DNA from: a virus
Strand: one strand, 5' to 3'
Length of the DNA stretch: 64,000 bases
Virus record (IMG/VR): IMGVR_UViG_3300009537_000007
Location: 1 to 64,000 of that record
Shown: positions 1 to 64,000 of the stretch, one piece after another
Position numbering within the stretch: the stretch's first letter is position 1
Layout of the letters: each line of letters begins with the position of its first letter
Made by a program: the position numbers and the translations under genes
The notes under the pieces: model-generated
What the model saw: the letters and a program-made list of their open reading frames with translations, nothing else
Told to the model about the DNA's origin: nothing
Databases searched by the model: none

Positions 1-62
1 TCGCATCATGTAATGGCGCGGGGCGGTCATGTGGCCGCCCCCACCATTCAGGAGGACTCAAC

Positions 63-344
63 ATGGGACTCATGGAAAAAATAGAAGAAATTGAATCCAC
101 GCTTATAGCGATTCAGTCCGACCTTAGCGACCTCCAATCGGAAGTCAACTCCATGGATTCGCGCATCGATGAAACGGAGGCGCTGGACCGCGACGGAGTG
201 AGGGAAATAATCTGTGATGAGGCAGTCATGCCAGAGGAAATGGAGGACCGGGTTAAAGACTGTATCGAAGATTGCGACTCGGTTAAGAGGGCCATTCGAG
301 AGGTCATAAAAGAATATTTTACTGAAACACTGGCGGCTGCCTAG
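63..344 (+). CDS. hypothetical acidic coiled-coil protein (93 aa)
   Basis: Intact ORF with AGGAGG 7 nt upstream of the ATG. E/D/I/L-rich heptad-like sequence. No family recognised. Confidence 0.6.
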   Translation: MGLMEKIEEIESTLIAIQSDLSDLQSEVNSMDSRIDETEALDRDGVREIICDEAVMPEEMEDRVKDCIEDCDSVKRAIREVIKEYFTETLAAA

Positions 345-385
345 CGCCACCAGCACCCCGCAACGCTCAACTGAAAGGAGGAAAA

Positions 386-460
386 TTGGAGAGAGCAATA
401 GCAATAATAGCTTTCGCCGTCTTTATCTGGTTTGCAATCTCACTATGGCGGAAAAGCTAG
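386..460 (+). CDS. possible 24-aa single-TM peptide (TTG start)
   Basis: AGGAGG then 4 nt then TTG. Encodes ERAIAIIAFAVFIWFAISLWRKS. Followed by a GC hairpin. Below the ORF-track size cutoff, so speculative. Confidence 0.25.
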   Translation: MERAIAIIAFAVFIWFAISLWRKS

Positions 461-503
461 GGGCGGGGCCGCCGTGCCCCTTCCCCCTCTCTCCAAAACC
501 ATC

Positions 504-920
504 ATGAAAGCCTACCTGATCGATCCGTTCAAACGAGAAATAACAGAAGTTGACCACGCCGGAGGCATCGACTCCATCTATAAACTGATAGAGGCCCGCA
601 TGTTCGACGCCGTGCGATTCAATGACGACGACTGCGTTTTCGTTGACGACGAAGGACTCTATGCCGAGCGCCGCGCCCTGTTCACCATCCACGGATATCC
701 ACAGCCACTAGTGAACAAGGGCCTTGTTTTAGGCACAGACAACCATGGCGAATCCATTTCGCCGTCCGTGTCGCTGGACTGGCTTAAGGCCAATGTGACT
801 TTTCTGGACTTTGCCCGCATCCCGGCGGGCGGGATCACAACATTCGATGAGAACGACACCCCGCACTTCGAGTCCTTCGGGGCCGACTTCGTAGTGAAGA
901 GTGAGCGCGATGCTGAATAG
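504..920 (+). CDS. DUF3846-like phage/plasmid protein
   Basis: Internal ATG of ORF 432..920. MKAYLIDPF..EVDHAGGIDSIYKLIEARMFDAV..VFVDDEGLY resembles DUF3846-type proteins (from memory, not searched). Confidence 0.55.
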   Translation: MKAYLIDPFKREITEVDHAGGIDSIYKLIEARMFDAVRFNDDDCVFVDDEGLYAERRALFTIHGYPQPLVNKGLVLGTDNHGESISPSVSLDWLKANVTFLDFARIPAGGITTFDENDTPHFESFGADFVVKSERDAE

Positions 921-1323
921 CGATCCGTTTTACATCCCGGCTTGGCTCGACGCCAACAACCCGGACAACGCCGCCCGAAGAAAGGCGGCCCGGGATCGCT
1001 GCGAGGACGACGAGCGCCGCGAGAAACGGGCGGCGGCGGCAAGACTAAAACGGACTCTAGACCGACGCGCCAAGGAGCGCGAAGGAAAAGCACGGTTAAA
1101 GGAAGAAAACCGCCGCACCCGTGAAGAGCGGGCCGCTCGCAAGAGAGCCAAGACCGAGGCTCGCGGCGCTGTGTTCGATGCGATTTCAACCGACTCTGAT
1201 ACTTTCGGAAAGATCAGGACCGCCACCGGCCTACCCGACAACCTGATTAAACTGGCTCTAAAACACCTTGTAAAAGACAACATGATTAAAAAAACCAGCA
1301 AAAGGAGATACGGCCGGGGATAA
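901..1323 (+). CDS. hypothetical R/K/E-rich protein (140 aa)
   Basis: ORF overlaps the upstream stop. Long charged helix (RRKAARDRCEDDERREKRAAAARLKR...) and a small C-terminal globular part. Start could be the ATG at 910. Confidence 0.55.
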   Translation: MSAMLNSDPFYIPAWLDANNPDNAARRKAARDRCEDDERREKRAAAARLKRTLDRRAKEREGKARLKEENRRTREERAARKRAKTEARGAVFDAISTDSDTFGKIRTATGLPDNLIKLALKHLVKDNMIKKTSKRRYGRG

Positions 1324-1344
1324 GGGGTAGGAATAGGAGATTGA

Positions 1345-1539
1345 ATGATGGAATATCAAGCTGATAAAGAATTTGACGCATACCGTGATGCTAAAAAGCT
1401 GGCCCAGGCACGGGGTTATGCTTATGCGGTTTTCTCACCCTTCACGGGATGGGCCGCACAGGCCGATAAGCCAATGACGCGATGTGACGGTATGCGTGTC
1501 ATAGAAGTCACCGATGCCGGTGAACATTATCCCGCCTAA
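1345..1539 (+). CDS. hypothetical protein (64 aa)
   Basis: AGGAG 5 nt upstream of the ATG; compact ORF in an operon context. Confidence 0.55.
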   Translation: MMEYQADKEFDAYRDAKKLAQARGYAYAVFSPFTGWAAQADKPMTRCDGMRVIEVTDAGEHYPA

Positions 1540-1563
1540 CCACTAGCTAAGGGAGTATGAAAA

Positions 1564-1788
1564 ATGACCGACAACCCAAATTGTTGCGGATCGGGCCCGC
1601 ACCGGGCCGGAACCGTTAAACTCTATCCTCTTGGCTATGGGCCCCTACACGGTAACTTGATTTTATGTCATGCCTGTTGGGCCAGGGAAAACCAATACCG
1701 CCATAATATGGGCCTAGAATACAAGCGGCCCGATGATTGGCCCCAACACGCCTGGAATGATGCCGAGGTTTATGGGACCTCCGCATGA
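1564..1788 (+). CDS. hypothetical Cys/His-containing protein (74 aa)
   Basis: AAGGGAG upstream; CCGSGPH...CHACW motif; ATGA overlap with the next ORF. Confidence 0.55.
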   Translation: MTDNPNCCGSGPHRAGTVKLYPLGYGPLHGNLILCHACWARENQYRHNMGLEYKRPDDWPQHAWNDAEVYGTSA

Positions 1789-1952
1789 CCCCCCAACCTA
1801 AACCCCAATTTTATGAATGCGGAATCTGCGGGGCCATTCATTCAGTGGAATGGCGTGGCGATTGCCGAGAAGATGCCGCGAGGCTAAACGTAGATCAATT
1901 AAACGAGACTTACGGCCCGGACGGATGGGAAGAAGTATCGATGCCTCAATAA
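1785..1952 (+). CDS. hypothetical CxxC small protein (55 aa)
   Basis: ATGA start/stop overlap with the upstream ORF. Encodes MTPQPKPQFYECGICGAIHSVEWRGDCRED.... Below the ORF-track cutoff. Confidence 0.45.
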   Translation: MTPQPKPQFYECGICGAIHSVEWRGDCREDAARLNVDQLNETYGPDGWEEVSMPQ

Positions 1953-1988
1953 AAAACCAGCAACAGCAAGGCCGCCAGCAAGATGAGG

Positions 1989-2684
1989 CTAATTCTTTTC
2001 ATGTTCGTCCCGGTAACTCAGCCAACGAACCCCATACAACTCCAGCCCACTCTTGAGGCGGGTTATCGCTTTTTCCCGTCCCATCCGGTGCCTGAGCCGC
2101 GCCGCCTTCACCGAAGCCCCGTCGATACAGATATCGATCACCAGGGGCAAATGCTGGTCCTGGGACCGGTGCATCTCATCCGCCCACGGTTTGTAGATAT
2201 GGTGATATCGATCTAAAACGGACTCTGACACCCGCAGACCATCAAAATGGCCGCTACCGCCGAGCCGGTCTGGATTCAAATTGCTACAACGAGCAGCCAC
2301 CGCCGATGTAACGGCCTCGAACAACCGCGCCAAAGACCTCGCTGATCTCTTGTGGTCCTCAGCCAAAACACCATTCTCGACCAACTTCTCAACCGGATCG
2401 TAACGTCCGGGCCTTACAACCATCTCTGCGGTCGGCCCGAAGAACTGCTGCCGGTGCGGATTTTCCTTGTCGGCATACTGGTTGATAAGATCGTTTAACT
2501 TCGTCGCTCTCTGTGATGCCCTTTCGGCCTCAGGACCGCCGGACCTCACCGCCCTCAGATAGTTATCCCTCAGATGCGCCGCATCATTCAACGCGCCGTG
2601 GAGCCGCATATCCAGCGCGGCCTTACGAGTCCTGTAAACCAGATCGAAAAACACATCCTCAACCGCTACCGCTGTGCCCCGCAT
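1989..2684 (-). CDS. hypothetical protein with C-terminal HTH-like segment
   Basis: 231-aa ORF downstream of the primase-helicase. C-terminal GASVKAARLRHRMGREKAITRLKSGLELY looks like a sigma region 4 / HTH helix pair. Start uncertain (alternative ATG at 2609). Confidence 0.55.
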   Translation of the reverse strand: MRGTAVAVEDVFFDLVYRTRKAALDMRLHGALNDAAHLRDNYLRAVRSGGPEAERASQRATKLNDLINQYADKENPHRQQFFGPTAEMVVRPGRYDPVEKLVENGVLAEDHKRSARSLARLFEAVTSAVAARCSNLNPDRLGGSGHFDGLRVSESVLDRYHHIYKPWADEMHRSQDQHLPLVIDICIDGASVKAARLRHRMGREKAITRLKSGLELYGVRWLSYRDEHEKN

Positions 2685-4497
2685 TTTTTTGCTCCAAATC
2701 CACGTAATGGTAATGCCCCTGCGGGCATTGGTTGCTTCGATACTGATAATTCTCGATGTTAAAGTGAAGCCTCACCCGCCCCGTCCAGTCGCCGTTGCGC
2801 TGCTTACTGACGTTCACCACGACACCCCCGGCATCCAAATACCGCTGCTCGTCTTCGGACAAGTCTTCATCGCTCTCTGCCCGCTCCCTCAGATTCTCCC
2901 AGTTTTTGTCACGCCATATCGATATAACATTAAACGCATTCGCCCCAATCTCCATAGCTCCCTTAACGTCTTCGATCTCCTGCGGGCCCGCACCGCGATC
3001 CCCCTTGCGGGCATGAGCGACGAAATGAACATGAACCACCCTATCGATAGCCCAGTCAACGACACGATACATCACCTGTTCCTGACCATTGTAATCATCG
3101 GACTCTATGCCGAGTCGCATCAGGGAATCGATCACAAACTGGTCACAGCCATACTTGGCGGCGGCATACTCGAAGGCCTCCAGCATCTCCTCAATCGAGG
3201 CCTTGCCCACCCGGTTGTAAACGACCAGACCGGGGTCCAGCCAAGCCAGGCATTGGTGGATATACTCCTCGGTGGGCCTGTCGGTGCCGGAAGTCTGCTT
3301 AACCATGCGCTTCAAGGTCTGCGGGGGGGCCATTTCCAAACTGGCCAGGCACACCCTGGAACCCTCCTTGATCCAGTAAACGATACAATCCGAAAGGATT
3401 TGTGACTTGCCGTGGCCAGAGGCCCCCGTCCAGATCGTAACCTCCCCCGGTCGGAAGATCACCTTATCGGTCAAGCTCCTGTATCTGAAGGAATATCCTA
3501 AATGCCGCCCCTCTTCCGGCCACAACAACCCCACAACGCTGGGCCCATAGTCTATTACCCGGGTCAGCGTTTCAGGGTCCAGCGTTACAGCCGCCGCAAT
3601 GGCTTCATCAATCTCTGCCTTCCGAACACCGCGCTGCAAACACTCGTTGGCATCTTTGTATGGAAGGGTTACAACCCGGCAACGGTGCCGCCCGAGCCTG
3701 CGACTGATCTCCTCCACCGCCGCCTTGCCCTCGGGATCGTTATCCAGGCACAGATAAATGGTTTCAAAACGGTCTAGATGCTCGTATTCGCTTTCAATCC
3801 AGTCCTGCTTACCGCCACCACCGCCGCCGAAAGGCACGGATACTGCGGGATACGAGTATGCCGCCATACTCATGGCGTCAATCTCGCCCTCGGTTATGTA
3901 GATTTCCCGGGTGTTGTCATCGACCGCCTGCCAGCCGAACAGTATTTTTTCGCAGCCCGGAGCCGTGGGGACCGGCTTCGCCCCGTCTTCCGCCAACCTG
4001 GTTTTAACCATAATCAACTCGCCCCCCCGGAGAAACGGGAAGACGATGTAATTCATCTGCTCACCAATCTTGTAAGCGCCCAAAACCTCTCCCGGGATAT
4101 TTCGATCTTCGACCAGATAATCCCTGACCCGGTTCCTGGGGGCCGAACATACCGGTTTAGGCGGCCTGACAAGCGGCCTTTCAGAAACGGGCCTGGTGTA
4201 AAACGGGGTTTCCACACCAAGCCACCCGCGAATGTCCTGAAGAGCCTCTACGACCGTTTTTTTCTGGACCTCTTTCCACAGGTCGATCAGATCGCCGCTA
4301 TCTCCGGTGGCAAAATCAGACCAGACCCCGGCTTTATTGCCCCTCAGACAAACCTTGAGGCTTTTTCCGGGCTCACCGCCGAGAGAGCCGACGCACCATT
4401 CCCCGCTTGCCGTCCTGCCGTTGGGTAACAGGTATTCACAGACCGACTGGGCCCGATCCGCCAACATGCGCTTGATTTCGTTGATGTTGGTCCTCAT
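2659..4497 (-). CDS. bifunctional DNA primase-helicase (TOPRIM + DnaB/T7 gp4-like)
   Basis: TOPRIM Glu (YITEGEIDAMS) and DxD (LDNDPEG). Helicase Walker A GASGHGKSQ, Walker B FVIDSL, and SKQRNGDWTG motif. Confidence 0.85.
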   Translation of the reverse strand: MRTNINEIKRMLADRAQSVCEYLLPNGRTASGEWCVGSLGGEPGKSLKVCLRGNKAGVWSDFATGDSGDLIDLWKEVQKKTVVEALQDIRGWLGVETPFYTRPVSERPLVRPPKPVCSAPRNRVRDYLVEDRNIPGEVLGAYKIGEQMNYIVFPFLRGGELIMVKTRLAEDGAKPVPTAPGCEKILFGWQAVDDNTREIYITEGEIDAMSMAAYSYPAVSVPFGGGGGGKQDWIESEYEHLDRFETIYLCLDNDPEGKAAVEEISRRLGRHRCRVVTLPYKDANECLQRGVRKAEIDEAIAAAVTLDPETLTRVIDYGPSVVGLLWPEEGRHLGYSFRYRSLTDKVIFRPGEVTIWTGASGHGKSQILSDCIVYWIKEGSRVCLASLEMAPPQTLKRMVKQTSGTDRPTEEYIHQCLAWLDPGLVVYNRVGKASIEEMLEAFEYAAAKYGCDQFVIDSLMRLGIESDDYNGQEQVMYRVVDWAIDRVVHVHFVAHARKGDRGAGPQEIEDVKGAMEIGANAFNVISIWRDKNWENLRERAESDEDLSEDEQRYLDAGGVVVNVSKQRNGDWTGRVRLHFNIENYQYRSNQCPQGHYHYVDLEQKNAGHSGSG

Positions 4498-4787
4498 GCA
4501 GCCGCCTCATGCTGGGCCTTCCATTTCTGAAACGTATCCGGGAACCCAGCCAGGGCCGCCACGGCGCTATCATCCAGCGTCAAAACACACCCTTCGAGTT
4601 CCTCAATACTCCGCATTTTTTCTTCAATAACGCGCAGCAATATCCGCTTTTCCGTAGCCACAAACGCCTTCGACGCCCATGGACCAAACTTACCGCCCTT
4701 CTTGCCACGGCCAAAAACAATCCATTGTAAATTATTGTAACCAATAGCAAATCTATCGTTTAACTGTAAAAAAACTCTCTCTCGCAT
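4494..4787 (-). CDS. hypothetical protein (97 aa)
   Basis: ATGA-coupled to the primase-helicase start; no family recognised. Confidence 0.6.
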   Translation of the reverse strand: MRERVFLQLNDRFAIGYNNLQWIVFGRGKKGGKFGPWASKAFVATEKRILLRVIEEKMRSIEELEGCVLTLDDSAVAALAGFPDTFQKWKAQHEAAA

Positions 4788-4937
4788 TTTTTTCTCCTAT
4801 CACCGAGCCATTTAAACGTGGCCACAGCGTCATTAGGGTGGGGGGGGGCTAGTAGGGGACCCTTTACCCTCTAACACGCACCAGCGCGAGGCTGAGGGGC
4901 TCTCAGACGATTCTACGGGCACCCCATACCCCCCATT

Positions 4938-5642
4938 TCACACCTGCGCCTCCCGAATCGCGTCTTTCATCAATTGTTGCTGATCGCTGTATTCACGATC
5001 TCCGGCTTTTAGAACGCCGACAATCCATTCGGTCGGGTTTGATTTACCGGCGGCTTCCTGAATGACCCTGAACGCATCATCCGTTCCCTTCAACTTCCGA
5101 AGCTTCGTGATTAATCCACCGGACCCCCTTCCAAGAACCTTCCTGCCCGCATCGAATAAAATTTTCTCAGGCGACGAGTCGCCCTTTACGTTAGTAAAGG
5201 TAGAGTCTAGTTCTGGTTCTGGTTCTGCGTCGGGACTCCCGCTCTTTTTCTCGGGAGTCCTGTCAACACTCCCGTCAGCACTCTCGACACCACTCCTGTC
5301 GGGACTGTTGGTTTTCGCCGCTCCCTTACGTCCACCACTGGATTTCTTTTTCCATAAATCGAAGGCTTTTTCCGCTTCACTCATGGCGCGACTGTTGGCG
5401 AGACTCCCGTCGGGACTCCTGTCGAGTTTCCCGGCGACCACCAAATCATCTACATATTGCTGCCAGTCGTCCAGATCACCCAACATGAGAGGTAATTCAG
5501 TCGCCGGACACGGTTTTGCGAAATCCCATACATAGGCGCAAATGTCAAAGTAAACCGACTTGTGAATCCTGGTCATTCGTGATGTCCCGGCGAGCCAATC
5601 CGATGTGTAAAATGCTACATAACTGTGTCGTTTGTGGCCCAT
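4938..5642 (-). CDS. DUF1376 (YdaU-like) replication-associated phage protein
   Basis: N-terminus YVAFYTSDWLAGTSRMTRIHKSVYFDICAYVW matches my recollection of the DUF1376 pattern. Sits in the replication module. Confidence 0.55.
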   Translation of the reverse strand: MGHKRHSYVAFYTSDWLAGTSRMTRIHKSVYFDICAYVWDFAKPCPATELPLMLGDLDDWQQYVDDLVVAGKLDRSPDGSLANSRAMSEAEKAFDLWKKKSSGGRKGAAKTNSPDRSGVESADGSVDRTPEKKSGSPDAEPEPELDSTFTNVKGDSSPEKILFDAGRKVLGRGSGGLITKLRKLKGTDDAFRVIQEAAGKSNPTEWIVGVLKAGDREYSDQQQLMKDAIREAQV

Positions 5643-6175
5643 TAAACTGCGACTCCGTTAATGGTTGTGTGGTCGCCGTGTCGGCAAGCGACACACATCC
5701 GGTTATGATTCCCTTCGGAAATGAAATTCTTGCCGCAGGTCATACAAGGACGGAGCTTCCGAAACTTGGTCCTTGGCCTGCCAGGGGGGCTGTGTCTTAT
5801 CCTTTTGATTTTAACCGGTTTCACGGTAACGTCGAAAGGAGCCGCAATACTCCCGATTGGGTGTGGTTGAGCCTTGGGGCCGCCAAGAATTTCCTCCCTG
5901 ATATCCTTGACGGCTTTCATGATGGCGGGATATTTGGCCCACTTTAGTCGGAATTGCTCGACGGCATAAATGACGGAACTATGATTTCGTCCCATGGCCG
6001 CCCCGATTCCGGGGTAACTATTATCAGTTAATTCCCGCGCCAGCCAAGCAGCGGCATGACGGGCAATCACATAATTCCTAACCCGGCAATCATCGTGTAG
6101 GCCTTCAACCGGCACGCCGAAAACCCGGCCCACGACTTCGATGATGTTTTCTACTGTCGTGCGTTTTTTTATCAA
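5642..6175 (-). CDS. DnaA domain IV-like DNA-binding protein with C-terminal CxxC..CxxC ribbon
   Basis: RNYVIARHAAAWLARELTDNSYPGIGAAMGRNHSSVIYAV matches the DnaA C-terminal HTH signature. The tail is RPCMTCGKNFISEGNHNRMCVACR. Confidence 0.65.
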   Translation of the reverse strand: MIKKRTTVENIIEVVGRVFGVPVEGLHDDCRVRNYVIARHAAAWLARELTDNSYPGIGAAMGRNHSSVIYAVEQFRLKWAKYPAIMKAVKDIREEILGGPKAQPHPIGSIAAPFDVTVKPVKIKRIRHSPPGRPRTKFRKLRPCMTCGKNFISEGNHNRMCVACRHGDHTTINGVAV

Positions 6176-6184
6176 CGCATCCTC

Positions 6185-6514
6185 TTATCGAACACGGTGG
6201 ACGGGAACGCCCGCCGCCTCCGCTTGTGAAATCATGTTTTCCGTCCCCCGCCCTCCGGGGAAGGCAATCACAAGATCGGGGCTGTAATCATCCAACATTC
6301 GTTTGTTGCGTATTGGGCCAGCCGCCCGTCCGTGTCGCTTCCAATCCGCCCTTACAGTTGTTCCTTCGCACCGGCATTTACGCCACTCTCTAGCTAGGGC
6401 GTCGGCCCCTGTCGCGCCGCCTTCAATTAACTCTGTGATGTGGTGGCGGCCCAAGACATTAAACACACGGTCTTTATCTGCGTAATTTCTCCCGCCGCAC
6501 ACAATAACCCTCAA
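6185..6514 (-). CDS. SLOG-fold protein (DUF2493/YspA-like)
   Basis: AGGAGG then 5 nt then TTG start. VIVCGGRNYADKDRV...IEGGATGADALA...AFPGGRGTEN is the SLOG/DprA-LOG-like Rossmann pattern. The longer ORF-track N-terminus is G/R-rich read-through. Confidence 0.6.
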   Translation of the reverse strand: MRVIVCGGRNYADKDRVFNVLGRHHITELIEGGATGADALAREWRKCRCEGTTVRADWKRHGRAAGPIRNKRMLDDYSPDLVIAFPGGRGTENMISQAEAAGVPVHRVR

Positions 6515-6864
6515 CGCACCCTCCTGTGTAAGTTCATGGCTACCAGCGCACCAGCCGCGCCGCCGAGGCCAAGGGCTGCCCCAAGGAAAAACAGCGGCCA
6601 GAAACCGTCGCCCTGCACCGCCGAAACGCTGACCGTCCCGATAATGAAAACCTCCGCCAAGCCCATTCCGAGACTGATCGGGGTTATCCACCAGACTTTG
6701 TGATGGACTACGTTAAGCTGTTGAATCGCCTTCAAAAAAACGTAAATGAGCGACGCCCCGGCGGCGGATAGGTAGATCACCGCCACCCCTCCGGTATTTT
6801 CAAACAGCGGAATTGACCCTTCATCAGAATCGGAACCGGGTTGTCCTTGATGTATTTCGTGCAT
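6511..6864 (-). CDS. small integral membrane protein (about 3 TM)
   Basis: Hydrophobic segments VAVIYLSAAGASLIYVF, ITPISLGMGLAEVFIIGTVSV and FWPLFFLGAALGLGGAAGALVAM. Its stop overlaps the SLOG gene start. Start chosen at the first ATG after the upstream gene end. Confidence 0.45.
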   Translation of the reverse strand: MHEIHQGQPGSDSDEGSIPLFENTGGVAVIYLSAAGASLIYVFLKAIQQLNVVHHKVWWITPISLGMGLAEVFIIGTVSVSAVQGDGFWPLFFLGAALGLGGAAGALVAMNLHRRVR

Positions 6865-6946
6865 TCCCCGGGGGCCGTGAAAGACTTGATGCTTATCATG
6901 TGAAGATCGGGTTCCGTGCCGAAGATGAAAACGAGGAGGACAAGGG

Positions 6947-7495
6947 TCATTCACCCCTCCCGTAAAATACCGTGCCGTCAAGCCATTGGTGGTGGGGCCT
7001 TGGTGAATTATCAAATAAATACCAAGCGCAGTTCTCGAATCCCTTTTTGCCGTTCTGCATCCAGGACACCCGGCCAACGGAAACGACCTTTCGGCAATAC
7101 TTCATGAACGGCCCCATGCGCTTGTTGTGCATCAGGTCAGCGTTTAGCAAAAGCCAGGTGGGCGCGAGGTTTGCTAGGTGGGGGATGAGTTTTGATAGAG
7201 TCGGCCAAGACCACGGCGGGTTCGTGATGAACATATCACCGTCACAGCGCGGAATATTTAAGGCATCAACTGATGGCCAGCCATCAATTATGGGCGCAAC
7301 ATCTGAACACTCTATACAGTGGTGCCCGTGGCTCTCAAGCCAAGTGATTAACTCCCCGCCGCCCATGCAGGGTTCATCAAACCGTGTTCCTTCTTTTAGG
7401 TGCGGCAATAGCGGCACAACCCCCTCATAGGGGGTCGGGTAGAAGTCTCGCGGCTTTCGCTCAAAGTTTGACCGCTTACCCATCATGCGCCTCAT
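6947..7495 (-). CDS. DNA N6-adenine methyltransferase (DFYPTP...NPPW type)
   Basis: DFYPTP, EPCMGGGEL (SAM motif I) and FITNPPW (motif IV). Confidence 0.7.
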   Translation of the reverse strand: MRRMMGKRSNFERKPRDFYPTPYEGVVPLLPHLKEGTRFDEPCMGGGELITWLESHGHHCIECSDVAPIIDGWPSVDALNIPRCDGDMFITNPPWSWPTLSKLIPHLANLAPTWLLLNADLMHNKRMGPFMKYCRKVVSVGRVSWMQNGKKGFENCAWYLFDNSPRPHHQWLDGTVFYGRGE

Positions 7496-7638
7496 TTGTT
7501 CTCACCGAATACAGTATCGTGTTCTGCCCATTTCTGACAACAGGCACAGTCGGGCTCAAAATCTGGGCATCGCGACCCCCAAAGGCGATGAATATACAGC
7601 CACGAAATGAAGCGGTCTAAAAAACCAAAAAGGTTCAT
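7492..7638 (-). CDS. hypothetical Cys-rich small protein (48 aa)
   Basis: ATGA overlaps at both ends (resolvase stop and methyltransferase start). Encodes MNLFGFLDRFISWLYIHRLWGSRCPDFEPDCACCQKWAEHD.... Below the ORF-track cutoff. Confidence 0.5.
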   Translation of the reverse strand: MNLFGFLDRFISWLYIHRLWGSRCPDFEPDCACCQKWAEHDTVFGENK

Positions 7639-7949
7639 TTTACCCCCAATAATTCAAACCAAATCCTTTCGGGCACAACGTAAAGCGGCTTTCCGCGATC
7701 CGCCCGGACCACGAGAAAGTCATTGTCTGCAAGGGCTTGGAATAGCGCGGGGAGTTTCGCCCGCCGCTTAGCCTCCCCGATAAGGGGCGCGTCCCGTCCG
7801 GGAATATACACATCTATGTCGTGGGATTTGTCGGCTCCGAACTGGCCTAGGCGGGCGTCTATCCGCATGGCGGTTATGCCGCGTTCCTTGTGGGCATTAA
7901 CGGTGGCCCTTTCAAACGCGCTTCCCTTGTTCTTTGATGCGTTGGGCAT
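7635..7949 (-). CDS. Holliday-junction resolvase-like PD-(D/E)XK nuclease (Hjc-type)
   Basis: KGSAFERATVNAHKERG ... DIDVY ... IGEAKRR fits the Hjc-type KG-x-ER / D / E-x-K arrangement. Confidence 0.6.
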   Translation of the reverse strand: MPNASKNKGSAFERATVNAHKERGITAMRIDARLGQFGADKSHDIDVYIPGRDAPLIGEAKRRAKLPALFQALADNDFLVVRADRGKPLYVVPERIWFELLGVK

Positions 7950-7957
7950 CTAACCCC

Positions 7958-8134
7958 CTAGTTTTTAGCGGTTCCTGGGGTGAATTCTGACCACCCAATC
8001 TCCGGTAGCCAAACCCTGTCGCCAGCCCGTAGATCAAGTCCACTTGCCCATTCTAGTGCCACTTTTCGGCCTTGGGGGGCGGTTGTTTCCACATCGAACA
8101 GCGCCTCTATTTCCTTCGGGCAAACATGGTCCAT
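7958..8134 (-). CDS. hypothetical protein (58 aa)
   Basis: AAGGGGG 7 nt upstream of the ATG, immediately after structured element X1. Below the ORF-track cutoff. Confidence 0.45.
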   Translation of the reverse strand: MDHVCPKEIEALFDVETTAPQGRKVALEWASGLDLRAGDRVWLPEIGWSEFTPGTAKN

Positions 8135-8154
8135 TATCTAACCCCCTTAAATTA

Positions 8155-8260
8155 GGTGGAGCGCGGCACGGCGTCTGACTAAACCGCCGTGCTTGTTTCC
8201 TTGGTTGGCCGTTACCGGGAACCACCCGGCCCAAGGGAATAGAGGCTTCCTCCGCGCTCC
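8155..8260 (-). ncRNA. structured leader element X1 (about 106 nt, closed by GGAGCGCGG/CCGCGCUCC)
   Basis: 9-bp closing stem. Internal hairpins CCUUGG...CCAAGG, CCGGG-UGGUU-CCCGG and CACGGCG-(11 nt)-CGCCGUG. The 3' end is CGCUCCACCUAAUU followed by SD and ATG. Only noise-like ORFs across it. Confidence 0.45.
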
Positions 8261-8300
8261 GAGGCGGGAATTGAGGCGGCTACCTCGCTTCCCGCATGAA

Positions 8301-8618
8301 TTATTCCAATCCCTCACCTTCGGTGTATGTGATCGTGACGGGAACACAGGCTATTCTGTCTTTACAAGAAGATATGGTTGCCTCGCGCTTGTTGAGATAT
8401 AGTGCCATTGCGCGGGTTGGAGATGGATACACATTCGTCCACCGTGTTATGGTCTTGGGAGTGGGTTTGATACGGTATTCTAAATAAGAATGCCACAGCG
8501 GCTCACCAACCACAGACCTCCACTTATCCGTACCCGGCGCAAACGAATATTCAACCTCCGCGCCATCCAGCCACGCATCGAATACTACTTTGTGCTTCTT
8601 GATTCCCTCGCGGTTCAT
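8301..8618 (-). CDS. hypothetical protein (105 aa)
   Basis: GGAGG 6 nt upstream of the ATG at 8618, directly after element X2. Confidence 0.6.
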   Translation of the reverse strand: MNREGIKKHKVVFDAWLDGAEVEYSFAPGTDKWRSVVGEPLWHSYLEYRIKPTPKTITRWTNVYPSPTRAMALYLNKREATISSCKDRIACVPVTITYTEGEGLE

Positions 8619-8633
8619 TTCAACCTCCAATTA

Positions 8634-8738
8634 GGTGGAGCGGGCCGGACGCTACCCGGCTTATCGCCTACACGACTATCGGGGTGGACAATAACCAATA
8701 GCGAATTGGCACCTTCTGTTCCACACCACCGCCGCTCC
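8634..8738 (-). ncRNA. structured leader element X2 (about 105 nt, paralogue of X1)
   Basis: Closing stem GGAGCGG/CCGCUCC. An adjacent 5-bp/7-nt-loop hairpin GCCGG-GUAGCGU-CCGGC abuts the 3' strand, giving tRNA-like acceptor/T geometry. Same 3' tail CGCUCCACCUAAUU then SD and ATG. Confidence 0.45.
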
Positions 8739-8900
8739 ATAAATCTCTAAACTGGCGGGGGTGGGCTGTGCACCGCCCTTGTGGTCAAAACCACTAACCC
8801 CCAGACCTAGCCGTATCGAACGGCTTCCCCTTTGCGCCAGGGGCGCACTCCACGCTCGGCCCATAAATCTTTAAACCAAGATACCAGTGCTATCTCCTGA

Positions 8901-8922
8901 ATAAAAAGAGGGCCGGAGCCCT
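8901..8922 (-). terminator. intrinsic terminator downstream of the HTH regulator gene
   Basis: Minus-sense AGGGC-UCCG-GCCCU followed by CUUUUUAUU. Confidence 0.5.
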
Positions 8923-9000
8923 AAGGTGCTGCGCTCTTGAGGGGAGCTACAGATTTATTTCCGTGTAAATACAAGAAGAAAGGCGGTTGTTTAGAACGGC

Positions 9001-9234
9001 TCAAGAAACCTTCTTGTAAGATGAGGGGTCGGTTTCTCGCACTTTTTCCTTGTATTCGTCAATGTGTTTCATTACTCTATCCACCATCCGCAGGGAGCAG
9101 GAACGGCCACCACGAATGTCGGAAACGAAGTTGGGATCGCCGACCACTTCTATACCAAAGCGCGACGGCGGGACTTGATTTTTTCGCAGGAAAGCCTCCA
9201 CCCTCTCCACAAAAATGTTCTGAATGCTGTTCAT
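9001..9234 (-). CDS. HTH transcriptional regulator (repressor-like)
   Basis: MNSIQNIFVERVEAFLRKNQVPPSRFGIEVVGDPNFVSDIRGGRSCSLRMVDRVMKHI resembles small prophage regulators common in alphaproteobacteria. Divergent from the 9359 operon. Confidence 0.55.
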   Translation of the reverse strand: MNSIQNIFVERVEAFLRKNQVPPSRFGIEVVGDPNFVSDIRGGRSCSLRMVDRVMKHIDEYKEKVRETDPSSYKKVS

Positions 9235-9248
9235 GTGGTATATATTAA

Positions 9249-9261
9249 TAGGGAATTTCCT
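9249..9261. promoter_or_regulatory. palindrome site a (TAGGGAATTTCCT)
   Basis: Variant of TAGGAAATTTCCTA, located in the divergent control region. Confidence 0.4.
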
Positions 9262-9294
9262 CAGACGCAAGAAATTTATTTAGGTATTTTTTTG

Positions 9295-9323
9295 TTGCAA
9301 GAGTAGGAAAAATCCTTTACTAT
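9295..9323 (+). promoter_or_regulatory. sigma70-like promoter TTGCAA-N17-TACTAT for the 9359 operon
   Basis: The -35 TTGCAA (9295-9300) is self-complementary and could also serve a leftward promoter (TTGCAA-N16-TAAATT). The spacer contains palindrome site b. Confidence 0.4.
9304..9316. promoter_or_regulatory. palindrome site b (TAGGAAAAATCCT)
   Basis: Lies inside the spacer of the predicted rightward promoter. Confidence 0.4.
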
Positions 9324-9358
9324 TTTGTAAATCAAACAGGACAACAGGAGAGAAGTAA

Positions 9359-10294
9359 ATGATTTTTCAGCAAAAGACGAGTAAATCCAACGAGTCAGGG
9401 GGGGCGGTCGTTCCCATTTTCCCCAGTGACACTCTGGAAGGTTTCAGAAATACCCTGGAATCACTGATTGCCGACCCCGGCCCTGTTCCCTTCCATCAAC
9501 TGACCCTCGATCCAGACCGGGCCAAGATCGTGCTTGAGTATTATCCCGATCCATCATCCGGTTACAGGCAGCGTCCCAAGAAGCCAAAGGTCATTACACG
9601 ATACGCTTGTCAAATGACCGTAGGCGAATGGCGGGATACCTTGATTCCGATCATCTTTACGGCTTCCGGGTTTCTCGGAGACGGTCAGCACCGGCTGAAC
9701 GCAATTATCGAATCCGGCACCACCATTACCTGCTGGGTGGGCTTCGGCGACGACGACTTAAATTTCTTCGTCTACGACACCGGTTCAATCCGCACCAACA
9801 ACGACATCTTTTCCATCAAAGGTGTCCCCAACGCCAGTCTAGTTTCTGCGGCAGTCCACTGGGTCAACGCCTACGAATGCAGACAGATCAGCGTTGGGAA
9901 ATCTCCCACCGGTGCCACCTCAACCCGTGAACGTGCCTACAAATTCTATCTTGAACATGCCGACCTGCAAGCCAGCACACATGCTGGACACCTGTTCGGC
10001 CATAAACGACTCTCAAGTCCGTCCATCATGACCGCCCTGCACTATCTGGCGGCCAAGAAGAGCCGGGCCCAAGCCGATGTCTTCTTTAAGAAGGTCGCTA
10101 CGGGCGTCGGCTTTGAGAGCCAGCGGGACCCGGCATACAAGCTCCGGGAAAAACTGCTGGACAAGAACAACGGCCCGGCCACCCGCGCCGACTTGGTGAA
10201 GCATGTCGTTCAGGCTTGGAACGCATCTCGCACTAACAAGCCGGTGGGGCGCTGGAGTCGGGGTTCTGACAACTCTTTCCCGAGGTTCATCTAA
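9359..10294 (+). CDS. ParB/sulfiredoxin-fold protein with DGQHR motif
   Basis: AGGAG upstream. GFLGDGQHRLNAIIESG is a ParB-N/DndB-like DGQHR signature. Confidence 0.55.
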   Translation: MIFQQKTSKSNESGGAVVPIFPSDTLEGFRNTLESLIADPGPVPFHQLTLDPDRAKIVLEYYPDPSSGYRQRPKKPKVITRYACQMTVGEWRDTLIPIIFTASGFLGDGQHRLNAIIESGTTITCWVGFGDDDLNFFVYDTGSIRTNNDIFSIKGVPNASLVSAAVHWVNAYECRQISVGKSPTGATSTRERAYKFYLEHADLQASTHAGHLFGHKRLSSPSIMTALHYLAAKKSRAQADVFFKKVATGVGFESQRDPAYKLREKLLDKNNGPATRADLVKHVVQAWNASRTNKPVGRWSRGSDNSFPRFI

Positions 10295-11151
10295 TGGATT
10301 TCGGGGAAGTGTATCTGGATGCCGTAACATTTGGAGAGAGGATGCGGCAATTGGACCCGGCCAAGGTGAAAGCCTTGGTCGGTTCCATCCAGGAAATCGG
10401 CCTCCAGCAGCCCATCAGCATTTGGACGCCAAACGAGCATACGTGCGTGCTGGTGAGCGGGCTCCACCGGTTTGAGGCCGCCAAGGAACTGGGCTGGACC
10501 AAGATATCGTGTGTTTATGTCGATCTGGACAATATCGACCGACAGATACTTGAAATCGACGAGAACCTAATCCGTTCCGATCTGACGGAATTGGAGAAGG
10601 CGGATCACATTGCCAAGCGCAAAGAGCTTTTCGATCTCAAGCGTGCTACGGATATCCCCCCCATCCTGGACAGGCGGGAAGAGGTGGGTGGGAAAAGTTT
10701 GCCCACCCACCTCGACTCATCTGGCAGACCGAAAACCCCACAGCAGGAAAAGGGTTTTGCTGCTGATGTCGCGGAAAAGACCGGCGTATCCAAGCGCGGC
10801 GTGAATCAAGCCATAGCCCGTGCCCAAAAAATCGACCCCAAGGTGAAAGCCGAAATCATTGATCTGCCAGTCGCCGATACCGGCGTGGAGTTGGACGCCC
10901 TTGCCAGCATGACACCGGAAGAGCAATCGCAGGCCGTGGAGCGGGTCAAGAGCGGGGCGTCAGTAAATATACGCGAGGCCAAGGCTTTCATCAAAGGCAA
11001 CGAAGACGAGTTGGCTGAAGAGCGGGTGGAGAAAGAGCTTGCGGCAATGAAAAGCGCCTGGAACAAGGCCAGCGAGGCGGCCCAAGAGGCGTTTTTGCTT
11101 TGGATGAAAAAAGACCTTGAAACCCAGCTAAGAAAGAAAAAGGCAGGATGA
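10294..11151 (+). CDS. ParB N-terminal domain (ParB-like nuclease) protein
   Basis: VKALVGSIQEIGLQQPI, VSGLHRFEAAKELGW and EIDENLIRSDLTELEKA, with a charged helical C-terminal half. Confidence 0.75.
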   Translation: MDFGEVYLDAVTFGERMRQLDPAKVKALVGSIQEIGLQQPISIWTPNEHTCVLVSGLHRFEAAKELGWTKISCVYVDLDNIDRQILEIDENLIRSDLTELEKADHIAKRKELFDLKRATDIPPILDRREEVGGKSLPTHLDSSGRPKTPQQEKGFAADVAEKTGVSKRGVNQAIARAQKIDPKVKAEIIDLPVADTGVELDALASMTPEEQSQAVERVKSGASVNIREAKAFIKGNEDELAEERVEKELAAMKSAWNKASEAAQEAFLLWMKKDLETQLRKKKAG

Positions 11152-11399
11152 ACGAGCTAGAGAAGAAGATTTTAGATTATTGGTCCCTGTCGATGGAGCT
11201 TATGAAGGGGCCGTCATACAAAAAGAGATATACCCTGTTAAGAAAGTTGCGGGAAATCCGCGACAACACACAAAACGCGCACCTATGTAAGGCTGCTTCC
11301 AAGACGGTGGATATAACCAAGATTGGGATCACCGGAATTGTCGATTTGGTGCTGGCCGACAACAGGGTGGAGCCGCCGTCAGATGTGGAGACGACATGA
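11148..11399 (+). CDS. hypothetical protein (83 aa)
   Basis: ATGA-coupled on both sides. Confidence 0.55.
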   Translation: MNELEKKILDYWSLSMELMKGPSYKKRYTLLRKLREIRDNTQNAHLCKAASKTVDITKIGITGIVDLVLADNRVEPPSDVETT

Positions 11400-11551
11400 C
11401 TGAAGAAAAGAATTTCGCCGAGGAGTTTGCGGGCTACCTGGCCCCGGAGCGTGAATTTGAAAAAGAGGCCCTGTTGGAAGACCTGCGGCGTATCTCGCTA
11501 GGCTTCGGGGCCCTGGAGAGGTTACTGGAGAAATTGGCGAGGAAACTTTAA
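11396..11551 (+). CDS. hypothetical protein (51 aa)
   Basis: ATGA overlap upstream and TAATG overlap downstream. Helical acidic sequence. Below the ORF-track cutoff. Confidence 0.45.
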   Translation: MTEEKNFAEEFAGYLAPEREFEKEALLEDLRRISLGFGALERLLEKLARKL

Positions 11552-11811
11552 TGAGCGCATACGGAAAGGTGCCCGCGCCGCACATGGAAGGCGCAATAGA
11601 GAGATACATCGAACACAGGATTTATCCCGGGGGTTTTATGGCCGCGCTTCTTTCTAATGATCTAATCGGCGCGTTTGCTCGCGCCGACCACATCAATAGC
11701 GAAAAGATGCGAGAGTGGTCGGAATGGCTCTACAACGCAAAAATCCCTCATGAATGTTGGGGGTCGGCTGAGAAAGTAGCCAAGTGGCTTGAGGGCGGCA
11801 ATGACGATTAA
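11551..11811 (+). CDS. hypothetical protein (86 aa)
   Basis: Translationally coupled ORF; no family recognised. Confidence 0.55.
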   Translation: MSAYGKVPAPHMEGAIERYIEHRIYPGGFMAALLSNDLIGAFARADHINSEKMREWSEWLYNAKIPHECWGSAEKVAKWLEGGNDD

Positions 11812-12556
11812 ACTTTATAATGGCGAAGTTGAATTGGAATTTGACGAAGCCAAGCACCTTTACTACGCCAACGGCACACTGGTTGACCTGTCCTGTTCCG
11901 GTGCGCCTTACCCGCTGGAGTTTAGCTTGGCCGCAGGGTGGGCCGCCAAGATGATCGGCGAGGAACTGGATAAACGGATTATCCCTGGCAAGAAATACAC
12001 CTTCGATGAAATCCAGAAGAAGGAATTTATCAAGACCATCAAAGGAGCGTGGAGGAAAAGGCGTGACCAAGCGGCGGATATCGGAACCCTTGTTCATGAG
12101 TTTCTGGCCGAAGTGGCATCGGGAAAAACTCCAGAACTTCCAGTCAACAAAAAGGCCGCCAAGGCCTGTGAAGAAGCCCTCTTCTGGTATCAAGAAACCA
12201 TAAAGGAGCCCATTGCCGCCGAGGCCAAGGTCTATTCCCGGGAACACAACTACGCCGGGACGCTGGACCTGGACGCCAAGACGATTCGTGGCCGGGCCAT
12301 CGTGGACTGGAAGACCGGCAACCGGGTCAAGAAATACGGTGTAAAGCCGGAACATCTTGGCCAGACGGCTGGCTATCAGAATGCCCGCCAAGAAGAGGGT
12401 TATGGCCCTTACGACCTTCGCATCATCGTCCGTATCGACCGGGACACCGGAGAGATCGCGGTGCATGAGGCGTGGGATTTCGAGAGGGATTTCGAGTCCT
12501 TCAAAGCCGCGCTGACGCTCGGCAGGTTTGTTAACGCAGTTAAGGCAACATCTTAG
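11801..12556 (+). CDS. PD-(D/E)XK (RecB/Cas4-like) exonuclease
   Basis: GAGGG 5 nt upstream of the ATG at 11801. HNYAGTLDLD...AIVDWKTG is a D...D/E-x-K nuclease core. Confidence 0.6.
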   Translation: MTIKLYNGEVELEFDEAKHLYYANGTLVDLSCSGAPYPLEFSLAAGWAAKMIGEELDKRIIPGKKYTFDEIQKKEFIKTIKGAWRKRRDQAADIGTLVHEFLAEVASGKTPELPVNKKAAKACEEALFWYQETIKEPIAAEAKVYSREHNYAGTLDLDAKTIRGRAIVDWKTGNRVKKYGVKPEHLGQTAGYQNARQEEGYGPYDLRIIVRIDRDTGEIAVHEAWDFERDFESFKAALTLGRFVNAVKATS

Positions 12557-12565
12557 GAGAAAGAC

Positions 12566-12982
12566 ATGAGAATTTCAGGAGCATTCCCGTCCGACTACTT
12601 GAAGGCGGCTGACCTGCAGGGCAGGCCTTTCGTCCTCACCGTGAAATCGATCATCATCGATAAGATCGGCGACGACCAGAAGCCCATCGTTTATTTCAAC
12701 GAGACGGAGAGGGGGTTGGTTCTCAACAAGACCAACGCCAACAACATCTCTGTTATTTACGGCGACGAAACGGATATGTGGGTCGGCAAGCAGATCGAGC
12801 TTTATCCAGCCACCACCGATTATCAGGGGCGCACGGTTGATTGCGTGCGGATCAGGGCACCACAAGTGCGGCAGGCACCGATGCAGCAGCCAACGCCGCC
12901 GCCGCCGCAGCAGCAATGGGGTGGGGGGGAAGCATATCCGGGACCGGGACCTGGCGAATTAGATGATGAGATACCATTCTAG
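12566..12982 (+). CDS. single-stranded DNA-binding protein (OB-fold-like, DDEIPF tail)
   Basis: AGGAG upstream. P/Q/G-rich linker then C-terminal ELDDEIPF, the canonical SSB acidic tip. Confidence 0.6.
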   Translation: MRISGAFPSDYLKAADLQGRPFVLTVKSIIIDKIGDDQKPIVYFNETERGLVLNKTNANNISVIYGDETDMWVGKQIELYPATTDYQGRTVDCVRIRAPQVRQAPMQQPTPPPPQQQWGGGEAYPGPGPGELDDEIPF

Positions 12983-12993
12983 GAAATTTCCTA
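12980..12993. promoter_or_regulatory. palindrome site c (TAGGAAATTTCCTA, perfect)
   Basis: Perfect 14-bp palindrome that includes the SSB stop codon, 7 nt before the next start. Confidence 0.45.
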
Positions 12994-13000
12994 TACAGAT

Positions 13001-13300
13001 ATGAAACCAATCAGATCAAAAAAGCATCTGCTCTGGGTTAGGGAGCATTGGTGTATTGGGTGTGCCAAAGGGGGCCTCTCTTGGGCTGGGCGGGTAGTGA
13101 GCGTCGCTCACCACCTGCTCCGCTCAGGAGTTAGGGGGTGGGGGTTAAAAAGCGCAGATCAGTTTTCCATCCCCGTATGCCCCAAACACCATAGGGAAAT
13201 CCATGATTGTGGGGATGATTCTGAATATGTATGGGCGGCCAAGAAGCTGGCTCTGTCCAGCCCAGACAACAGGATCGTTGAAGCCGCGAGGATGCAGTGA
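13001..13300 (+). CDS. Cys/His-rich His-Me/HNH-like protein (DUF968-like)
   Basis: CIGC...AHHL...KSADQFSIPVCPKHHREIH pattern; family assignment is from memory. Confidence 0.45.
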   Translation: MKPIRSKKHLLWVREHWCIGCAKGGLSWAGRVVSVAHHLLRSGVRGWGLKSADQFSIPVCPKHHREIHDCGDDSEYVWAAKKLALSSPDNRIVEAARMQ

Positions 13301-13440
13301 TGGGTGAGTTGACAAAGATTGCTTATTTTCTCGCTTGGGCCGCCTTCTTCATGGTGTGTATAGTTTTATTTTGGGGCGACCCCGATTTATGGGATGCTTT
13401 TTGGAAGTGGCGTGGGTGGTGGATAAGGGTGTGGGCGTGA
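13300..13440 (+). CDS. small membrane protein (46 aa)
   Basis: TGATG-type overlaps at both ends. One TM segment, IAYFLAWAAFFMVCIVLFW. Confidence 0.4.
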   Translation: MGELTKIAYFLAWAAFFMVCIVLFWGDPDLWDAFWKWRGWWIRVWA

Positions 13441-13625
13441 TGGGCGGCGGGGGAAGTGGCGTGATATTGGGCATCTTGAACGCGGTAGTGGTTGTCGCGG
13501 CCTCTATGTTGGCGGGGCTGGTGTGGGGCAATTATTTAACCCCGAGTCACCCGTCATTATTTTGGATTGGTGTCGGGATTATTTGGGGTGTGGTTATACA
13601 GGTGGTGCTAAAGGACCCAGAATGA
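13440..13625 (+). CDS. small membrane protein (61 aa)
   Basis: Two hydrophobic segments (ILGILNAVVVVAASMLAGLVW, FWIGVGIIWGVVIQVV). Coupled starts. Confidence 0.4.
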   Translation: MGGGGSGVILGILNAVVVVAASMLAGLVWGNYLTPSHPSLFWIGVGIIWGVVIQVVLKDPE

Positions 13626-13822
13626 CTGAAATGATTGATCGAGTATTAGATATAATGCTGTCTCGCGGCCTTAACGCGACACAAGATGACGCCCGCGCCG
13701 CCATTGAGGCCATGCGGGAGCCGTCTGGGGCGATGAGCAATGCTGGGTGGCGGCAAATCAGTGCGGCGACCGACCCAGACGCCGTTTATCAAGCCATGAT
13801 TAACGAGGCCCTGAAAGAATGA
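13622..13822 (+). CDS. hypothetical protein (66 aa)
   Basis: ATGA overlap with the upstream ORF. Confidence 0.5.
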   Translation: MTEMIDRVLDIMLSRGLNATQDDARAAIEAMREPSGAMSNAGWRQISAATDPDAVYQAMINEALKE

Positions 13823-13853
13823 AACTCACAGAAACGGAAGATTTGGACAACTA

Positions 13854-14264
13854 ATGAAAGTTTACGTTCGCGTCGGCAACAATGCGCTTCACCCCGTAGG
13901 GGATGTGGCAGAGGAGTTCTTCGCCAAACTTAAGTGGGGCATGGATATGCTGGTCACAATATCCAGGCCTCGAAATCTAGCTCATCACCGCAAATTCTTT
14001 ACCATGGTCCACAAGGTTTTTCAGAACCAGGAAGTTTACAGAAGTGAGGATGATTTATTGGACGCTCTTAAAATAGCCATCGGCCATGTAAAGAGGATTA
14101 TCGTTAAGGGCGTAGAACACGTAATTCCCAAGTCAATTTCATTTGCCAAAATGGACCAAGATGAATTCGACGATTTTTACAAAAGAGCCGTTGATTTCGT
14201 AAGAACGGATGTGATCCCGGGCCTGGGTGTGGCTGAACTGGAAAATGAATTGGCTGGGTTCTGA
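13854..14264 (+). CDS. hypothetical phage protein (DUF1367-like)
   Basis: 136-aa ORF. RNLAHHRKFFTMVHKVF...SISFAKMDQDEFDDFY recalls DUF1367-type proteins (from memory). Confidence 0.5.
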   Translation: MKVYVRVGNNALHPVGDVAEEFFAKLKWGMDMLVTISRPRNLAHHRKFFTMVHKVFQNQEVYRSEDDLLDALKIAIGHVKRIIVKGVEHVIPKSISFAKMDQDEFDDFYKRAVDFVRTDVIPGLGVAELENELAGF

Positions 14265-15238
14265 TGCCGACTTATTATAGGCCTGGAGAGCGAAAGAACA
14301 TCAAGCACTGGATTGCCAGGGGGCGTATCCAGGGCGAAGAACACGAACACACGGCGCGGCAGGCGAAGAGCAGGAGAGATGCCCAAAGAAGCTGGGAACG
14401 ATACAAAGTAGCCATCATCGCTGCTAACGGCGGGCCCCAGGTAGGAGGCAAGACCTTTGGTGACGCCTATGTTTTATACAGGGCGACGGGAGGGCGCAGC
14501 CCCAACCAGATCAGATATATCGAAAGGATGCTGCCGGAACTGGAACACCTGCCCCTTGATGGCATAACAACCGGCATATTACACCGGCTTGCAATCGGCC
14601 TATACCCGGGCGCGGCCAATTCAACAAGGAACAGGCAGGTCTTGGTCCCCGCCCGTGCCGTCATCAACAAGGCTGCGGAAAGTGAATGGTGTTCACATAT
14701 CAGGGTAAGAAAGCTGCCTGAGGTGAAGCCAGCGAAGCGCAGGCCAGCCAAGGGCACAGAAGAATTGTTGCTGGAGAACACGGAAGGATACCAGCGTCTT
14801 TACCTCATGATGATATTTAGACAGGGGTGGAGAATGTCGGAAACGATAAATCTTAACTGGAGTGATATTGATCTGCAAAGACGAGAATTTAGTCTTTATA
14901 TACCAAAATCCAAGACCACAAAGCCGGTGCCAATGCACAACGATGTATTCGAGTTGCTGGTGAACATAGAGGTTAAAGAGGGGCCGGTGTTTCCGTGGGC
15001 TCACCCGTCAAGTGTAAACGAATGGCTGACAAGGTTGAGGAAAAGACTTGGGGTAAAATTTACGTCGCACATGGCTCGACATGAGTGGGCATCTGCTCGC
15101 AATCAAGACGGCTTTACTCCTTCCGACATGGTGCAGGCGGGGTCTTGGACTAGTCCGGCTTCGTTATCTTCTTATCTTGATGTGGACATGGATCATGCGA
15201 AGAATGTTCTGCATAGAAGGAGGGGAGCGGTGGCATGA
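14264..15238 (+). CDS. int: tyrosine recombinase / phage integrase
   Basis: RQGWRMSETINL (Arg), HMARHEWAS (HxxR), GSWTSPASLSSYLDV (catalytic Tyr region). Confidence 0.85.
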   Translation: MPTYYRPGERKNIKHWIARGRIQGEEHEHTARQAKSRRDAQRSWERYKVAIIAANGGPQVGGKTFGDAYVLYRATGGRSPNQIRYIERMLPELEHLPLDGITTGILHRLAIGLYPGAANSTRNRQVLVPARAVINKAAESEWCSHIRVRKLPEVKPAKRRPAKGTEELLLENTEGYQRLYLMMIFRQGWRMSETINLNWSDIDLQRREFSLYIPKSKTTKPVPMHNDVFELLVNIEVKEGPVFPWAHPSSVNEWLTRLRKRLGVKFTSHMARHEWASARNQDGFTPSDMVQAGSWTSPASLSSYLDVDMDHAKNVLHRRRGAVA

Positions 15239-15253
15239 AATATGTTCATGATT

Positions 15254-15266
15254 AAGGAAATTTATT
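15254..15266. promoter_or_regulatory. palindrome-related site d (AAGGAAATTTATT)
   Basis: Half-conserved copy between int and the small-ORF array. Confidence 0.3.
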
Positions 15267-15267
15267 A

Positions 15268-15444
15268 ATGCCAACAATACTATTGGTCATCCTGATATAC
15301 ACTAACGGGGTGTGGTATATCCCTGATGGATACTCCCCCCGGGAACAACCCTCAATGGAAGTGTGTGAGCGAAGGGCAGCGTTTGTCAGGGCGACTATCA
15401 ATGGCCGGGCCGTGGTGGATTGCGTGGAGGAACGAGAAAAATGA
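15268..15444 (+). CDS. small secreted/membrane-anchored protein (58 aa)
   Basis: Hydrophobic N-terminus MPTILLVILIY. Paralogous to the next ORF. Ends in a variant junction (EEREK stop). Confidence 0.45.
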   Translation: MPTILLVILIYTNGVWYIPDGYSPREQPSMEVCERRAAFVRATINGRAVVDCVEEREK

Positions 15445-15632
15445 AAACCTGGCTGTTGATATTCCTTCTCGTTGAACCGTCGGGAAACGAGCGATTGGAA
15501 GCATGGTCCTACCCAACACTGGAATTGTGCAGGGAGTATGAAGCTGTGATCCGGGGGCTTGACGCGGGGCGGTTAGTGTCGCGGTGTAAACTGGTGAACG
15601 TGTCCCCTGTTAAGGAACGAGACAATGAGTGA
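15441..15632 (+). CDS. small secreted/membrane-anchored protein (63 aa)
   Basis: ATGA-coupled. MKTWLLIFLLV N-terminus. Ends ERDNE inside a junction repeat. Confidence 0.5.
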   Translation: MKTWLLIFLLVEPSGNERLEAWSYPTLELCREYEAVIRGLDAGRLVSRCKLVNVSPVKERDNE

Positions 15633-15918
15633 CATTGTTGATCGGCTTCGCAGCGACCGCAATAGGTATTCCCGGCGTGCGGATATTGAGCAACAGAACC
15701 TCCGCTATGAAGCGGCTGACAAGATCGAACAGATGTTAGGCAAGGTTGAACGGCTACGGTATCTCTGCCGCCGCGCCGTTTGGACAATCGAAGAATGGTA
15801 TGCCCAGGATCAGGGTGATGTTATCGGGGATCAGACAGCAAGGGAGGCTGCTCACCGTGAGGTTGCGGTAGTGCGGGATATAGACGCCGCGCTGGCAGGG
15901 GAACGAGACAATGAGTGA
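15625..15918 (+). CDS. hypothetical protein, RLR..AADKIE-LL paralogue 1 (97 aa)
   Basis: Starts MSD at a junction repeat and ends ERDNE. Shares the RLR...EAADKIEQML motif with 15911 and 16776. Confidence 0.55.
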   Translation: MSDIVDRLRSDRNRYSRRADIEQQNLRYEAADKIEQMLGKVERLRYLCRRAVWTIEEWYAQDQGDVIGDQTAREAAHREVAVVRDIDAALAGERDNE

Positions 15919-16162
15919 CCAATGTCCGAAAAGTCGCCTGACGCGCTCACAAATAAAGCCATTGCCGGAACGCTTACGTGAGGATGCCCGGATACTTCGT
16001 GCGGCAGGGGGTTTCCCAATCACAACAGTAGAGTGTGAGGAGGCCGCCACCGAGATTGAACGGCTGCTGGCCGAGATTGAGCGGCTGCGGAAAAGTGTTA
16101 TTGAGGCCAACCAGCGGGTGCGGGAATTATTGCAGGATTCGGGGGAACGAGACAATGAGTGA
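15911..16162 (+). CDS. hypothetical protein, paralogue 2 (83 aa)
   Basis: Starts MSD and ends ERDNE. Motif ERLRED...EEAATEIERLLAEIERL. Confidence 0.55.
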   Translation: MSDQCPKSRLTRSQIKPLPERLREDARILRAAGGFPITTVECEEAATEIERLLAEIERLRKSVIEANQRVRELLQDSGERDNE

Positions 16163-16184
16163 TATACTTAACCAACTGCGTGAT

Positions 16185-16223
16185 TTGTTACCGGTAACAA
16201 AAAACATTTGTTTCCGGTAACAA
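16185..16223. promoter_or_regulatory. pair of 16-bp palindromes TTGTTACCGGTAACAA / TTGTTTCCGGTAACAA
   Basis: Perfect palindrome at 16185-16200; a one-mismatch copy at 16208-16223, 23 bp centre to centre. Upstream of a TGgTAAAAT extended -10. Confidence 0.4.
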
Positions 16224-16269
16224 AAAGATAGATTTATTTTCTCATTAGGTTAAGGAACTTTCGGCATCA

Positions 16270-16278
16270 TGGTAAAAT
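16270..16278 (+). promoter_or_regulatory. candidate extended -10 (TGgTAAAAT)
   Basis: Lies 29 nt upstream of the 16307 ATG, which has an AAGGAGG RBS. The -35 is weak. Confidence 0.3.
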
Positions 16279-16306
16279 GGGTGTAGGAAGATAAAAGGAG
16301 GCCAAC

Positions 16307-16531
16307 ATGAGGATCACAAAGTTAAAAAACGGCTACCGTATCAAACTGACTGACCTAGAATATGATGCCCTTCGCCAGGCGGCTGGTAACGGAAGCAACG
16401 GGGTTGACGCGCAAGATTTGGGGATTACGGGGCGGGGTGGTGTGTGTGCCTATAACCGGATAGCTCTGTGGGCTTTTAATGGGGCGGTGGATGAAAATCG
16501 GCGGGGCGATTTAAGCAATATGGCAATCTAA
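16307..16531 (+). CDS. hypothetical protein (74 aa)
   Basis: AAGGAGG 5 nt upstream. Confidence 0.6.
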   Translation: MRITKLKNGYRIKLTDLEYDALRQAAGNGSNGVDAQDLGITGRGGVCAYNRIALWAFNGAVDENRRGDLSNMAI

Positions 16532-16549
16532 ACGATTAGGAACGAGACA

Positions 16550-16783
16550 ATGACTGACTGGCAACTAATCGAGACAGCGCAGAAGAATGGTTTAGAAATC
16601 ATCTTATATGACGGCCACGGTGTATTCGCGGGCTATTGGGAAGGCACCCCCAATTACTGGAATGAAACCGGCTGGCAAGAAGAAGGCGGACGGGGAGGTA
16701 TGTTCTTTTCCCGGCACCCGTGTAAGCCTACCCACTGGATGCCAATGCCGAGTGGGCCTCCAAAGGAACGAGACAATGAGTGA
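16550..16783 (+). CDS. DUF551-like phage protein (77 aa)
   Basis: MTDWQLIETAQKNG...KPTHWMPMPSGPP matches the DUF551 W...THWMPLP pattern. Starts and ends in junction repeats. Confidence 0.6.
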   Translation: MTDWQLIETAQKNGLEIILYDGHGVFAGYWEGTPNYWNETGWQEEGGRGGMFFSRHPCKPTHWMPMPSGPPKERDNE

Positions 16784-17030
16784 CCTTCCACGCCGACTTC
16801 GGGAAACAGCGCACCACAAACAAAACCAAGGCACCCCGCGCCCAACAAGGCTGCTTTGTGAATCCGCTGACAAGATTGAACGGCTGTTGGCGGTGCTGGG
16901 GGGGGTCGAAACATTGATGATGGCCGTAGAGCCCCGGAGCCACAAGTCCGAATACATGGACACGTTGCGAGTGGTGCGGGAGGCCTTATCGGAGGAACGA
17001 GACAATGATTACCGTATCCATCTTGATTAA
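16776..17030 (+). CDS. hypothetical protein, paralogue 3 (84 aa)
   Basis: MSDLPRRLRE...CESADKIERLLAVL. Reads through junction copy 6 (ERDND...). Confidence 0.5.
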   Translation: MSDLPRRLRETAHHKQNQGTPRPTRLLCESADKIERLLAVLGGVETLMMAVEPRSHKSEYMDTLRVVREALSEERDNDYRIHLD

Positions 17031-17202
17031 CGGCCACCCAATCTATACCAGAAGCGCGGTCAATGTCGGAGAAGATGCCAATTACCCGGGACGCCACCGC
17101 TACGCGCTAGACGATGGTTCGGAACTGATGCACACCCGCGATGATGGGGCGGTGCCACTAGCCATCCAGATGCTTGGAACCATTAAAGAACAGCTATCAT
17201 AG
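17005..17202 (+). CDS. hypothetical protein (65 aa)
   Basis: Starts at the junction copy 6 ATG. Confidence 0.5.
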   Translation: MITVSILINGHPIYTRSAVNVGEDANYPGRHRYALDDGSELMHTRDDGAVPLAIQMLGTIKEQLS

Positions 17203-17213
17203 GGAACGAGACA

Positions 17214-17315
17214 ATGACTATAAACGGTGGACTACTTTTGTTCGTCTTTCTGATGATATGCGCCATTGTGTTTCTTGGCGGTCACGAGGACGGTGATGGT
17301 GGAAGTGGTCAGTGA
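17214..17315 (+). CDS. possible 33-aa TM peptide
   Basis: Starts at the junction copy 7 ATG. Encodes GGLLLFVFLMICAIVFLGG. Confidence 0.35.
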   Translation: MTINGGLLLFVFLMICAIVFLGGHEDGDGGSGQ

Positions 17316-17365
17316 ACAACTGACGAGCGAGTAGAGGAACGAGACAATGACTGACTCGTCGATGG

Positions 17366-17491
17366 TTATTCTCCCCTAAACTTATCCCATCGGAACGGCG
17401 GCGGCGTGTTGGCCTCCTTGTCGTATTCAACAAAGAGATAAATCCAGATTGCCAGGGCGGCGACAAACACAAGGGTTCCGAACCAGGTCAT
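17366..17491 (-). CDS. small membrane protein (41 aa), last gene of the minus-strand operon
   Basis: ATGA overlap with the GNAT stop. TM segment WFGTLVFVAALAIWIYLFV. Below the ORF-track cutoff. Confidence 0.45.
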   Translation of the reverse strand: MTWFGTLVFVAALAIWIYLFVEYDKEANTPPPFRWDKFRGE

Positions 17492-17916
17492 TCCAGTTCC
17501 TTGCGCCAATAAAGGCTGCGCTTGAACGCCCATTTATTACATGGCGAATACAGCTTAAACCCGCAACTTATCAGGGAGTTCGACGACGCTAGGTTTTCCG
17601 GGGTAGTGTCTGTAACAAGCCAATTCCAGCCAAGGATTCTGGCTTTCTTCTCCCGCACCCTAATCAGGCGTTTTTGCAGCCCTTGTCCTTGGTGGGGCCA
17701 AGTCACCCCGACGCGGCACAGGTATCCGCAATCAATGTATTTGTTTGAATGATGAAGTCCGGCAAACCCCGCCGGTTTGTTGTTATGTGTTATCAGCCAC
17801 CAGTAGCCGGTTTCAATTTCGCTTTTTTTAAGCCGCTTGCCATCGAACAGCTTTTCGTGCATCGTCTGAATGTCGTCTGCAAAGCGGTCATCGACCGCTG
17901 TGATGCAGTATTTCAC
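17488..17916 (-). CDS. GNAT-family N-acetyltransferase
   Basis: YLCRVGVTWPHQGQGLQKRLIRVREKKARILGW is GNAT motif A (Q/R-x-x-G-x-G). Confidence 0.65.
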   Translation of the reverse strand: MKYCITAVDDRFADDIQTMHEKLFDGKRLKKSEIETGYWWLITHNNKPAGFAGLHHSNKYIDCGYLCRVGVTWPHQGQGLQKRLIRVREKKARILGWNWLVTDTTPENLASSNSLISCGFKLYSPCNKWAFKRSLYWRKELE

Positions 17917-18020
17917 CAGAGATTCCCCCTCATCAGCCAGCGGCCAACAAGATAGCCGACAAAAACCAACACCATGACACCCAGGATGATCCCGAAAAAC
18001 GCGCTTACCACACAGCTCAT
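17913..18020 (-). CDS. small membrane protein (35 aa)
   Basis: ATGA-coupled at both ends. Encodes MSCVVSAFFGIILGVMVLVFVGYLVGRW. Confidence 0.45.
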   Translation of the reverse strand: MSCVVSAFFGIILGVMVLVFVGYLVGRWLMRGNLW

Positions 18021-18415
18021 GGTGCCTCCAATACGGGTTTGATGTTTCTGGCAGCCGGGCCGCCGAACAGTTTCAGGGCGTTGACCCACATGGCGCGGCG
18101 CGGCCACCACATGCCATCTTCTTCTAGGATGCGCCCGAGTTCCTCATCCGCCACCGTGCGCCATTCGGGTTTCAGGAGCCCGTTACGCAACAGTTGGTAA
18201 ATCGAATCGTGGTAAAGCGACCCGCGCATAGAGTTCTTGCTGTCGTAGGTTGGCCCCGACGCCCCGTCCCAGGCATACCCGGCCTCGACGATCAGCGTTC
18301 CGTCTTTGAACAGTTGCAGGAAGCGGGTGGAAACGTCGCGGTCGGGTCGGACCTTGGTCTTGAATGTCTCGCGCTCGGATAATTGGTATTTGTAGCCGTC
18401 GCGGTAGAACATCAC
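18017..18415 (-). CDS. DUF1353-like protein
   Basis: AGYAWDGASGPT...GSLYHDSIYQL resembles the DUF1353 D-G-A-S...H-D core. Confidence 0.55.
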   Translation of the reverse strand: MMFYRDGYKYQLSERETFKTKVRPDRDVSTRFLQLFKDGTLIVEAGYAWDGASGPTYDSKNSMRGSLYHDSIYQLLRNGLLKPEWRTVADEELGRILEEDGMWWPRRAMWVNALKLFGGPAARNIKPVLEAP

Positions 18416-18615
18416 AGCCCCTTGAGCAATTCCCCGAGTTTAACCAGCATATCCCCCACGGCATGGATACTTTCCGGGGATACCCCGAACAGGGTCAACA
18501 GCCCGCCGACCACACCTAGGCCAGCAGCCTTCTTGGGGTTGTCGTCGGACTTCCCGGCTAAGAAACCTAGCCCGGTTTGGCCCTTGCGGAGCAAAAATGG
18601 TATAAGTTTCAACAC
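18412..18615 (-). CDS. holin-like small membrane protein (67 aa, GTG start)
   Basis: AGGAGG 5 nt upstream of the GTG. Hydrophobic G-rich segments. Located in the lysis region. Confidence 0.45.
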   Translation of the reverse strand: MLKLIPFLLRKGQTGLGFLAGKSDDNPKKAAGLGVVGGLLTLFGVSPESIHAVGDMLVKLGELLKGL

Positions 18616-18846
18616 GGAGACCTCCTATATCAAAATGGCGATGGTAGCTGAAATAACAATTGCGGCTGGTGTGAGTTCAGACAGGCATAAGCCGCCCTCG
18701 ATGCCAAACCATCGGGCGGCTTCAACAAACAGGCCACAGTGCGTGGCGTCTATGGGACTTTGGGCCAGCCCATTTTCCTAAACCTCTCAACGGTAATAAA
18801 ATTATATAACATTATATCTCTAAAAAACACCTAACGCGAATATACC

Positions 18847-19020
18847 TTATTTTTCAATTAGTTGATCTGGTAGTCCGGCTATTTCCTCCAAAGACCACAC
18901 ATGGTCGGCAATTCCGACATCCATAGCCGGAGTAACACGAAGGCTCTGGCAACCCGTATCGGGGGAATGCCTACCTTCGTAACCGCACAGGGCTAGTTTT
19001 AGTGTCCTGTTGTTCGTCGG
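18847..19020 (-). pseudogene. remnant of a DDE transposase C-terminus
   Basis: The frame reads ...CQSLRVTPAMDVGIADHVWSLEEIAGLPDQLIEK-stop. The RVTPAM-x-G-x-x-DHVWS-x-EE tail is one I recall at the end of IS1/IS1595-type transposases. There is no intact upstream catalytic ORF. Confidence 0.35.
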
Positions 19021-19183
19021 ATTTCAGTGAACGCCCACGAAAGGGAGAGTTGATATTGTATTCTGCTCCTGTAACACCCATCCGACGCAATTCGCGTAGG
19101 GTGGCAAGCCCCTTGTTAAGATTATTCTCGTCCACCTTTGGGTTTGCCGCAATTAAGTCCTTTGTTTTCTGCTGTTCTGCCAT
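18971..19183 (-). CDS. hypothetical protein (70 aa), possibly part of the decayed element
   Basis: GGGGG SD upstream of the ATG at 19183. No family recognised. Overlaps the transposase-tail frame. Confidence 0.35.
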   Translation of the reverse strand: MAEQQKTKDLIAANPKVDENNLNKGLATLRELRRMGVTGAEYNINSPFRGRSLKSDEQQDTKTSPVRLRR

Positions 19184-19615
19184 TTTAACCCCCAGAAAAC
19201 GGGACAAATTTTCCGTCCCTGTGAAGCACGTTTTCCAACCTTACGGTCATTTTGGCACCCGCAACGACCGAATACTACTAAAAAATCGGGCCCCGCAATC
19301 TTAGCTATCCGTTCCCGGAGGTGCTACCCAAGAGCACTTTCGCCAAGCAAGGGGCCCGATTTAAACATCCGAGGGTGTATTCCTCAGCGGAAAGGGGGAT
19401 AATAGCAAATATCCACACCCCCGTCAACTGCGTTGTGCCTTTTGGGTCGAAATATGCCAGATTTGGCATAACCGACTTTATCCCCATTATTGGGGAATTA
19501 TGCTACATGCGGTCCAGAGAGCGATCCAAGGACGGGGATTTGTGCAGTTGTCTTTTCACCCCGAAAACGCACCAGCGGGCAAATTTGGGCCTCCTGGGGC
19601 CTATTTGGGGTATAT

Positions 19616-20086
19616 TTAAACCCCGTTTACCATCCGGCGGTAGTCCAGGACATACTTAGGGGTGGTCCCGGCCCCCAGGTGGGTGTTCCAGACCCGCTTC
19701 CAATACGCCGCCTGTCCCTCCAGGTCCTCGGGGATCGGCTCCGGGTCGGACCAGTATCTAACCCGGCACATAGCTGTGGCGTAGTTGAGATTGCCTATCA
19801 ACTGCCGTTCTGGGGTGGGGTAAAGGGAAAGAAGGCTCCGCACCGACGAAGCCATGCTGTGGTGGTTTTTCATGTATCGCCAGGTATCGGAATGAGTCTT
19901 TGGCTCCATCTGATAAAAGCCAAGGGCTGGCCCCTCCGGGTGCTGTCTCAGGTGCCTCAACCCGCTTTCGACGACAGCCGTGCCTACAACCAAATCCTCG
20001 GCGGGCTGTGACCACATGCCGAGATAGCGAAGGATCGGTCCGACTACATCATTTCTTAGGTGTTCGGGATTTAGTCCGTTTGGCAT
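19616..20086 (-). CDS. lytic transglycosylase-type endolysin (SLT-like)
   Basis: GTAVVESGLRHLRQ....GPALGFYQMEP fits the SLT catalytic E-S ... G-(L/F)-x-Q motif. Confidence 0.55.
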   Translation of the reverse strand: MPNGLNPEHLRNDVVGPILRYLGMWSQPAEDLVVGTAVVESGLRHLRQHPEGPALGFYQMEPKTHSDTWRYMKNHHSMASSVRSLLSLYPTPERQLIGNLNYATAMCRVRYWSDPEPIPEDLEGQAAYWKRVWNTHLGAGTTPKYVLDYRRMVNGV

Positions 20087-20234
20087 GAAATATCCCCGCT
20101 ATGATAATTGCCTTTTTTGCCCATTTGATAAAATCATCATGGTAAAATTCCTTTACATGAGTCTCATCGTGTTCGTCGATCAGAACAACGGCGACTCCAT
20201 CAGGGCTTTCCTTCAAAAGTAATTTTGGGGTCAT
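20049..20234 (-). CDS. hypothetical protein (61 aa)
   Basis: ATGA-coupled to the upstream gene. Its 3' end overlaps the endolysin start by 38 nt. Confidence 0.4.
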   Translation of the reverse strand: MTPKLLLKESPDGVAVVLIDEHDETHVKEFYHDDFIKWAKKAIIIAGIFHAKRTKSRTPKK

Positions 20235-21760
20235 AGACGCCATGTTCCGTTTATGATGTTAAGAAGACTTCTTTTCCCGTTGCCGTAATGAACACAGTGA
20301 GTGTTCAGCCAGGATGATGGGCCTGAATTATAATTAAGTCTCAGGTATGTGCTGGTTCCGACCTGGTAACAGCCTTCATAAATCCCGGGGGAATGACCAT
20401 GTGCCACCGTTGACCTGATACCAATTTTGGAAAACCCGCGTATGTTCCCACGTGCCCCGTTCAACCCCCTGTCGCCGTGCATGCCGACCTCGACACCCTT
20501 GAGGACGCAGCTTTCATCACGACTGAGGAATTTTAACTTAGATTTTACAAGCTGTTTGGCCCAATAAAGAAACGGGTCCACGGAGGCCCCGCCCGATATG
20601 CTCATGCGAGCAGATCGAACGACAGCCAACGCGGTTTCCAGATAAAACTCTGCGTTCTCCGGGTCGTTGCGCCAGTCGCTTTCCTTTATCCAGCGAGCCA
20701 GGGCTTCTGGATGATTCGACGGGACCAATATGTTCTGGGTGTATCCGGGTGCATGAATGTCAATAAAGCTGCACGCCCTTTCAACCTCAGCTCTAACATC
20801 TCCCAATCCTGACCTGTGTTTAATTTGGGCAAGAATTGGATCGCCCCTGTGGTGGTGACTGCGTGAATAAAAGTCCAACAAGTCATGCCAAACAAGGTTT
20901 TTTGGCCTTATCGTTTTCACCATGCAATCCGGTGCAGTAAAGGTGGCGGCGATTACCCTTGGGTCGATAAAATCAACATGAGTATCGCCCATAACAAGGG
21001 CCTCTGCTTGTGGGGCACGCTTAACACCATCCTTTGTGGCCTCCTTGTCAAGATCGTTAAATGACCCATCCCTGCAGGCGATAATCTGGCGAAGATGAAA
21101 AATATCGCGCCCCACCTCTACCATTGCCGCGCCGAACGTGTGGTGGAATTCCCCCTTTTTCCCGGTTTTGGTATCAGAATAATTCAACACCGTAACAGCA
21201 CCGGTCGTGACCATGATCTTCGGTAATTTATGATGCGGTGTCGGAATGGTAATAAGCTGGACCTTTGGATGACCAACAACCCCTGATCGTTCTCCAGTTA
21301 TGCTTTCCAGTCCGGTTAGCGGGGACACCGCCGTTGGTTGAACCTTGATATCAGCAAGAATGGTCAGGTATTTATTGAGATCGAACCTCCCGTCATAGAG
21401 ATGGGGGGACAGTTGCTCATCCCACCATTCGTTGGTTTCGTTTTGTTCGGACCATAGAGAGGTTGGATTTCTGTAGCGGAACGGGATTACAATTAGCTCC
21501 GCACTTATATGTCTAGCGTAGTTTCGTAGGGCATCAAGGAAGGGCCCAAAAACTGGTGTGGCATTCTGCGCCGCAGTTATCAGGTATTTTTTTGATCTTG
21601 GTATTTTTGAAGAAAACTCGACGCTTGGTGGCTTGGAAAGGTGTGGATTTGTTGGTCGATAGCCACACTCCTGACACTTGTGGCGCTGGACTCCCGATTG
21701 CCTTCTGCCGTTCTTAACAATCCTTGAACTACCACAATTGAGACATTTTTTGTCTGACAT
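20231..21760 (-). CDS. Zn-ribbon + calcineurin-like metallophosphoesterase protein (509 aa)
   Basis: N-terminal CLNCGS..(16)..CQECG ribbon. Phosphoesterase-like motifs GDTHVDF, HDLLDF, PSNHPE, GMHGDRG and AHGHSPG in the C-terminal half. Confidence 0.55.
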   Translation of the reverse strand: MSDKKCLNCGSSRIVKNGRRQSGVQRHKCQECGYRPTNPHLSKPPSVEFSSKIPRSKKYLITAAQNATPVFGPFLDALRNYARHISAELIVIPFRYRNPTSLWSEQNETNEWWDEQLSPHLYDGRFDLNKYLTILADIKVQPTAVSPLTGLESITGERSGVVGHPKVQLITIPTPHHKLPKIMVTTGAVTVLNYSDTKTGKKGEFHHTFGAAMVEVGRDIFHLRQIIACRDGSFNDLDKEATKDGVKRAPQAEALVMGDTHVDFIDPRVIAATFTAPDCMVKTIRPKNLVWHDLLDFYSRSHHHRGDPILAQIKHRSGLGDVRAEVERACSFIDIHAPGYTQNILVPSNHPEALARWIKESDWRNDPENAEFYLETALAVVRSARMSISGGASVDPFLYWAKQLVKSKLKFLSRDESCVLKGVEVGMHGDRGLNGARGNIRGFSKIGIRSTVAHGHSPGIYEGCYQVGTSTYLRLNYNSGPSSWLNTHCVHYGNGKRSLLNIINGTWRL

Positions 21761-21804
21761 GGGGGCTCTCTCTGATTGTTTAAATCCGAAAGCCTCGCTG
21801 GGGG

Positions 21805-22182
21805 TTATGTTTTTTTCTGTTCATGTGGGCCATTGGTGGCGTTTATATACACGTAAATAGTCGCCACATCAAAAAGGCTGGCTGCCCATATCTCTCCCGG
21901 CCCCGCCTGTGAATTTATGGTTGCCTCAAGTTTCTTAAGCATCCCCGGAAACGGGAAGCTCCACGAAACGCACTGGCCGGTTCTTGTGTATTGCGTAAAC
22001 AAAAGATTTGATTCTTCCGTGCTATACACACTGATCTCGGCAATCTCGTTCAAGGTGTCTAGGTCTTTGCAAAACCCATTAACGTGAACCGTATCGCCGA
22101 CCATCCACTTCCCGGCCAGCGCCGGAGTTATAAAGAATACCACTAGAATTGCAGCGAGAATCATTTTTTGCATTGGGCCCAT
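21805..22182 (-). CDS. secreted hypothetical protein (signal peptide)
   Basis: MQKMILAAILVVFFITPALAG is signal-peptide-like, with two Cys in the mature part. Confidence 0.55.
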   Translation of the reverse strand: MGPMQKMILAAILVVFFITPALAGKWMVGDTVHVNGFCKDLDTLNEIAEISVYSTEESNLLFTQYTRTGQCVSWSFPFPGMLKKLEATINSQAGPGEIWAASLFDVATIYVYINATNGPHEQKKT

Positions 22183-22185
22183 CCT

Positions 22186-22479
22186 TTATCCACCTATTTT
22201 AACCTTAAACATCGACCACGCTTCCCGGGCCGCCGTGGCGAGAACACCGGCCCCTATCGTGACGGCTATAAGAACACCCGTGCCCTTGCTTTTCAGGGCC
22301 TTGAAGTCCTCGATGTGCTTGTGATGTTCTTCCACCCGCTTCACTACCGTCGGCAGGCAGGCAAGCCGGTTGTTCATGTCGTCCAGCTTGTCGAATATCT
22401 TGGTCTGTTGAACAGTGGCTATCTTTACCGATTCCTCCAAGTGACCAATCGCTCTGGATACATCGTCAATGCTATTCAT
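22186..22479 (-). CDS. hypothetical protein with C-terminal TM (DUF1515-like)
   Basis: Coiled N-terminus and a TGVLIAVTIGAGVLATAA TM segment. Start at an internal ATG overlapping the upstream stop. Confidence 0.45.
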   Translation of the reverse strand: MNSIDDVSRAIGHLEESVKIATVQQTKIFDKLDDMNNRLACLPTVVKRVEEHHKHIEDFKALKSKGTGVLIAVTIGAGVLATAAREAWSMFKVKIGG

Positions 22480-22714
22480 CGCGCCACTCCGGCAACTGCA
22501 TGAACGCTGGATCGCGGGTAACGGAAACACCGGGAAGGCTGTTTAGTTTTCTGGCCTCTTGTGGGGTTATCCGGCTGGACCCGAAAAACGCCAGCGTCTT
22601 GTCCTTGTTGAAGCGGGGAGTGCCGAGTTCCTCATCCAGCAGCCGGTTTAATCGGCGGTAAGCAGTCCTCGCCTCGCTGTGGCGAGCCGTGGGGATGATT
22701 ATCCAGACGATCAT
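22472..22714 (-). CDS. hypothetical protein (80 aa)
   Basis: Coupled ORF in the operon. Confidence 0.5.
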   Translation of the reverse strand: MIVWIIIPTARHSEARTAYRRLNRLLDEELGTPRFNKDKTLAFFGSSRITPQEARKLNSLPGVSVTRDPAFMQLPEWRDE

Positions 22715-22908
22715 GGCTTCACCCTATGCAAATCATCTATCCATGTTGGGTCGTTGGTGGCCGCTTCATCGTCTGAGCCTAAAAAGAAATCACCCCCGTC
22801 GAAGCTAAAGTATTCACCGCCTACCCAATAATGTTCTGGCTCTCCCCTTAAACGCCATACCAGAGAAGCAAAAAGACTAGCCAGCCAGAACCGAATTTTC
22901 CAAATCAT
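22711..22908 (-). CDS. hypothetical TM protein (65 aa)
   Basis: ATGA overlap with the tail-fibre stop. Encodes MIWKIRFWLASLFASLVW. Confidence 0.45.
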   Translation of the reverse strand: MIWKIRFWLASLFASLVWRLRGEPEHYWVGGEYFSFDGGDFFLGSDDEAATNDPTWIDDLHRVKP

Positions 22909-23735
22909 AATCCGAACCTCGATTTTGAAAGATCGTAGAAGCTGTCGCATTGGGCCTTGGTCCAGCTAACAGAGGACATTCCCCAGCCGTAAACACGGGC
23001 ACCGTTGGATAGTTTATTGCCGCCTGTGCTGGCCTCAACACCGCCAATGTCAAGCGCGGCAGTAGCGGCGGAAGCGGACGGCGATGTGTAAGTTCCATCA
23101 AACGTGTCCGCCGACGCAACCTGTAGATACGCACCCGTGTCATACATGAACGACCCGCCAGCACCCGTCGCCTCATCGAGCGAAAGAATGAACAATGCGG
23201 GGCTTCCGGTGGTGAAGCTGTCCGAGGATGTGACTGACAGGGCCGCCGTTCCCGCGCCGCCGCCCGTGTTGACCTGAAACTGGATTTTGTCGGTTCCGTT
23301 TTGAAGAATGGATATGCCGATGGAATTGGTGTTCTTGGCGTTGCCGCAAAAATCGTCTTGAGTGGACGCCACAAGCTGCATCCAGACCCAGATCGTTAAA
23401 TCCGCGTTGTTCTTGTGGAAATTATCGACATATGCTGGTTGAGTTTTCTGGTGATTGTAATCCCCGCCGTCATAGGAAAGATAGGTAGTGGACAGAAGAT
23501 TGCCCGCAGTGCCGGTAAACGTGGGATCGTCCGTGGTCGCGGTTCCGTCAACGCCGAACCACCAGTCGTCGGTAGCTGACCCGGATATGTTGGTAATTGT
23601 CTGCCCGGACCCGCCATAAGAAGTGGATGCGCCAATATCCACGACGTTCTCAAGGCCGGAAGTCAGGCCAGCGGATACAATGTTGTCGTAGAAGTTGGCC
23701 TTTATCAAACTGGGTGGAATGAACGGCATCAACAT
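22905..23735 (-). CDS. tail fibre/receptor-binding protein with LamG (concanavalin-like) fold
   Basis: S/T/G-rich beta-type sequence following the fibre gene. The pattern resembles the LamG protein at 54149. Confidence 0.5.
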   Translation of the reverse strand: MLMPFIPPSLIKANFYDNIVSAGLTSGLENVVDIGASTSYGGSGQTITNISGSATDDWWFGVDGTATTDDPTFTGTAGNLLSTTYLSYDGGDYNHQKTQPAYVDNFHKNNADLTIWVWMQLVASTQDDFCGNAKNTNSIGISILQNGTDKIQFQVNTGGGAGTAALSVTSSDSFTTGSPALFILSLDEATGAGGSFMYDTGAYLQVASADTFDGTYTSPSASAATAALDIGGVEASTGGNKLSNGARVYGWGMSSVSWTKAQCDSFYDLSKSRFGL

Positions 23736-24850
23736 TATTGCAGCGCCTTCACATGGAGATGGGAGAAGCCATTGCTTTTCGTAATGAAGAAGAAGAAATC
23801 ATCTCCATCTGTGGTTGAAATCGTGTCTCCGTCCACCAGAGTAAATCCAGATGTGGTGATCGTTCCGGCGCTTGCGTTGTTCGTATATTGAATGATAATG
23901 GTGCAACTGTTCGTCGGCGGAGCCAACGTGTGCGCCCCACCGTTGACGGCGTATTGCATATTGCCGTTAGCTTCATCGGGGGTGAATGTCCCGCTGGATT
24001 TGGTCCCGGCGTTGTAATCCGTGGCCGCAAAACCAACCGTTAGAACATCTGCCGTATCTGCGTAGAGCGTGTCCACATCAACTGCCTTACCACTTGCCCT
24101 TACGTAATTGGTGCAGCGATATGTCCCCGCGCCGTATTCGATAAACTCAGCCTCATCCCCAGCGGCAGTGGTAATGTTAACACCGCCCGGAAGAATCAGG
24201 TTCGTCGCATGATGAGTAAGGGTGAGGGCTCCGTCGAAGTGCAGCTTGATCTGAGTTCCAGCGCCGCCGGTAGTGTTGATCGATGTAATCGTGGTGGTGC
24301 CGGTAACGTCGAAGTAATTGCCGTCCGTTAAGACTGCAAGGGCCGTGGCACTAGCCACATCGGCCCCCTGTGACCACTGTATTTGCGCCCCATTACAATC
24401 CAGATCGCCACCGAGTTGTGGGGTGGTGTCTTCTACTATGTTGGAAAGGGAGTCGGCAATGTAATCAAGTCCTGCGATAACATTGGTGCCGTCGCAGTAG
24501 AGCATGGTCTTCTTGCCCTGCGTCACCGCGATGCCGGACCCGGCGGCGGTCTTAACCGTCAGGGTATAGGCCCCGGAGGTGTTGTTGAAGATGAAGTAAA
24601 CCTTGTCGCTGGTAGGAACGATGACGTTGATGTTGCCTGTAAGTGCCCCGTTATATTCGTGCCAGGCGTTCAGAGCCTCGGCAGAAGTTAAAGTAACATC
24701 AGACGATCCCGCAACACTCTTGGACAGCCGTGCGGCAACAGCATCATCGATATTATCCAGGACGGCGTTGAGCGCGGTGCCCCAGGTATTATTGTTATCG
24801 CCCGTTCCTTGTTTATCTAACGAAAGGGCGTCAGTATATGTGCTTGCCAT
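23735..24850 (-). CDS. tail fibre protein
   Basis: N-terminus ...LSLDKQGTGDNNNTWGTALNAVLDNIDDAV is a typical fibre N-terminal adaptor. G/T/A-rich beta-repeat body. Lies downstream of the giant gene, as T7 gp17 does. Confidence 0.6.
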   Translation of the reverse strand: MASTYTDALSLDKQGTGDNNNTWGTALNAVLDNIDDAVAARLSKSVAGSSDVTLTSAEALNAWHEYNGALTGNINVIVPTSDKVYFIFNNTSGAYTLTVKTAAGSGIAVTQGKKTMLYCDGTNVIAGLDYIADSLSNIVEDTTPQLGGDLDCNGAQIQWSQGADVASATALAVLTDGNYFDVTGTTTITSINTTGGAGTQIKLHFDGALTLTHHATNLILPGGVNITTAAGDEAEFIEYGAGTYRCTNYVRASGKAVDVDTLYADTADVLTVGFAATDYNAGTKSSGTFTPDEANGNMQYAVNGGAHTLAPPTNSCTIIIQYTNNASAGTITTSGFTLVDGDTISTTDGDDFFFFITKSNGFSHLHVKALQ

Positions 24851-27800
24851 TAGTCAGCCTCAAATTGGGTTTTCAGTTGTGCCATCGCCTTAGCCAGGCG
24901 CATTTTCACTTTGCGAACCTCGTCTTTCCTCTCACGCTTCTCCGTGCCGGTCATACCTTTGTGACTGCTTATCGCACGCATCATCCTGTTTAATTTTCGC
25001 ATCTGAATGTCTGCGTTGTTCAGGGATTTCCGCATGGCCAGCTTGTTCCTGTTCTCCATCAGGAGTTCCTGGGCATACTTGACTTCACCATCAGCGATTA
25101 GTTTTTGGATGGTGTCGTGGAGGCTCTGCGCTTCTTCGCGCATCTCATAGAACTGATGAATGGCCTTGGAAGACTTGGGCACTTCCGGTCCCACAAACCT
25201 ACGCAGGGCCACGATATCGGACGGCATCATGGCTTCCTTGCTTGGATAGTCGCCGACTCCCATCATCATCCAGTCTGCCAGATTCAGGCCATATGCTCCT
25301 ATGTTGGCGAAATAGCCCTCAATCACGGTTTCGATATACTTGGGTGAAACATTAGTCATGCGACCGATGTGCCTGGCCGCAATACTGGTGTTGTCATCAT
25401 ATTGTTCTGCGGGCTGTAGCCGCTCTTCCCATGGCTGGAGAATCTTGCGCTCCCGGAACTCGTCCTTGTTCGAGTAAATGCGAACAATTGGAACCGCTGC
25501 CTGCGGCACGATACTGAACCTGAACATCTCGCTCATGATCCACCTCATGCGCTGGAGAAATTCCTTACCCTCCCCCTTCTTGAGAAGATCAAGCGTCCGT
25601 TCCGGGATGCTGCCGAACAGGGCACCGACCTCGAACGGCTTGGGCAGCTTAAGCGGCTCCTTCAGGCCGAGGGCGTCACTGATGCCGTAGAACCACCAGT
25701 AGGTGTCGCGCTGGTAATCCGTCAAATCGTTGAACCGCTCATCGTCTTCGTTACTGAGCCAGAGCGCGGTCGTGGCAGCCATGACCAAACCAGCCTTTAT
25801 CATGAAGGCGCGGTTGAGCTTCGCGGTTTGCTCCTGACCTTCCCGCGCGCCACGGTAGGTTCGATACAAACCCTGAAGGCCAGCATTGAAAAACGGCACC
25901 GTATCAGCAAGGAAACGGATCAGGAAATAGTCTCCACGCATGCCGAAATCAGTGCTGATTTCGCGGGCCTGGTAAGCTGCCTCCATGAGCCCGACACCAT
26001 CCTTGCGGAGCTTCTTGAAAGCCCCGACGCGAGTGGAGTATTCGAGTGTGGATTCAATTCGTTGGAGCGCTCCGACATAATCGGACGGATTTTCGAGAAT
26101 GCTCGCTTTTTCACCACGGATGAATTTCTTCACGACACTCTTCAGGCTTGGCCTGTCAGCCTCGAACAGGGCCGACATTCCGGCTCCGGCCTGCAGAAAT
26201 TCATGCCAGTATTCATCCCCGCCAACCCAGTTGCCGTCCTTGTCGATACGGGGAAGTTGAGACTTGATGCCTTTGATACTGTCGATAAGCGGCTTGAATC
26301 CCTTGTGAGAAATCACCGAGGCGTGCATGGTGTCGCGCACGAAGTTGGCCGCCTGGAAGCTGGGGTCCAGCCCGACCATCATGGTGAGCAGGTTCTTGGC
26401 TTTCTTGAGCGGCTTTATTAGTGCATGCGTGTCCTTGCGATGCAGCATGGTAAACGACCGGAACAACATCGGATCGTCAACTTCGTAGAACTCAACCTTG
26501 CCATCCTCGACCACCGACACGATGTTATCGCCTTTCGGGGCATTACCGAGTGACCACAGGACGCGCAGGGCACCGGGATTGATGTCGTCTTCCGGTGTCA
26601 CCTCCAACCCCTGCTCATAGAGATCATCCACCATCTGCTTGTTCGTTACCAGGGCCCTTTTGGCCTTCCTGCCGATCCTGCTCATGAACAGATCGCCGGA
26701 TTTTCTGTTGAGATCAACGGCGCGGCGCATGACTTCGTTTTTTATGCTTGCTTCGATCAGACGATGTATGTTGTGTTCGTAATTGATTAGCGGATGTTCG
26801 ATCTTGCTCTTGCCGCCGGTAAGCCGGTAAAAGTTTGGATGTTGCCCGGAAAAACCCAGTCTGGACCTGGGGCTCTTGACACCCTTGCCGTTTTCTGTGA
26901 TGCGGAAGAAAGGCACATAGTTCTTGTGCATCTCATCGAAAAACGCCCGAGTATCAGCATCCAGCAGGCCGGACTCCTGTGCAAAGTCGAGTATCTTGCC
27001 GTTATAGGTCTGCAGGTCGTCGAATAGTCCGGCGAAGTCGGGGTGCTTGCGGTCCAGGGCGTCGATGGCAGCCGCAGTATCGTGGTTTGCGAACAGGGCT
27101 TCCCGGCCAACCTTTACCAAGTTTCCATTTACGTCATAAACTTTCTTGCCGCCATCCATGGCTTTAAGCTCTTCGGCTCGGCGAGAGGCCAGATAAACCT
27201 CGAACTCTTCGGCTCGCTCACCGCCGATTTCGTCCATGATTCCCATGGGAGCCTTTACACCGGCATCGATGGTGGTGGTCCCCTCCTTCCAGACCGGAGC
27301 CCCCAGGAACATTGCTTCAAAAATCAGGTCGTTGATGCCTCGGGTCAACCGGGCCAGCTTATAGGCGCTGCGGGAGTCCTCATAAAGCTGCTGGACTCCA
27401 TCGACCGCCAGCCGGGATTTCTCCTCCATAACCTTTATGAAGTGGAGATCGTCTGCTACCGACTGCTTGGCGCGGTCCACGAACTTGTCGGCCAGGACCT
27501 CGGAAACCCTCTCTTTCCATGGCTGCTTCTTGTCGGCACCGATATTATTGAGGATGCCCTTGACGATTCCTGCCTCTTTGGCAGTCAGGGAGTATTGCTC
27601 GCTGCCAGGCATTCCGGGTAGTGCCGTGCCCTTGCGCCTGCCGACTTCGCCGCTCTCGACTCGCCCTAATACGTCCTCAATGGTCTGAAAGCCAAGGCCA
27701 CGCAACATATTGCCCGTCCTCTGCAGGAAGTCGGTGAGCCGTTTGAACATGCGCTTGAAGCCTGGCGGGAAATTCTCGCCGCGCCGGTAAGACGAAAAGG

Positions 27801-30800
27801 CGTCGGCAATGGCTTCTTCGTTTCGTTTTTCTTCATTGAGATGACCGTATTTGGCATCGATGTCGTATTTGTGCCGCCACGAACTCTCCGCTTTCTTTCG
27901 CAGCAGATTCCATTCCTTGCGGGTAAACATGCCCATGCTTCGCAGAGCATGAATGGCTTCGTGGCGCAGGGTGGCAGCCGGATTGTCGTAGTTTAGGGCA
28001 ACTGTAATCAGTTGTTCTATATCCCTATACGAACCCCTGACGGTGCGTTCCTTACCGTCAACGACACGGAGCATTCTATCCACCACCCCGAGGCGTGCGT
28101 TAGGTGCAATCTGTTCGAGGATGGACTGAAGCCCCTTAACGACCCTGGCGCGTTCCTTATCTTGTCCAGGCGAAAAAATACCCGCCTCCTGGGCGGGCTT
28201 GTCCGAGAGTTTCATGCTCTCTTCGCCGGTCGGTTCCTCCGCTTCACCATCTTGCGGAGATTCCTCTTTCTGCCGTTCGGATTTAGCCAGTTTCTCCGCA
28301 AGGTTTCTTAGCGTTTCGTTGCCGTTATGGTGGGCGAAAAATGAAACACCGTGTTCGGTCTGGATCGCCTCAATCAATTTGGCAAATTCCGTTCTCGGAA
28401 AGCGAAGATACCAGATATCCTGTTCTTCTCCTCCGGTCGGCGGCCTGCCCTTCTGACGCATCATATTGCCGTGCAGGTCCTTCTCCGGGTCGCCCTCATA
28501 CCAGGTAGATTGTTCGGACTTACCAACGATATCACGGATGACTTGGGATTTTCTGATCGCCCCACGATTTTCGCCACCACGCTTGGAAATCAGTCCGAGA
28601 TAATAAGAGTGTTCCCCGCTCCACACGTTCTTTTTGAGTTTGTTGTTCCAAAAAGGATCACGCGGGTTTCTGACGGTAATAAACATCTCACCGACATTAT
28701 CGCCGATGAACCCGATGCTGCCGCCCTCGGACATATACTTCTCAAGATTTGTCGCCCAATCGAGCTTGATCGGAGCCTTCAAGACATCATCGGCGGGCGG
28801 CAAGAGAATTCCGCGCTCGACATCCCCGTTTTCATTCGTGTAACGAACGATCATCGGGCGGCGCTCTTCCGGGAGCCTCGGATCAACCTTACCGAACAGT
28901 TCCTCGTATTTCTTAAACGACCGCAGCGCGTTCCCCCTGAGAATCCAGCGCGTCTCCTTGTCTTTCTTGTCACCGACCAGCATATTGGCACCCTCCTTAA
29001 GAGAGGGCGGAGTTCCATCAGACCCCACAACCCGGCCAAGATGGAAATGCGGCCCCCACCTGCTGGTGTTGCCTGAACTATCGGCCATATCCTTGGGACG
29101 CATTTTAACCCATACGCGCTGCCCGCGACTCATGGCGACGGTTATTTGCAGGCTCTCGTTAATACCGGAAGCGGCACTGAATGGATCGCGGTCTGTTTCA
29201 AGCCCTTTGTCCTTGATGTCGATAATCACGCCCTTGGCGATGAGCCCACCACTCCCGCCTTGGGAATTATCTTTAATATCGACAACGGAACCGACCCCGA
29301 GGAACTTAACCGCCCTTAGCGCCTTGCTGATCTTCTCCATGCGCTCATTAATGATACGCTCCGCACCACGTTTCCGGGTGAGCATTCTTTCATAAGCCTC
29401 TTTTTCTTCCTTCAGCTTGGCCTTGGCTTCCCTTAAAACCTCCTTGCTGTTTTTTATCGTCTCTTCCTGTTGTTCGATATTCTCGTCCAGCTCGCCAACC
29501 CTCTGAAAGGCCGCAGCCTTACCTGCCTCATCTGCATTCTTGGCTTCTTCGCGGGCTGTCTTTTTCTGCTCCTTCAGGTCAACCATCCTGGTGTTAGCCT
29601 CATCAACGGCGCTGTCAGCAACATTGACTGCCGTCTCGGATTCTTCGACAACCCTGGCCTGCGGCTCCGCTTCCTTTTCGACTTCCGCGATGGTATCGGT
29701 GTATTCACGGTTTTCGTTATCGATGCGGCGCTGAATATCGGCCAGCAATTTTTCATTATAGCGGGCCGCGCCCTCCTCAGTCTCCCTGAGAGACTTGTCG
29801 TTAACCTCAAGTGGTGCGGGCCCCTTGATTTCAGTGTTGGCCCAGATTTTTTCCAAAACCTGGATTGGCCTGAACGGTTGGGTAATAGGATTCATGCTGA
29901 CCTGTTCAGCAATAACCCCCTTCTGGAATTCACTGTCGGTTCCGGTTTCTTCCGCCAGTCCCATAGACTGAATCACCGATGTCTCAAGATCGTAAAGCGG
30001 CACATCCCCGATGGAAATACCGGCAGCCTCCAGCGCCTCGATGCGATTGGTATAGTTCTCGATTATCGATGTGTAGATTTCATCTTGAGACGGAAGTTCG
30101 ATCTGCCCGCCGTCACGGTCAACAACATACGAACTGTTGAACACCGGCAGCATGGAAAGTCTGTTGGTGATCTTGCCGATAGCGGCCTCTACCGATCCGC
30201 TTTGCATGGATCGCAACACCTTCTCCATAGAAAGCCCGACATATTTAAGCGCATCACGCATTCTGCTCTCTGACGCGAAGGCTTCAACAATCGCATCCAC
30301 ACCATATTCATTGATGAAGTCAACTTCATCCTGTGCGAGAGCAGACCCGCTGGCCCCTGTGGTCTGGGCCGACATCTTGGACACCTTGCGCTGGAGGGCG
30401 GCGTTATACCGTTTCTCCTGCGGGACATTGGATGTCAGGACGGAATAACGAGGCATTTTAACCATGCCGGTGCGGAAGATGCGCCCGAGTATCTGGACAT
30501 GATTAAAGATGTCCAATTCCGGCTGCCCAACGATCATCCACCTGCCGGACTGGTCGTTGAATTCCGCTGCCGCATGCAGGCTGATGCCTTCAGCCGCAGA
30601 GCGGTTGATAATCAGGGCGTGATACTCACTGTCGTTATTGAAGCTGTTCATGGCCTGTTGGTCAGATAGCTTGGAGTTGTCCCTGGCCTCCAGCTTCATG
30701 GTTTCCATGTTGACCTGGATACTGCGCCCCGTGATCTCTCCCATCTTAATGCCGCGCTTGGCGAGTTCGTGAACAATGTAGTCAATGGGCGAAAGCGGGA

Positions 30801-33800
30801 GGTTGAGCCCGTCTATCTGATTGTAGATTTCCTGACCTTCGTCGTATATCTGGCGCATTCCGCCGTCTTCGTATTCACGCTCCCTGAACACCCCGAGGTC
30901 TTCAAGGTTCAGATCAAGGAACTTTTCGCTGTCTGGGATTGAATCATCGTCAAACTGTTCTTTGGTAAGACTGGCGTTTTTGAGTTGAAAATTGAACGAG
31001 CGCTTTTGGTAACGGCGAAACAGGTCTGCAAAGGACATTTGGGATACGTCATCGCCGACTACAATCCCGGCGTTCTCGAAAAACGCCTGCTGGGTAAACG
31101 AAACAGACACGATGGGTTTATGGTTGTTGCCGCCGGAATCCTTTTCGTTCCGCGCCTTAACCGCTTCCTCGATAATCGAATCCGCCTTGATTGCGAGCAT
31201 GGCGTATTGCTGCATAATCGGAAGGGCCCGATACGACAGCTTTGCCTTTTCATGTTCCCAGGTAGCCGTCCCGTCGTTGCTCAACCAGCCAAGTTTCGTG
31301 GCTTCCTTGGTGGCGACCGCTTGAATCATTTTTACTAATTGATCGCCCATCGATATGGCGGCGGTGGACCTAATGGCACCGAAAATCTGTTCGGCATTTT
31401 CGGCATCGACCTCGTATTCGACAGACGGGATAAGAACCGGCTCACCCTCGTAAAGGAAGGATTGTTCTCGCCTGACCATTCCCAAGTCTTTTGCCAGGTC
31501 CTCGGTAACAATCTGAGATAGTTTATCGCCACCGCGCACCATAAGATCATAAAGCTCTTGTGGACCGTTAACGGCGTGTCTCACGCTGGTCGTTGCCAGC
31601 ATGGTCATGGTTTCGGGATTCTTGGAGAAGGTGGCTGACGAGAGGAGCGCCCCGTTGGCTGCCTTGATTTTCGCACGCAACCAAAGCGCGGTGGAGGGTA
31701 TCTTCCCCTCTTTCGGGTCACTGAGGGATTCCAAGCTGCCGCCAGCCTTGTGACTTTCGTCCATTGCGAAATACATTTTGGACGCATTCATGTCGAAAAG
31801 CGGGCGGCGTCGGTTGGTGGTCGGCCCCTTCCCCTTCTGGACGGGGGGCAGCCCACGCTCCTTGAGATGCGCGTTTATTCTGTCTTTTGTTTTTTTATCG
31901 GCGACCGGCTTTAGCTGACCATACGATGTGAAAATAGACGAGTATTTACGCCCGGTCGAACGCCAGCGGTTGTTATCGCCCTCCTTGGTTCCAGGAACCT
32001 CTTCGACGATCTCGGGCATCTCGAATTCTTCGTGATACTGGATGGCACTGGCATACCAATCCTCATACGGCATAACCTTACCGTCGTAATAAACCATCTC
32101 GGGCTTGACCAGGAACTCGTCACCGAGTTTTTTCTGATCTGTCCCGGGACGCGGCGGAAGCATGACACCCTTGCCGACAACAACGCGCTCGTCGGTGTCC
32201 GAGTCCTCTTCCGTTTCTTCCTCGCTTTCCCGCGCCGTGAAATCATCTGTCGGAAGGGCCGTAAAATCATGCCAGCCGATCCCGTAGATATCCCTGTGCA
32301 TATCACTGTAAAGGCCGTATTTTGCGGTAATGAACACCGGCACGATGTCGTTCACGAAAGCGTAACGAAGCATACCGGCCACGGCGCGCCCCTTGCCGAG
32401 CCCTGTCTGGTCCCCAATAACGAAAGTATTGCCCTGTTTGTGGCTCCATATCGCAAGGGCGATAGCGTCCACCTGGGTTCCCATCAAGCGGCTTTTGCCG
32501 CTATCTCCCTTGTAGAGTTCGTCGTAAGTAAAATTCAGTTCGTCTGCCACGAACTGATCGATGGCCCGACCGTGCGGCAGGTCCTTATACTTGTTGTTCT
32601 GTTTTAGCTCGTCGGCCAGCCTGGAAAGACCCTCCCTGAGGGCCTTTTCGACTGCAGCCGGAACCCTGGACGGTGGCGATTCCTGTTCGCTGAGGGAGAC
32701 ATAGGCTTTTTGCATGGCGTGAGCCTGCTCCTTCCTGGCAAGCTCTTTCGCCTTGTTTGCCATTTCCTCCCGATGGCGCTTCGACTCCTTTTCCTCTTCC
32801 GTCTCGGCTTCTTCTTCGGACTCCTCCATGGCCAGCATGGATGGGTCGTTTCTGACATCGGCCTGGAAAAGCATAAACGCCTCACCGGCGCGTTTAATTT
32901 TCCATCCGGGCGCATCCTGTCTCTTAAAGGAAGCCGCAACGGCAAGGGCAAACTCTTTACGGGTTGGTTTTGTGTCGCCGGGCAGATCGGCTGCCCAACT
33001 ATGGAACTTGTTTATGAGGAAGTTTTTAAAGCCACGCTGATTATACATTTCATCGGCGTCAACGTGGCCATTTTCACCTGGGGGGATTTCTAGGGGAGGA
33101 CGCCTGTCCAGGGGGTCGCGCGGTAAATTCTCTCCGCTGATAAACCCGCCCCAATCATCTATGCCAGTTCCAGGTCCCGGTGATACGCCTGTTCCTGGAG
33201 TATCACCCCCAGGTTCACCACCGACATCTCCTCGGCCTCCCTCTGTTCCGCCTTCGTCAGTCGTTCCACGGGGGCCTCCTTCTTGCGGCGGAAGACCTCC
33301 CTCAGGAACTCCTCCACCTCCGGGAGACTCAGTAATGTCGCTGCCGCCGTCCACAGTTGATCCGCCAACCCCGCCTCCATCGGGCCGTCCAGGTCCGGGC
33401 CGTCCAGGAGGAACTCCCGCGCCTCGTTCACCACCTCCCACGCCTTCTCCGGGCTGTCCCCGAAATCCCGATCCATCTTGAGGTAGATTCTCGTCTTCAG
33501 GCTGTTCAGGTAACGCTTCTCCGACATCCGTTCCGTGCCCTCCAGGGCCCTCACCGCCAGGAGGGGCCTCAGTTCCCCCACGCCCTTCGGAGCTACCATC
33601 CAGTGGTTTTTCATTGATAATTTCCTCTACGATATCTGTCGGGTCGTCCCGGAACCTCCAGGACTTGCTGGGACCGTCCCAGGCACCGCCGGAAGCCTTG
33701 AGTTCCTTGCGGATACTGAAAGTGGAGTTTGATTTCTTGTCTCCACGGACGGCATAATCCATACCAGACAGGAAGCTGCGGTCCCCGCCATACGGGTCCA

Positions 33801-36303
33801 GAACAACAATTATATCATGTTCGGGGAAACGAGCAATTACATTAGGGCCGCCGTCCGGCTGCTGTTCGGCTGGTGCCCCTTCCTGGGGCGCTGATTCCTG
33901 CGATTCTTCTGGTGTTTCCGGGGCCTGTGGAGCTTCGGGCTTTTTTCTATCCTCGAACAGGGACGGATAATCTTCCCGCGCCCCCTCATAAACCGGCTCA
34001 CCGCGCTTCAGGGCCTCCTTGACGGCGATTCGGTGCGGATAATCCAGGTTGAAGACATCGAAAAACTTGTGGTGCCCGGGCCAAATGCGAACCCTGTCCT
34101 TGCCCCATTCCTCTTCATAATAGTCACCATCTTCGTCAGCGCCCCTGAGAAGCGGCCCGGCACTCCCGGGCATGTGTTCGTATGAAGACTTGGCACCACG
34201 AACGGGCTGATGGCTCTCCCGCTTCATGTCCAGGATGTGTTCGATTTCATGGCGAAGAGTTACAATCGCGTCCTCATCCTTGAGGAACGTGGACAACCTC
34301 ACCTCACGCTTCATCGGATGATACCATCCACCCGTGATACCGACTCCCTTGTAATCGACCTGAACCGGGTCTGGGACCTCCCTGATGGTCAGCCTGGGAA
34401 GAACGTCACGGCCAGCTTCGGTGTTGTATTTCCTCCGGTAGTAATCATAAATGCCCTGCAGGTCCTTGGTTCCGGCTTTTTTGCTTATACGCTCCGCAGC
34501 GGGCTTCATGAATTTGTCACGGAACTCCTTGCCAGACATGGAACGGGCGGCAGCCCGAGTCATCTGCGCTGTCGGTGTGTCCTGCTCATCAGCGCCGAAG
34601 ATTTTACCGATCTCATCATCGGTAAGGTCCTCTTCATCCTCGGCAAACCCACCAGTCGGCTCCTCCTTTGGCTTCTCGTCAGCGGGTTCCTTTGCGGGCG
34701 GCTCTTCAACCGGCTCGGGCTCCTTGGGCTCTTGAGCAATCCCGGGGCTGACAGGAGGCGGCGCAGTGGGCTGTGGCTCCTCCACGGGAGGCTCTTCCAC
34801 AGGCTTTGGTTCTTCGGGAGACGCTACCGGGGGCTGTCCCTCACCCGTTCCTTCATCCTGCGGTGCTATAACAGGCGGGACAGGCCCCTCGGTAGGCGGT
34901 GCAGGCTCAACAGGAGCCTGCGGTTCCCCAGGTTGTTCGACAGTGCCACCCTCATCAACCGGTTCTTCAACTGCGGGCACTTCCTGAGGCGGCCCTTCCT
35001 GAGGTTGTTCCTCTTGCTGTTGCCGGGCATCATACGCTTCCTGAAGGTCGGGGTAGTCCCACAGGACCTCTCCAGGAATGATCTGACCGTTCTCGATACC
35101 CTGAATAACCGCCTGACGATGACGGGCCATGACATCTTCGATCTCGGCCCAATTGAAGCCAAGCTCGCGGGCGGTCCTCACATAGGTCATTACAGGGCGC
35201 TGGGCGGAATACACGAAACTGCCAGCACCTTCTTTTTTGTCTTTTTCCTGCGGCTTCTCGTCAGGTGGTTTTCCCTCCGGCTGCTTAGGTTTTCCAAAGG
35301 CAGTATCATAAACCTTGGAGCCGACAGCACCGGCACCACCCATAACGCCGGTCAGCAGCGCCACTTGCGGGAGAACGTCCTTCGCAGCCTCAAGCGGCCC
35401 CTGCGACTTGTCTCGCATGCCGATATCGGCCTCGACACCGGTCTGTCCCATCTGGGTAACGACTTCGGTGCCAAGCTCGGTCCCGAATATGCCAGCAGCC
35501 TTGGCCGTTGCCCTGGCGATCATGTTTTTCATGATCGGCGATTTCATAATCACATCAACAGGAGCCCTGATAATCTTCAATGCGCCAGCGTTGCCAATGG
35601 CTTCAGGAACAGCCTCCCACAACCCGTATTCCCTGATTGCGTTTTCGTGGGTCTTAACGATATCGGACCATTCTTTTTTGGTGATCTCACGGCCACGATT
35701 TTCCTTGGATTGCTCGTTCAGGAACCCGTGCAGCTCATTGGTGAACTGGTCCTTAGCCATACGGAAGGCGACTGCACCAGAAGCCCCCATGCCCAGTGTC
35801 CACGAAGCGGCTTGCGCTCCAGGAACAGGGGCAAGCCCAAGCGGCACACCAACGCCGAGGCCAGCCAGCATACTGGTCGCCGAGAACCCAAGATTCTGTG
35901 GAAGCTCCCGGATATCCTTGTAGCTGATGTCGCCAATCGGGGTGGAGATGAACAGCTTATTCTCGTCCTCAACCCCGCCCTCTTTCATAAAAGCGTCAGC
36001 CGAAGCCTGCGCCTCATCCACCCACCGCTTGTAGTGATTCTCGTCAAGGACGTTCCTGCCAGCACGCGCGGAAGCGGCCATGGACCCTTTGATCTGGGCC
36101 GGGGCCTCCATGATCGCCTCGCCGATCAGTCCGAGGCCGCCGAAGAAGTCCGTCTCGGGCCCCTTTAGCTCTCCGTCGTCACCGGTATATGGGGCCAGAA
36201 GATCGTCTGCCGAGATATCGGCAGGAAGCAACTCCCCGTCCGTCATGCCGCCGTCAGGCGATTCCCATGCGGTCGGGTCGGGCCCGGGCTTTACGAGTGG
36301 CAC
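24850..36303 (-). CDS. giant polyvalent virion protein (3817 aa) in the T7 gp16 position
   Basis: Uninterrupted 11.45-kb ORF. HEIEH (aa 685-689), K-x-x-x-x-G-G-A-W-D...K-S-W motif (aa 866-885), helicase motif I GDQTGLGKGR (aa 1297), DESH (aa 1515), AAEGISLH and QILGRIFRTG (aa 1937), HEAIH (aa 2781-2785). Confidence 0.8.
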   Translation of the reverse strand: MPLVKPGPDPTAWESPDGGMTDGELLPADISADDLLAPYTGDDGELKGPETDFFGGLGLIGEAIMEAPAQIKGSMAASARAGRNVLDENHYKRWVDEAQASADAFMKEGGVEDENKLFISTPIGDISYKDIRELPQNLGFSATSMLAGLGVGVPLGLAPVPGAQAASWTLGMGASGAVAFRMAKDQFTNELHGFLNEQSKENRGREITKKEWSDIVKTHENAIREYGLWEAVPEAIGNAGALKIIRAPVDVIMKSPIMKNMIARATAKAAGIFGTELGTEVVTQMGQTGVEADIGMRDKSQGPLEAAKDVLPQVALLTGVMGGAGAVGSKVYDTAFGKPKQPEGKPPDEKPQEKDKKEGAGSFVYSAQRPVMTYVRTARELGFNWAEIEDVMARHRQAVIQGIENGQIIPGEVLWDYPDLQEAYDARQQQEEQPQEGPPQEVPAVEEPVDEGGTVEQPGEPQAPVEPAPPTEGPVPPVIAPQDEGTGEGQPPVASPEEPKPVEEPPVEEPQPTAPPPVSPGIAQEPKEPEPVEEPPAKEPADEKPKEEPTGGFAEDEEDLTDDEIGKIFGADEQDTPTAQMTRAAARSMSGKEFRDKFMKPAAERISKKAGTKDLQGIYDYYRRKYNTEAGRDVLPRLTIREVPDPVQVDYKGVGITGGWYHPMKREVRLSTFLKDEDAIVTLRHEIEHILDMKRESHQPVRGAKSSYEHMPGSAGPLLRGADEDGDYYEEEWGKDRVRIWPGHHKFFDVFNLDYPHRIAVKEALKRGEPVYEGAREDYPSLFEDRKKPEAPQAPETPEESQESAPQEGAPAEQQPDGGPNVIARFPEHDIIVVLDPYGGDRSFLSGMDYAVRGDKKSNSTFSIRKELKASGGAWDGPSKSWRFRDDPTDIVEEIINEKPLDGSSEGRGGTEAPPGGEGPGGHGTDVGEALPEQPEDENLPQDGSGFRGQPGEGVGGGERGAGVPPGRPGPGRPDGGGVGGSTVDGGSDITESPGGGGVPEGGLPPQEGGPRGTTDEGGTEGGRGDVGGEPGGDTPGTGVSPGPGTGIDDWGGFISGENLPRDPLDRRPPLEIPPGENGHVDADEMYNQRGFKNFLINKFHSWAADLPGDTKPTRKEFALAVAASFKRQDAPGWKIKRAGEAFMLFQADVRNDPSMLAMEESEEEAETEEEKESKRHREEMANKAKELARKEQAHAMQKAYVSLSEQESPPSRVPAAVEKALREGLSRLADELKQNNKYKDLPHGRAIDQFVADELNFTYDELYKGDSGKSRLMGTQVDAIALAIWSHKQGNTFVIGDQTGLGKGRAVAGMLRYAFVNDIVPVFITAKYGLYSDMHRDIYGIGWHDFTALPTDDFTARESEEETEEDSDTDERVVVGKGVMLPPRPGTDQKKLGDEFLVKPEMVYYDGKVMPYEDWYASAIQYHEEFEMPEIVEEVPGTKEGDNNRWRSTGRKYSSIFTSYGQLKPVADKKTKDRINAHLKERGLPPVQKGKGPTTNRRRPLFDMNASKMYFAMDESHKAGGSLESLSDPKEGKIPSTALWLRAKIKAANGALLSSATFSKNPETMTMLATTSVRHAVNGPQELYDLMVRGGDKLSQIVTEDLAKDLGMVRREQSFLYEGEPVLIPSVEYEVDAENAEQIFGAIRSTAAISMGDQLVKMIQAVATKEATKLGWLSNDGTATWEHEKAKLSYRALPIMQQYAMLAIKADSIIEEAVKARNEKDSGGNNHKPIVSVSFTQQAFFENAGIVVGDDVSQMSFADLFRRYQKRSFNFQLKNASLTKEQFDDDSIPDSEKFLDLNLEDLGVFREREYEDGGMRQIYDEGQEIYNQIDGLNLPLSPIDYIVHELAKRGIKMGEITGRSIQVNMETMKLEARDNSKLSDQQAMNSFNNDSEYHALIINRSAAEGISLHAAAEFNDQSGRWMIVGQPELDIFNHVQILGRIFRTGMVKMPRYSVLTSNVPQEKRYNAALQRKVSKMSAQTTGASGSALAQDEVDFINEYGVDAIVEAFASESRMRDALKYVGLSMEKVLRSMQSGSVEAAIGKITNRLSMLPVFNSSYVVDRDGGQIELPSQDEIYTSIIENYTNRIEALEAAGISIGDVPLYDLETSVIQSMGLAEETGTDSEFQKGVIAEQVSMNPITQPFRPIQVLEKIWANTEIKGPAPLEVNDKSLRETEEGAARYNEKLLADIQRRIDNENREYTDTIAEVEKEAEPQARVVEESETAVNVADSAVDEANTRMVDLKEQKKTAREEAKNADEAGKAAAFQRVGELDENIEQQEETIKNSKEVLREAKAKLKEEKEAYERMLTRKRGAERIINERMEKISKALRAVKFLGVGSVVDIKDNSQGGSGGLIAKGVIIDIKDKGLETDRDPFSAASGINESLQITVAMSRGQRVWVKMRPKDMADSSGNTSRWGPHFHLGRVVGSDGTPPSLKEGANMLVGDKKDKETRWILRGNALRSFKKYEELFGKVDPRLPEERRPMIVRYTNENGDVERGILLPPADDVLKAPIKLDWATNLEKYMSEGGSIGFIGDNVGEMFITVRNPRDPFWNNKLKKNVWSGEHSYYLGLISKRGGENRGAIRKSQVIRDIVGKSEQSTWYEGDPEKDLHGNMMRQKGRPPTGGEEQDIWYLRFPRTEFAKLIEAIQTEHGVSFFAHHNGNETLRNLAEKLAKSERQKEESPQDGEAEEPTGEESMKLSDKPAQEAGIFSPGQDKERARVVKGLQSILEQIAPNARLGVVDRMLRVVDGKERTVRGSYRDIEQLITVALNYDNPAATLRHEAIHALRSMGMFTRKEWNLLRKKAESSWRHKYDIDAKYGHLNEEKRNEEAIADAFSSYRRGENFPPGFKRMFKRLTDFLQRTGNMLRGLGFQTIEDVLGRVESGEVGRRKGTALPGMPGSEQYSLTAKEAGIVKGILNNIGADKKQPWKERVSEVLADKFVDRAKQSVADDLHFIKVMEEKSRLAVDGVQQLYEDSRSAYKLARLTRGINDLIFEAMFLGAPVWKEGTTTIDAGVKAPMGIMDEIGGERAEEFEVYLASRRAEELKAMDGGKKVYDVNGNLVKVGREALFANHDTAAAIDALDRKHPDFAGLFDDLQTYNGKILDFAQESGLLDADTRAFFDEMHKNYVPFFRITENGKGVKSPRSRLGFSGQHPNFYRLTGGKSKIEHPLINYEHNIHRLIEASIKNEVMRRAVDLNRKSGDLFMSRIGRKAKRALVTNKQMVDDLYEQGLEVTPEDDINPGALRVLWSLGNAPKGDNIVSVVEDGKVEFYEVDDPMLFRSFTMLHRKDTHALIKPLKKAKNLLTMMVGLDPSFQAANFVRDTMHASVISHKGFKPLIDSIKGIKSQLPRIDKDGNWVGGDEYWHEFLQAGAGMSALFEADRPSLKSVVKKFIRGEKASILENPSDYVGALQRIESTLEYSTRVGAFKKLRKDGVGLMEAAYQAREISTDFGMRGDYFLIRFLADTVPFFNAGLQGLYRTYRGAREGQEQTAKLNRAFMIKAGLVMAATTALWLSNEDDERFNDLTDYQRDTYWWFYGISDALGLKEPLKLPKPFEVGALFGSIPERTLDLLKKGEGKEFLQRMRWIMSEMFRFSIVPQAAVPIVRIYSNKDEFRERKILQPWEERLQPAEQYDDNTSIAARHIGRMTNVSPKYIETVIEGYFANIGAYGLNLADWMMMGVGDYPSKEAMMPSDIVALRRFVGPEVPKSSKAIHQFYEMREEAQSLHDTIQKLIADGEVKYAQELLMENRNKLAMRKSLNNADIQMRKLNRMMRAISSHKGMTGTEKRERKDEVRKVKMRLAKAMAQLKTQFEAD

Positions 36304-36305
36304 TC

Positions 36306-37682
36306 TTATTTACTCCACGACTTGATCTGGTCGATCCGCCTCTGGGCGGTGGCCTTGTCCTTTATTTTCCCACTCCTTACATCAGCCAAAACCTTGTTGA
36401 TTTCCCGTGTCTGGTCGGCGGAAAGGGTCTTGCCACCGCTCTTTTTCTCGGAAGACTTGGAAACGTCGAACATCCTGTCGAACTCGGCCTTCTTGGCCTT
36501 CATGACCTTGGGATCGTTAAGGGCCTGAATCCCTTCCGGCGACTCCTTCCACTCGTTGAAGGCGTCGTTGGCGGCTTCGGCACGTTTGAGATTAAGCGTC
36601 TCGCCGGATGTCGCTGCCTGGGCGCGCCGCCAATACGCCGTATTGCGGTCCTTCGCCTTAGCAAGTTCTTCAGTGCTTTTGATCTTCCTGTCGCCCTGCG
36701 CCAGGGTCTTGCCGAACTTCTCCTTGTCCCACGCGGCGGCGACTTCCCTGAGTTTCTTCTTGTCCGTATAATTAAGGGTGTCAAGACCGGCTTCACCAAG
36801 ATTACCGAGGGTCGCGCCGAACATATTCTGTCCAGGCTGGACCGGCTTGTTCCCCGCCTTCATCAGTGAAAGACCGAAACGCAGCAGGTTGTCGTAATGC
36901 TCGTCCTTGGTGAACATATCGGTGCCGAACAAACCACCACCATCGGCAGGAGCGGCAGGAGCGGTTGGAACGCCCGGCCTATATCCGGCCTCCTGATCCA
37001 TATTCATCTGTTCCATGCCTGGGGGCATGGCTACCTGTGGTGCGGCTTGCGGGGCGGCAACCTGTGGAGGCACGACAGGAGGCGGCCCATCCATACCGGC
37101 ACTGAATCCGGGCTGTGGCATCGGCTGTGAAACCTGCGCCGCACTTTGGTTGGGGCCGCCGGGCATCATCTCGGCAAACATCTGTTTTGCCTCTGGGCCG
37201 ATCCTGCCAATGTAATCGGCAATACTGTCGCCGACCCCCTCGACGCCCTCACGAAGACCGCTTCCAATTCCCTGATACCAGGGCCCATTATCCGCGACGG
37301 CTGTTGGCTGGTTTAGCCCCGTAGTAGCTGGCGGCTGAGAAGGCCATCCCATGGGTAGAGCGTCCAGAACAGTCGGGTTTTGAGGATCGACCCAGCCTGC
37401 AGGAAGGTTCGGCCCCTTCGTTGCCTGCTGGAAATTCTCCCACGCCTTGGCGGTTTTTTCATTTTCACCGGGGGAGCCGACAGCATCCTGCGCCCGCTGC
37501 GCCACGATCCGCGCCGCCTCTGGATTTTTAAGCGCGATTTCCTCCAACTCGGCGGTGGACAGGTCCTCCAGCCTGGGCGGAATAGCCGCTGCCGGGGGAC
37601 GGACATCACGGCCAGGAACCGGATAACCGCCAGGTCTTCCGCCCTGCACGAAAGGAAGAAGAGGATATGGTGTGTTTGGCAT
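36306..37682 (-). CDS. internal virion/ejection protein candidate (458 aa, P/A/Q-rich)
   Basis: Position equivalent to T7 gp13-15. Low-complexity proline-rich N-half. Confidence 0.4.
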   Translation of the reverse strand: MPNTPYPLLPFVQGGRPGGYPVPGRDVRPPAAAIPPRLEDLSTAELEEIALKNPEAARIVAQRAQDAVGSPGENEKTAKAWENFQQATKGPNLPAGWVDPQNPTVLDALPMGWPSQPPATTGLNQPTAVADNGPWYQGIGSGLREGVEGVGDSIADYIGRIGPEAKQMFAEMMPGGPNQSAAQVSQPMPQPGFSAGMDGPPPVVPPQVAAPQAAPQVAMPPGMEQMNMDQEAGYRPGVPTAPAAPADGGGLFGTDMFTKDEHYDNLLRFGLSLMKAGNKPVQPGQNMFGATLGNLGEAGLDTLNYTDKKKLREVAAAWDKEKFGKTLAQGDRKIKSTEELAKAKDRNTAYWRRAQAATSGETLNLKRAEAANDAFNEWKESPEGIQALNDPKVMKAKKAEFDRMFDVSKSSEKKSGGKTLSADQTREINKVLADVRSGKIKDKATAQRRIDQIKSWSK

Positions 37683-37692
37683 GATTTATCCC

Positions 37693-38577
37693 CTACCGAA
37701 ACTTCAGGCCCATACCGCCGAGGCCACCGGCAAGAGCGCCGATGCCGCCAAGCGTCTGGGCGAAGGTGTTGGATTGCTGGACAGGACCAGATGAGGTCGT
37801 CTGTTGATTCGTGGTGTATGGCACACCGCTGATAATGGCAGACAACCAGTTAAGCTGTTCCTGTGGATAATAGAACTGCTTCATGAAGTCGTCATAACGC
37901 AGGGTGAGATTCTGCTGTTCCTGAGATTGCTGGGAAGAGCCAATGTCAGCCAGAGAAGCCACATCGCCGAGATTGAGTGACTGAATGATCGGCGCTAGTT
38001 GGGCGTCCATGGTCGAGCCCCTGAGCGTTCTGTCTTTTTGCTCATTGGCCTGTTCCATTGCCTTGTTAAACCCACCAAGTTGAAGCGTGGCAATTGTTTC
38101 GGCCATCACGCGATTCTTGGATTCCTGGGCAGCGTTATCTACCACATCGCGGCGGTCCTCGTTCAGATAAGACCCACGCTTGGCCCAGGAGCCGTGACGG
38201 GCGTTCGTGTCCTTGTCGAATTGCCTGTTCATACGCTCGGTCACTGAGTTGATGACGCTATCGGTATATGGATTCATGTAAGCGTCGATATCTGACTGGC
38301 CGATGGGCGCGACACCCTGACCGGCCCCCGTGAAAGCCCTCTCGAAAGCTGGTTGCCATGAACCCTGGCTATCACGGACGAGATCGAAGGCGCTGGTCTG
38401 ATCGGGATTGAAATCAGCAACGCGCTGGTCGCCGTAATTTGGATAATTCCGCTCGGAAAGGGGCGAGGCCGTTTTGTATGTATCTTCGCCAGCCGCACTC
38501 ATCCAGGCCGGAATCTCATTTACGGTCTTATTCACGACCGTTTGGTTTTTGGGCTGACTGCTACCACCGAAGCACAT
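37693..38577 (-). CDS. structural protein candidate (294 aa)
   Basis: Intact ORF in the tail/internal-protein block; no family recognised. Confidence 0.4.
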   Translation of the reverse strand: MCFGGSSQPKNQTVVNKTVNEIPAWMSAAGEDTYKTASPLSERNYPNYGDQRVADFNPDQTSAFDLVRDSQGSWQPAFERAFTGAGQGVAPIGQSDIDAYMNPYTDSVINSVTERMNRQFDKDTNARHGSWAKRGSYLNEDRRDVVDNAAQESKNRVMAETIATLQLGGFNKAMEQANEQKDRTLRGSTMDAQLAPIIQSLNLGDVASLADIGSSQQSQEQQNLTLRYDDFMKQFYYPQEQLNWLSAIISGVPYTTNQQTTSSGPVQQSNTFAQTLGGIGALAGGLGGMGLKFR

Positions 38578-38578
38578 T

Positions 38579-39016
38579 TCAGAAATCCTCTATGAACATT
38601 TCACCGACCGGCGTAAATAAGCGCCGGAATAGCTTGTTTTTTTTCTCCACCCCCCCTGGCGAGAAAACACCGACAGCCAGAGGCATGCCGACCGTCTTCG
38701 CAAAATCCTTAACCATCTTGAGCAATACAAGGGCGTGCCTGGATCGCCTGTATCCCTTCTTCACGAAGGTCCAGGAATCCTGCAGATGCCAATCTTCCGA
38801 ATACCAAAACTGGCTTGGACCAATACCGACTGAGGCGATAATGTCGTCACCGTCACGGGCAACGAAAATTGCCCCCTCCGTCATGAACCTTTCGATCTCG
38901 TCCACGACCTTTATGGGAGCCAGCCTGGCTATACCGACCTCCTCATACATGAGCATGAGCAAGTCATAAATCTTCTTTTCCTCACCCCTGACGGCAACCC
39001 CGTAAGTTACGGTCAC
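38579..39016 (-). CDS. GNAT-like fold protein (145 aa, tentative)
   Basis: IFVARDGDDIIASVGI ... KKGYRRSRHALVLLKMVKDFAKTVG resembles GNAT beta4/motif A. Confidence 0.4.
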   Translation of the reverse strand: MTVTYGVAVRGEEKKIYDLLMLMYEEVGIARLAPIKVVDEIERFMTEGAIFVARDGDDIIASVGIGPSQFWYSEDWHLQDSWTFVKKGYRRSRHALVLLKMVKDFAKTVGMPLAVGVFSPGGVEKKNKLFRRLFTPVGEMFIEDF

Positions 39017-40410
39017 TTTTTCCTCTTCATGGCATTAACGGCGGCGATTAGAGCGCGCTTATCGAAATTACCGGAGTTGATCTTATCGAGCGTATCCGCC
39101 CCCAGTTTCTCAGCCACCGCCTTGCGGATAACATACTCGCCGATATCGAGATTACCCTTGCCGTCATCAGGCCCCTTGGGGTTCTTGCCCCCCAAGTGAC
39201 GAGCCTCGACAAAACCACCCGCAGCCAGGCCATCGGCATCGCCGGACCCGTCAGAATCCGCAGAGCCTCCACCAGACCCGTCACCGGACGAACCATCGCC
39301 GGACCCGCCAGAGGAATCGCCGCCGGAAGAGCCGGAGCCGCCGCTCGACCCGCCGGAGCCGCCAGCACCGCCAGAAACGGAAGCCTCGCTTCCAGACTCC
39401 CCAGGATCGTTGGATTCCATCCCAAAATTGGAATCCGCCCCACCGGCAACACCGGCACCACCCTCATGGCCCATGTCAGAAAGCGGGTCATTAACTGGAT
39501 TGGCAAGCTCTTGCTCTGTCGTCCACGGGTTTGCATATGATTGCTGTTGAGGTGGAGCCATTGCGGAAAGCTGGGCTATACTCAGCGGGCTATAGGCATC
39601 GGCGCTGTATTTACCGAACTGGTTCGACCACTGTGAAAATTGCGGATCAAGAGAGATCGGCATCGCCGGGTCGGTATTATCCATACTCCATCCCTGCCCA
39701 AACGACGTTCCAAGCCCGAGCGCCTTGGCCATGGGGTTGACGTTTTCACCGTCATCATACGCATCGGTCGTGCCAGCAGCCTTCTCGGACGCCCTGGACC
39801 TGGCCTCATGAGCCTCTTCGGTTTTGGCGTGCATATCAGGGTCCAGCGCTTCCCCGATCAAGCCGCCCACATAGCCGAGCCCCATGGCTGGAAGGGAAAA
39901 CGGCGTGGGGGCCAATGCCAGCCCGGCAAGATTACCGAGCCCTGTGCCGATGGCCTTTCCTGGGGTATAGCCCCCCGTATACCCGCCAATGCCAGCCCCA
40001 ATCGACTGCCCCAATTGAGATAGGCCAAACGGGGCCCCCGCCGCGCCGCCTACAAAACTTCCAGCGCCAGCGCCTAACATCCCGGAATCAAAACTTATAT
40101 CCGGCCACCCAAAGTCCATGGACGGCATGGCACCGGACACATAATCACCAAACTGGTCCAACATTCCAGGCGCAGCGCCGGTCACGGCGGGGCCAAGCGC
40201 GTCTGCCGCTATCCCGCCGACCACACTCGGATTGCCCGACCCCCCAGACTCATATGGCATTGACGAATCAGATGGCGCACCACCAGTGTCGCCGCCGCCA
40301 GTATCAGCATTTTTGTTTTTACCGGCTGCGCTGAGTGCGCGCAGAGCGGCAATCGGATTTCCGAAGAAGACCTCTTCAGGCCCGTATCCGTATCGTGGTT
40401 TATATTGCAT
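39013..40410 (-). CDS. Gly/Ser-rich internal virion protein candidate (465 aa)
   Basis: Long G/A/S low-complexity core including a (GS/GD) run; conserved-looking termini. Confidence 0.4.
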   Translation of the reverse strand: MQYKPRYGYGPEEVFFGNPIAALRALSAAGKNKNADTGGGDTGGAPSDSSMPYESGGSGNPSVVGGIAADALGPAVTGAAPGMLDQFGDYVSGAMPSMDFGWPDISFDSGMLGAGAGSFVGGAAGAPFGLSQLGQSIGAGIGGYTGGYTPGKAIGTGLGNLAGLALAPTPFSLPAMGLGYVGGLIGEALDPDMHAKTEEAHEARSRASEKAAGTTDAYDDGENVNPMAKALGLGTSFGQGWSMDNTDPAMPISLDPQFSQWSNQFGKYSADAYSPLSIAQLSAMAPPQQQSYANPWTTEQELANPVNDPLSDMGHEGGAGVAGGADSNFGMESNDPGESGSEASVSGGAGGSGGSSGGSGSSGGDSSGGSGDGSSGDGSGGGSADSDGSGDADGLAAGGFVEARHLGGKNPKGPDDGKGNLDIGEYVIRKAVAEKLGADTLDKINSGNFDKRALIAAVNAMKRKK

Positions 40411-40847
40411 TAGTCAGCTATGTATTGAGTTCCGTTGTAAACGATCAACTTTCTTCCATAGTCGGTTGAAATCGTCACGCTTGCCCCGCCATTGATGTTA
40501 ACCCCGCCTGGAGAGGCAATGGTGATATTGTTGCCGGATGCGCCACCGGACGAGTCCTGCACATAAAACCGCTTTCCTGATTTCAGTGAACCCACGGCGG
40601 GAAGCGTTACCGTGACAACACCGGCCCGGTTGACATCGATTACATCATCTTTCCTGAGGATGGTGTATGTCGCTGTCGTAACGCTGGTGAGCTTCGTGGT
40701 GCGCCCGCCGCTGCTGATAAGCTCACTAACCGCCTCCAGGTCCCCCTGAAGACTGGAAAAGAACTGTTCAAGCATGACAACAAGATTGGAAGCCCACCGT
40801 ATATCGTAATAATCAAGCGGTTGCGGAAGACCCCCTGGCCGCCTCAT
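40410..40847 (-). CDS. hypothetical structural protein (145 aa)
   Basis: Coupled ORF with a beta-rich C-terminal half. Confidence 0.45.
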   Translation of the reverse strand: MRRPGGLPQPLDYYDIRWASNLVVMLEQFFSSLQGDLEAVSELISSGGRTTKLTSVTTATYTILRKDDVIDVNRAGVVTVTLPAVGSLKSGKRFYVQDSSGGASGNNITIASPGGVNINGGASVTISTDYGRKLIVYNGTQYIAD

Positions 40848-42604
40848 CTGTCGCCACCCTCAATCAGGTCCATACGCAACGTGCCGAAACGCCAGCTTGT
40901 TCCAGTGGCCGAGCTGGAAATCTTGACCGCCACCTGCCTGCCGGAAGCCCTGGTGTCCACGGTTGTCGTGCTGGACGTAACACTGCCGCCGGTTTCGGTG
41001 TTTTCCGTGTCGTGCGGGTAGAACCTGGTATAAAGCGTCAGGGTAATGGTCCCAACCAGGTCCTTGAAGTCGGGCAATAAGCTCATGATCTCGACAAGGT
41101 TATTGCCGTCGCCAAGCTCGAATGGGGAGCTTTTGATGAACTCGTTCATCGCCGATCCGTCAGCGTTCACGGTGCTTTCGTGTTTATAGATGTAATCATC
41201 GGTCCCGGCCATCAATGGATTGCCGATGATGTCCCGGTCGAGCATGGCGGTTCTTGCGATACTCCCGACATCCCACGCCCTGTCGTCATAATTAAACTTG
41301 ACATAGCGATCATTCTCGGTGCCGGTAGGGTAATGCCACCATATCTCGCTAAACGCGGTATTGAGGCCGCAATAGACCTTATCCTTCTGAATGGTCGTAA
41401 GGTTGTCGAAAACAAACCGACGAACATCCTTTGAATTCGGCATTCGGCGAACAACGCCGTCATAGAAGTAGAAATCGTTCAATCCCATCCAGAACACGAT
41501 GCCATCGACCTCGACAGCGGCGCTCGGAGAGACGATGCCGGATGCCCCGGCAGCAACCTGATTAAATCCGAACACATCATCACCGGCAATGAAGTTCATC
41601 GACCACACGGCGGCATCCGTGAAAATCAAATTGGTGCCGCGCGTCCTAATGCCGGTCAGGATTTCAGAACCGCCGGTTAGATTTCTGCCACCGGCAGTGT
41701 TGGTATCGGCGGGGGTCCAAACCGTGTTGTCGTCCTGGTCACACCATTCGACCTTCATCTTGTTGCCACCGGCACCAAGCGCAACCATGTGTTTTTCTTC
41801 GGTGACGAACATGCCGATGTTGCTGGTCGGGGCGTTTGAAATTATGACAGCGCGTGTATTGCTGTTCAACTGCCACTCATAGATGTTCCCATTGCGAGGA
41901 CAGGCCACCATGAACTGCCCCCACTGGTCAACCGACCAGGTTCGCGGAGGAATAACGATATACTCAGTCCTGGCAGTGCCGTAGGTGCCCTGCCCATACC
42001 CGCCAACACCGTAACCATAACCCTGCCCGGCGTCAGCGCCGCCGACAGCAATCTCGTATTCGATGGTTACGGAGCCGCCGCCAGAAGCCGTGCTGGAGGC
42101 CGCCGAAGAGTGTTCAATCCTGTAGGTGTCAGCGTCCACGACCGTCTTGACATCATAATTACCGTCAACCGTAATGCCGCCGACCGCGCTAGCGCCGCTT
42201 ATCTCCACAAAGTCTCCCACCAAAGCCGCATGAGCGGTATCAGTAACGGTAACGGTGGCGCTGCCGCTGGTTACTGAAAACGGGTCCGTAAGAGCGGAGG
42301 TGGCCCTGATCGGCGTGATGTTGGTGAAGGACTGCCCCTCAAGGGCATACAGCTTTTTGTGTGTCCCGACACCAATTCTAACAGCAGAATTATTATCCTG
42401 CCACGCCATCAGCCCCCGGCACTTGCCGTCAAAGGTGTTGGAAACATACTTCTCCCACCCACCGATCTTCTGCGGCAGCTTGTTGACAAACCTTATCCTG
42501 TCGGAATCTGTCCACCGAATACCGCCGCGCCGCCCGGAAACCGCACGCTCGGTGTCATCCTTCACCACTCCCGCAGCGAACGAAACGTCCTTAAGGAGCC
42601 CCAT
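40844..42604 (-). CDS. tail tubular protein B-like (586 aa)
   Basis: Assigned from size and position after the putative tubular A gene, following T7-like order. No motif verification. Confidence 0.4.
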   Translation of the reverse strand: MGLLKDVSFAAGVVKDDTERAVSGRRGGIRWTDSDRIRFVNKLPQKIGGWEKYVSNTFDGKCRGLMAWQDNNSAVRIGVGTHKKLYALEGQSFTNITPIRATSALTDPFSVTSGSATVTVTDTAHAALVGDFVEISGASAVGGITVDGNYDVKTVVDADTYRIEHSSAASSTASGGGSVTIEYEIAVGGADAGQGYGYGVGGYGQGTYGTARTEYIVIPPRTWSVDQWGQFMVACPRNGNIYEWQLNSNTRAVIISNAPTSNIGMFVTEEKHMVALGAGGNKMKVEWCDQDDNTVWTPADTNTAGGRNLTGGSEILTGIRTRGTNLIFTDAAVWSMNFIAGDDVFGFNQVAAGASGIVSPSAAVEVDGIVFWMGLNDFYFYDGVVRRMPNSKDVRRFVFDNLTTIQKDKVYCGLNTAFSEIWWHYPTGTENDRYVKFNYDDRAWDVGSIARTAMLDRDIIGNPLMAGTDDYIYKHESTVNADGSAMNEFIKSSPFELGDGNNLVEIMSLLPDFKDLVGTITLTLYTRFYPHDTENTETGGSVTSSTTTVDTRASGRQVAVKISSSATGTSWRFGTLRMDLIEGGDR

Positions 42605-42607
42605 AAA

Positions 42608-43282
42608 TCAGCCCCCTATAGAAACCGACAAGTTCCCCTCGCCGATAGACACCGCAAGGTCGGTCCCGGCGAGTTCAAGGTCGCTATCCTCGTTTGCCTT
42701 GCCTATTTCACTGGTGGCGATACCGAGCCAATAAACTTTTTCCCGCTCGTTCTTCGTCCACTCATAACCCTTGTAAAGAACCGTGGCCCGGAGAAGGGTG
42801 GGATAATCATCAGTAAGAAAGTTGGTTTCGTTGGTCGTGGCAGCCAGCGCAGCAAGCGCCTTGTAATACATGAACAGATACGGATAACCCTGGTCAGCCT
42901 TAACCTCGAACTGGATATTGCTGGCGTCTGCCGCCCAATACTGGGGTCTGCCAGTCGTGCGGTTGCCGCTTCCGTCGTAATTAAAATTACTGACCACAAA
43001 ATCGATGGTCTTTTTGGTGACATGGGCCTTAGATACCGATGAGCTTCCGGTGAACATGAACAGAACCGACCCCTTGTAACCGGTCGGCAGGGTAATAGTG
43101 TCAGCATCGGCAGCAAGTGTGCCGGTGGCGGTAGTAATCATCTGACGCACGCGCAAGCGCTGATAAATCCAGGACTGGGCCTCGGTCAGCAGAGTTGCAG
43201 ACGGAGCGCCGCTGTGGTTCAGCCACTCCTTGATCGAACCTTCTGTGGTCTTGGCTCCGGTTAAAACGGTGTAAGTTGACAT
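42608..43282 (-). CDS. tail tubular protein A / adaptor-like (224 aa)
   Basis: Assigned by synteny (first tail gene after the capsid block) and size only. Confidence 0.4.
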   Translation of the reverse strand: MSTYTVLTGAKTTEGSIKEWLNHSGAPSATLLTEAQSWIYQRLRVRQMITTATGTLAADADTITLPTGYKGSVLFMFTGSSSVSKAHVTKKTIDFVVSNFNYDGSGNRTTGRPQYWAADASNIQFEVKADQGYPYLFMYYKALAALAATTNETNFLTDDYPTLLRATVLYKGYEWTKNEREKVYWLGIATSEIGKANEDSDLELAGTDLAVSIGEGNLSVSIGG

Positions 43283-44886
43283 TATCTATCCAACACTTCC
43301 TTGATTGCCTGGAACACGGTATCCGGTTTTATGCTTGCCGCGCACAAAGCAGCGCCGGTTTCCTCGTCATGAGGACAAAACTCCCTCGTATAATGCAGCC
43401 GGTGACACGGATAACAGTCCACATCTGGCTCGATAACCGTTGTGTTGTGCCAATGCTTGGTTAAATTCTCTTGGGTCGAATGCGAAAGCATTACCACCTT
43501 GGGAACGTCCAGAAGCCCACCGGCATTCATAACCCCGGTTTCAGGACCAACCAGAACATCAGCATAGGGGACAAACGAAAGCGTATCCCTAATACTCCAA
43601 TTACCGGACTTGCAGATCAGCCGATTCGCCCCGAAATACTTCTTCAACTTGAAAAGCAGCACCGACAGCTTGGTTTCATTTGTCTCCTCGTATGGCGTGC
43701 CGAAAATACTCTGGATAACCGTCTGGGTTATCCCCATCTCCAGCATTCGGCACAACTTATCACCACAGAAAACGATTTTGACATTCGTTTCGGCCAGCAA
43801 TCTCAGAACCACCTGCTCGGTCCACGGCCAGGTCTTGTTGACACTGGACCCGGCGAGAGTCCACAAGATCACCGGGACATCTCCCATTTTCTTCCGATAG
43901 TCCCCCGCTGCCGCGTCCTCGATCTTGGAGGGGTGGAACACCGCATGATACTTCTGCGGCACATCAGCCAGCATGTGAGTAAATTCGAGGTAGTTCAGAT
44001 TCTTGGTGGCGTGCCGAGCCGCCTTGGTCATGGCGTGATCGCGCCTACCAGGAAGCGCCAAAAGCGTCCCCTCGACGCTTTCCGACAAGTTGATGATCTT
44101 GTCGTATTCGTCTCCGAGCGCCTTCCAGTAATCCCCCAGTTGCTCGTTAGGAACCTGATTGTCGCCCTGCGGGCAAAATTCATCGATATACGGGTTATGT
44201 TTAAGTATGTCCTGCCCCTTCGGGGTGCATTGAAAGACGATGTGGTATTTCTCCCTCAGATAAGGAAGAATACTGGACGCTTGTATCATGTCCCCGAATC
44301 CACCATATCGTATCACCAGACAGGTCGGCTTGGTGGGCTTCTTGCTGTAAGAATACTCGCGCTTCTTGCCCTTCAGCTTTTTGTAAACCTGGAAAAACGA
44401 ATACTCGTCACGCTCGTTCCTGTCTTCGTTTTCAACCAGGTCCCAAGAGCCGACCCGCTCCATCACCCTGACGATATCCTCGGGCAGGAAATCGTGCTTG
44501 TGTTCCGGGTTATGTCCCGGCTCCCCGATATTCGGATAAAACCCCTTATGCGGCAGGTAAAGAACCAGATACCCGCCGGGCTTAATGACACGCCACCACT
44601 CCCTCAAAGTAGCCTCAGTATCCTCGACATGCTCAAGAAAGTGTGACGAATAAACAAAATCCATAGACCCTGCGGCGAATATGTCCAACAGGGTTCCATC
44701 CATTTTGATGTCGGGCGACCAATCCAGGTTCACCCATTCTTCTTTAGCGTCAATGGATATGAAGTGCGGCCATGCCTTCCATGGGCCACACCCGATGTCC
44801 AGCCCCTTGCCGCTCGTATAGGGAACGATCTTGTGCCTGATCTTCCCACTCTCATTGCCTTCCGGCGACCCTGCGATCCAGGTCAT
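43282..44886 (-). CDS. fusion: class I SAM methyltransferase + GT9 (heptosyltransferase-like) glycosyltransferase
   Basis: GLDIGCGPW, FVYSSHFLEH and IKPGGYLVLYLP in the N-terminal part. LVIRYGGFGDMIQASSILPYLREKY and LVGPETGVMNAGGLLDVP (GT9-like) in the C-terminal part. Start at an ATGA overlap. Confidence 0.65.
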   Translation of the reverse strand: MTWIAGSPEGNESGKIRHKIVPYTSGKGLDIGCGPWKAWPHFISIDAKEEWVNLDWSPDIKMDGTLLDIFAAGSMDFVYSSHFLEHVEDTEATLREWWRVIKPGGYLVLYLPHKGFYPNIGEPGHNPEHKHDFLPEDIVRVMERVGSWDLVENEDRNERDEYSFFQVYKKLKGKKREYSYSKKPTKPTCLVIRYGGFGDMIQASSILPYLREKYHIVFQCTPKGQDILKHNPYIDEFCPQGDNQVPNEQLGDYWKALGDEYDKIINLSESVEGTLLALPGRRDHAMTKAARHATKNLNYLEFTHMLADVPQKYHAVFHPSKIEDAAAGDYRKKMGDVPVILWTLAGSSVNKTWPWTEQVVLRLLAETNVKIVFCGDKLCRMLEMGITQTVIQSIFGTPYEETNETKLSVLLFKLKKYFGANRLICKSGNWSIRDTLSFVPYADVLVGPETGVMNAGGLLDVPKVVMLSHSTQENLTKHWHNTTVIEPDVDCYPCHRLHYTREFCPHDEETGAALCAASIKPDTVFQAIKEVLDR

Positions 44887-45116
44887 ACCGGCATCACCCC
44901 CACCCGACCAACATAGCACTTTGTCAAGTCATGCTCCCCCATAACTCGGTTCTTCGCCCCCCACCGATCAATGATATCCCTAACCGCCTGTTCGTCTCTC
45001 CACATCTGAGCCGTTTCCAGTGGCCCAAAACCATCATTGTAGGTTTTGCTCCATGTGCCCAGGTGCCTACCGTAATACTGTCCATTGAGAACAAGAACAT
45101 AAAGTGGCTTACTCAT
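44883..45116 (-). CDS. hypothetical protein (77 aa)
   Basis: ATGA-coupled on both sides, between the two glycosyltransferase genes. Confidence 0.5.
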   Translation of the reverse strand: MSKPLYVLVLNGQYYGRHLGTWSKTYNDGFGPLETAQMWRDEQAVRDIIDRWGAKNRVMGEHDLTKCYVGRVGVMPV

Positions 45117-46042
45117 ACCGGCAGCCCCATCGGGGAAATCTTGTTCATCGAAAGCGTCAATCGCTTCGTCGCCCATCCCGTCGTCTGTGCAAGAATCTTG
45201 GTATAGAGATACGGCAGTATCTCATCATTCATATCGGCCCTGTCCGGGTTGTTCTCTGCGAACCTTTCTGCCGTCTTCATCATTAGAATGTGGTTCGCGC
45301 ACAACTGATACATGGTAAGCTCCTGAAGCCGGGCGACCTCAGAATCCTCGCGCGCCGTCCTTATCCGCCCCTCCAAACCGGTATTGTTCTCGTCCGGGCG
45401 GCGAACATAAATATGAAGCGGCTCATGAATATAATACATGCTCCGCTTCAGCGTGGCACAAAACGGGACATAAACATCCACCAATGCGTGGTATGGCAAC
45501 GGCCCGAATTCCTCCATCAGCGCAGGATTCCAGGCGTTGGACGTTGAGCCGCCGACCATCTCGTTGATGCACTCGACGGTGCCGACAAATCTGCTTTCGT
45601 GTGGATACCCGGTCACTGAATCAGCCATGCCATTCTCAACCAACTCGTCGTGATTGGCAAAGTTCTGACAGGTCGCCACATAAAGCGGATTATGCTCACG
45701 AACGATATCCATCACTCGCCGGGCCCGCATGGGATAGGCCAGATCGTCCCCGGCCATCGTTATCCAGTAATCAAAATCCAGCCGGTCGTGGAGCCAGTTT
45801 ATGTGGTCCAGGAGTCCGGGCATGCCGCGATGCTCCGTCTTTGGGCACTGGAGCAGTAAAATCTTGTTTGGACCGTTATATTTCGCCGTCTCTGCCTTAA
45901 TGATGTCGAAGGTGTCGTCTTCCGACATCTGATCGCTGAACACCAGCGTCATTGGCGAATAATCCTGCGCCAGGACGGTCCTGACACATTCGGCGACGTA
46001 AGGAGCCTTATTCCTTACAAAAACGACGAACGCCACCCGCAT
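45113..46042 (-). CDS. family 2 glycosyltransferase
   Basis: VVFVRNKAPYVAECVRTVLAQDY...LVFSDQMSEDDT...MAGDDL (GT-A fold, DxD). Confidence 0.7.
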   Translation of the reverse strand: MRVAFVVFVRNKAPYVAECVRTVLAQDYSPMTLVFSDQMSEDDTFDIIKAETAKYNGPNKILLLQCPKTEHRGMPGLLDHINWLHDRLDFDYWITMAGDDLAYPMRARRVMDIVREHNPLYVATCQNFANHDELVENGMADSVTGYPHESRFVGTVECINEMVGGSTSNAWNPALMEEFGPLPYHALVDVYVPFCATLKRSMYYIHEPLHIYVRRPDENNTGLEGRIRTAREDSEVARLQELTMYQLCANHILMMKTAERFAENNPDRADMNDEILPYLYTKILAQTTGWATKRLTLSMNKISPMGLPV

Positions 46043-46043
46043 C

Positions 46044-46226
46044 CTACCCCCCCCGGATGGCGTCAGCTAATTTGTCCGATTCCTTTTTGGTTTTTTGGGC
46101 AGGCTCTTTCTCGGCCACCACCTCGTTGCCCTGATGGTCAAACGGAATGCCGTCCTGCTCGTATTTAATGCCGCCGTTATCGCCGATGAACTCGGCATAG
46201 GGCTTCTTGAGATTGAGTTTCTTCAT
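46044..46226 (-). CDS. hypothetical protein (60 aa)
   Basis: GAGGAG upstream; follows a hairpin. Confidence 0.5.
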   Translation of the reverse strand: MKKLNLKKPYAEFIGDNGGIKYEQDGIPFDHQGNEVVAEKEPAQKTKKESDKLADAIRGG

Positions 46227-46252
46227 GGTTCTCTCCTCACAAAAGAAAGGTG

Positions 46253-46272
46253 GCCCGGGGTTTCCCCCGAGC
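46253..46272 (-). terminator. possible attenuating hairpin CGGGG-GAAA-CCCCG
   Basis: GNRA-capped 5-bp stem followed within 8 nt by UUUCUUUUGU. Confidence 0.3.
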
Positions 46273-46280
46273 CATCAGGT

Positions 46281-46445
46281 TTATTTGAAGTTGAAGCTGT
46301 TGCCCCGATGCTTGACGGACGTATCGCCCTTCATGCCGCCATCCCCCTTTTGACCCATGAGATGGGTCTGCGGGCCTTTCGGCGCGGAGTTCAACTCCTT
46401 CTTCTTGTTCGGATTACGCCCCGAGGGCGCTTTCGTATCGGTCAT
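46281..46445 (-). CDS. tiny Lys/Gly-rich protein (54 aa)
   Basis: AAAGGAG upstream. Below the ORF-track cutoff. Confidence 0.45.
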   Translation of the reverse strand: MTDTKAPSGRNPNKKKELNSAPKGPQTHLMGQKGDGGMKGDTSVKHRGNSFNFK

Positions 46446-46447
46446 CA

Positions 46448-46573
46448 CTAGGCTCCTTTCTTGTAGCCACGCTTCAGGTCTTTTTCACTCGAACCCTTCA
46501 GCGATTTGTCGATTGGGTATCCGGGTTTCGTGGGGGCCTGAGAATAGCCCTCACCCGACTTGTTGTGTTTCAT
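46448..46573 (-). CDS. tiny Lys/Gly-rich protein (41 aa)
   Basis: GAGAGGA upstream. Its stop is 2 nt before the next start. Shares an S-x-KDL-x-RGY motif with 46576. Confidence 0.4.
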   Translation of the reverse strand: MKHNKSGEGYSQAPTKPGYPIDKSLKGSSEKDLKRGYKKGA

Positions 46574-46575
46574 AG

Positions 46576-46785
46576 CTAGTTCCTCTCTACGTCACACTTG
46601 TAACGAGGACGGCTAAGAAAACCCGGCTCGTCGGCTTCAACGAGGTCCACGCCTGAAAAAGCAGGTTTGGTCTGCCCTTCAGGCGCGGCATTGAAATACC
46701 CGCGAGACAGGTCGCCATCCTCAAGGTCCTTGAGAGACGAGCCGAACTTGGTGCCCCCCAAGGTTTTCTTGGTGTCAGAGTTCAT
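46576..46785 (-). CDS. small hypothetical protein (69 aa)
   Basis: ORF-track ORF containing SSLKDLEDGDLSRGYF. Confidence 0.5.
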   Translation of the reverse strand: MNSDTKKTLGGTKFGSSLKDLEDGDLSRGYFNAAPEGQTKPAFSGVDLVEADEPGFLSRPRYKCDVERN

Positions 46786-46799
46786 GAGAAACTCCTGAG

Positions 46800-47174
46800 T
46801 TAGGATTGCGTTGCGTCAGGAAGGACCTCGTATTCGATGACACAATTGGCAACCGCAGTCGCGTCCGTGCCTTTTACGAGCTTGACTTCCGTAAGAGCAG
46901 CAAGTGAGGTCGTGAAGGTTACACTGGAACTTACACCAGAAGCAACCGTGCCCATATCCAGAACGCCAACCGAAGTGGTGCCGATCTGAATTTCGATCTT
47001 GTTGCCAGCCGCACCGGTAGAGGTGCCAGCCACGGACATGGACGCATGGACACCCTTGAGCCTCATCTTTTGAAACGAAGCGAACCTCAGGGCAGACGAC
47101 AGGGTTGCGGGCATCGTTACCGAATGCTCACGCCGAACCGTATAGTTCGGATGGTCGTATTGATGAATAGGCAT
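46800..47174 (-). CDS. beta-rich head-associated protein candidate (124 aa)
   Basis: First ORF after the capsid terminator hairpins; S/T/V/G-rich. Confidence 0.5.
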   Translation of the reverse strand: MPIHQYDHPNYTVRREHSVTMPATLSSALRFASFQKMRLKGVHASMSVAGTSTGAAGNKIEIQIGTTSVGVLDMGTVASGVSSSVTFTTSLAALTEVKLVKGTDATAVANCVIEYEVLPDATQS

Positions 47175-47300
47175 ACCTATTACTCCGCTCTCGCAGCCTC
47201 CTTACGAGAACAAAATGGAGAGAGAAAGGCGAGGAAGGCCGCCTTTTCCCGCAGTCTCCTTGCGGGGGAATTAAGACCTTTCCGGGAGGAAGACCCGTAA

Positions 47301-47329
47301 GGTGGGTGGGAAAACTTTTCCCACCCACC
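47301..47329 (-). terminator. strong hairpin after the capsid gene (GGUGGGUGGGAAAA-C-UUUUCCCACCCACC)
   Basis: 14-bp perfect stem 14 nt after the exon 3 stop. Two further hairpins follow (CCCGCA/UGCGGG, AAGGCG/CGCCUU plus a U-rich run). Confidence 0.55.
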
Positions 47330-47342
47330 TCAGGAAGAAGTC

Positions 47343-47462
47343 TTAAGCCGCGCTATCCCATTTGACCACGCGAGCTTGTGCGGCAGCCGTCTGCGTCAGG
47401 CCGTAGCCCAGCAACGAATACCACGCGATACCCTTGGAACGTCCGTAATCGGACGGGATTTT
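47343..47462 (-). CDS. major capsid protein, exon 3 of 3 (39 aa)
   Basis: Open frame KIPSDYGRSKGIAWYSLLGYGLTQTAAAQARVVKWDSAA-stop begins 8 nt after the HNH stop. DYGRSKG-AWY is a capsid C-terminal motif I recall from HK97-fold families. It joins in frame to ...EEMRG. Confidence 0.65.
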   Translation of the reverse strand, partial: KIPSDYGRSKGIAWYSLLGYGLTQTAAAQARVVKWDSAA

Positions 47463-48261
47463 CACTAGGTTCACACAGCTTCGTTAGAGCCGTGCCGTGC
47501 AGCATACTTACCATGACGGTGATTACCGTGCTGGGAACGAATTTTGCCCTTGGCCGTCGTGCGGCGGCTTCCACGAACTATCCTGCTTACCTGAGCCTCA
47601 GAAATATCAAACCTTTCTGCGATCTCATATTGCCGAACACCTTTATCGGCAAGACAGCGGATTTTCAAAACGGCAGTATCATTAACCTTTGACTGACCGT
47701 TTTTCGTGCCGTTACATGCCCTACCCTTTTCCGCCATATCACGCATATTATCTGCCTGCGTCCCGAGAAATAAATGATCCGGGTTTACACAAAGCGGATT
47801 ATCGCAAGTATGACAAACGCTCATTGACCTCTTACCGCTGGGTTCGTTTGGGATGGAACCCTTAGACAAAACATAAGAAAGACGATGAGCATAGACTGGA
47901 ATGCGCCCCAACGGGGTTTCCAGCCAGAGAAGGCCATAACCATGGCTGGTGCCTTCGCACCATTCCCAACAACCATTTTCAAGGACTTTCCATCGGCCCT
48001 TAAAAAATTGCTGCACTGCTGCACGTTTCCGTGCAGATCGGACTATATCATCACCCCACCGGGGCGTCTGGCGCTTGGGGCTCACTTGAGCCCTACTCCC
48101 TCTCGGGATAGTCTCTGGACCGTCCTCTTTCGAGGCTTGGCTGCGGATTACCATGACCTGATATCCTTCTATGCAAGAAGGTAATTTACCAGACTTTAGG
48201 CTTCCCGTCAATTCACCAGATTATTGCCTGCGTATTACTACGCAGCGAGGCGTAAATCTTC
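47463..48261 (-). mobile_element. group I-like intron 2 (799 nt) carrying an HNH endonuclease ORF
   Basis: 5' exon ends in U and the intron ends in G. P1: exon GGGGU with GCCUC (intron nt 11-15). P10: GAUUU (nt 4-8) with exon 3 AAAUC. GNRA-capped hairpins at 48228-48245, 48124-48135, 48097-48108 and 48019-48036. Confidence 0.6.
47471..48211 (-). CDS. HNH (HNH_3-type) homing endonuclease with C-terminal HTH
   Basis: GCWEWCEGTSHGYGLLW...YAHRLSY...CHTCDNPLCVNPDHLFLGTQADNMRD plus GVRQYEIAERFDISEAQVSRIV. The true start is probably internal (ATG 48154 or GTG 48016), because the 5' part overlaps ribozyme-like hairpins. Confidence 0.75.
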   Translation of the reverse strand: MTGSLKSGKLPSCIEGYQVMVIRSQASKEDGPETIPRGSRAQVSPKRQTPRWGDDIVRSARKRAAVQQFFKGRWKVLENGCWEWCEGTSHGYGLLWLETPLGRIPVYAHRLSYVLSKGSIPNEPSGKRSMSVCHTCDNPLCVNPDHLFLGTQADNMRDMAEKGRACNGTKNGQSKVNDTAVLKIRCLADKGVRQYEIAERFDISEAQVSRIVRGSRRTTAKGKIRSQHGNHRHGKYAARHGSNEAV

Positions 48262-49116
48262 ACCCCTCATTTCCTCAGGGATCACGATGCCTTCCGCAAC
48301 GGTGTCTTCGCCGAAGAAGAAACACCAGTCGGATTTAGCACCATTCCAGGCATCGGCAGTGCCGGTGCTGGCATTCCAAGTAGTCGAGTCAGCCGCGCCA
48401 CCCTTGGGGATGAACGTCTGTTCGACAAACCGGACGTTCTCGTAACGCCCGACTTCACCGTTATGAATGAGCGTAAAGCCCTTCTCGGTGTATTGGTGGA
48501 TGGACTCCAGATCGTTTTTCAGAGTCCGGTAGGTGGAAGGCCACCCCAATGCAACGTAGTCGTCACCGACGTAGGGCGGAATGTTGCGCTCCTTCATGGT
48601 GTCAACGACGAGTTTGACATGCTCCTTCTGCAGGGCGATGTTGTTGGTCGCCGTAGCAGTGCCGTCCGTGGTGAGAGTCAGGGACGCAGTGGAGGTTCCG
48701 GCGGAAGCCGGGACAACGCGAAGCGGAGTCGTGTTGAACTGCGCGTGTGCGTCGATGTCAAACGCCTTGGTGGCGTCGTTCTTGAGAACCTTGTGAATGA
48801 TCTCGCGGATCGGCTGTTCACTCAGATCGTCAAGTTTGCCGGTATATGGAACCGAATTACCATACTCAGTCACGGTCAGCGTGCCTTGCGTGATCGTGAA
48901 CTGCGTTTCCGGCATGGTGGAGGTTTCCGTCAGGGTTCCACCCTGGTTGGAAACATCCGAATACACATTCCAATGGAACGTGTCGCCCTTACCGAGCATA
49001 TTACCTTCGGGGTTTCGAGCTTTCGTCGCGTCTTTTGCATCGCAAAATTGGCGAAACTTACACATGGGCTGAACAGCCATGCGAAGCTCCCGACTCAACT
49101 TATCGGAATACATGAA
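48262..49116 (-). CDS. major capsid protein, exon 2 of 3 (285 aa; HK97-fold type)
   Basis: FMYSDKLSRELRMAVQPMCKFRQFCD...GKGDTFHWNVYSDV... is a typical capsid sequence. Follows the scaffold gene. The ORF-track version (48238..49113) adds a 7-aa tail read from intron sequence. Confidence 0.75.
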
Positions 49117-49865
49117 CGTCCTGTTACTTTCAGCTAAAGAAGGAATCTAGCCTACTAACCAGTGATTACTGGCGAGACGACATTTCTGCCGCCTTCTTGT
49201 GCTCTCACACAAGACCGGACTATATCTTAACCCTTCATGGAAAGGGTTTCTGGCGTGTAGTCTCTGGGGATTCTATCAAGCAGTTCTTTCGGAACCGGCC
49301 TGTTACGCTCACTGGTTTTATACAGTTCGTATAACAAACACCAATCCTCGGTATCGTAGTTACTCTTGCGCCGGTCATGTGAACCGTTTTTCTTTTTTTG
49401 CAAGAGCCGCAGAACAAGATAAACACGATGCTTCTTCTCGCCAGCAAGGTGTGGATAAATAGCTTCAAGAATTATCCGCATGTATTCCTGCCGGTGAACC
49501 CGAATGGTTAAATAAGATTTCTCTTTTTTCAACCAGGTCGTGCCGCTCTTTTTCTCAACCTCGCGGTTGCTCTCGGTGATATATGGCTCTACACCGAGCT
49601 TGCTCATGACGGACATTGCTTTCCTGATAATACCGCCATCGGTATTGTGCCACTGCACGGCGAGGTCCATACCAACATACCCCTTGTGCTTTTTACGCAC
49701 GGAATATGATATGGAGCCGTCAGCATCAAGAAAACCTGCCAACCATCCTACTTCTGCTTCTGTAATAGTTTCCTGCATATTGCCCAATTCCTCGGATTTT
49801 TGCTAAGTAGCACCTTGGACTCTAAGGGTGTTCACGCATATAGCCAGATTTCAGGTAGCCTTTCA
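49117..49865 (-). mobile_element. group I-like intron 1 (749 nt) carrying a LAGLIDADG endonuclease ORF
   Basis: 5' exon ends in U (GGU) and the intron ends in G (..GGACG). P1: exon GGGUGGU with GCUACCU (intron nt 7-13). P10: UGAA (nt 1-4) with exon 2 UUCA. In-frame UGA at intron nt 1-3. Confidence 0.55.
49227..49787 (-). CDS. LAGLIDADG homing endonuclease
   Basis: VGWLAGFLDADGSISYSV motif; K/R-rich 186-aa ORF. Confidence 0.75.
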   Translation of the reverse strand: MGNMQETITEAEVGWLAGFLDADGSISYSVRKKHKGYVGMDLAVQWHNTDGGIIRKAMSVMSKLGVEPYITESNREVEKKSGTTWLKKEKSYLTIRVHRQEYMRIILEAIYPHLAGEKKHRVYLVLRLLQKKKNGSHDRRKSNYDTEDWCLLYELYKTSERNRPVPKELLDRIPRDYTPETLSMKG

Positions 49866-49904
49866 ACCACCCAAGGAGTTTGTTGCCCAAACTTGTGCAA
49901 CCAT
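49866..49904 (-). CDS. major capsid protein, exon 1 of 3 (13 aa, MVAQVWATNSLGG)
   Basis: AAGGAG 9 nt upstream of the ATG, right after the scaffold stop. ...NSLGG joins exon 2 to give NSLGGFMYSDKLS, a motif I recall at the capsid N-terminus. Confidence 0.55.
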
Positions 49905-49918
49905 GGTTGTTTACTCCT

Positions 49919-51001
49919 TCAGAGTTGTTTTTGGCGGCCCTTGATAATCTCCGCGATACCCTCCTGCCTGATCTCAACATCCGTCTTGGGTTTTTGAGGT
50001 GCAGCAGGGCCACCGCTTTGGACAGACCGCCCGGTTGGTGGTTTGACCGAAGCACGTTTTTCCGCCGACCTGTCTTTCGACAGGTTGACTTCTGCTCGGC
50101 CATTATCATCCCGATTAGGTTCAGCGCCCTCAGAGTCCTGACCGCTCGCTTTCTTCAGCCAACCACGGGTGATTACACCGGCACGATTGAAGATGTCCCG
50201 ATACGGCGGGCGAGGTTGCCCGCTTTTGGAGGCTTCAAGTGCTTCCGTGTAAAGCTTGTTGCCGATCTGGCCCGCAAGCTGAGAAAGATATGGATCGTTA
50301 ACGATGTCTGAGTATTCTTCACCGAATTCGGCTAGGGCCTGGTTCCATTCAATGCGCTCCATGACCCTTACTTCTACTTCTTCAGGCGAGGAACCTGCCC
50401 CGCCACGAAGGCTTTCTGCGGCCTTCTTTAACGCCGCAGCGGCTTCTTCCTTGTCGCCATACTGCAGCTTCTCCGCGAGATCGTCCCAGTTTGCCTGGGA
50501 TGGATCGTCTGGTGATTCTTTCTCGGGTGGCTCTTCCGCCCCCTCATTTTCTATCTTACCGGCCCTCTCCCTTGCTCTTTCCTCAAGTTCGTGGGCCCGT
50601 TTGAGAGACTCAGCGGCCTCGTTCATACGAGTCCGGGCCGCCTGCTCTATCTGATAATTCTTTTGAAGCTCGGCAAGAGTGACCTTCTGCTTCTGACCGT
50701 CAACGACGACCTCATACAGTTGCTCGTCCTGCTCTTCCTGCTCGTCCGGCTCTTCCTGCTCGGCAGATTCCTGCTCGGCAGATTCCTGCTCACCGTCTGG
50801 GGCGGCTTCCTGCCCCCCCTCTTCAGTGATCTCCTCCACCTCAAAGCCATCAGCCTTCAGCAAGTCGTTTCTTGCCTTGGTGATGTCCTCAATCGCTGCG
50901 CTCCTCCGGTCAATCGGATGGGGGCCAACAATTGCTTCGGTAGAATCAATAACGGCCCCATCCGGGGCCGCCTCTTCATTCGCCGCTTGCTTTCGTGGCA
51001 T
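49919..51001 (-). CDS. scaffolding protein (360 aa)
   Basis: Acidic, helical, E/A/Q-rich with an ESAEQESAEQ repeat. Sits between portal and capsid. Start at a TAATG overlap. Confidence 0.6.
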   Translation of the reverse strand: MPRKQAANEEAAPDGAVIDSTEAIVGPHPIDRRSAAIEDITKARNDLLKADGFEVEEITEEGGQEAAPDGEQESAEQESAEQEEPDEQEEQDEQLYEVVVDGQKQKVTLAELQKNYQIEQAARTRMNEAAESLKRAHELEERARERAGKIENEGAEEPPEKESPDDPSQANWDDLAEKLQYGDKEEAAAALKKAAESLRGGAGSSPEEVEVRVMERIEWNQALAEFGEEYSDIVNDPYLSQLAGQIGNKLYTEALEASKSGQPRPPYRDIFNRAGVITRGWLKKASGQDSEGAEPNRDDNGRAEVNLSKDRSAEKRASVKPPTGRSVQSGGPAAPQKPKTDVEIRQEGIAEIIKGRQKQL

Positions 51002-51291
51002 TACTTGTCCTCTTCTTCCAAGGTTTCTTCCTCTACCTCCATAGCCTGATGAATCATCTCCGTTATCGTCTCCTCTATCCAATTGAGACGGTAAACGGCG
51101 TTCTGATGCTTCATGATCTCTTTCGTGTCAGTCGGATCGATATGACACAGCGCGTCCTTGGCATCTTCGCGCTCACGCTCCAACTGGACCACCAGCATGG
51201 CCCAGCCTTTGCTTTCCTTAAGTTTTAAAAGCTCCTCTCCGGCAGCGATTAACGTCTGAGCGGTTACTTCAGGTTCCGTTTGGTCCACCAA
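51001..51291 (-). CDS. hypothetical acidic protein (96 aa)
   Basis: ORF between portal and scaffold. Overlaps the portal end by 23 nt. Confidence 0.45.
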   Translation of the reverse strand: MVDQTEPEVTAQTLIAAGEELLKLKESKGWAMLVVQLEREREDAKDALCHIDPTDTKEIMKHQNAVYRLNWIEETITEMIHQAMEVEEETLEEEDK

Positions 51292-53491
51292 TCAACTCCT
51301 GTAGCGTATTCTTTCTCACCTCGTTTCCAGTTTTGAGCGTTTCCAGTTCCCGATTGGCCTGCGCCCTCGACTGCTCCATATCCGCACCCTGGCGGCCCTT
51401 AAGAATTTCCTTCTGCAGAGTTGCTGTCGCCCGCTTGTCTTCCTGTTCAATATGGCCCTGGTTCTCAAGGTGCTGTTGCAGCACACGACTCATCGCGCTC
51501 ATGCGGGCAACCTCGACCTTGGCCTCGGCGTCGATCTCCTTGGTTTCAAGTTTCCGGTTCAACTCTTCGATCTGCTGCTGGAGCATCTGCACCATCGGAT
51601 CGACATCATCGAACTTGAAGAACCTCTTGCCGTCCCTGTAGCCAAGCGGGCCGAAGATTTCCTTGATTACTTCCTCGATATTCAGGAAAACATTCAAGCT
51701 ATCGCCGAAAATCGCACCGACCGACTCAGCGGCAATCCTGAACTTGTTAAGACGCTGCATAGGATCGGTAGCCCCGATTCCCACGTTCACCCTGATCGTC
51801 AAATCCTGGTCAAGAATCTTGTCGGTAATACGGTCAACGCCGAATTTCTGATACACCTGCGCCTTCTCCCCGGCGAGAGCGACCAGCTTTTCGTCCGTCT
51901 CATACGTCTGTTCCAGCCTGAGTATCTGCCTCAGGACCGGCTCGACCCAGGTTTCCGTAAACACCCGCAGATCAAGCTCCCCGACAAGATTCGCAGAACC
52001 GGACAACATCTCCATGCCGCCGACCGTTTCATTCATACGCCGGTTGGTCTGGACGGTGCCGGTAGAAAACGACCCGACAACATCGTCGAAGTCGGCATTG
52101 ATACGGTCCTGTTCCATGTAGGATGACTGAGTAACGTCCCTGGTTTCGAGGACCTTCACATCGCTATCGGTGTCTGAAACGAGGGTGGCGCTGCCGGGCG
52201 TGTTCCTCAAAATACTTCTAAGATCGACCTGCTTGCCGCGCTTGACCAGATACCGCTTGCCGAGGGCCAACTTGACATTATCCAGCCTGAGATTGACCAC
52301 ATCATTGGCTTCGGCCTGCAGGCCTTCCGTCAATTGGGGGACACCGCCCGGATAGGTTTTGTTCGTCTCCAGCATGGAATAACCCATGACGACAGGGCGA
52401 TCCCCATCCTTGCAGTGACGATATATCTCTTCCAACGGCACCGGATCGGAAAGAAGATCGGCCACACCCGCCGTGTAATAAACCCAATCGCGCCCCTTCC
52501 ACCGGATGATGTTCTCATGAACCCAGACGATGGAAAACTCTTCAACTGGAATTTCGCTTTCCTTGGAATCTTCACGATGCCCCTCACGATGAGATCGCGT
52601 TGAATCCCAAAGATGCCTGCTGGACGCCGCCTTCAATTCGGCCCTGCCAAGTTTCTTCCAGACTGGCTGGCCGTTCTTGGCGTTGGCCTCGTCCATGCGC
52701 TCCTCAACCTCATGAATATACATGGGGGTAAGAATAATCACGAATGGGCTGGTATTGATCGGGTCGCGCCAATCGGCCCCACGGTCTATCCGCACATTCT
52801 CGGGCGGCAGGACATCGATCCGTGGACGGTCGCGGAGAACAACCACATCCTCCACCGACTCCATGACCGGCAGGCCGTCATCGCCGACGACCGGCTCTCC
52901 CGTCACCTGATCCACGGCAGGCACATCAATGATTTCGATCCGCTCCTCGTATTCCCACCACTGCTTGGAGATGACCACGCCGTATTTACGGGCGTCCTGA
53001 TAAGCCCCGACAACCGTCATGAACCACGGAATGCCAGCCCGCTGGTTCGGAACCGTCAGCCGGTATTGCAGTAATTCCTTATTGATATCCGCGCTGACGC
53101 GCTGAATGTGGTCGCTATCGTTTGACGGGCGCACAGTGATGGCGTCCTCATTTGAGAAAAACGATGCCGCAGCCTGGGCCTCTCCCTGACGGATCGTTGC
53201 CCGCGTCTTGGGTCTGAACAGCTTGGAACGGGCCTTGAACGACTCCGAAAGATATTTGGAGCCGGAGGGGTGCCTGTTCTGAAACGAGCGCTCGCCCTTC
53301 TCCCACTGTGAACGAAGACTGGAATCCAAAAACTTGGTGCTGTCTTCATAGGCGTCCTGAGCCAGCTTTAACCAATCCGGCCCGGCAACATCCTTTTCGT
53401 TTTTCTCATTTCCGGTTTCTAGGCGATCCGCGCTGTCCCCCACAGACGCATCTTCGCCGGATGGCCCGTAGGGCGTTTTTACCTTGACCAC
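51269..53491 (-). CDS. portal protein (740 aa)
   Basis: Assigned from size and its position between terL and scaffold/capsid. No motif verification. Confidence 0.6.
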   Translation of the reverse strand: MVKVKTPYGPSGEDASVGDSADRLETGNEKNEKDVAGPDWLKLAQDAYEDSTKFLDSSLRSQWEKGERSFQNRHPSGSKYLSESFKARSKLFRPKTRATIRQGEAQAAASFFSNEDAITVRPSNDSDHIQRVSADINKELLQYRLTVPNQRAGIPWFMTVVGAYQDARKYGVVISKQWWEYEERIEIIDVPAVDQVTGEPVVGDDGLPVMESVEDVVVLRDRPRIDVLPPENVRIDRGADWRDPINTSPFVIILTPMYIHEVEERMDEANAKNGQPVWKKLGRAELKAASSRHLWDSTRSHREGHREDSKESEIPVEEFSIVWVHENIIRWKGRDWVYYTAGVADLLSDPVPLEEIYRHCKDGDRPVVMGYSMLETNKTYPGGVPQLTEGLQAEANDVVNLRLDNVKLALGKRYLVKRGKQVDLRSILRNTPGSATLVSDTDSDVKVLETRDVTQSSYMEQDRINADFDDVVGSFSTGTVQTNRRMNETVGGMEMLSGSANLVGELDLRVFTETWVEPVLRQILRLEQTYETDEKLVALAGEKAQVYQKFGVDRITDKILDQDLTIRVNVGIGATDPMQRLNKFRIAAESVGAIFGDSLNVFLNIEEVIKEIFGPLGYRDGKRFFKFDDVDPMVQMLQQQIEELNRKLETKEIDAEAKVEVARMSAMSRVLQQHLENQGHIEQEDKRATATLQKEILKGRQGADMEQSRAQANRELETLKTGNEVRKNTLQELIGGPNGT

Positions 53492-53839
53492 CTATTCCTC
53501 CGGTTTCTCAAAAATCATTTGCCTGTTTTCCAAATCATCGGGACGAAACTTCCCTGAATGCAACTTCAAATGCTCATATCTCTCAAGGAAATCCCCGCCC
53601 GCACGAATGACCTGAATCTCAAGATCGGGGCCGTCGATTTCGCTCTTCCTATTAAAGAAACCCATCTTCCCGTAAGGATCGCAGGTGAGATTCCTGATTA
53701 TCACCGCGTCCTGTTCAGGAGGGATATCCACACGCCACGACCAGCCCTCGTAAACCTCCGAAAGTATCCTGCCGATCTTCGCGGCAAGAACACGATCTTG
53801 GGGCCTGTCCCGTGGGCTGTCTTCAATACTTACACTCAT
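53492..53839 (-). CDS. hypothetical protein (115 aa)
   Basis: Abuts the portal start. Confidence 0.55.
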   Translation of the reverse strand: MSVSIEDSPRDRPQDRVLAAKIGRILSEVYEGWSWRVDIPPEQDAVIIRNLTCDPYGKMGFFNRKSEIDGPDLEIQVIRAGGDFLERYEHLKLHSGKFRPDDLENRQMIFEKPEE

Positions 53840-53976
53840 TCGACATCATCCTCTGCATCCTCGTCGGGCTGCGTCATGATTTCGATAATGTTCTGCTTTT
53901 CCAAATCTGACATGAACTCATATTCGCGCCGGGTAAACATTGCTCTCAGAATTCCCGGCAGATCGTCGTAGATCAT
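53836..53976 (-). CDS. hypothetical acidic protein (46 aa)
   Basis: ATGA overlap downstream and TAATG overlap upstream. Below the ORF-track cutoff. Confidence 0.4.
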   Translation of the reverse strand: MIYDDLPGILRAMFTRREYEFMSDLEKQNIIEIMTQPDEDAEDDVE

Positions 53977-54140
53977 TAGGTTTCATAGGGGCCCTTGGTC
54001 GGCCCCGAATCCCTGCGATGCCTGCCGCCGGAAAACCGATAGACGATTGGATATAGGCTCTCGGTATGCCAACTGGGGCCAGCAGCCTCCTGGACCAACT
54101 CCCGCCACCCTCTGGTTGTCGTTGTCGGTTTCCGTGCCAT
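53976..54140 (-). CDS. hypothetical basic protein (54 aa)
   Basis: GGAG 5 nt upstream of the ATG at 54140, just after the LamG stop. Confidence 0.4.
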   Translation of the reverse strand: MARKPTTTTRGWRELVQEAAGPSWHTESLYPIVYRFSGGRHRRDSGPTKGPYET

Positions 54141-54148
54141 GTCTGCTC

Positions 54149-54871
54149 CTAACTGTCCGGGAACGCCGCCGCCGGGGCGGTGAAGTTCGCCGTGTATCTT
54201 GCGACCCCCTTGGTGATGCGAATGTCGTCCAGCAGCCCATCCAGGAAATCTCCCGGCGTCGTGGAATGCTTGTATGCCCCTATGCGTAGGGTCTGGGCAG
54301 AATACAGCGTTCCGGTGTGTGCCGCTGAATCCTTTTGCGTTCCGTCCACGAACAGCCTTGCTGTGTCGCCGTCCCGCACAGCCGCCACATGATGCCACGC
54401 ATCGTCGTTAATGTCCGTCACCGCCGTTGACACCACCGTTCCAGCCCCGAGCCCCGTATTGTTCAGGTGGAATTCCAACAGAGCAGAACTGTTGTAGTAT
54501 GCAAGGTTCCATGACCGGGCACTGTTCTCCCAATCCCAATTACCCATAAGCTGACCGTTGGAACCGCTCTCTGCGGTCTTGATGAAGCATTCAACCGTGA
54601 AGCTCCCACCGGCCATATCGAAATCGGCGCTGTTGGGAACATCGACGTAGGCGCTGCTGGCCTCCACCAGGGACAGGGAATGAGTGCCGAACTTGGCCGT
54701 TGTGGAAAAGGCGTGGTTCGATCCGGTGGGCGTGTGCGGCGTGTTGGAAACATCGGTAAGGTTGTTATCAAGATGAAGGCCCAGAACAACGCTGGCGAAG
54801 TTGGGATCGGAAACCCCCCCACCGCCAACACCAGAATTGGAAAACCCCGGGCTCCCTGGCCTTATCAACAT
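54149..54871 (-). CDS. LamG/concanavalin A-like lectin domain protein
   Basis: ...FTVECFIKT...WHHVAAVRDGDTARLFVDGT...LRIGAY...GLLDDIRITKGVARY is the Laminin_G_3 pattern. Confidence 0.65.
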   Translation of the reverse strand: MLIRPGSPGFSNSGVGGGGVSDPNFASVVLGLHLDNNLTDVSNTPHTPTGSNHAFSTTAKFGTHSLSLVEASSAYVDVPNSADFDMAGGSFTVECFIKTAESGSNGQLMGNWDWENSARSWNLAYYNSSALLEFHLNNTGLGAGTVVSTAVTDINDDAWHHVAAVRDGDTARLFVDGTQKDSAAHTGTLYSAQTLRIGAYKHSTTPGDFLDGLLDDIRITKGVARYTANFTAPAAAFPDS

Positions 54872-55173
54872 TAACCCATTTCCGTAACGTGCAGATTCCC
54901 GCTAACCCCGGCAGCACTGCGTATGGCCGCCACCTTCGTCCCCGGGTTAACCGCAAAATACTCCACCGAATCTGCGGAAAGCAGTGGATCACTGGTAGTC
55001 GCGGTCGGAGCCGCACCGAAAGCAATGTGGCATTCTTCGGTAGCAATGACCCTGACGATCCTGGTGTTATTGCCAACGGCATTGCTGATCGCCGCCGACG
55101 AATCCGTGAACGCCGCTATCTGATTTGTTCCACATCCGAGGGCCTGAACTGCATGCCCACCTGATTGCGTCAT
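54871..55173 (-). CDS. hypothetical beta-rich protein (100 aa)
   Basis: Coupled ORF immediately after terL. Confidence 0.5.
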   Translation of the reverse strand: MTQSGGHAVQALGCGTNQIAAFTDSSAAISNAVGNNTRIVRVIATEECHIAFGAAPTATTSDPLLSADSVEYFAVNPGTKVAAIRSAAGVSGNLHVTEMG

Positions 55174-55184
55174 CGTTCCTTCTC

Positions 55185-56852
55185 CTAATTATCAACGTAA
55201 ATTTCTGGTTCGGTGCTGGTCGTGTGACCCGGCTCGTTCTCATAGTGGACCGGAGGACTGGCCTCCATATCGTAGATGCGCGACAACGCATCCAGGAAGT
55301 CATCACTGGGGGCGAACGGGAAGAAAGTATATTCCTCCATCATCCGGTCCAGGGTGTCGTAAAGCTTGCCGTCAGAATCCTTCTTGTGTATGGGCTTGGC
55401 TACGCGCCACTCCTCATTGTTTGCCATAACCTCTTGAGCTACCTTGGTTTTTCGCGGGTCCCTCGGGGTCCTGGCACCTTCGTCGTCGAATTCAAACACG
55501 GCTGGAAGCTTTATCCTGCCGCTCCTAAAATCAGGCTCCAGGCGCTCGATGCGCTTTTCCTTGGATGTCTTGCCGTCCCTGGGCCAGCAAAGTTCCTCAA
55601 TTGGGAAACTGCACTTCTCGATCTCCATACGCTCCTCGAAGTATTCAATATCGGTCTGCATGCCGAATTGCTCATACCCGATAAACACGCTCTCGACACC
55701 CGGCATGTTGTTCCAACGCTTCCAGAGATCACGGACAAGTTTCCACCGCACCGAAAGCGTCATCCGATGCCGCCAGCCGTCGAGAATATACTTGTTCCGG
55801 TTAACGTCCACGCCGACCACGGCAACCGCCGTCGAATCCGACTTGGCATGCTTGCCCTTGGAGGGATCGATCATGATATAAACATTCAGCCGCTTGGGCC
55901 GGACGGTCCAGAACTGCAGCCACCTGATGTCCAGCTTCGTCTCGGAGCCCGCCAGCGGATTTAGCAACATCTGGGCCGCAATCGTCGGCTTCGACGAGTT
56001 GCGCTTTTTTTTATCCCACTGCTTTTCGGTAAGAAAAACCGGCCTGCCGTCGAATGTCCCGTCGTGTGTCGCGGGATGGCGGCGCTCGCCGAGAACACCG
56101 CGCTGTATCATAACCGCGTATGTGTCGGCAAAATGATAACGGGTGCCGATGATCCACTGCCTGCCGTCCCGTGTCCCAAGATGCTCGGACAGCTCCCATC
56201 GTTCCGTGGTCTTTTTAATCATGTCCGGGGTGGTGACGTTTTCCTCGGTGATGATGTCGTCGTAAACCCTCAACCGAAAGTGCTTGCCGGTAGGCATGCC
56301 GTCCAACAGCCCCCAAGCCTCGACCGTCGCCTCCTTGGGGTTTGACTTTCGGCGCACGATAATGCCGCCGTCCTCTGACCACTTCGGCGCGTCCTTCTTG
56401 GGTTCCGCCCAAAGAACATCGGGGAACATCCCCTTCAAAAGCTCGTTTTTCTCAAGCTCTTCCTTGATCTGTTTCATGAACGCCTTGGAAGCGGGGCGGT
56501 CATGCGAGAAGATACCGATGGTAAGCTCCGGGTCCCTAAGGATTTCCTGGATCACCCCGGCAAAAGTTATGATCGAACTCTTATAATGATCTCTTGCCCA
56601 CAGATCGATGCTGTCGTCCGGGTCGGCCTCTACGTCCCTGCACCGCTGGTAAAGCCAGTCATGCCGACCGTCTGCGCGCTGCAACAGAACCGTGAAAAGA
56701 AAATAACGGTCGTGACAAGCCAACCAACGAATTGCCTGCCTGTCGTTGCGGCTGAATACGTCGGCGTAAAGCTCCTCGGCCTCCTGCCGGGTCATGGACC
56801 AGAGCCTCTCTTGCCCGGGAGCCATGTCCACCGATATCGTTGATGGCAGCAT
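55185..56852 (-). CDS. terL: terminase large subunit
   Basis: WARDHYKSSIITFAGVIQ, LRVYDDIITEE (Walker B-like), IMIDPSKGKHAKSDSTAVAVVGVD (nuclease Asp). 555 aa. Confidence 0.8.
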   Translation of the reverse strand: MLPSTISVDMAPGQERLWSMTRQEAEELYADVFSRNDRQAIRWLACHDRYFLFTVLLQRADGRHDWLYQRCRDVEADPDDSIDLWARDHYKSSIITFAGVIQEILRDPELTIGIFSHDRPASKAFMKQIKEELEKNELLKGMFPDVLWAEPKKDAPKWSEDGGIIVRRKSNPKEATVEAWGLLDGMPTGKHFRLRVYDDIITEENVTTPDMIKKTTERWELSEHLGTRDGRQWIIGTRYHFADTYAVMIQRGVLGERRHPATHDGTFDGRPVFLTEKQWDKKKRNSSKPTIAAQMLLNPLAGSETKLDIRWLQFWTVRPKRLNVYIMIDPSKGKHAKSDSTAVAVVGVDVNRNKYILDGWRHRMTLSVRWKLVRDLWKRWNNMPGVESVFIGYEQFGMQTDIEYFEERMEIEKCSFPIEELCWPRDGKTSKEKRIERLEPDFRSGRIKLPAVFEFDDEGARTPRDPRKTKVAQEVMANNEEWRVAKPIHKKDSDGKLYDTLDRMMEEYTFFPFAPSDDFLDALSRIYDMEASPPVHYENEPGHTTSTEPEIYVDN

Positions 56853-57178
56853 CAGTTGGTTCGCGCCGCCAACCTTGCATCAGCCATATCGATAAAATCC
56901 TCCACCATGTATCCGTTGACGCCCAAGCAGTAAGAAACATAACTCATGAACTCATGCGCCCCGTCGCGGTTGATCCCCTCGCCCCCCTCCAGCATGCCGC
57001 GCCGGTCTGCCGCCACCAGCATACACGCCCCCCAGAGAATGGATACGGCTTCGGAATCTTCATAAACCACGCCCCCCTCGTCCATGATCCTCAAACCGGC
57101 CTGAGAGGCGACACGCGCCAGCTCTCCGGGAATGGGCATAGAGGCGTTAACCACGAAATCGATTGCCGGGTCGCTCAT
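56852..57178 (-). CDS. hypothetical protein (108 aa)
   Basis: Its stop overlaps the terL start. Confidence 0.55.
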   Translation of the reverse strand: MSDPAIDFVVNASMPIPGELARVASQAGLRIMDEGGVVYEDSEAVSILWGACMLVAADRRGMLEGGEGINRDGAHEFMSYVSYCLGVNGYMVEDFIDMADARLAARTN

Positions 57179-57341
57179 CCATATACCCCATCGAACATTT
57201 AACCGAACAAAAATCCATGTCGTCCTCGGCGTGGAAATAAACGGCGCGGGGCCGCTTCTGGTTCGGTGCCACGATCAGAAAGCCGGTTACGGGGTCGGCG
57301 TCGAGTTCCACGAACCTGCCGCAGACATCACACTTCGTCAT
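57147..57341 (-). CDS. hypothetical Cys-containing protein (64 aa)
   Basis: Encodes MTKCDVCGRF...FCSVKC. Confidence 0.45.
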   Translation of the reverse strand: MTKCDVCGRFVELDADPVTGFLIVAPNQKRPRAVYFHAEDDMDFCSVKCSMGYMDERPGNRFRG

Positions 57342-57558
57342 CGGCAATCTCACGCCACGTATCGCCTACCGGTGCCTGCTCGATATCCCATACCCGGGCC
57401 AGCCCGGGAGTTCCGACCGGCTTCAGCTTCCAGCGCATGGCTTCCTGCGCGAAATTAAGCATTTCGGTCTTGTCTTTGGCCCTCATGATATTGATGAGAG
57501 CCCGCCTATGGATATTCGATATCTCGTAAGCGGCGTCTTCCATGAATGCGTAAGCCAT
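57328..57558 (-). CDS. hypothetical protein (76 aa)
   Basis: Internal ATG of ORF 57328..57837; the upstream part overlaps the preceding gene. Confidence 0.45.
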   Translation of the reverse strand: MAYAFMEDAAYEISNIHRRALINIMRAKDKTEMLNFAQEAMRWKLKPVGTPGLARVWDIEQAPVGDTWREIADDEV

Positions 57559-57643
57559 GCTCCATTCCAGAATTAAGTGGCCGTGGGCGGCCAGGAGGAG
57601 AGAGGAGGGAGATAACCGCCCACGACCAAGAGGGCATTGCCCC

Positions 57644-58111
57644 CTATAGGTAATTAGCATCCACGCTGTTGATCTTCGGCTTGCACGATGGGCAAATCCG
57701 AATTCCGGCGTGAGGACTAGGAAACATTTTTTCACAACCACCGAGACATTTCCGCAGTTGTTTCTGCTCGACCTCGGCGCGAAAGCCCATATCGCCGCCA
57801 CGGGTGCCGCGACGGGACAGCCCCCTCTTGGTTGCATATGCCGAAATGCTGGATGAACGAACCTTGAAATACTTGGCGATGTTCGCTATCGGAATGCCGC
57901 CATCCCACATTTTCATGAATTCGTCGTAATCTATTTTCAGTTCAGACGGCTTGCGGCCACTGACACACCTTGGCGGCAAACGCATAAGATCACGATGGCG
58001 CTGAACCACCGACACGCCGCACTGAAAATGGGCGGCGATCTTTTTGATCGCCACGCCCCCGTTCCATAGGGCGAGGAACTCCCCCCTGTCTATCTCCCGC
58101 CTCCCCATCAT
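57644..58111 (-). CDS. GcrA-like regulator with two HTH repeats and a C-terminal CxxC..CxxC ribbon
   Basis: EFLALWNGGVAIKKIAAHFQCGVSVVQRH and EFMKMWDGGIPIANIAKYFKVRSSSISAYATKRGLSRR resemble the GcrA N-terminal motif. The tail is RKCLGGCEKMFPSPHAGIRICPSC. Confidence 0.5.
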   Translation of the reverse strand: MMGRREIDRGEFLALWNGGVAIKKIAAHFQCGVSVVQRHRDLMRLPPRCVSGRKPSELKIDYDEFMKMWDGGIPIANIAKYFKVRSSSISAYATKRGLSRRGTRGGDMGFRAEVEQKQLRKCLGGCEKMFPSPHAGIRICPSCKPKINSVDANYL

Positions 58112-58296
58112 TCCAGCGGCAGCCCGTTCACAAGGTTGGACCGAACATCGAACTGCGGTATGTATTCCTTACGCAGCGCCGTATTACGCTGTTCTACCCA
58201 GAACTTCACCCCGGAAAACCCCCGCTTCCGCCAATAATCCTGCAACTTGTCAGCCAGAAAACAGGCGTTGGCGTGACTGCTCCAATTCTTCTCCAC
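58108..58296 (-). CDS. hypothetical protein (62 aa)
   Basis: ATGA-coupled. Confidence 0.5.
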   Translation of the reverse strand: MEKNWSSHANACFLADKLQDYWRKRGFSGVKFWVEQRNTALRKEYIPQFDVRSNLVNGLPLE

Positions 58297-58305
58297 CGGC
58301 TCCCC

Positions 58306-58446
58306 CTACTCGTTCCACCGGGACCACTTTTCCCGCTCCAGGTCCCTTTCGGCCTTCTGCTCGTCCAGATACTCGTCGTATTCCCGTGCGGTCGTCAGCT
58401 TGTCCGGGTCGAGCTTGTATTCCGCACAGAATTCAAGATATTCCAT
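58306..58446 (-). CDS. hypothetical acidic protein (46 aa)
   Basis: AAGGA upstream of an internal ATG. Confidence 0.4.
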   Translation of the reverse strand: MEYLEFCAEYKLDPDKLTTAREYDEYLDEQKAERDLEREKWSRWNE

Positions 58447-58621
58447 GCTTTTCCTTCTGCCTCTCATATGCCTCTGAAACGCGACGATTAACCGCTTTAT
58501 CATGTTCCTTGGTCGTCCCCGGATTTCGGTCGCCGCAGTGTGGACAGGGCGCGGATACAACCTTTGCATCCCACCACTCACGCAGGCATTTAAGGCATCG
58601 ATGATATGCTGTAAGCGCCAT
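58433..58621 (-). CDS. Zn-ribbon small protein (62 aa)
   Basis: CLKC...(13)...CPHCG; G-rich SD upstream. Confidence 0.5.
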   Translation of the reverse strand: MALTAYHRCLKCLREWWDAKVVSAPCPHCGDRNPGTTKEHDKAVNRRVSEAYERQKEKHGIS

Positions 58622-58630
58622 CGACCCCCC

Positions 58631-58921
58631 CTACTGGTCTGCCGTATGACGCACATCAGCGGCAGAGATGGCTTCGTTTATGGCGTCAATGAGCTTCTGA
58701 GCCTTGCGGGAGTTCAAGATGACCTCGGCATGGTAGATGTCATCACGCCCCAGAATAAACAGGACAGCCTGCTTCACCCGCTCTCTGAACCGTGAGTTCC
58801 GGCGGTCGGAAATTACGTCGAAGTAAATATCCTTGTCGGGAAAATCAGGATCATCCTCAAACGAAACGACGACCTGATGCTGCACCAATTCGCAGTTGCA
58901 GAAAAATACCCTGTGTTCCAC
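58631..58921 (-). CDS. hypothetical protein (96 aa, GTG start)
   Basis: AGGAGG 7 nt upstream of the GTG at 58921. The longer ORF-track N-terminus is translated tRNA sequence. Confidence 0.55.
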   Translation of the reverse strand: MEHRVFFCNCELVQHQVVVSFEDDPDFPDKDIYFDVISDRRNSRFRERVKQAVLFILGRDDIYHAEVILNSRKAQKLIDAINEAISAADVRHTADQ

Positions 58922-58937
58922 CCTCTCTCCTCCTGAT

Positions 58938-59014
58938 TGGTCGGGGGGGCTGGATTTGAACCAGCGGCCCTTCGCTCCCAAAGCGAATGCGCTACCAGAC
59001 TGCGCCACACCCCG
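58938..59014 (-). tRNA. tRNA-Pro (anticodon UGG), CCA encoded
   Basis: Hand-folded cloverleaf: acceptor CGGGGUG/CCCCCCG (one mismatch), D stem GCGC/GCGC, anticodon stem UUCGC/GCGAA with loop UUUGGGA, T arm GCUGG-UUCAAAU-CCAGC, then A-CCA. Confidence 0.85.
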
Positions 59015-59022
59015 ATAATTTT

Positions 59023-59097
59023 TGGAGCCGGTTACAGGAGTCGAACCCGTGCCTCATCCTTACGAAAGGTGCGTGCTGCCGTTAACACTAAACCGGC
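59023..59097 (-). tRNA. tRNA-Thr (anticodon CGU), CCA encoded
   Basis: Acceptor GCCGGUU/AACCGGC, anticodon loop UUCGUAA, T arm ACGGG-UUCGACU-CCUGU, then U-CCA. One C-A mismatch in the anticodon stem. Confidence 0.7.
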
Positions 59098-59271
59098 AGC
59101 AGGTGTTCGATCTTCCATTTCCAACTCCTCGTTCGATAAAAGGGTGGAGCGCAGCGGAATTCCACCGCTGTTCGGCGCACAGGGACCAGGGAAGAAATCC
59201 CGTTCGCCGTCGATCCGGCGCACCCCTCAGGGAAACTGGCAAACCCTCTCAGGCGCTGCCCGATCCACTCC

Positions 59272-59568
59272 TTAAACTCCTTCCCTCGCCTCCCAGTTCT
59301 TTCCATGAGGCCCGCACTTGTCGGTCGGGACATCCATCGATACCGGACCACGCTCGTAATCACAGCGGCGATACGGCCTCCCGGTCAGCGGATTCCTGAC
59401 CAGATCGCACAAAAACTCGGAACCGCCGTCATGAACCCGAACCACCATATGGGCACAGCCCGAACAGGGCCGCCCAGGTTCAAGCCCCAGCCCGGAGACA
59501 TTCCGGCGCTGAACATCGGAAATCTCCGACGCAATATCCTCCATCCGCTTCCACAGGTCCCTCTCCAT
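59272..59568 (-). CDS. hypothetical Cys-containing protein (98 aa)
   Basis: ORF-track ORF, the first gene after the terS-proximal non-coding region. Confidence 0.5.
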   Translation of the reverse strand: MERDLWKRMEDIASEISDVQRRNVSGLGLEPGRPCSGCAHMVVRVHDGGSEFLCDLVRNPLTGRPYRRCDYERGPVSMDVPTDKCGPHGKNWEAREGV

Positions 59569-59969
59569 AAAAAAACCCTACCCCCGAAAAATACAAAAAC
59601 CAAGAAAAAAATGAATTTTTTTCCAACAGCCCATGATCCCAAACTGGGACCCCTATTCAAACCAATTCTGGAACAAGCGTTCTATTTTAACGATATATAG
59701 GGTTTTTGTTATTTTTCAATGTATTGGCCTGTGGCAAACCATGACACATTAGGGTTTGCTAATGGATAGGCCTGGGCTGTCTGGTGCTGGCGTCTCGGAG
59801 GTGTTCATTGTTAGGTCCGGCACGCAAGCGGTGCGTTCGATTGTCGATCCGCCTGAGTGGGACCCCTATTTTGGGCTTAATGCGGCAAACGCCACCCGAA
59901 CACGAACCTGGTTAGGATGACACCTCCCGCCGGGCCTGTGTCCCCCGCGCCACCTGCCCCCCAACACCC

Positions 59970-60509
59970 TTAAGAAGGGGTGCTGGTCGCTTTGCCTTCA
60001 ATGAGTTGCGTGGGAACTCCCGGGTCTTGCGGTGTAATGTCGCGCATTTCCCTGTCCTGAAGCCTAGTTAACAGCCATTCCGGTGCCAGCGCCTTCGGCT
60101 CCACCTCAACGGTGCCGGTATGCTCCACCTGCATCTTCTCGGAGTAGCGGGCCGGGTTGAACATCTTGGCGATCCAGCGGTAATGATGGGCTAGTTCCCG
60201 TGCCTTGTGGATTTCCATCGCATCCTGTGCCGATTCCAGGGTGCGAGTCGCCTTGTTTACCCAATATTCCGCAGAATTCTGCCTCGCACGGGCGAGAGCT
60301 TGGACGAATGAGATACCATTAACGAGTTTACCCTCATCGTTCTGCCAATTACTGACACTCTCCGCACACACCCCAACCTTAGCCGCAGCCTCTTTAAGGA
60401 ACATCCCCTCATGTTGTATAAGTCGGCATATCTCTGCGCCCATGGCTTCAGTGTATATGCTCTTACGGCCTACCTTTTGTTTTGGCTTGGTGCGTTTTGA
60501 AGTTGACAC
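59970..60509 (-). CDS. terS: terminase small subunit (HTH type)
   Basis: N-terminal HTH GRKSIYTEAMGAEICRLIQHEGMFLKEAAAKVGV and ...HYRWIAKMFNPARYSEK... pattern. Heads the late operon. Confidence 0.55.
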   Translation of the reverse strand: MSTSKRTKPKQKVGRKSIYTEAMGAEICRLIQHEGMFLKEAAAKVGVCAESVSNWQNDEGKLVNGISFVQALARARQNSAEYWVNKATRTLESAQDAMEIHKARELAHHYRWIAKMFNPARYSEKMQVEHTGTVEVEPKALAPEWLLTRLQDREMRDITPQDPGVPTQLIEGKATSTPS

Positions 60510-60513
60510 GGCT

Positions 60514-60527
60514 TAGGATATTTCCTA
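60514..60527. promoter_or_regulatory. palindrome site e (TAGGATATTTCCTA)
   Basis: Lies in the 50-bp divergent gap between terS and the 60560 operon. Confidence 0.4.
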
Positions 60528-60559
60528 TTCTTGTCTTATGTTGTTGACGAAGGGAGATC

Positions 60560-60883
60560 ATGACCATGACGAAAGAAACAAGGACCATTGGCGAGATCGG
60601 AGTCGATGCGGGCCTATGCTGGATCGGCGATCCCTGCTACTGCGTCACGCCAGACGCCGACGAACACCCAGCCGAAACATGGTCGGAGTTTTGTGGCTTG
60701 CTTGGGAACGAACACCCGACCATCCAGCAATTCAACTATAAGCTAGGCCATCCGGGCCTTGGTATCTGCGTTAGCACCGGATTCGGTGATGGCGTTTATC
60801 CTGTTACAGCGGAGATCATTGACGGACGAGTCGCGTCAGTCACAGTGACCTTCATAGAAGACAAGCCACTGGACGAGGATTAA
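60560..60883 (+). CDS. hypothetical protein (107 aa)
   Basis: AAGGGAG upstream. Contains GFGDGVYPV. Ends PLDED inside a conserved junction. Confidence 0.55.
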   Translation: MTMTKETRTIGEIGVDAGLCWIGDPCYCVTPDADEHPAETWSEFCGLLGNEHPTIQQFNYKLGHPGLGICVSTGFGDGVYPVTAEIIDGRVASVTVTFIEDKPLDED

Positions 60884-60887
60884 GGAC

Positions 60888-61076
60888 ATGACCAGAACAT
60901 CCATCGAAGAATGTCCATGCGGATCAGGATACCCCGCCCTACTTGAACGCGATGCTCGCGGCATCCCGCTGGGCTTCATGTGCGACAAGTGCGAGGCCGA
61001 GAAGAAAAGCCACTACCGCCCGGACGTTCTCACTGATCCGGGATACTGGCACGATGAACCTCTGGACGAGGATTGA
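60888..61076 (+). CDS. hypothetical Cys-rich protein (62 aa)
   Basis: CPCGSG...CDKC; ends EPLDED. Confidence 0.55.
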   Translation: MTRTSIEECPCGSGYPALLERDARGIPLGFMCDKCEAEKKSHYRPDVLTDPGYWHDEPLDED

Positions 61077-61080
61077 ACCA

Positions 61081-61269
61081 ATGTTCGCAATCTACGTGGC
61101 GCACCACCCCGAGGACCCGCTTCAAATATACGAGGCCTATTCGTCGCGGCAAGCCGCCGACGATATCAGGGCCGAGTTGGAACGACAGGGAAACACGGTC
61201 GAAGTGATCTGTATCGGGGATACCGACCCCGAAGCCGTCCCATTCCTTACGAGGGAGATTCAGCCATGA
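61081..61269 (+). CDS. hypothetical protein (62 aa)
   Basis: ATG 5 nt after the upstream stop. Confidence 0.5.
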   Translation: MFAIYVAHHPEDPLQIYEAYSSRQAADDIRAELERQGNTVEVICIGDTDPEAVPFLTREIQP

Positions 61270-61433
61270 CCCCAAGAACCTTCCCATACACCGTCCCAAA
61301 GGCCGACGAGGGGCCCGAGCCCATCGATGTGTTGGAGGACACCGCCGAAGCCATCAACACTGAAATGGGCCGTCATGTGTTCGATACTCTGCAAGACGGC
61401 CTTAGCGTTCACCGGGCGATAGAGGAGCAGTAA
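61266..61433 (+). CDS. hypothetical acidic protein (55 aa)
   Basis: ATGA overlap. Below the ORF-track cutoff. Confidence 0.45.
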   Translation: MTPRTFPYTVPKADEGPEPIDVLEDTAEAINTEMGRHVFDTLQDGLSVHRAIEEQ

Positions 61434-61436
61434 GCC

Positions 61437-61673
61437 ATGAAACCCGTAACCGTTGAGGTATGGGGCAACACGATGTTTCCCTTCGATATGCTCCGATATG
61501 ATGGAGCATACCCGGCCAATCCAGACGCCTCATCCTTACTTGACGCAATAGCGCAAGAAGGTGGCCACACCCCAAAATACATCAGAGACACAAGAATGCG
61601 CCTGATCTGCACCCGACCCCCAACGCCCGCCCGATGGGCTTCTTTCGGCTGGGCCTGTGAAATAAGGGAGTAA
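61437..61673 (+). CDS. hypothetical protein (78 aa)
   Basis: GAGGAG upstream; contains FPFDMLRYDGAYP. Confidence 0.55.
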   Translation: MKPVTVEVWGNTMFPFDMLRYDGAYPANPDASSLLDAIAQEGGHTPKYIRDTRMRLICTRPPTPARWASFGWACEIRE

Positions 61674-61679
61674 CACAAC

Positions 61680-62084
61680 ATGTCAGCATTCATCGTAGAT
61701 AAAAAAACCATGGACCGAGTCCTTGGATTCATCACCTCACAGCCGGATACCTCTCTGAAGGGACGCCCCCTCGACCAGCTAGGCCGGGAATTGTTCGCCA
61801 TGAACCTCGACGCAGTGAATCAGCGTTACCCCGCCCGCAACCCGGACAGGCTGCCGGGCCCGAACGACCATTCGGATATCTTCGACAATTACACCTTCGC
61901 GCCCGATCTGGACGCCAGCGCCGCCGAGGAACTCAAAGCCGCCAAATGCCTGGTCTATCAATCATGTGAGGGAGATGTTCCCGATACATCGACGCTTTAC
62001 AGGGAACTCAACCGCCTGACACAAACACCGCTCTCCGAAGCGATCAGCGAAACCCCCGAATACGAGGCCGCCGCTTGGAGATGA
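61680..62084 (+). CDS. hypothetical protein (134 aa)
   Basis: AGGGAG upstream; no family recognised. Confidence 0.55.
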   Translation: MSAFIVDKKTMDRVLGFITSQPDTSLKGRPLDQLGRELFAMNLDAVNQRYPARNPDRLPGPNDHSDIFDNYTFAPDLDASAAEELKAAKCLVYQSCEGDVPDTSTLYRELNRLTQTPLSEAISETPEYEAAAWR

Positions 62085-62176
62085 TCCCCCAGCCCATCCG
62101 GGCCGCCTAGTCCCCCGATCCCCCCGGCGCTGGAAGCGTGGCGGGGGATTAGGTAGTAGGAAAAGGAGGAATCACC

Positions 62177-62320
62177 ATGAGAACGATTCTTAATGCCATC
62201 AGGGCCCTGCTGGGCCGCCCCAGCGCCGGACGCATCAATCTGGCCCTGTCCATTATCGAAACCACAGCCAAGGCAGACACGGCACCGCGCCCCGTTCCCG
62301 CTGGAACGGACGCTCGTTAA
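62177..62320 (+). CDS. hypothetical protein (47 aa)
   Basis: AAAGGAGG 7 nt upstream. Below the ORF-track cutoff. Confidence 0.45.
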   Translation: MRTILNAIRALLGRPSAGRINLALSIIETTAKADTAPRPVPAGTDAR

Positions 62321-62328
62321 TCTTTATT

Positions 62329-62341
62329 AAGGAAATTTCTT
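62329..62341. promoter_or_regulatory. palindrome-related site f (AAGGAAATTTCTT)
   Basis: Intergenic, 62321-62494. Confidence 0.35.
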
Positions 62342-62344
62342 AAC

Positions 62345-62360
62345 GGAATCTTGGAATCTT
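62345..62360 (+). repeat. tandem GGAATCTT x2 (each contains GANTC)
   Basis: Perfect tandem 8-mers directly after site f. Confidence 0.5.
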
Positions 62361-62417
62361 GAAAAGAAGCCTAGCACAAAAGAACGGTCGCATCAAGGCT
62401 TTTTTTTAGATAAAGGT

Positions 62418-62431
62418 TAGGAAATTTCCTT
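62418..62431. promoter_or_regulatory. palindrome site g (TAGGAAATTTCCTT)
   Basis: Followed by TACATT, in the same arrangement as site b with TACTAT. Confidence 0.4.
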
Positions 62432-62451
62432 TACATTTCACCCGTTTAGTA

Positions 62452-62465
62452 TAGGATATTACCTA
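62452..62465. promoter_or_regulatory. palindrome site h (TAGGATATTACCTA)
   Basis: 30 nt upstream of the 62495 start. Confidence 0.35.
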
Positions 62466-62494
62466 TATCCACGCTCTTAAAAGGAGATTCCACG

Positions 62495-62902
62495 ATGTTC
62501 GATAATGAAGAGAACCCCGACCCGAGCCGCTACTCCAGAATGACGCCCCAGCAACTCAAAACGGCACAGGAATTCGCACGGCATGCGTTCATGGCCTATG
62601 GCAAGAAAACCAGCGAACTCATGGGTATCTGGATGGAACACGATGATCTGACCCCCCAGATCGCCGCCAACGGCGTTGCCATCGCCATGGCCAAAGTCGC
62701 CGCCATCGCCATCAAAAGGGGCTCCATCACCTTCGACGACGACGACAACCCCTATGTCGATCCGCTGACCTCCGAAAACATTCTCGAATGCACCATGAAA
62801 ACGCTTCAAGAAGCCTTCAAGGACTATGACCCGGTGCAAAACATGATCGACCGTGGCGACTTCGACACCCGTGGCAAGGTGCCGGTTCGAGCCGTCAATT
62901 AA
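62495..62902 (+). CDS. hypothetical protein (135 aa)
   Basis: AAAGGAG upstream. Confidence 0.6.
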   Translation: MFDNEENPDPSRYSRMTPQQLKTAQEFARHAFMAYGKKTSELMGIWMEHDDLTPQIAANGVAIAMAKVAAIAIKRGSITFDDDDNPYVDPLTSENILECTMKTLQEAFKDYDPVQNMIDRGDFDTRGKVPVRAVN

Positions 62903-62974
62903 TTGCATCGTGGCGTCCGTGGCCTAGCAATCCCGCGAAAGCTTCGGACGCCACACACAGGAGATCAAACCACG

Positions 62975-64000
62975 ATGCCAAACCAAACCGAAATGACCGA
63001 AAAGCAAGTGAACGGACTGCTTGCATTCATTGACGCGAATCTCGCCGCTCAGGCTCAGGCCGCAGCGAAAAAGGGCGATGTGCCCATCCTTCACAAAGGC
63101 AAAGCCATCACCCTGCCCGCCGAACCCACGCCGATGGATATCCCGACCTCCATCGACGTTCTCAAACGCCGCTATAAAGAAGATTCCCGGATCGAAGAAG
63201 TGGCCGAAACCGTGGACGCCTTTCCGTGGGACGGGGCGGTCGCCTTTCACAAGGCCCTGAAAGCCGTTTACGGCTGGGTTGGCGGCAAGACTCTGGAAAG
63301 CATGTGGGGATCGAAACCGCCGAAACACATCTCCCTCGAAATTGGTCACGACGAAACGATTCAGGTGCCGTGGGGTGCCGTGGAAATCCCCGGCATGGAG
63401 GGCTATCTGAATACCAGCGCGGGCGAGATCGAAGGCCGCGCGGTGTTCCAGATCACCGGCGAAGTAGCGAAACGCCACCTCCCGGAAGTGCAGCGAATCG
63501 CCGCCCTGACCCGCGAAATCGTTAAGACCGACTCCATCTACAAGGGGAAGGCCGTGCGATTCCGAGTGGACGGAAATAAACTCAACATGGACGAGCCCCC
63601 GCGCTTTCTCAACCTGTCCAGCGTCAAACACACCGAACTGGTATTTACCGAGGACCTCACCGAACACTTGGGGACGAACCTCTTCGCGCTGATCGAACAC
63701 ACCGAAATCTGCCGCAAGCTTGGGATTCCGCTTAAGCGTGGCGTCCTGCTGGAAGGAAAATACGGCACCGGCAAAACACAAACGGCATTCGTGACCGCTG
63801 ACAGGGCCGTCAACAACGGCTGGACGTTCATCATGCTGGAATCGGTTTCGGCCTTGGCCGACGCGCTGGCGTTCGCACGGGCCTATCAGCCGTGCGTTGT
63901 TTTCGCGGAGGATATCGACCGAGTCGTCTCCGGTGAACACCGCTCCACGGATATCGACTCCGTGCTGAACACAATCGACGGGATCGAATCCAAGGGAACG
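62975..64000 (+). CDS. AAA+ ATPase (partial; runs off the window end)
   Basis: Open frame from ATG 62975 to the window end (342 codons). Walker A GKYGTGKT, Walker B CVVFAEDID. Missing from the ORF track because it has no stop. Confidence 0.75.
   Translation, partial: MPNQTEMTEKQVNGLLAFIDANLAAQAQAAAKKGDVPILHKGKAITLPAEPTPMDIPTSIDVLKRRYKEDSRIEEVAETVDAFPWDGAVAFHKALKAVYGWVGGKTLESMWGSKPPKHISLEIGHDETIQVPWGAVEIPGMEGYLNTSAGEIEGRAVFQITGEVAKRHLPEVQRIAALTREIVKTDSIYKGKAVRFRVDGNKLNMDEPPRFLNLSSVKHTELVFTEDLTEHLGTNLFALIEHTEICRKLGIPLKRGVLLEGKYGTGKTQTAFVTADRAVNNGWTFIMLESVSALADALAFARAYQPCVVFAEDIDRVVSGEHRSTDIDSVLNTIDGIESKGT

What the first reader, a model, noticed from the sequence alone, without database searches (positions are those of the whole stretch)
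8135..8760. Two paralogous ~105-nt closed-stem leader RNAs ending in CGCUCCACCUAAUU immediately before SD and ATG
Two stretches, 8155..8260 and 8634..8738 (minus sense), carry only noise-like ORFs.
- **Shared ends:** each is closed by GGAGCG(C/G)GG / CC(G/C)CGCUCC and followed by ACCUAAUU, then an SD and the start of a small gene (7958..8134 and 8301..8618).
- **Shared 14-mer:** AATTAGGTGGAGCG (plus sense) is identical in both copies (8150-8163, 8629-8642).
- **Multi-helix junctions:** X2 has a 5-bp/7-nt-loop hairpin abutting the 3' closing strand. With the A-CC tail this mimics tRNA acceptor/T-arm geometry. The ...GCUCCACC 3' sequence also resembles the tRNA-Ala/tmRNA end.
- **Possible roles:** tRNA-like processing signals (RNase P / RNase Z) that cut the polycistron, put-like antiterminator RNAs, or translational operators for the downstream genes.
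Basis: seen in the sequence. Interest (0 to 1): 0.65.

Follow-up and report, generated by a model that had tools for sequence, protein, structure and literature searches.

The report
tRNA-shaped phage leader RNA family
The two look-alike stretches are real folded RNA modules, and one of them belongs to a widespread family of tRNA-shaped RNAs, absent from Rfam 15, that sits in early-gene leaders and tRNA clusters of many temperate phages and whose job is unknown.

Summary
X1 (8260..8150, minus) and X2 (8738..8629, minus) share GGAGCG at the 5' end and an exact 14-mer CGCUCCACCUAAUU at the 3' end. Each folds into a closed multi-helix junction and stops just before an SD and ATG. Their interiors are unrelated.

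Following the conserved ends led to a large family. At least 120 IMG/VR phage contigs, several cultured phages (POI1126, PotUPM1, Persinger, Orimi01/Orisa) and E. coli prophages carry the same design:
- a 7-bp closing helix P1;
- a 2-nt linker;
- hairpin P2 (GCGUG-GAAAGCAGA-CACGC);
- a variable core of 20-250 nt;
- hairpin P3 (GCCGGG-GUAGCG-UCCGGC), which abuts the P1 3' strand.

P1 and P2 covary strongly. A covariance model built without any window sequence finds X2 at 40.9 bits (E 6e-7). It does not find X1, nor X4, a third look-alike (59271..59143) next to the window's two tRNA genes.

Rfam 15, ARAGORN and a literature search by sequence find nothing. Members lie in early-operon leaders beside repressor genes, or inside tRNA arrays at tRNA-like spacing.

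Best guess: tRNA-shaped RNAs excised by tRNA-processing enzymes, which also cuts the mRNA just before the SD. Function is unproven.

The parts
8629..8738 (-). X2, a diverged member of the phage RNA family. P1 5' strand GGAGCGG is at 8738..8732. The P2 position holds an enlarged arm. P3 hairpin GCCGGG-UAGCG-UCCGGC is at 8660..8644. P1 3' strand CCGCUCC is at 8643..8637, and the tail ACC-UAAUU at 8636..8629.
   Evidence: Fold. Family model R2 scores 40.9 bits, E 6e-7 on the minus strand and only 6.8 bits on the plus strand. Its homologue in L012 scores 81 bits.
8150..8260 (-). X1, a look-alike of X2. P1 is GGAGCGCG (8260..8253) paired with CGCGCUCC (8165..8158). A small hairpin GAGG-AAG-CCUC sits at the P2 position, followed by a long central arm. 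The 3' hairpin GCACGGCG-GUUUAGUCAGA-CGCCGUGC (8192..8166) abuts P1. The tail is ACC-UAAUU (8157..8150).
   Evidence: MFE -54.8 kcal/mol, z -4.0. It is the best non-self hit of model R1, built from X2 and L012B (15.8 bits, E 0.12). Family model R2 does not find it.
59143..59271 (-). X4, a third look-alike. It starts directly after the stop codon (59272) of a 98-aa ORF. P1 is GGAGUG (59271..59266) paired with CGCUCC (59151..59146). The 3' hairpin CAGCGG-UGGAAUU-CCGCUG (59170..59152) abuts P1. The tail is ACC (59145..59143) followed by CUUUUAU. tRNA-Thr begins 45 nt downstream.
   Evidence: Sequence. Fold -66.6 kcal/mol, z -3.1, a four-way junction. GCTCCACC occurs 8 times in the window against 2.5 expected. 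R2 does not find it.
8753..8860 (-). X3, a structured stretch directly upstream of X2. Its 3' half folds as GGGGGU..ACCCCC enclosing two hairpins and is followed by G-CCA. It is flanked by the direct repeat GUUUARAGAUUUAUGG (8876..8861 and 8752..8737). Membership in the family is unproven.
   Evidence: Fold (z -0.95, not significant). Repeat.
8264..8295 (-). Stable hairpin GCGGGAA..UUCCCGC, lying between the stop of the 105-aa gene and X1 and lacking a U tract. It could act as a 3'-end protector for the upstream mRNA piece if X1 is cut at its 5' side.
   Evidence: -19.6 kcal/mol, z -4.2. The protective role is inference.
8909..8922 (-). Terminator-like hairpin AGGGCUCCGGCCCU followed by CUUUUUAUU, after the 89-aa first ORF (9270..9001) and upstream of X3 and X2.
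8301..8618 (-). 105-aa gene served by the X2 leader. The SD GGAGG is at 8628..8624.
   Evidence: ORF; PHROG 15048. In its homologues elsewhere (51% and 39% identity) the neighbouring genes overlap it and there is no leader element.
7958..8134 (-). 58-aa gene served by the X1 leader. The SD AAGGGGG is at 8148..8142. Its nt +16..+32 are complementary (15 of 17) to X1 nt 15-31.
   Evidence: pair I2; 0 of 200 shuffles reach 15 of 17.
4832..4934 (-). X0, a weak candidate. A stem GGGGGG/CCCCCC closes the stretch and is followed by ACC-CUAAUGA, in the gap upstream of a 97-aa ORF.
   Evidence: Fold z -1.4. R1 scores it 7.2 bits, which is noise level.
58938..59097 (-). Genuine tRNA-Thr and tRNA-Pro. 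tRNA-Pro ends in CCA and is followed by AUC-AGGAGG-AGAGAGG-GUG, the start of a 96-aa gene (58921..58631). This is the same layout as X1 and X2.
   Evidence: (PHROG 23381, E 9e-7).

Best explanation
**What it is.** X2 is a diverged copy of a widespread phage RNA with the outline of a tRNA:
- a 7-bp closing helix P1;
- a 2-nt linker;
- a hairpin at the D-arm position (P2);
- a core that can be almost any length;
- a hairpin at the T-arm position (P3) that stacks on the closing helix.

X1 and X4 keep the closing helix sequence, the abutting 3' hairpin and the ACC tail. They have lost, or never had, the conserved loops.

**How it probably works.** The modules are transcribed as part of the minus-strand operons.
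1. The host tRNA-processing enzymes recognise them as they recognise the true tRNAs of this phage.
2. RNase P cuts at the 5' side of the closing helix.
3. RNase E, RNase Z or exonucleases act in the A/U-rich trailer after ACC.
4. This releases a compact stable RNA and cuts the polycistronic message a few bases before the SD of the next gene.
5. The upstream piece ends in a protective hairpin (8295..8264 before X1).

**Shown versus inferred.** The fold, the family, the covariation and the genomic contexts are shown. Processing, and whatever the released RNA does, are inferred.
For: **The family is real.**
- 103 of 123 copies have a 7-bp P1 partner. In the 40 aligned members that partner ends exactly 2 nt before the conserved P2.
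- In alignment A5 (40 sequences) P1 is 100% paired and all 7 pairs change on both sides. P2 is 97% paired and 4 of 5 pairs covary. Slid controls pair at 31-43%.
- RNAalifold finds the same three helices on its own.

**X2 is a member.** Model R2 gives 40.9 bits, E 6e-7, on the minus strand only. L012B scores 81 bits.

**tRNA-like features.**
- The 7-bp helix, 2-nt linker and D- and T-position hairpins are seen directly.
- 13 of 94 members have tRNA genes within 500 nt. 17 of those 18 tRNAs are on the same strand, and four lie at +6 or +7 nt. In POI1126 the order is tRNA-Met, element, tRNA-Gln.
- X4 lies 45 nt before tRNA-Thr.
- Closing helix plus abutting hairpin gives about 12 stacked bp in X2, X4, L012A and L012B. 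All window copies carry ACC.
- A review (PMC11143913) states that RNase P uses the 12-bp acceptor/T stack as a measuring device. It also states that RNase P pairs with D73-C74-C75, cleaves acceptor/T-stem-loop model hairpins, and cleaves phage M3 RNA, C4 antisense RNA and some mRNAs.
- An abutting hairpin of at least 5 bp arises in only 3-4% of shuffles per element. It is present, with a different sequence, in X1, X2, X4 and L012A.

**Same layout after a real tRNA.** tRNA-Pro is followed by CCA-AUC-AGGAGG-7 nt-GUG.
Against: - No transcript data exist; no sequencing run holds this DNA. Nothing shows processing.
- tRNA detectors reject every copy: ARAGORN and the Rfam tRNA model at E up to 10 in tiny search spaces. 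The conserved loops are not D- or T-loop consensus.
- In the family the ACC tail is present in only 24 of 94 members. In many members the flanks extend P1 to 10-17 bp, leaving no free RCC.
- X1 stacks 16 bp, not 12.
- The strongly conserved P2 and P3 loops are more than processing would need. They point to a specific partner that this explanation does not name.
- X1 and X4 fail the family model. They could be unrelated look-alikes or decayed copies.
- The generic descriptor '7-bp stem + abutting hairpin + ACC' occurs 1-2 times per shuffled window.
Confidence: 0.4

Rival explanations
1. The element is a functional RNA in its own right, either stable and trans-acting or acting in cis on the transcription complex. 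Its conserved P2 and P3 loops would bind a conserved host or phage partner such as RNA polymerase, the ribosome, a tRNA-binding enzyme or a tRNA-targeting defence nuclease. Its position before an SD would then be incidental.
For: The loops GAAAGCAGA and GGUAGCGU are nearly invariant across phages of Pseudomonas, Ochrobactrum/Brucella, E. coli and many uncultured hosts, while the stems covary and the core varies from 20 to 250 nt. The element also occurs inside tRNA arrays with no ORF directly downstream.
Against: X2 has lost the P2 hairpin, and X1 and X4 lack both conserved loops, so at least in this window the loops are dispensable. No partner is identified, and no protein is consistently nearby.
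Confidence: 0.25
2. The element is an uncut cis-acting leader. The closed domain would set the stability or translation of the gene that follows, like the structured, RNase III-sensitive leader before lambda N. It could do this by holding the anti-SD-like CUCC in P1 so that the SD stays free, or by giving a 5' stabiliser.
For: - 34 of 94 members are followed within 120 nt by an SD and start codon.
- In 6 loci an N-like antiterminator gene (PHROG 271) lies downstream, at a median of 27 nt.
- In E. coli 30EVA1 the element sits just before the first gene of the PL-type operon.
- In X2, removing the 5' strand lets CUCCA pair with UGGAG of the SD.
- X1 nt 15-31 pair with codons 6-11 of its ORF.
Against: Predicted SD accessibility hardly changes with or without P1: 0.58 against 0.55 for X2. 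Members inside tRNA arrays have no ORF to regulate. Homologues of the 105-aa gene do without any leader.
Confidence: 0.18
3. The element is a put- or nut-like processive antitermination RNA that modifies RNA polymerase as it leaves the early promoter.
For: It lies in early-operon leaders next to CI-like repressors. It is a structured RNA transcribed early.
Against: In the window and in E. coli 30EVA1 a terminator-like hairpin lies upstream of the element, not downstream. In 30EVA1 a separate hairpin followed by UGCUUUUUAACAA, which is boxA-like from my own knowledge, already occupies the nut position. The element also occurs in tRNA arrays of an N4-like phage. It has no resemblance to the two-hairpin put design.
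Confidence: 0.07
4. X1 and X4, and perhaps X2, are decaying relics, either of tRNA genes or of family copies. On this reading the shared 14-19 nt are a recombination scar from cassette insertion rather than a selected RNA feature.
For: X1 and X4 fail the family model. The 58-aa gene is itself bracketed by a 12-nt direct repeat, AGGGGGTTAGAT (family D11), which shows gene insertion at RBS-level microhomology. Relatives of the phage lack the elements.
Against: P1 pairing is intact in all three copies, with compensatory differences: C-G against G-C at pair 7, and U·G in X4. Each keeps a stable abutting hairpin of different sequence, which has a 3-4% chance each. X1 and X4 are unusually stable (z -4.0 and -3.1).
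Confidence: 0.08
5. The element acts in DNA, or the stretches encode small proteins. The DNA version would be a recombination site, a cassette boundary or a single-strand origin.
For: The P1 sequence is its own reverse complement in form. ORFs of 41-78 aa cross X2 and L012A/B and read ..RPAPPN...
Against: The family model scores one strand only, 40.9 against 6.8 bits. 17 of 18 neighbouring tRNAs are on the same strand. The frames over the conserved ends differ between copies, and X1's ORF runs out of frame into the next gene.
Confidence: 0.02

Closest known systems
tRNA (Rfam RF00005) and phage tRNA arrays
   Same: A 7-bp closing helix, a 2-nt linker, a hairpin at the D position and a hairpin at the T position abutting the 3' strand. 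An ACC tail is frequent. Members sit in tRNA arrays on the same strand at 6-7 nt spacing.
   Different: There are no D-loop or T-loop consensus sequences and no anticodon arm. The core is 20-250 nt. ARAGORN and the Rfam tRNA model reject every copy. In many members the flanks extend the closing helix.
Non-tRNA RNase P substrates of phages: C4 antisense RNA of P1/P7 (and P4 CI RNA, from my own knowledge), phage M3 RNA
   Same: These are small structured RNAs embedded in the leader of an early or immunity operon and cut out by RNase P through an acceptor-like helix and an RCC(A) tail (PMC11143913 lists C4 and M3 as substrates).
   Different: There is no Rfam C4 hit at E up to 1-10. No loop-to-target complementarity was found, apart from the X1-specific 15-of-17 match to its own ORF. 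The conserved loops are different.
T4 'species 1 and 2' stable RNAs in the tRNA cluster (my own knowledge; the catalogue of T-even tRNA-like molecules is cited in PMC11143913)
   Same: Phage-encoded tRNA-like stable RNAs of unknown function, co-located and presumably co-processed with tRNAs.
   Different: No sequence relation was tested or known. The present family is mostly in temperate phages and early leaders.
Lambda N leader and nutL, and HK022 put (my own knowledge)
   Same: The position: between the early promoter next to the repressor gene and the first early gene, which is sometimes an N-like gene.
   Different: There is no boxA/boxB or two-hairpin put design. In the window and in E. 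coli 30EVA1 the element lies after a terminator-like hairpin. It also occurs in tRNA arrays.
Mitochondrial 'tRNA punctuation' of polycistronic transcripts (my own knowledge)
   Same: tRNA-shaped units between coding regions would direct RNase P and RNase Z cuts that liberate the mRNAs.
   Different: That system uses real tRNAs. Here processing is only inferred.

Membership tests
New phage RNA family (model R2: P1-CG-P2-core-P3) | A significant score with a covariance model built from 40 IMG/VR and phage members, with no window sequence included | tested here: met
   X2 scores 40.9 bits, E 6e-7, at 8742..8633 on the minus strand. L012B scores 81 bits, L075 91, L076 58.5.
New phage RNA family (model R2) | The same test applied to X1 and X4 | tested here: not met
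   Neither appears at E up to 10 with filters off. X1 is found only by the X2+L012B model, at 15.8 bits, E 0.12.
New phage RNA family (model R2) | Conserved P2 hairpin GCGUG-GAAAGCAGA-CACGC placed 2 nt after P1 | tested here: not met
   In X2 three of the five P2 pairs are non-standard in the model alignment; the MFE fold draws a longer arm at that position. X1 has only GAGG-AAG-CCUC there.
New phage RNA family (model R2) | P3 hairpin GCCGGG-GUAGCG-UCCGGC abutting the P1 3' strand | tested here: met
   X2 has GCCGGG-UAGCG-UCCGGC, one loop base shorter. X1 and X4 have an abutting hairpin of unrelated sequence.
tRNA (RF00005 / ARAGORN) | Detection by tRNA models: cloverleaf with D- and T-loop consensus and an anticodon arm | tested here: not met
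   ARAGORN finds none. The Rfam tRNA model gives no hit at E up to 10 on 451- and 771-nt stretches. Relaxed ARAGORN calls are noise: 55 in the window against 27-51 in shuffles.
tRNA (architecture only) | 7-bp acceptor, 2-nt linker, D-position hairpin, and T-position hairpin abutting the acceptor 3' strand | tested here: met
   Alignment A5 and its pair counts.
Bacterial RNase P substrate | About 12 bp of stacked acceptor and T helix | tested here: inconclusive
   X2 has 7+5/6, X4 6+6, L012B 7+5/6, L012A 7+5, but X1 has 8+8. The criterion comes from PMC11143913.
Bacterial RNase P substrate | A free 3' R-C-C after the helix, for pairing with the P15 loop | tested here: inconclusive
   ACC is present in X1, X2 and X4, but in only 24 of 94 family members, and it is often paired with the 5' flank.
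Bacterial RNase P substrate | Actual cleavage at the 5' end of the helix | not testable with these tools
   No RNA data are available; the look-up of sequencing runs returned nothing.
C4 antisense RNA and any other Rfam 15 family | A match to the family covariance model | tested here: not met
   No match overlaps any element at E up to 10 in the window, up to 10 in L012 or up to 1 in ten member loci.
put / nut antitermination sites | Lies between the early promoter and the first terminator, with boxA/boxB or two put hairpins | tested here: not met
   A terminator-like hairpin precedes the element in the window and in E. coli 30EVA1. The design differs.

The most novel reading that the evidence does not exclude
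The finding exposes a previously uncatalogued, widespread class of phage non-coding RNA. It is a tRNA-shaped scaffold whose two invariant loops (GAAAGCAGA and GGUAGCGU) bind a conserved cellular or phage partner. The class would act early in infection or at the lysis-lysogeny switch, for example as a decoy for tRNA-directed defence nucleases or as a modulator of the transcription or translation machinery. X1, X2 and X4 would be three differently decayed or specialised copies in one genome.
Probability: 0.35. Interest if true: 0.85.

Novelty: new variant of a known kind. Interest (0 to 1): 0.68.

Why it matters
If the family is as undescribed as Rfam 15 and the literature search suggest, it is one of the commoner structured RNAs of temperate phages of Proteobacteria. 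It occurs in at least 120 IMG/VR contigs and in E. coli, Pseudomonas and Ochrobactrum/Brucella phages, and it has textbook covariation.

It sits at the heart of the immunity and early region. Knowing what it does would bear on how early phage messages are cut, stabilised or controlled, and on how phages exploit tRNA-shaped RNAs.

There is also a practical gain. Several deposited phage genomes annotate a 'hypothetical protein' across it, for example Orimi01 CDS 38907-39380, or leave it blank. A covariance model would correct those annotations.

Tried and rejected
**Searches with no useful result.**
- DNA similarity of the region to INPHARED phages: none.
- Exact protein look-up and sequencing-run search: nothing.
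- Homologues of the 105-aa gene (L001-L004): no leader elements, genes overlap.
- Relatives found by the large terminase (L067-L072, best 65% identity): no X4 homologue. L067 has only a non-significant closed stem at the syntenic place.
- Genome scan with GGAGCG..CGCTCCACCTAAT: 26 hits, with only L012 clearly real and L022 possible.
- Metagenome scan with the stricter GGAGCGS..SCGCTCCACCTAAT: 11 hits, none convincing.

**Tests that proved uninformative.**
- Generic tRNA-minihelix descriptor: as frequent in shuffles as in the window, so useless.
- ARAGORN at an 80% threshold, with or without introns: noise.
- RNAduplex of whole elements against downstream RNA: uninformative.
- MAFFT alignment of X1, X2, X4 and L012A/B: the 5' ends were misaligned, so it was not used for a model.
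- Crude gene calling to list intergenic gaps: too noisy.

**Ideas rejected.**
- An SD-sequestration switch: predicted accessibility does not change.
- Integron attC, MITE, retron, tmRNA and riboswitch readings. The reasons are absent core sites, unrelated interiors, no reverse transcriptase, no tmRNA call, and a core of variable length.
Full report
**Setting.** The window is nearly the whole of a 64.5-kb temperate phage-like contig.
- It encodes an integrase (14264-15238), a primase/helicase (4497..2659), large and small terminase subunits, a capsid protein, a 3817-aa giant protein, and tRNA-Thr and tRNA-Pro.
- It has no DNA relative among deposited phages.
- The finding lies in a minus-strand early operon that starts near 9300, opposite two ParB-like genes.
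- Genes there are tightly packed except for the gaps 9000..8619, 8300..8135 and 4937..4788.

**Checking the observation.**
- The 14-mer is exact at 8150-8163 and 8629-8642 and occurs nowhere else.
- On the minus strand both elements start with GGAGCG, end with CGCUCCACCUAAUU, and run into an SD and ATG.
- X1 folds as a closed four-way junction (-54.8 kcal/mol, z -4.0). X2 also closes (-44 kcal/mol, z -1.9).
- The interiors are not alike: interior alignment z is -0.6 against 4.1 for the whole elements.
- ORFs cross the elements, but the frame over the conserved ends differs between copies, so conservation is at nucleotide level.
- Rfam and ARAGORN find nothing here.

**More copies in the window.**
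- GCTCCACC is over-represented: 8 occurrences against 2.5 expected.
- One further copy closes a third module, X4 (59271..59143). It starts right after a stop codon and has P1 GGAGUG/CGCUCC. A different hairpin abuts the 3' strand, followed by ACC, and tRNA-Thr begins 45 nt downstream (z -3.1).
- The genuine tRNA-Pro is followed by CCA-AUC-AGGAGG-7 nt-GUG of a 96-aa gene, the same layout as X1 and X2.
- Weaker candidates are X3 (8860..8753) and X0 (4934..4832).

**From two copies to a family.**
1. A pattern scan of GTDB genomes gave 26 hits, about the chance level. One of them, L012, is a prophage end in a Pseudomonadota MAG. It shares 10 nt at the 5' end and about 33 of 35 nt at the 3' end with X2, around an unrelated core. 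It is preceded by a 72-nt cloverleaf-like module ending in G-CCA.
2. BLAST of that locus against deposited phages and plasmids hit unannotated DNA in four places. These are Ochrobactrum phage POI1126, a Brucella phage-plasmid, Pseudomonas phage PotUPM1 and the Orimi/Orisa phages.
3. There the closing helix has quite different sequences (AGAACGG/CCGUUCU, GCAGAAG/CUUCUGC), while two hairpins are conserved.
5. Of 123 copies, 103 have a perfect or near-perfect 7-bp partner. In the 40 aligned members it ends exactly 2 nt before the conserved 5' hairpin. There are 94 distinct elements of 60-304 nt.

**Structure of the family.** In a 40-sequence alignment (A5):
- P1 is paired in 100% of cells and all seven pairs change on both sides.
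- P2 is paired in 97% and four of five pairs covary.
- P3 is invariant because the search pattern required it.
- Sliding the partners drops pairing to 31-43%.

The P1 5' strand was located by complementarity, but its fixed distance from the independently conserved P2 shows that the result is not circular. RNAalifold predicts the same three helices unaided.

The design is a 7-bp helix, 2 nt, a D-position hairpin, a core of any length, and a T-position hairpin abutting the 3' strand. That is the outline of a tRNA. The loops (GAAAGCAGA, GGUAGCGU) are not tRNA loops, and tRNA models reject the elements.

**Membership of the window copies.**
- Model R2, built without window sequences, finds X2 at 40.9 bits (E 6e-7). 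This was a filter-free search of both strands; the plus strand scores 6.8 bits.
- R2 finds neither X1 nor X4.
- L012B (81 bits), L075 (91), L076 (58.5) and L074 (31) are members.
- In X2 the P2 hairpin is replaced by a larger arm.
- X1 is recovered only by a model of X2 plus L012B (15.8 bits, E 0.12, the best non-self hit).
- X1 and X4 therefore share with X2 the P1 sequence, the abutting hairpin (3-4% chance each) and the ACC tail, but not the family's conserved loops.

**Context of the family.**
- 13 of 94 members have tRNA genes within 500 nt. 17 of those 18 tRNAs are on the same strand, and four lie at +6 or +7 nt.
- ACC follows P1 in 24 of 94. 34 of 94 are followed within 120 nt by an SD and start codon.
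- The commonest neighbour is a CI-like repressor about 1.3 kb upstream. In six loci an N-like antiterminator gene follows at a median of 27 nt.
- In the lambdoid prophage of E. coli 30EVA1 the order is: cI-like gene, rex-position gene, operator/promoter region, hairpin plus UGCUUUUUAACAA, about 430 nt, the element, first gene, then gam-bet-exo.
- No Rfam 15 family matches the element in ten member loci. A full-text search for the conserved sequences found no paper.

**Interpretation.** The RNA-level, strand-specific, covarying structure is established. What it does is not.
- I favour excision by the tRNA-processing machinery. This would also cut the message just before the SD, and the hairpin at 8295..8264 would protect the upstream piece. 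The grounds are the tRNA outline, the tRNA-array contexts, the ACC tails of the window copies, and the parallel with tRNA-Pro. RNase P is known to use the 12-bp acceptor/T stack and the R73-C74-C75 contact, and to cleave phage C4 and M3 RNAs and some mRNAs (PMC11143913).
- Against this, ACC is absent from most members, P1 is often extended by the flanks, and the invariant loops call for a specific partner.
- Rival readings are a loop-dependent functional RNA, an uncut translational or stability leader, an antitermination RNA, relics, and a DNA site. They are listed with their tests in the Rival explanations section.

**An X1-specific feature.** X1 nt 15-31 are complementary (15 of 17, 0 of 200 shuffles) to codons 6-11 of its own ORF. 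In a longer context this pairing competes with the closed fold.

Noticed in passing
window 8876..8861 and 8752..8737 (minus): A 16-nt direct repeat, GTTTARAGATTTATGG, brackets X3 and directly precedes X2. It contains an ATG in both copies and an RNase E-like A/U-rich stretch. It could be a spacer between tandem modules, an operator or a promoter. No sigma-70 match was found.
   Followed up: partly
window 8147..8136 and 7959..7948 (minus): The 12-nt repeat AGGGGGTTAGAT (SD plus spacer) brackets the whole 58-aa gene. This looks like insertion of that gene by recombination at RBS-level microhomology.
   Followed up: no
window 8246..8230 versus 8119..8103 (minus): The X1 5' region is complementary (15 of 17) to codons 6-11 of the 58-aa ORF, a level no shuffle out of 200 reached. 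In a 216-nt context this pairing replaces the closed X1 fold in the MFE structure.
   Followed up: partly
window 8922..8909 (minus); L197 4056-4090: In both the window and the E. coli 30EVA1 prophage, a short G+C hairpin followed by a U-rich run lies upstream of the element. In L197 the run reads UGCUUUUUAACAA, one base away from the rrn boxA as I remember it, so these 'terminators' may be nut-like sites.
   Followed up: no
L012 5713-5785: A 72-nt cloverleaf-like module (AGAGCGG..UCGCUCU-G-CCA) lies directly upstream of the L012 family member, and both are preceded by AACAAC. tRNA detectors and model R2 do not call it. A partial tRNA 3' half at 5557-5627 (minus) marks a prophage end.
   Followed up: partly
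L022 1-242: A 46-nt tandem repeat (5.3 copies) in a Deltaproteobacteria MAG. Each unit carries the hairpin GGAGCG-UAA-CGCUCC followed by ACC(U/A)AAU, and the array lies upstream of a 480-aa protein with a weak match to a tail-assembly family. It may be a minimal relative of the X closing helix or a coincidence.
   Followed up: partly
L076 (Pseudomonas phage Orimi01) 1208-1681 and about 1035-1150: The annotated 'hypothetical protein' CDS overlaps the 230-nt family member and is probably not a gene. Upstream in the same roughly 650-nt leader is a second tRNA-like structure with a 14-bp closing helix and a canonical GGGUUCGAAUCCC T arm.
   Followed up: no
L046 2020-2230; L047 3391-3469: Two odd tRNA features in IMG/VR phages. 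One is a 3' tRNA half (..GGUUCGAGUCCGGCCCGCUCCACC) directly followed by what looks like a 5' half (GGGGCGGUAGUGUAACGG..), possibly a permuted or split tRNA. The other is a 79-nt 'tRNA-???' with a four-base anticodon call and G3·U70.
   Followed up: no
window 24850-36303 (minus): A 3817-aa ORF with no PDB sequence match and only C-terminal PHROG matches of unknown function. It is not recognisably an N4-type virion RNA polymerase.
   Followed up: partly
L073 (Ochrobactrum phage POI1126) 1130-1606: tRNA-Met, the family member and tRNA-Gln all lie in a stretch with no annotation in the deposited genome.
   Followed up: yes

Follow-up and report, generated by a model that had tools for sequence, protein, structure and literature searches.

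A 15-nt sequence, GGAACGAGACAATGA, recurs nine times within 1.9 kb at the far end of the early operon of a 64.5-kb temperate-type phage contig, and in every copy an ATG at the same position opens a small gene. We favour the explanation, to which we give somewhat better than an even chance, that the 15-mer is a start-associated junction that would couple the translation of successive genes, is kept uniform by recombination and acts as a seam between gene cassettes. The portable unit would consist of the 3' part of a Shine-Dalgarno (SD) sequence (R-GGA), a fixed A-rich spacer of 8 nt and the AUG of the next gene. A few groups of phages of Actinobacteria are known to carry repeats at the ribosome-binding position whose conservation goes far beyond the needs of rRNA pairing, and the function of these repeats is unknown 15 years on. 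The window, by which we mean the whole stretch of 64,000 nt that was analysed, presents the same phenomenon in a very different phage and in an extreme form: identical 15-mers that contain the start codon and lie within overlapping genes. Here it is tied to a large uncharacterised family of small genes, of which at least 2,900 members were detected.

The array follows ninB and int in the operon. Seven of its ORFs are public gene calls, and five of those that a motif ATG opens are called gene products of a 64,534-nt JGI contig. To judge from the genes on the contig and on its relatives, the host is probably not an actinobacterium. The array and its neighbours are laid out as follows.

13854-14264, plus strand: ninB/DUF1367, directly upstream of the array in the same operon
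14264-15238, plus strand: tyrosine integrase, in the same operon and co-oriented with the array
15268-17379, plus strand: the array of 11 small ORFs, recognised from the ORF list, codon usage, public gene calls and paralogy
15268-15444, plus strand: array ORF 1
15441-15632, plus strand: array ORF 2
15625-15918, plus strand: array ORF 3
15911-16162, plus strand: array ORF 4
16155-16220, plus strand: array ORF 5
16184-16306, plus strand: the sole non-coding gap of the array, with two 18-bp palindromes (TTTGTTACCGGTAACAAA); it also spans the upstream region of the inserted gene that follows, which has its own SD, AAAGGAGG
16307-16531, plus strand: array ORF 6, the inserted gene
16550-16783, plus strand: array ORF 7
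16776-17030, plus strand: array ORF 8
17005-17202, plus strand: array ORF 9
17214-17315, plus strand: array ORF 10
17347-17379, plus strand: array ORF 11

Eight exact copies of the 15-mer start at 15614, 15900, 16144, 16539, 16765, 16994, 17203 and 17336, and a ninth, at 15429-15444, is an indel variant with AAA in place of CA (GGAACGAGAAAAATGA). All nine are on the plus strand and none is on the minus strand; together they span 15429-17354, about 1.9 kb of the 64 kb, which bears out an earlier note on this DNA that counted nine copies, one of them variant and none elsewhere in the window. Dinucleotide shuffles gave an expectation of 0.18 matches at up to two mismatches, and none of 100 shuffles attained eight copies; at three mismatches the window yielded just two positions beyond the array copies (14395 and 38042), which is the level of chance. 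Longer identities are also found: a 19-mer with G (ATGAGTGA) occurs four times, a 19-mer with C (ATGACTGA) twice, and the copies at 16538 and 17335 have 22 nt in common. When the nine copies are aligned with 20-nt flanks the edges of the repeat are sharp and the flanks unrelated. There is no dyad symmetry in the motif, and no inverted repeat adjoins the copies. The 15-mer belongs to the array alone; elsewhere in the operon the genes lack it and use different initiation regions. The individual copies, with the genes on either side, are these.

15429-15444, plus strand: copy 1, the variant GGAACGAGAAAAATGA; the preceding ORF ends EEREK-stop with an ATGA overlap, and the ATG at 15441 opens a 63-aa ORF
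15614-15633, plus strand: copy 2, GGAACGAGACAATGAGTGAC; the preceding ORF ends KERDNE-stop with an overlap of 8 nt, and the ATG at 15625 opens MSD paralogue 1
15900-15919, plus strand: copy 3, GGAACGAGACAATGAGTGAC; the preceding ORF ends GERDNE-stop, and the ATG at 15911 opens MSD paralogue 2
16144-16162, plus strand: copy 4, GGAACGAGACAATGAGTGA(T); the preceding ORF ends GERDNE-stop, and the ATG at 16155 opens a truncated MSD paralogue of 21 codons
16538-16559, plus strand: copy 5, AGGAACGAGACAATGACTGACT; it begins 7 nt past the TAA stop of 16307-16531, and its ATG at 16550, 18 nt past that stop, opens the DUF551-like ORF
16765-16784, plus strand: copy 6, GGAACGAGACAATGAGTGAC; the DUF551-like ORF ends KERDNE-stop, and the ATG at 16776 opens MSD paralogue 4
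16994-17008, plus strand: copy 7, GGAACGAGACAATGA(TTAC); the preceding ORF runs through the motif (EERDNDYRIHLD-stop) for an overlap of 26 nt, and the ATG at 17005 opens a 65-aa ORF
17203-17217, plus strand: copy 8, directly 3' of the TAG stop of 17005-17202; the ATG at 17214 opens a 33-aa hydrophobic ORF
17335-17356, plus strand: copy 9, 20 nt past the previous stop and with 22 nt in common with copy 5; the ATG at 17347 opens only 10 codons

Because its ATG opens so few codons, copy 9 is a terminal or remnant junction, at the place where the operon converges with minus-strand genes.

Asymmetric repeats of 13-15 bp that lie at gene junctions and are oriented with transcription are also a property of the stoperators of cluster A mycobacteriophages, and the phage described here looks temperate, so that the copies might be imagined as DNA sites at which an immunity repressor blocks transcription of the array in the lysogen. 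We consider this very improbable. Stoperators are distributed genome-wide, have a sequence in common with the operator of the early promoter and lie out of register with start codons, none of which applies to the window: its copies occupy just 1.9 kb of the 64 kb, no copy falls within 8000-9360, the divergent regulatory region in which one would expect the early promoter or operator, and a DNA roadblock needs no fixed ATG/SD register. An ECF-type -35 element (GGAAC) or a minus-strand promoter was also rejected, since there is no conserved -10 partner and nine promoters in 1.9 kb are implausible; a scan for promoters and terminators returned nothing at the copies. A CRISPR-like array was dismissed because the repeat is too short, the spacing irregular and the intervals coding, and programmed frameshifting because the junctions have no slippery site.

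The ATG is a start in fixed register in nine of nine copies (MKT, MSD four times, MTD twice, MIT and MTI), and the frames that it opens score best of the six by codon usage; these results and the public gene calls agree with the claim that each ATG is a candidate start. On the upstream side six copies are read by the preceding ORF, all in one frame, as E-R-D/E-N/K, and the four ORFs that had been described as ending ERDNE-stop with an 8-nt overlap (ATGAGTGA) were recovered at 15441-15632, 15625-15918, 15911-16162 and 16550-16783. Most copies lie within the last five codons of the preceding gene, whose UGA is usually 5 nt past the AUG: the upstream stop is at +5 in four copies, within ATGA in one, or 0-20 nt 5' of the motif. 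The one statement in the earlier note that must be reversed is that the junctions have no canonical SD. A purine stands directly 5' of all nine copies, creating AGGA, GGGGA, GAGGA or GGAGGA 8-9 nt before the ATG, and the duplex energies with the 16S tail (-4.2 to -9.5 kcal/mol) fall in the same range as those of the other genes in the operon. The SD of the copies is thus modest to good. In each of the nine copies the motif also has a predicted accessibility above that of the median 15-mer (53rd-97th percentile).

The unusual feature of the junction is its invariant 8-nt spacer, ACGAGACA, and not the absence of an SD. On a reading of the sequence, nothing in the 16S tail used is complementary to the spacer, and rRNA pairing does not explain its invariance. 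An AlphaFold model predicts disorder in the protein tail that the motif encodes (pLDDT below 50, residues 95-97), which argues that the constraint acts on nucleic acid rather than on protein. T4 RegA and RegB act on early initiation regions, and a comparable arrangement here would make the 15-mer an mRNA operator, composed of SD, spacer and AUG, through which a phage or host protein or a small RNA switches translation of the whole array jointly. The unexplained spacer, the perfect identity of eight copies and the absence of the motif from the other genes of the operon all speak for such an operator, and like reasoning has been applied in cluster K and EF phages to their start-associated sequences (SAS), which still await a function (PMC3203893, PMC7302621, PMC12699233). 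We nonetheless judge an operator unlikely. No candidate binding protein was recognised, the search of the window for a complementary RNA found no antisense match outside the array longer than 9 nt, which is chance level, and no conserved or consensus RNA structure was predicted at the copies. Binding sites usually tolerate some variation, and the nearest relatives of the phage hold only degenerate versions of the motif, which is unexpected of a specific operator with a co-evolving factor.

The junction has its origin in a widespread small-gene family with the pattern 'MSD..RLR..AAxEIExLR': it arose from the 3' end of these genes together with the start that follows downstream. The array contains three full paralogues of this 'MSD..RLR..AA-x-IE' family and one truncated paralogue, and the ORFs at 15268 and 15441 form a further tandem paralogue pair. 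Profile searches with the MSD family against Pfam, PHROGs and PDB yielded nothing informative, its AlphaFold model is a plain helical hairpin, and within a set of 15 billion proteins each array protein forms a singleton cluster. Five copies head ORFs that are not paralogous, among them the DUF551-like ORF (a marginal match, PF04448 scoring 21.8 bits against a cut-off of 22 and phrog_924 an E-value of 1.9e-6) and those of 65, 63 and 33 aa. Paralogous and unrelated ORFs thus both follow the copies, and the motif's independence of ORF content, as first perceived, is upheld. From its origin in the MSD family the junction has spread to the borders of unrelated cassettes.

The same genes bear on the idea that the repeat is a passive by-product, an ordinary ribosome-binding site that was copied by tandem gene duplication and recent local gene conversion. 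The four copies that head paralogues of one family have 19-20 nt in common, there is a second tandem pair at 15268 and 15441, the 15-mer is found in no other genome of the three collections searched, and recent spread would fit perfect identity. The MSD paralogues, however, are only 38-40% identical in amino acid sequence and the codons beside the motif differ at synonymous sites, so the duplications are old relative to the identity of the motif. Similarity does not extend past the repeat into both flanks, as it would in a simple tandem duplication. With sharp edges, unrelated flanks and five non-paralogous downstream ORFs, the repeat is not a plain duplication scar. Cognate, degenerate junctions exist in relatives, and an independent lineage keeps a junction of its own over seven contigs, from which it follows that such junctions are maintained and not transient. 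We regard the by-product reading as quite unlikely.

From the anatomy of the junctions we infer coupling, and the role in initiation or reinitiation that had been suggested from the sequence fits that anatomy in its SD, spacer, AUG and stop overlaps. On one long early transcript running from ninB through int to the array, ribosomes that finish a mini-gene would be freed atop the next start and could re-initiate there; every cassette would then be translated from the same initiation region through coupling. The perfect identity of the copies would be the product of recombination among them, whether by unequal crossing-over or by gene conversion, with the phage's own recombination genes as candidates for the homogenising activity. 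Recombination of this kind probably keeps the motif uniform and probably makes the junction a seam for the duplication, deletion and exchange of cassettes, a translational counterpart to the 'linker sequences' of modular phage evolution. A length of 15-22 nt is short for homologous recombination. Another suggested role, that of a recombination joint, receives indirect support from the shuffled cassettes of the phage group with GEKE junctions described below and from the insertion that carries 16307-16531, one edge of which lies 7 nt before copy 5 and which cuts short the paralogue after copy 4. Rfam reported only a sub-threshold microRNA match, on the palindrome of the non-coding gap.

A tyrosine integrase gene that ends 30 nt before the first array ORF raises the question of site-specific recombination. 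The repeats are direct, each brackets single ORFs and they are perfectly identical, as core sites are; and like an integron the window has a tyrosine recombinase beside co-oriented, promoterless small ORFs that are separated by a repeat. Integron-like or shufflon-like sites, at which the integrase would capture and excise cassettes, are nevertheless scarcely credible here. The motif lacks dyad symmetry, attC secondary structure with its R''-L''/L'-R' inverted repeats, and the GTTRRRY core; at 15-22 nt it falls far short of the 57-141 bp of attC sites, for which the overlapping ORFs leave no space. An integron would have an IntI-type integrase divergent from the array, with attI and Pc. The integrase of the window is an ordinary phage enzyme, co-oriented with the array and orthologous, at 46-49% identity, to those of loci L046-L050, which adjoin a gap resembling a tRNA-derived attP, and the analogous arrays of the GEKE-junction group have no integrase nearby.

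Three collections were searched for the 15-mer and no second genome that carries it turned up, the source contig itself being absent from the contig collections searched. Among viral contigs there were 45 loci with one copy each, the level of chance, and the only one with a second copy at up to two mismatches (L060) proved to be unrelated. The 19-mer gave single chance matches in metagenome and genome contigs, blastn of the array region against GenBank phages gave no match, and the integrase, ninB, the DUF551-like ORF, an MSD paralogue, the GNAT gene and a 132-aa neighbour used as queries found distant matches only. The nearest relatives have integrases that are 46% identical and the same operon layout. 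They contain cognate junctions, GGAAACAGACAATG (12/14) and GAGGAACCCGAAAAATGA (16/18), in register with annotated starts, and motif fragments of 9-10 nt also cluster within their 1.4-kb array. The earlier note had held that absence of the motif from orthologous junctions of related genomes would make it a recent duplication scar; the outcome is intermediate, the exact 15-mer being absent and these in-register versions present. As no second genome with the 15-mer was found, cassette exchange at this particular motif was not observed.

The same architecture, built on another motif and with shuffled cassettes, is present in no fewer than seven further contigs of uncultured phages. In this unrelated group (L076 and L108-L113, seven contigs from seven samples) a different homogenised junction, GCGCTGGGAGAAAAGGAATGA, is present at 54 junctions, counted at up to three mismatches to the 15-nt core GGAGAAAAGGAATGA. 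As a rule the upstream ORFs finish in ..GEKE-stop and overlap the next start by ATGA, the genes beyond the arrays start from other initiation regions, and no match to L076 was found by blastn among GenBank phages. The genomes differ in cassette content and order, and homology between them stops at a junction in 39 of 82 HSPs where about 6% would be expected. Mosaic boundaries in phages fall at gene borders under any model, within-gene recombinants being removed by selection, and the enrichment is therefore consistent with exchange at junctions and not decisive. It stems from a lineage and a motif other than those of the window.

The GEKE junction varies at spacer positions, unlike the eight identical copies of the window. 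Eight copies free of substitutions exceed the uniformity that is usual for purifying selection on an initiation region. The uniformity could reflect recent spread or recognition by a specific factor. We give a small chance to the possibility that a dedicated system recognises the junction, which would then be more than a good ribosome-binding site: either the operator of a phage factor that gates the translation of an entire regulon of accessory genes, or the active site of a 'translational integron', in which the recombination machinery of the phage would excise small ORFs, perhaps as circles like the mini-circles of PeSL, and re-insert them at identical SD-spacer-AUG seams. If that were true, the recurrence of homogenised arrays with lineage-specific motifs in unrelated uncultured phages would mark an undescribed general mechanism of phage accessory-genome evolution. 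The arrays are likely sources of fast-evolving accessory genes, possibly with functions in host takeover or anti-defence.

The closest precedent had been sought in the SAS of cluster K mycobacteriophages, and most of the descriptive features by which these are defined (PMC3203893) are present here. The SAS of cluster K and of EF Microbacterium phages (PMC3203893, PMC7302621) and the repeats of the window are short and asymmetric, number about 10-19 copies in one orientation (nine here, all on the plus strand, for an SAS description of about ten or more), occupy the ribosome-binding position of ATG-started non-structural genes, combine an SD core with conserved positions that rRNA pairing leaves unexplained and are linked to unrelated gene families, the upstream stop often lying within the motif. 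The sequences differ (GGAACGAGACAATGA in the window, GGGATAGGAGCCC or GGGAAAGGACCCC in SAS). The window repeat contains the start codon in fixed register, whereas SAS precede the start by 3-8 bp and often have an ESAS, an inverted repeat of 17 bp, on their own upstream side; the window has no ESAS, and its overlapping ORFs leave no space for one. Copies are packed in one array of 1.9 kb here and spread over half a genome in SAS phages, and the nearest relatives detected have degenerate versions in place of the exact motif. Because its sequence differs and the ESAS inverted repeat is absent, the window motif is an analogue of SAS and not a homologous member.

At the level of gene exchange the nearest parallel is provided by the PeSL cassettes of the T4-type phages RB49 and phi1, which act as recombination linkers (PMC2839356). 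In PeSL, as in the Botstein 'linker sequence' model, conserved expression signals flank small non-essential ORFs in a plastic region and are thought to serve as homology patches at which single-ORF cassettes are inserted, deleted or replaced with their expression kept correct; the arrangement of the window is similar, single ORFs being bracketed, and junction breakpoints were observed only in the GEKE-junction lineage. PeSL are intergenic units of about 50-80 bp with a promoter and a terminator, making each ORF a separate transcription unit (PMC2839356), whereas the unit of the window is a translation signal of 15-22 nt inside the overlapping genes of one operon and carries no sigma-70 promoter or stem-loop terminator. 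Recombination and mini-circles were demonstrated experimentally for PeSL (PMC2839356); the window array is known from its sequence only. The array makes the linker model concretely testable at the level of translation signals. Short boundary sequences of the lambdoid nin type, so far as PMC3029335 describes them from its refs 21-22, likewise occur among small, overlapping, non-essential genes beside ninB-type recombination genes, and short identical stretches at gene borders have been proposed there as sites of homologous exchange. In that account a minority of boundaries carry such sequences, which come to light by comparison between genomes; the window, unlike the lambdoid phages, has one motif nine times in one genome, always in register with a start.

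The repeated SD-spacer-ATG motif of the window is a start-associated junction repeat that links the members of an array of small ORFs. The 15-mer GGAACGAGACAATGA has eight exact matches in the window, all on the plus strand, and copy 1 is an indel variant, which confirms the nine copies counted in the earlier note. Dinucleotide shuffles gave an expectation of 0.18 matches at up to two mismatches and none of 100 shuffles attained eight; the repeat is real and statistically robust. At up to three mismatches, the two extra matches elsewhere in the window are at chance level.

The array and its motif copies, with the length of the ORF opened by each motif ATG
15268-17379, + strand: array of 11 small ORFs
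15429, + strand: copy 1, indel variant GGAACGAGAAAAATGA, 63 codons
15614, + strand: copy 2, 97 codons
15900, + strand: copy 3, 83 codons
16144, + strand: copy 4, 21 codons
16539, + strand: copy 5, 77 codons
16765, + strand: copy 6, 84 codons
16994, + strand: copy 7, 65 codons
17203, + strand: copy 8, 33 codons
17336, + strand: copy 9, 10 codons

When the nine copies are aligned with 20 nt of flank, the conserved block is sharply bounded, its flanks are unrelated and a purine stands immediately before it in every copy. Sub-types differ in what follows ATGA: four copies have ATGAGTGAC or ATGAGTGAT, two have ATGACTGACT (and 22 nt in common altogether), and ATGATTAC, ATGACTAT and ATGAAAAC occur once each. 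The junction is conserved far better than the coding sequence around it. The window holds most of one phage genome, with genes for the large terminase, connector, virion proteins, a T5 A1-like protein, a primase-helicase, a 3817-aa polyvalent protein and two tRNAs. The array forms the 3' end of a plus-strand early operon that begins near 9300, encodes an unknown 311-aa protein, a ParB-like protein, a PD-(D/E)XK exonuclease, an HNH protein, NinB/Orf and a tyrosine integrase, and meets convergent minus-strand genes at about 17380. The remaining genes of this operon have initiation regions that differ from the motif, which makes the motif array-specific; within the array, the junction unit is independent of cassette content.

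The array ORFs resemble genes. For those of at least 58 codons the proposed frame tops all six by codon-usage log-likelihood, with scores that fall among those of control genes of this contig; five motif-linked ORFs and both motif-less ones are called gene products in a 64,534-nt JGI contig, all seven as singleton clusters. The proposed MSD-RLR...AAxxIExL paralogy (the MSD family) holds for four ORFs, three of them full-length and one truncated, at 38-40% identity. A DUF551-like match for 16550-16783 does exist, but it is only marginal. No relatives were found for array ORFs other than the MSD paralogues, this ORF and the pair at 15268 and 15441. The members of that pair, array ORFs 1 and 2 (15268-15632), are paralogues in tandem whose products, of 58 and 63 aa, share 31% identity; both products have two cysteines and a hydrophobic N-terminus. 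Of the two ORFs, only the second follows a copy of the motif, the variant one.

The preceding ORF reads through six copies, always in one frame (..GAA CGA GAx..). As the earlier note had described, four of these ORFs end in ERDNE-stop, 5 nt past the ATG, giving an 8-nt overlap; one ends in EEREK-stop with an ATGA overlap, and one continues for eight codons beyond the motif before its stop. For the remaining three copies the previous stop is 0, 7 and 20 nt upstream. In an AlphaFold model of one MSD paralogue, a helical hairpin, the motif-encoded tail is disordered, which suggests that the ERDNE tail is a by-product of constraint on the nucleic acid.

With its preceding purines the motif reads AGGA, GGGGA, GAGGA or GGAGGA, 8-9 nt upstream of the ATG, and its duplex with a 16S 3' tail has a predicted energy of -4.2 to -9.5 kcal/mol, against -3.8 to -11.6 kcal/mol for other starts in the same operon and a background mean of -3.9. 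The view that the repeat lacks a canonical Shine-Dalgarno sequence therefore fails. The unit is SD-spacer-AUG, often including the upstream UGA. Its spacer, ACGAGACA, is invariant, and pairing with rRNA does not explain that invariance. A local-folding model places motif accessibility somewhat above that of the median 15-mer; no consensus RNA structure was predicted for the copies, no Rfam family matched the motif region and no complement to the motif was found elsewhere in the window.

No genome with this motif turned up in the viral, metagenome and genome collections searched, from which the source contig itself is missing. The best matches to the integrase (46-49% identity) are in five phages (L046-L050) laid out as the window is: repressor, Erf, exonuclease, SSB, NinB, small ORFs, Int, small-ORF array and convergent lysis genes. 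Their arrays contain MSD-family genes, and their junctions are diverse and ordinary; pieces of the window motif occur at three. GGAAACAGACAATG (12/14) and GAGGAACCCGAAAAATGA (16/18 against copy 1, a match equalled by 5 of 100 shuffles) are in register with annotated starts, and the fragments AACGAGACA and CGAGACAATG also lie inside the relatives' 1.4-kb array (two fragments of at least 9 nt, against 0.34 expected across the whole 21-kb locus). The sister phage L048, with a longer array, has a loose junction theme of its own, stop-AACGAG-CGAGGAT-N-ATG. The junction type therefore predates the window genome, in which it is homogenised.

The same architecture recurs with lineage-specific sequences in arrays whose cassettes have been shuffled. 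A profile search with the MSD family retrieved at least 2,901 proteins, none of them named. The contig L076, selected solely for encoding an MSD homologue and not for its junctions, carries about 20 small ORFs in an array, joined by a different homogenised motif, GCGCTGGGAGAAAAGGAATGA, with ten copies at up to three mismatches against none expected; the preceding ORFs terminate in ..LGEKE-stop with an ATGA overlap. This GEKE junction is found in six more contigs from six other samples, making seven contigs from seven samples.

Arrays with the GEKE junction
L076: 800-6100
L108: 4999-7202
L109: 4887-7701
L110: 5655-7153
L111: 5120-6587 and 9365-10809
L112: 5762-6515
L113: 1668-3076

Its 15-nt core, GGAGAAAAGGAATGA, has 54 sites at up to three mismatches across the seven contigs, and their profile, partly circular through site selection, peaks over GGAGAAAA and ATGA, is lower at two positions of the spacer and falls off in the flanks. 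Cassette order and content vary between genomes, and unrelated cassettes (pentapeptide-repeat, Lar-like and membrane peptides) carry the junction too. In one cassette common to three genomes, the junction marks the exact start of 95-100% identity, with unrelated flanks upstream; across all pairs of four contigs (L076, L108-L110), 39 of 82 HSP ends lie between -5 and +25 nt from a junction ATG, where about 6% would be expected. Genes outside these arrays have other initiation regions. No integrase lies next to the GEKE arrays; a MarR-family gene is found 3' of the array in five of the seven contigs. L075, a contig with an MSD-family homologue, has yet another start-associated junction repeat, the third, in three copies (5937-5985, 6136-6184 and 6380-6425); it reads CCCTGACACAGGAG(AACAACA)ATG.

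Ribosomes that terminate a few nucleotides from an SD-preceded AUG re-initiate at that AUG, a translational coupling which suggests that the array would be translated from one transcript as a coupled series. The comparative pattern and the precedent of PeSL/linker cassettes, mobile regulatory cassettes of T4-type phages (PMC2839356), together with boundary sequences as cited in PMC3029335, suggest further that recombination among copies may keep the motif uniform, and that the uniform motif may serve as a seam for the gain, loss and exchange of cassettes. Two features of the array fit this role as a seam. An insertion carrying the gene 16307-16531, which has its own strong SD, cuts short the paralogue after copy 4 and stops 7 nt ahead of copy 5; and copy 9, which has 22 nt in common with copy 5, is a near-empty junction.

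The uniformity of eight copies without a substitution exceeds that of the GEKE junction and of typical binding or initiation sites, which points to either recent homogenisation or recognition by a specific factor. The same question applies to the start-associated sequences (SAS) of cluster K mycobacteriophages, for which no function had been established by 2025 (PMC12699233). SAS are the nearest in kind to the motif and PeSL/linker cassettes the nearest in likely evolutionary role; in sequence and structure it differs from both, so it belongs to neither family. Readings of the repeats as integron-like or stoperator-like sites each lack defining features of those systems. The value of the motif lies mainly in an architecture that recurs across uncultured phages and in the handle it gives on translation-level linkers in modular evolution.

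Other features of the array and its relatives deserve mention. In the stretch 16184-16306, directly 3' of the truncated MSD paralogue, an 18-bp palindrome occurs twice, as TTTGTTACCGGTAACAAA and TTTGTTTCCGGTAACAAA, 23 bp apart; downstream are a possible extended -10, TGGTAAAAT, and the strong SD, AAAGGAGG, of the gene 16307-16531, which with the palindromes resembles a moron equipped with an operator or terminator of its own. In L048 a 51-nt direct repeat, 98% identical (11508-11558 and 12288-12338), surrounds a 780-bp two-gene insertion that is missing from its sister L046, an example in a related array of a short duplication flanking an insertion. The gap of about 230 nt after the integrase in L046-L050 (10985-11213 in L048, for example) includes a stretch that, in reverse complement, resembles the D-arm and anticodon arm of a tRNA-Ser. 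It is probably attP; ARAGORN found no complete tRNA in the gap.

Further features of the window
8722-8752 and 8846-8876: non-coding 31-nt direct repeat with CCATAAATCTyTAAAC upstream of the early operon, a possible operator or promoter element
20231-21760, - strand: homologue of the T5 A1-like 'DNA transfer' protein, sharing 48% identity with proteins from jumbo phages of Xanthomonas and Stenotrophomonas; the genome here is of temperate type and 64 kb long
24850-36303, - strand: the polyvalent protein, whose domains include LPD38 and a Strawberry-notch-type helicase; it is probably a multi-domain protein delivered by the virion
58938-59097, - strand: neighbouring phage-borne tRNA genes, Pro(TGG) and Thr(CGT)
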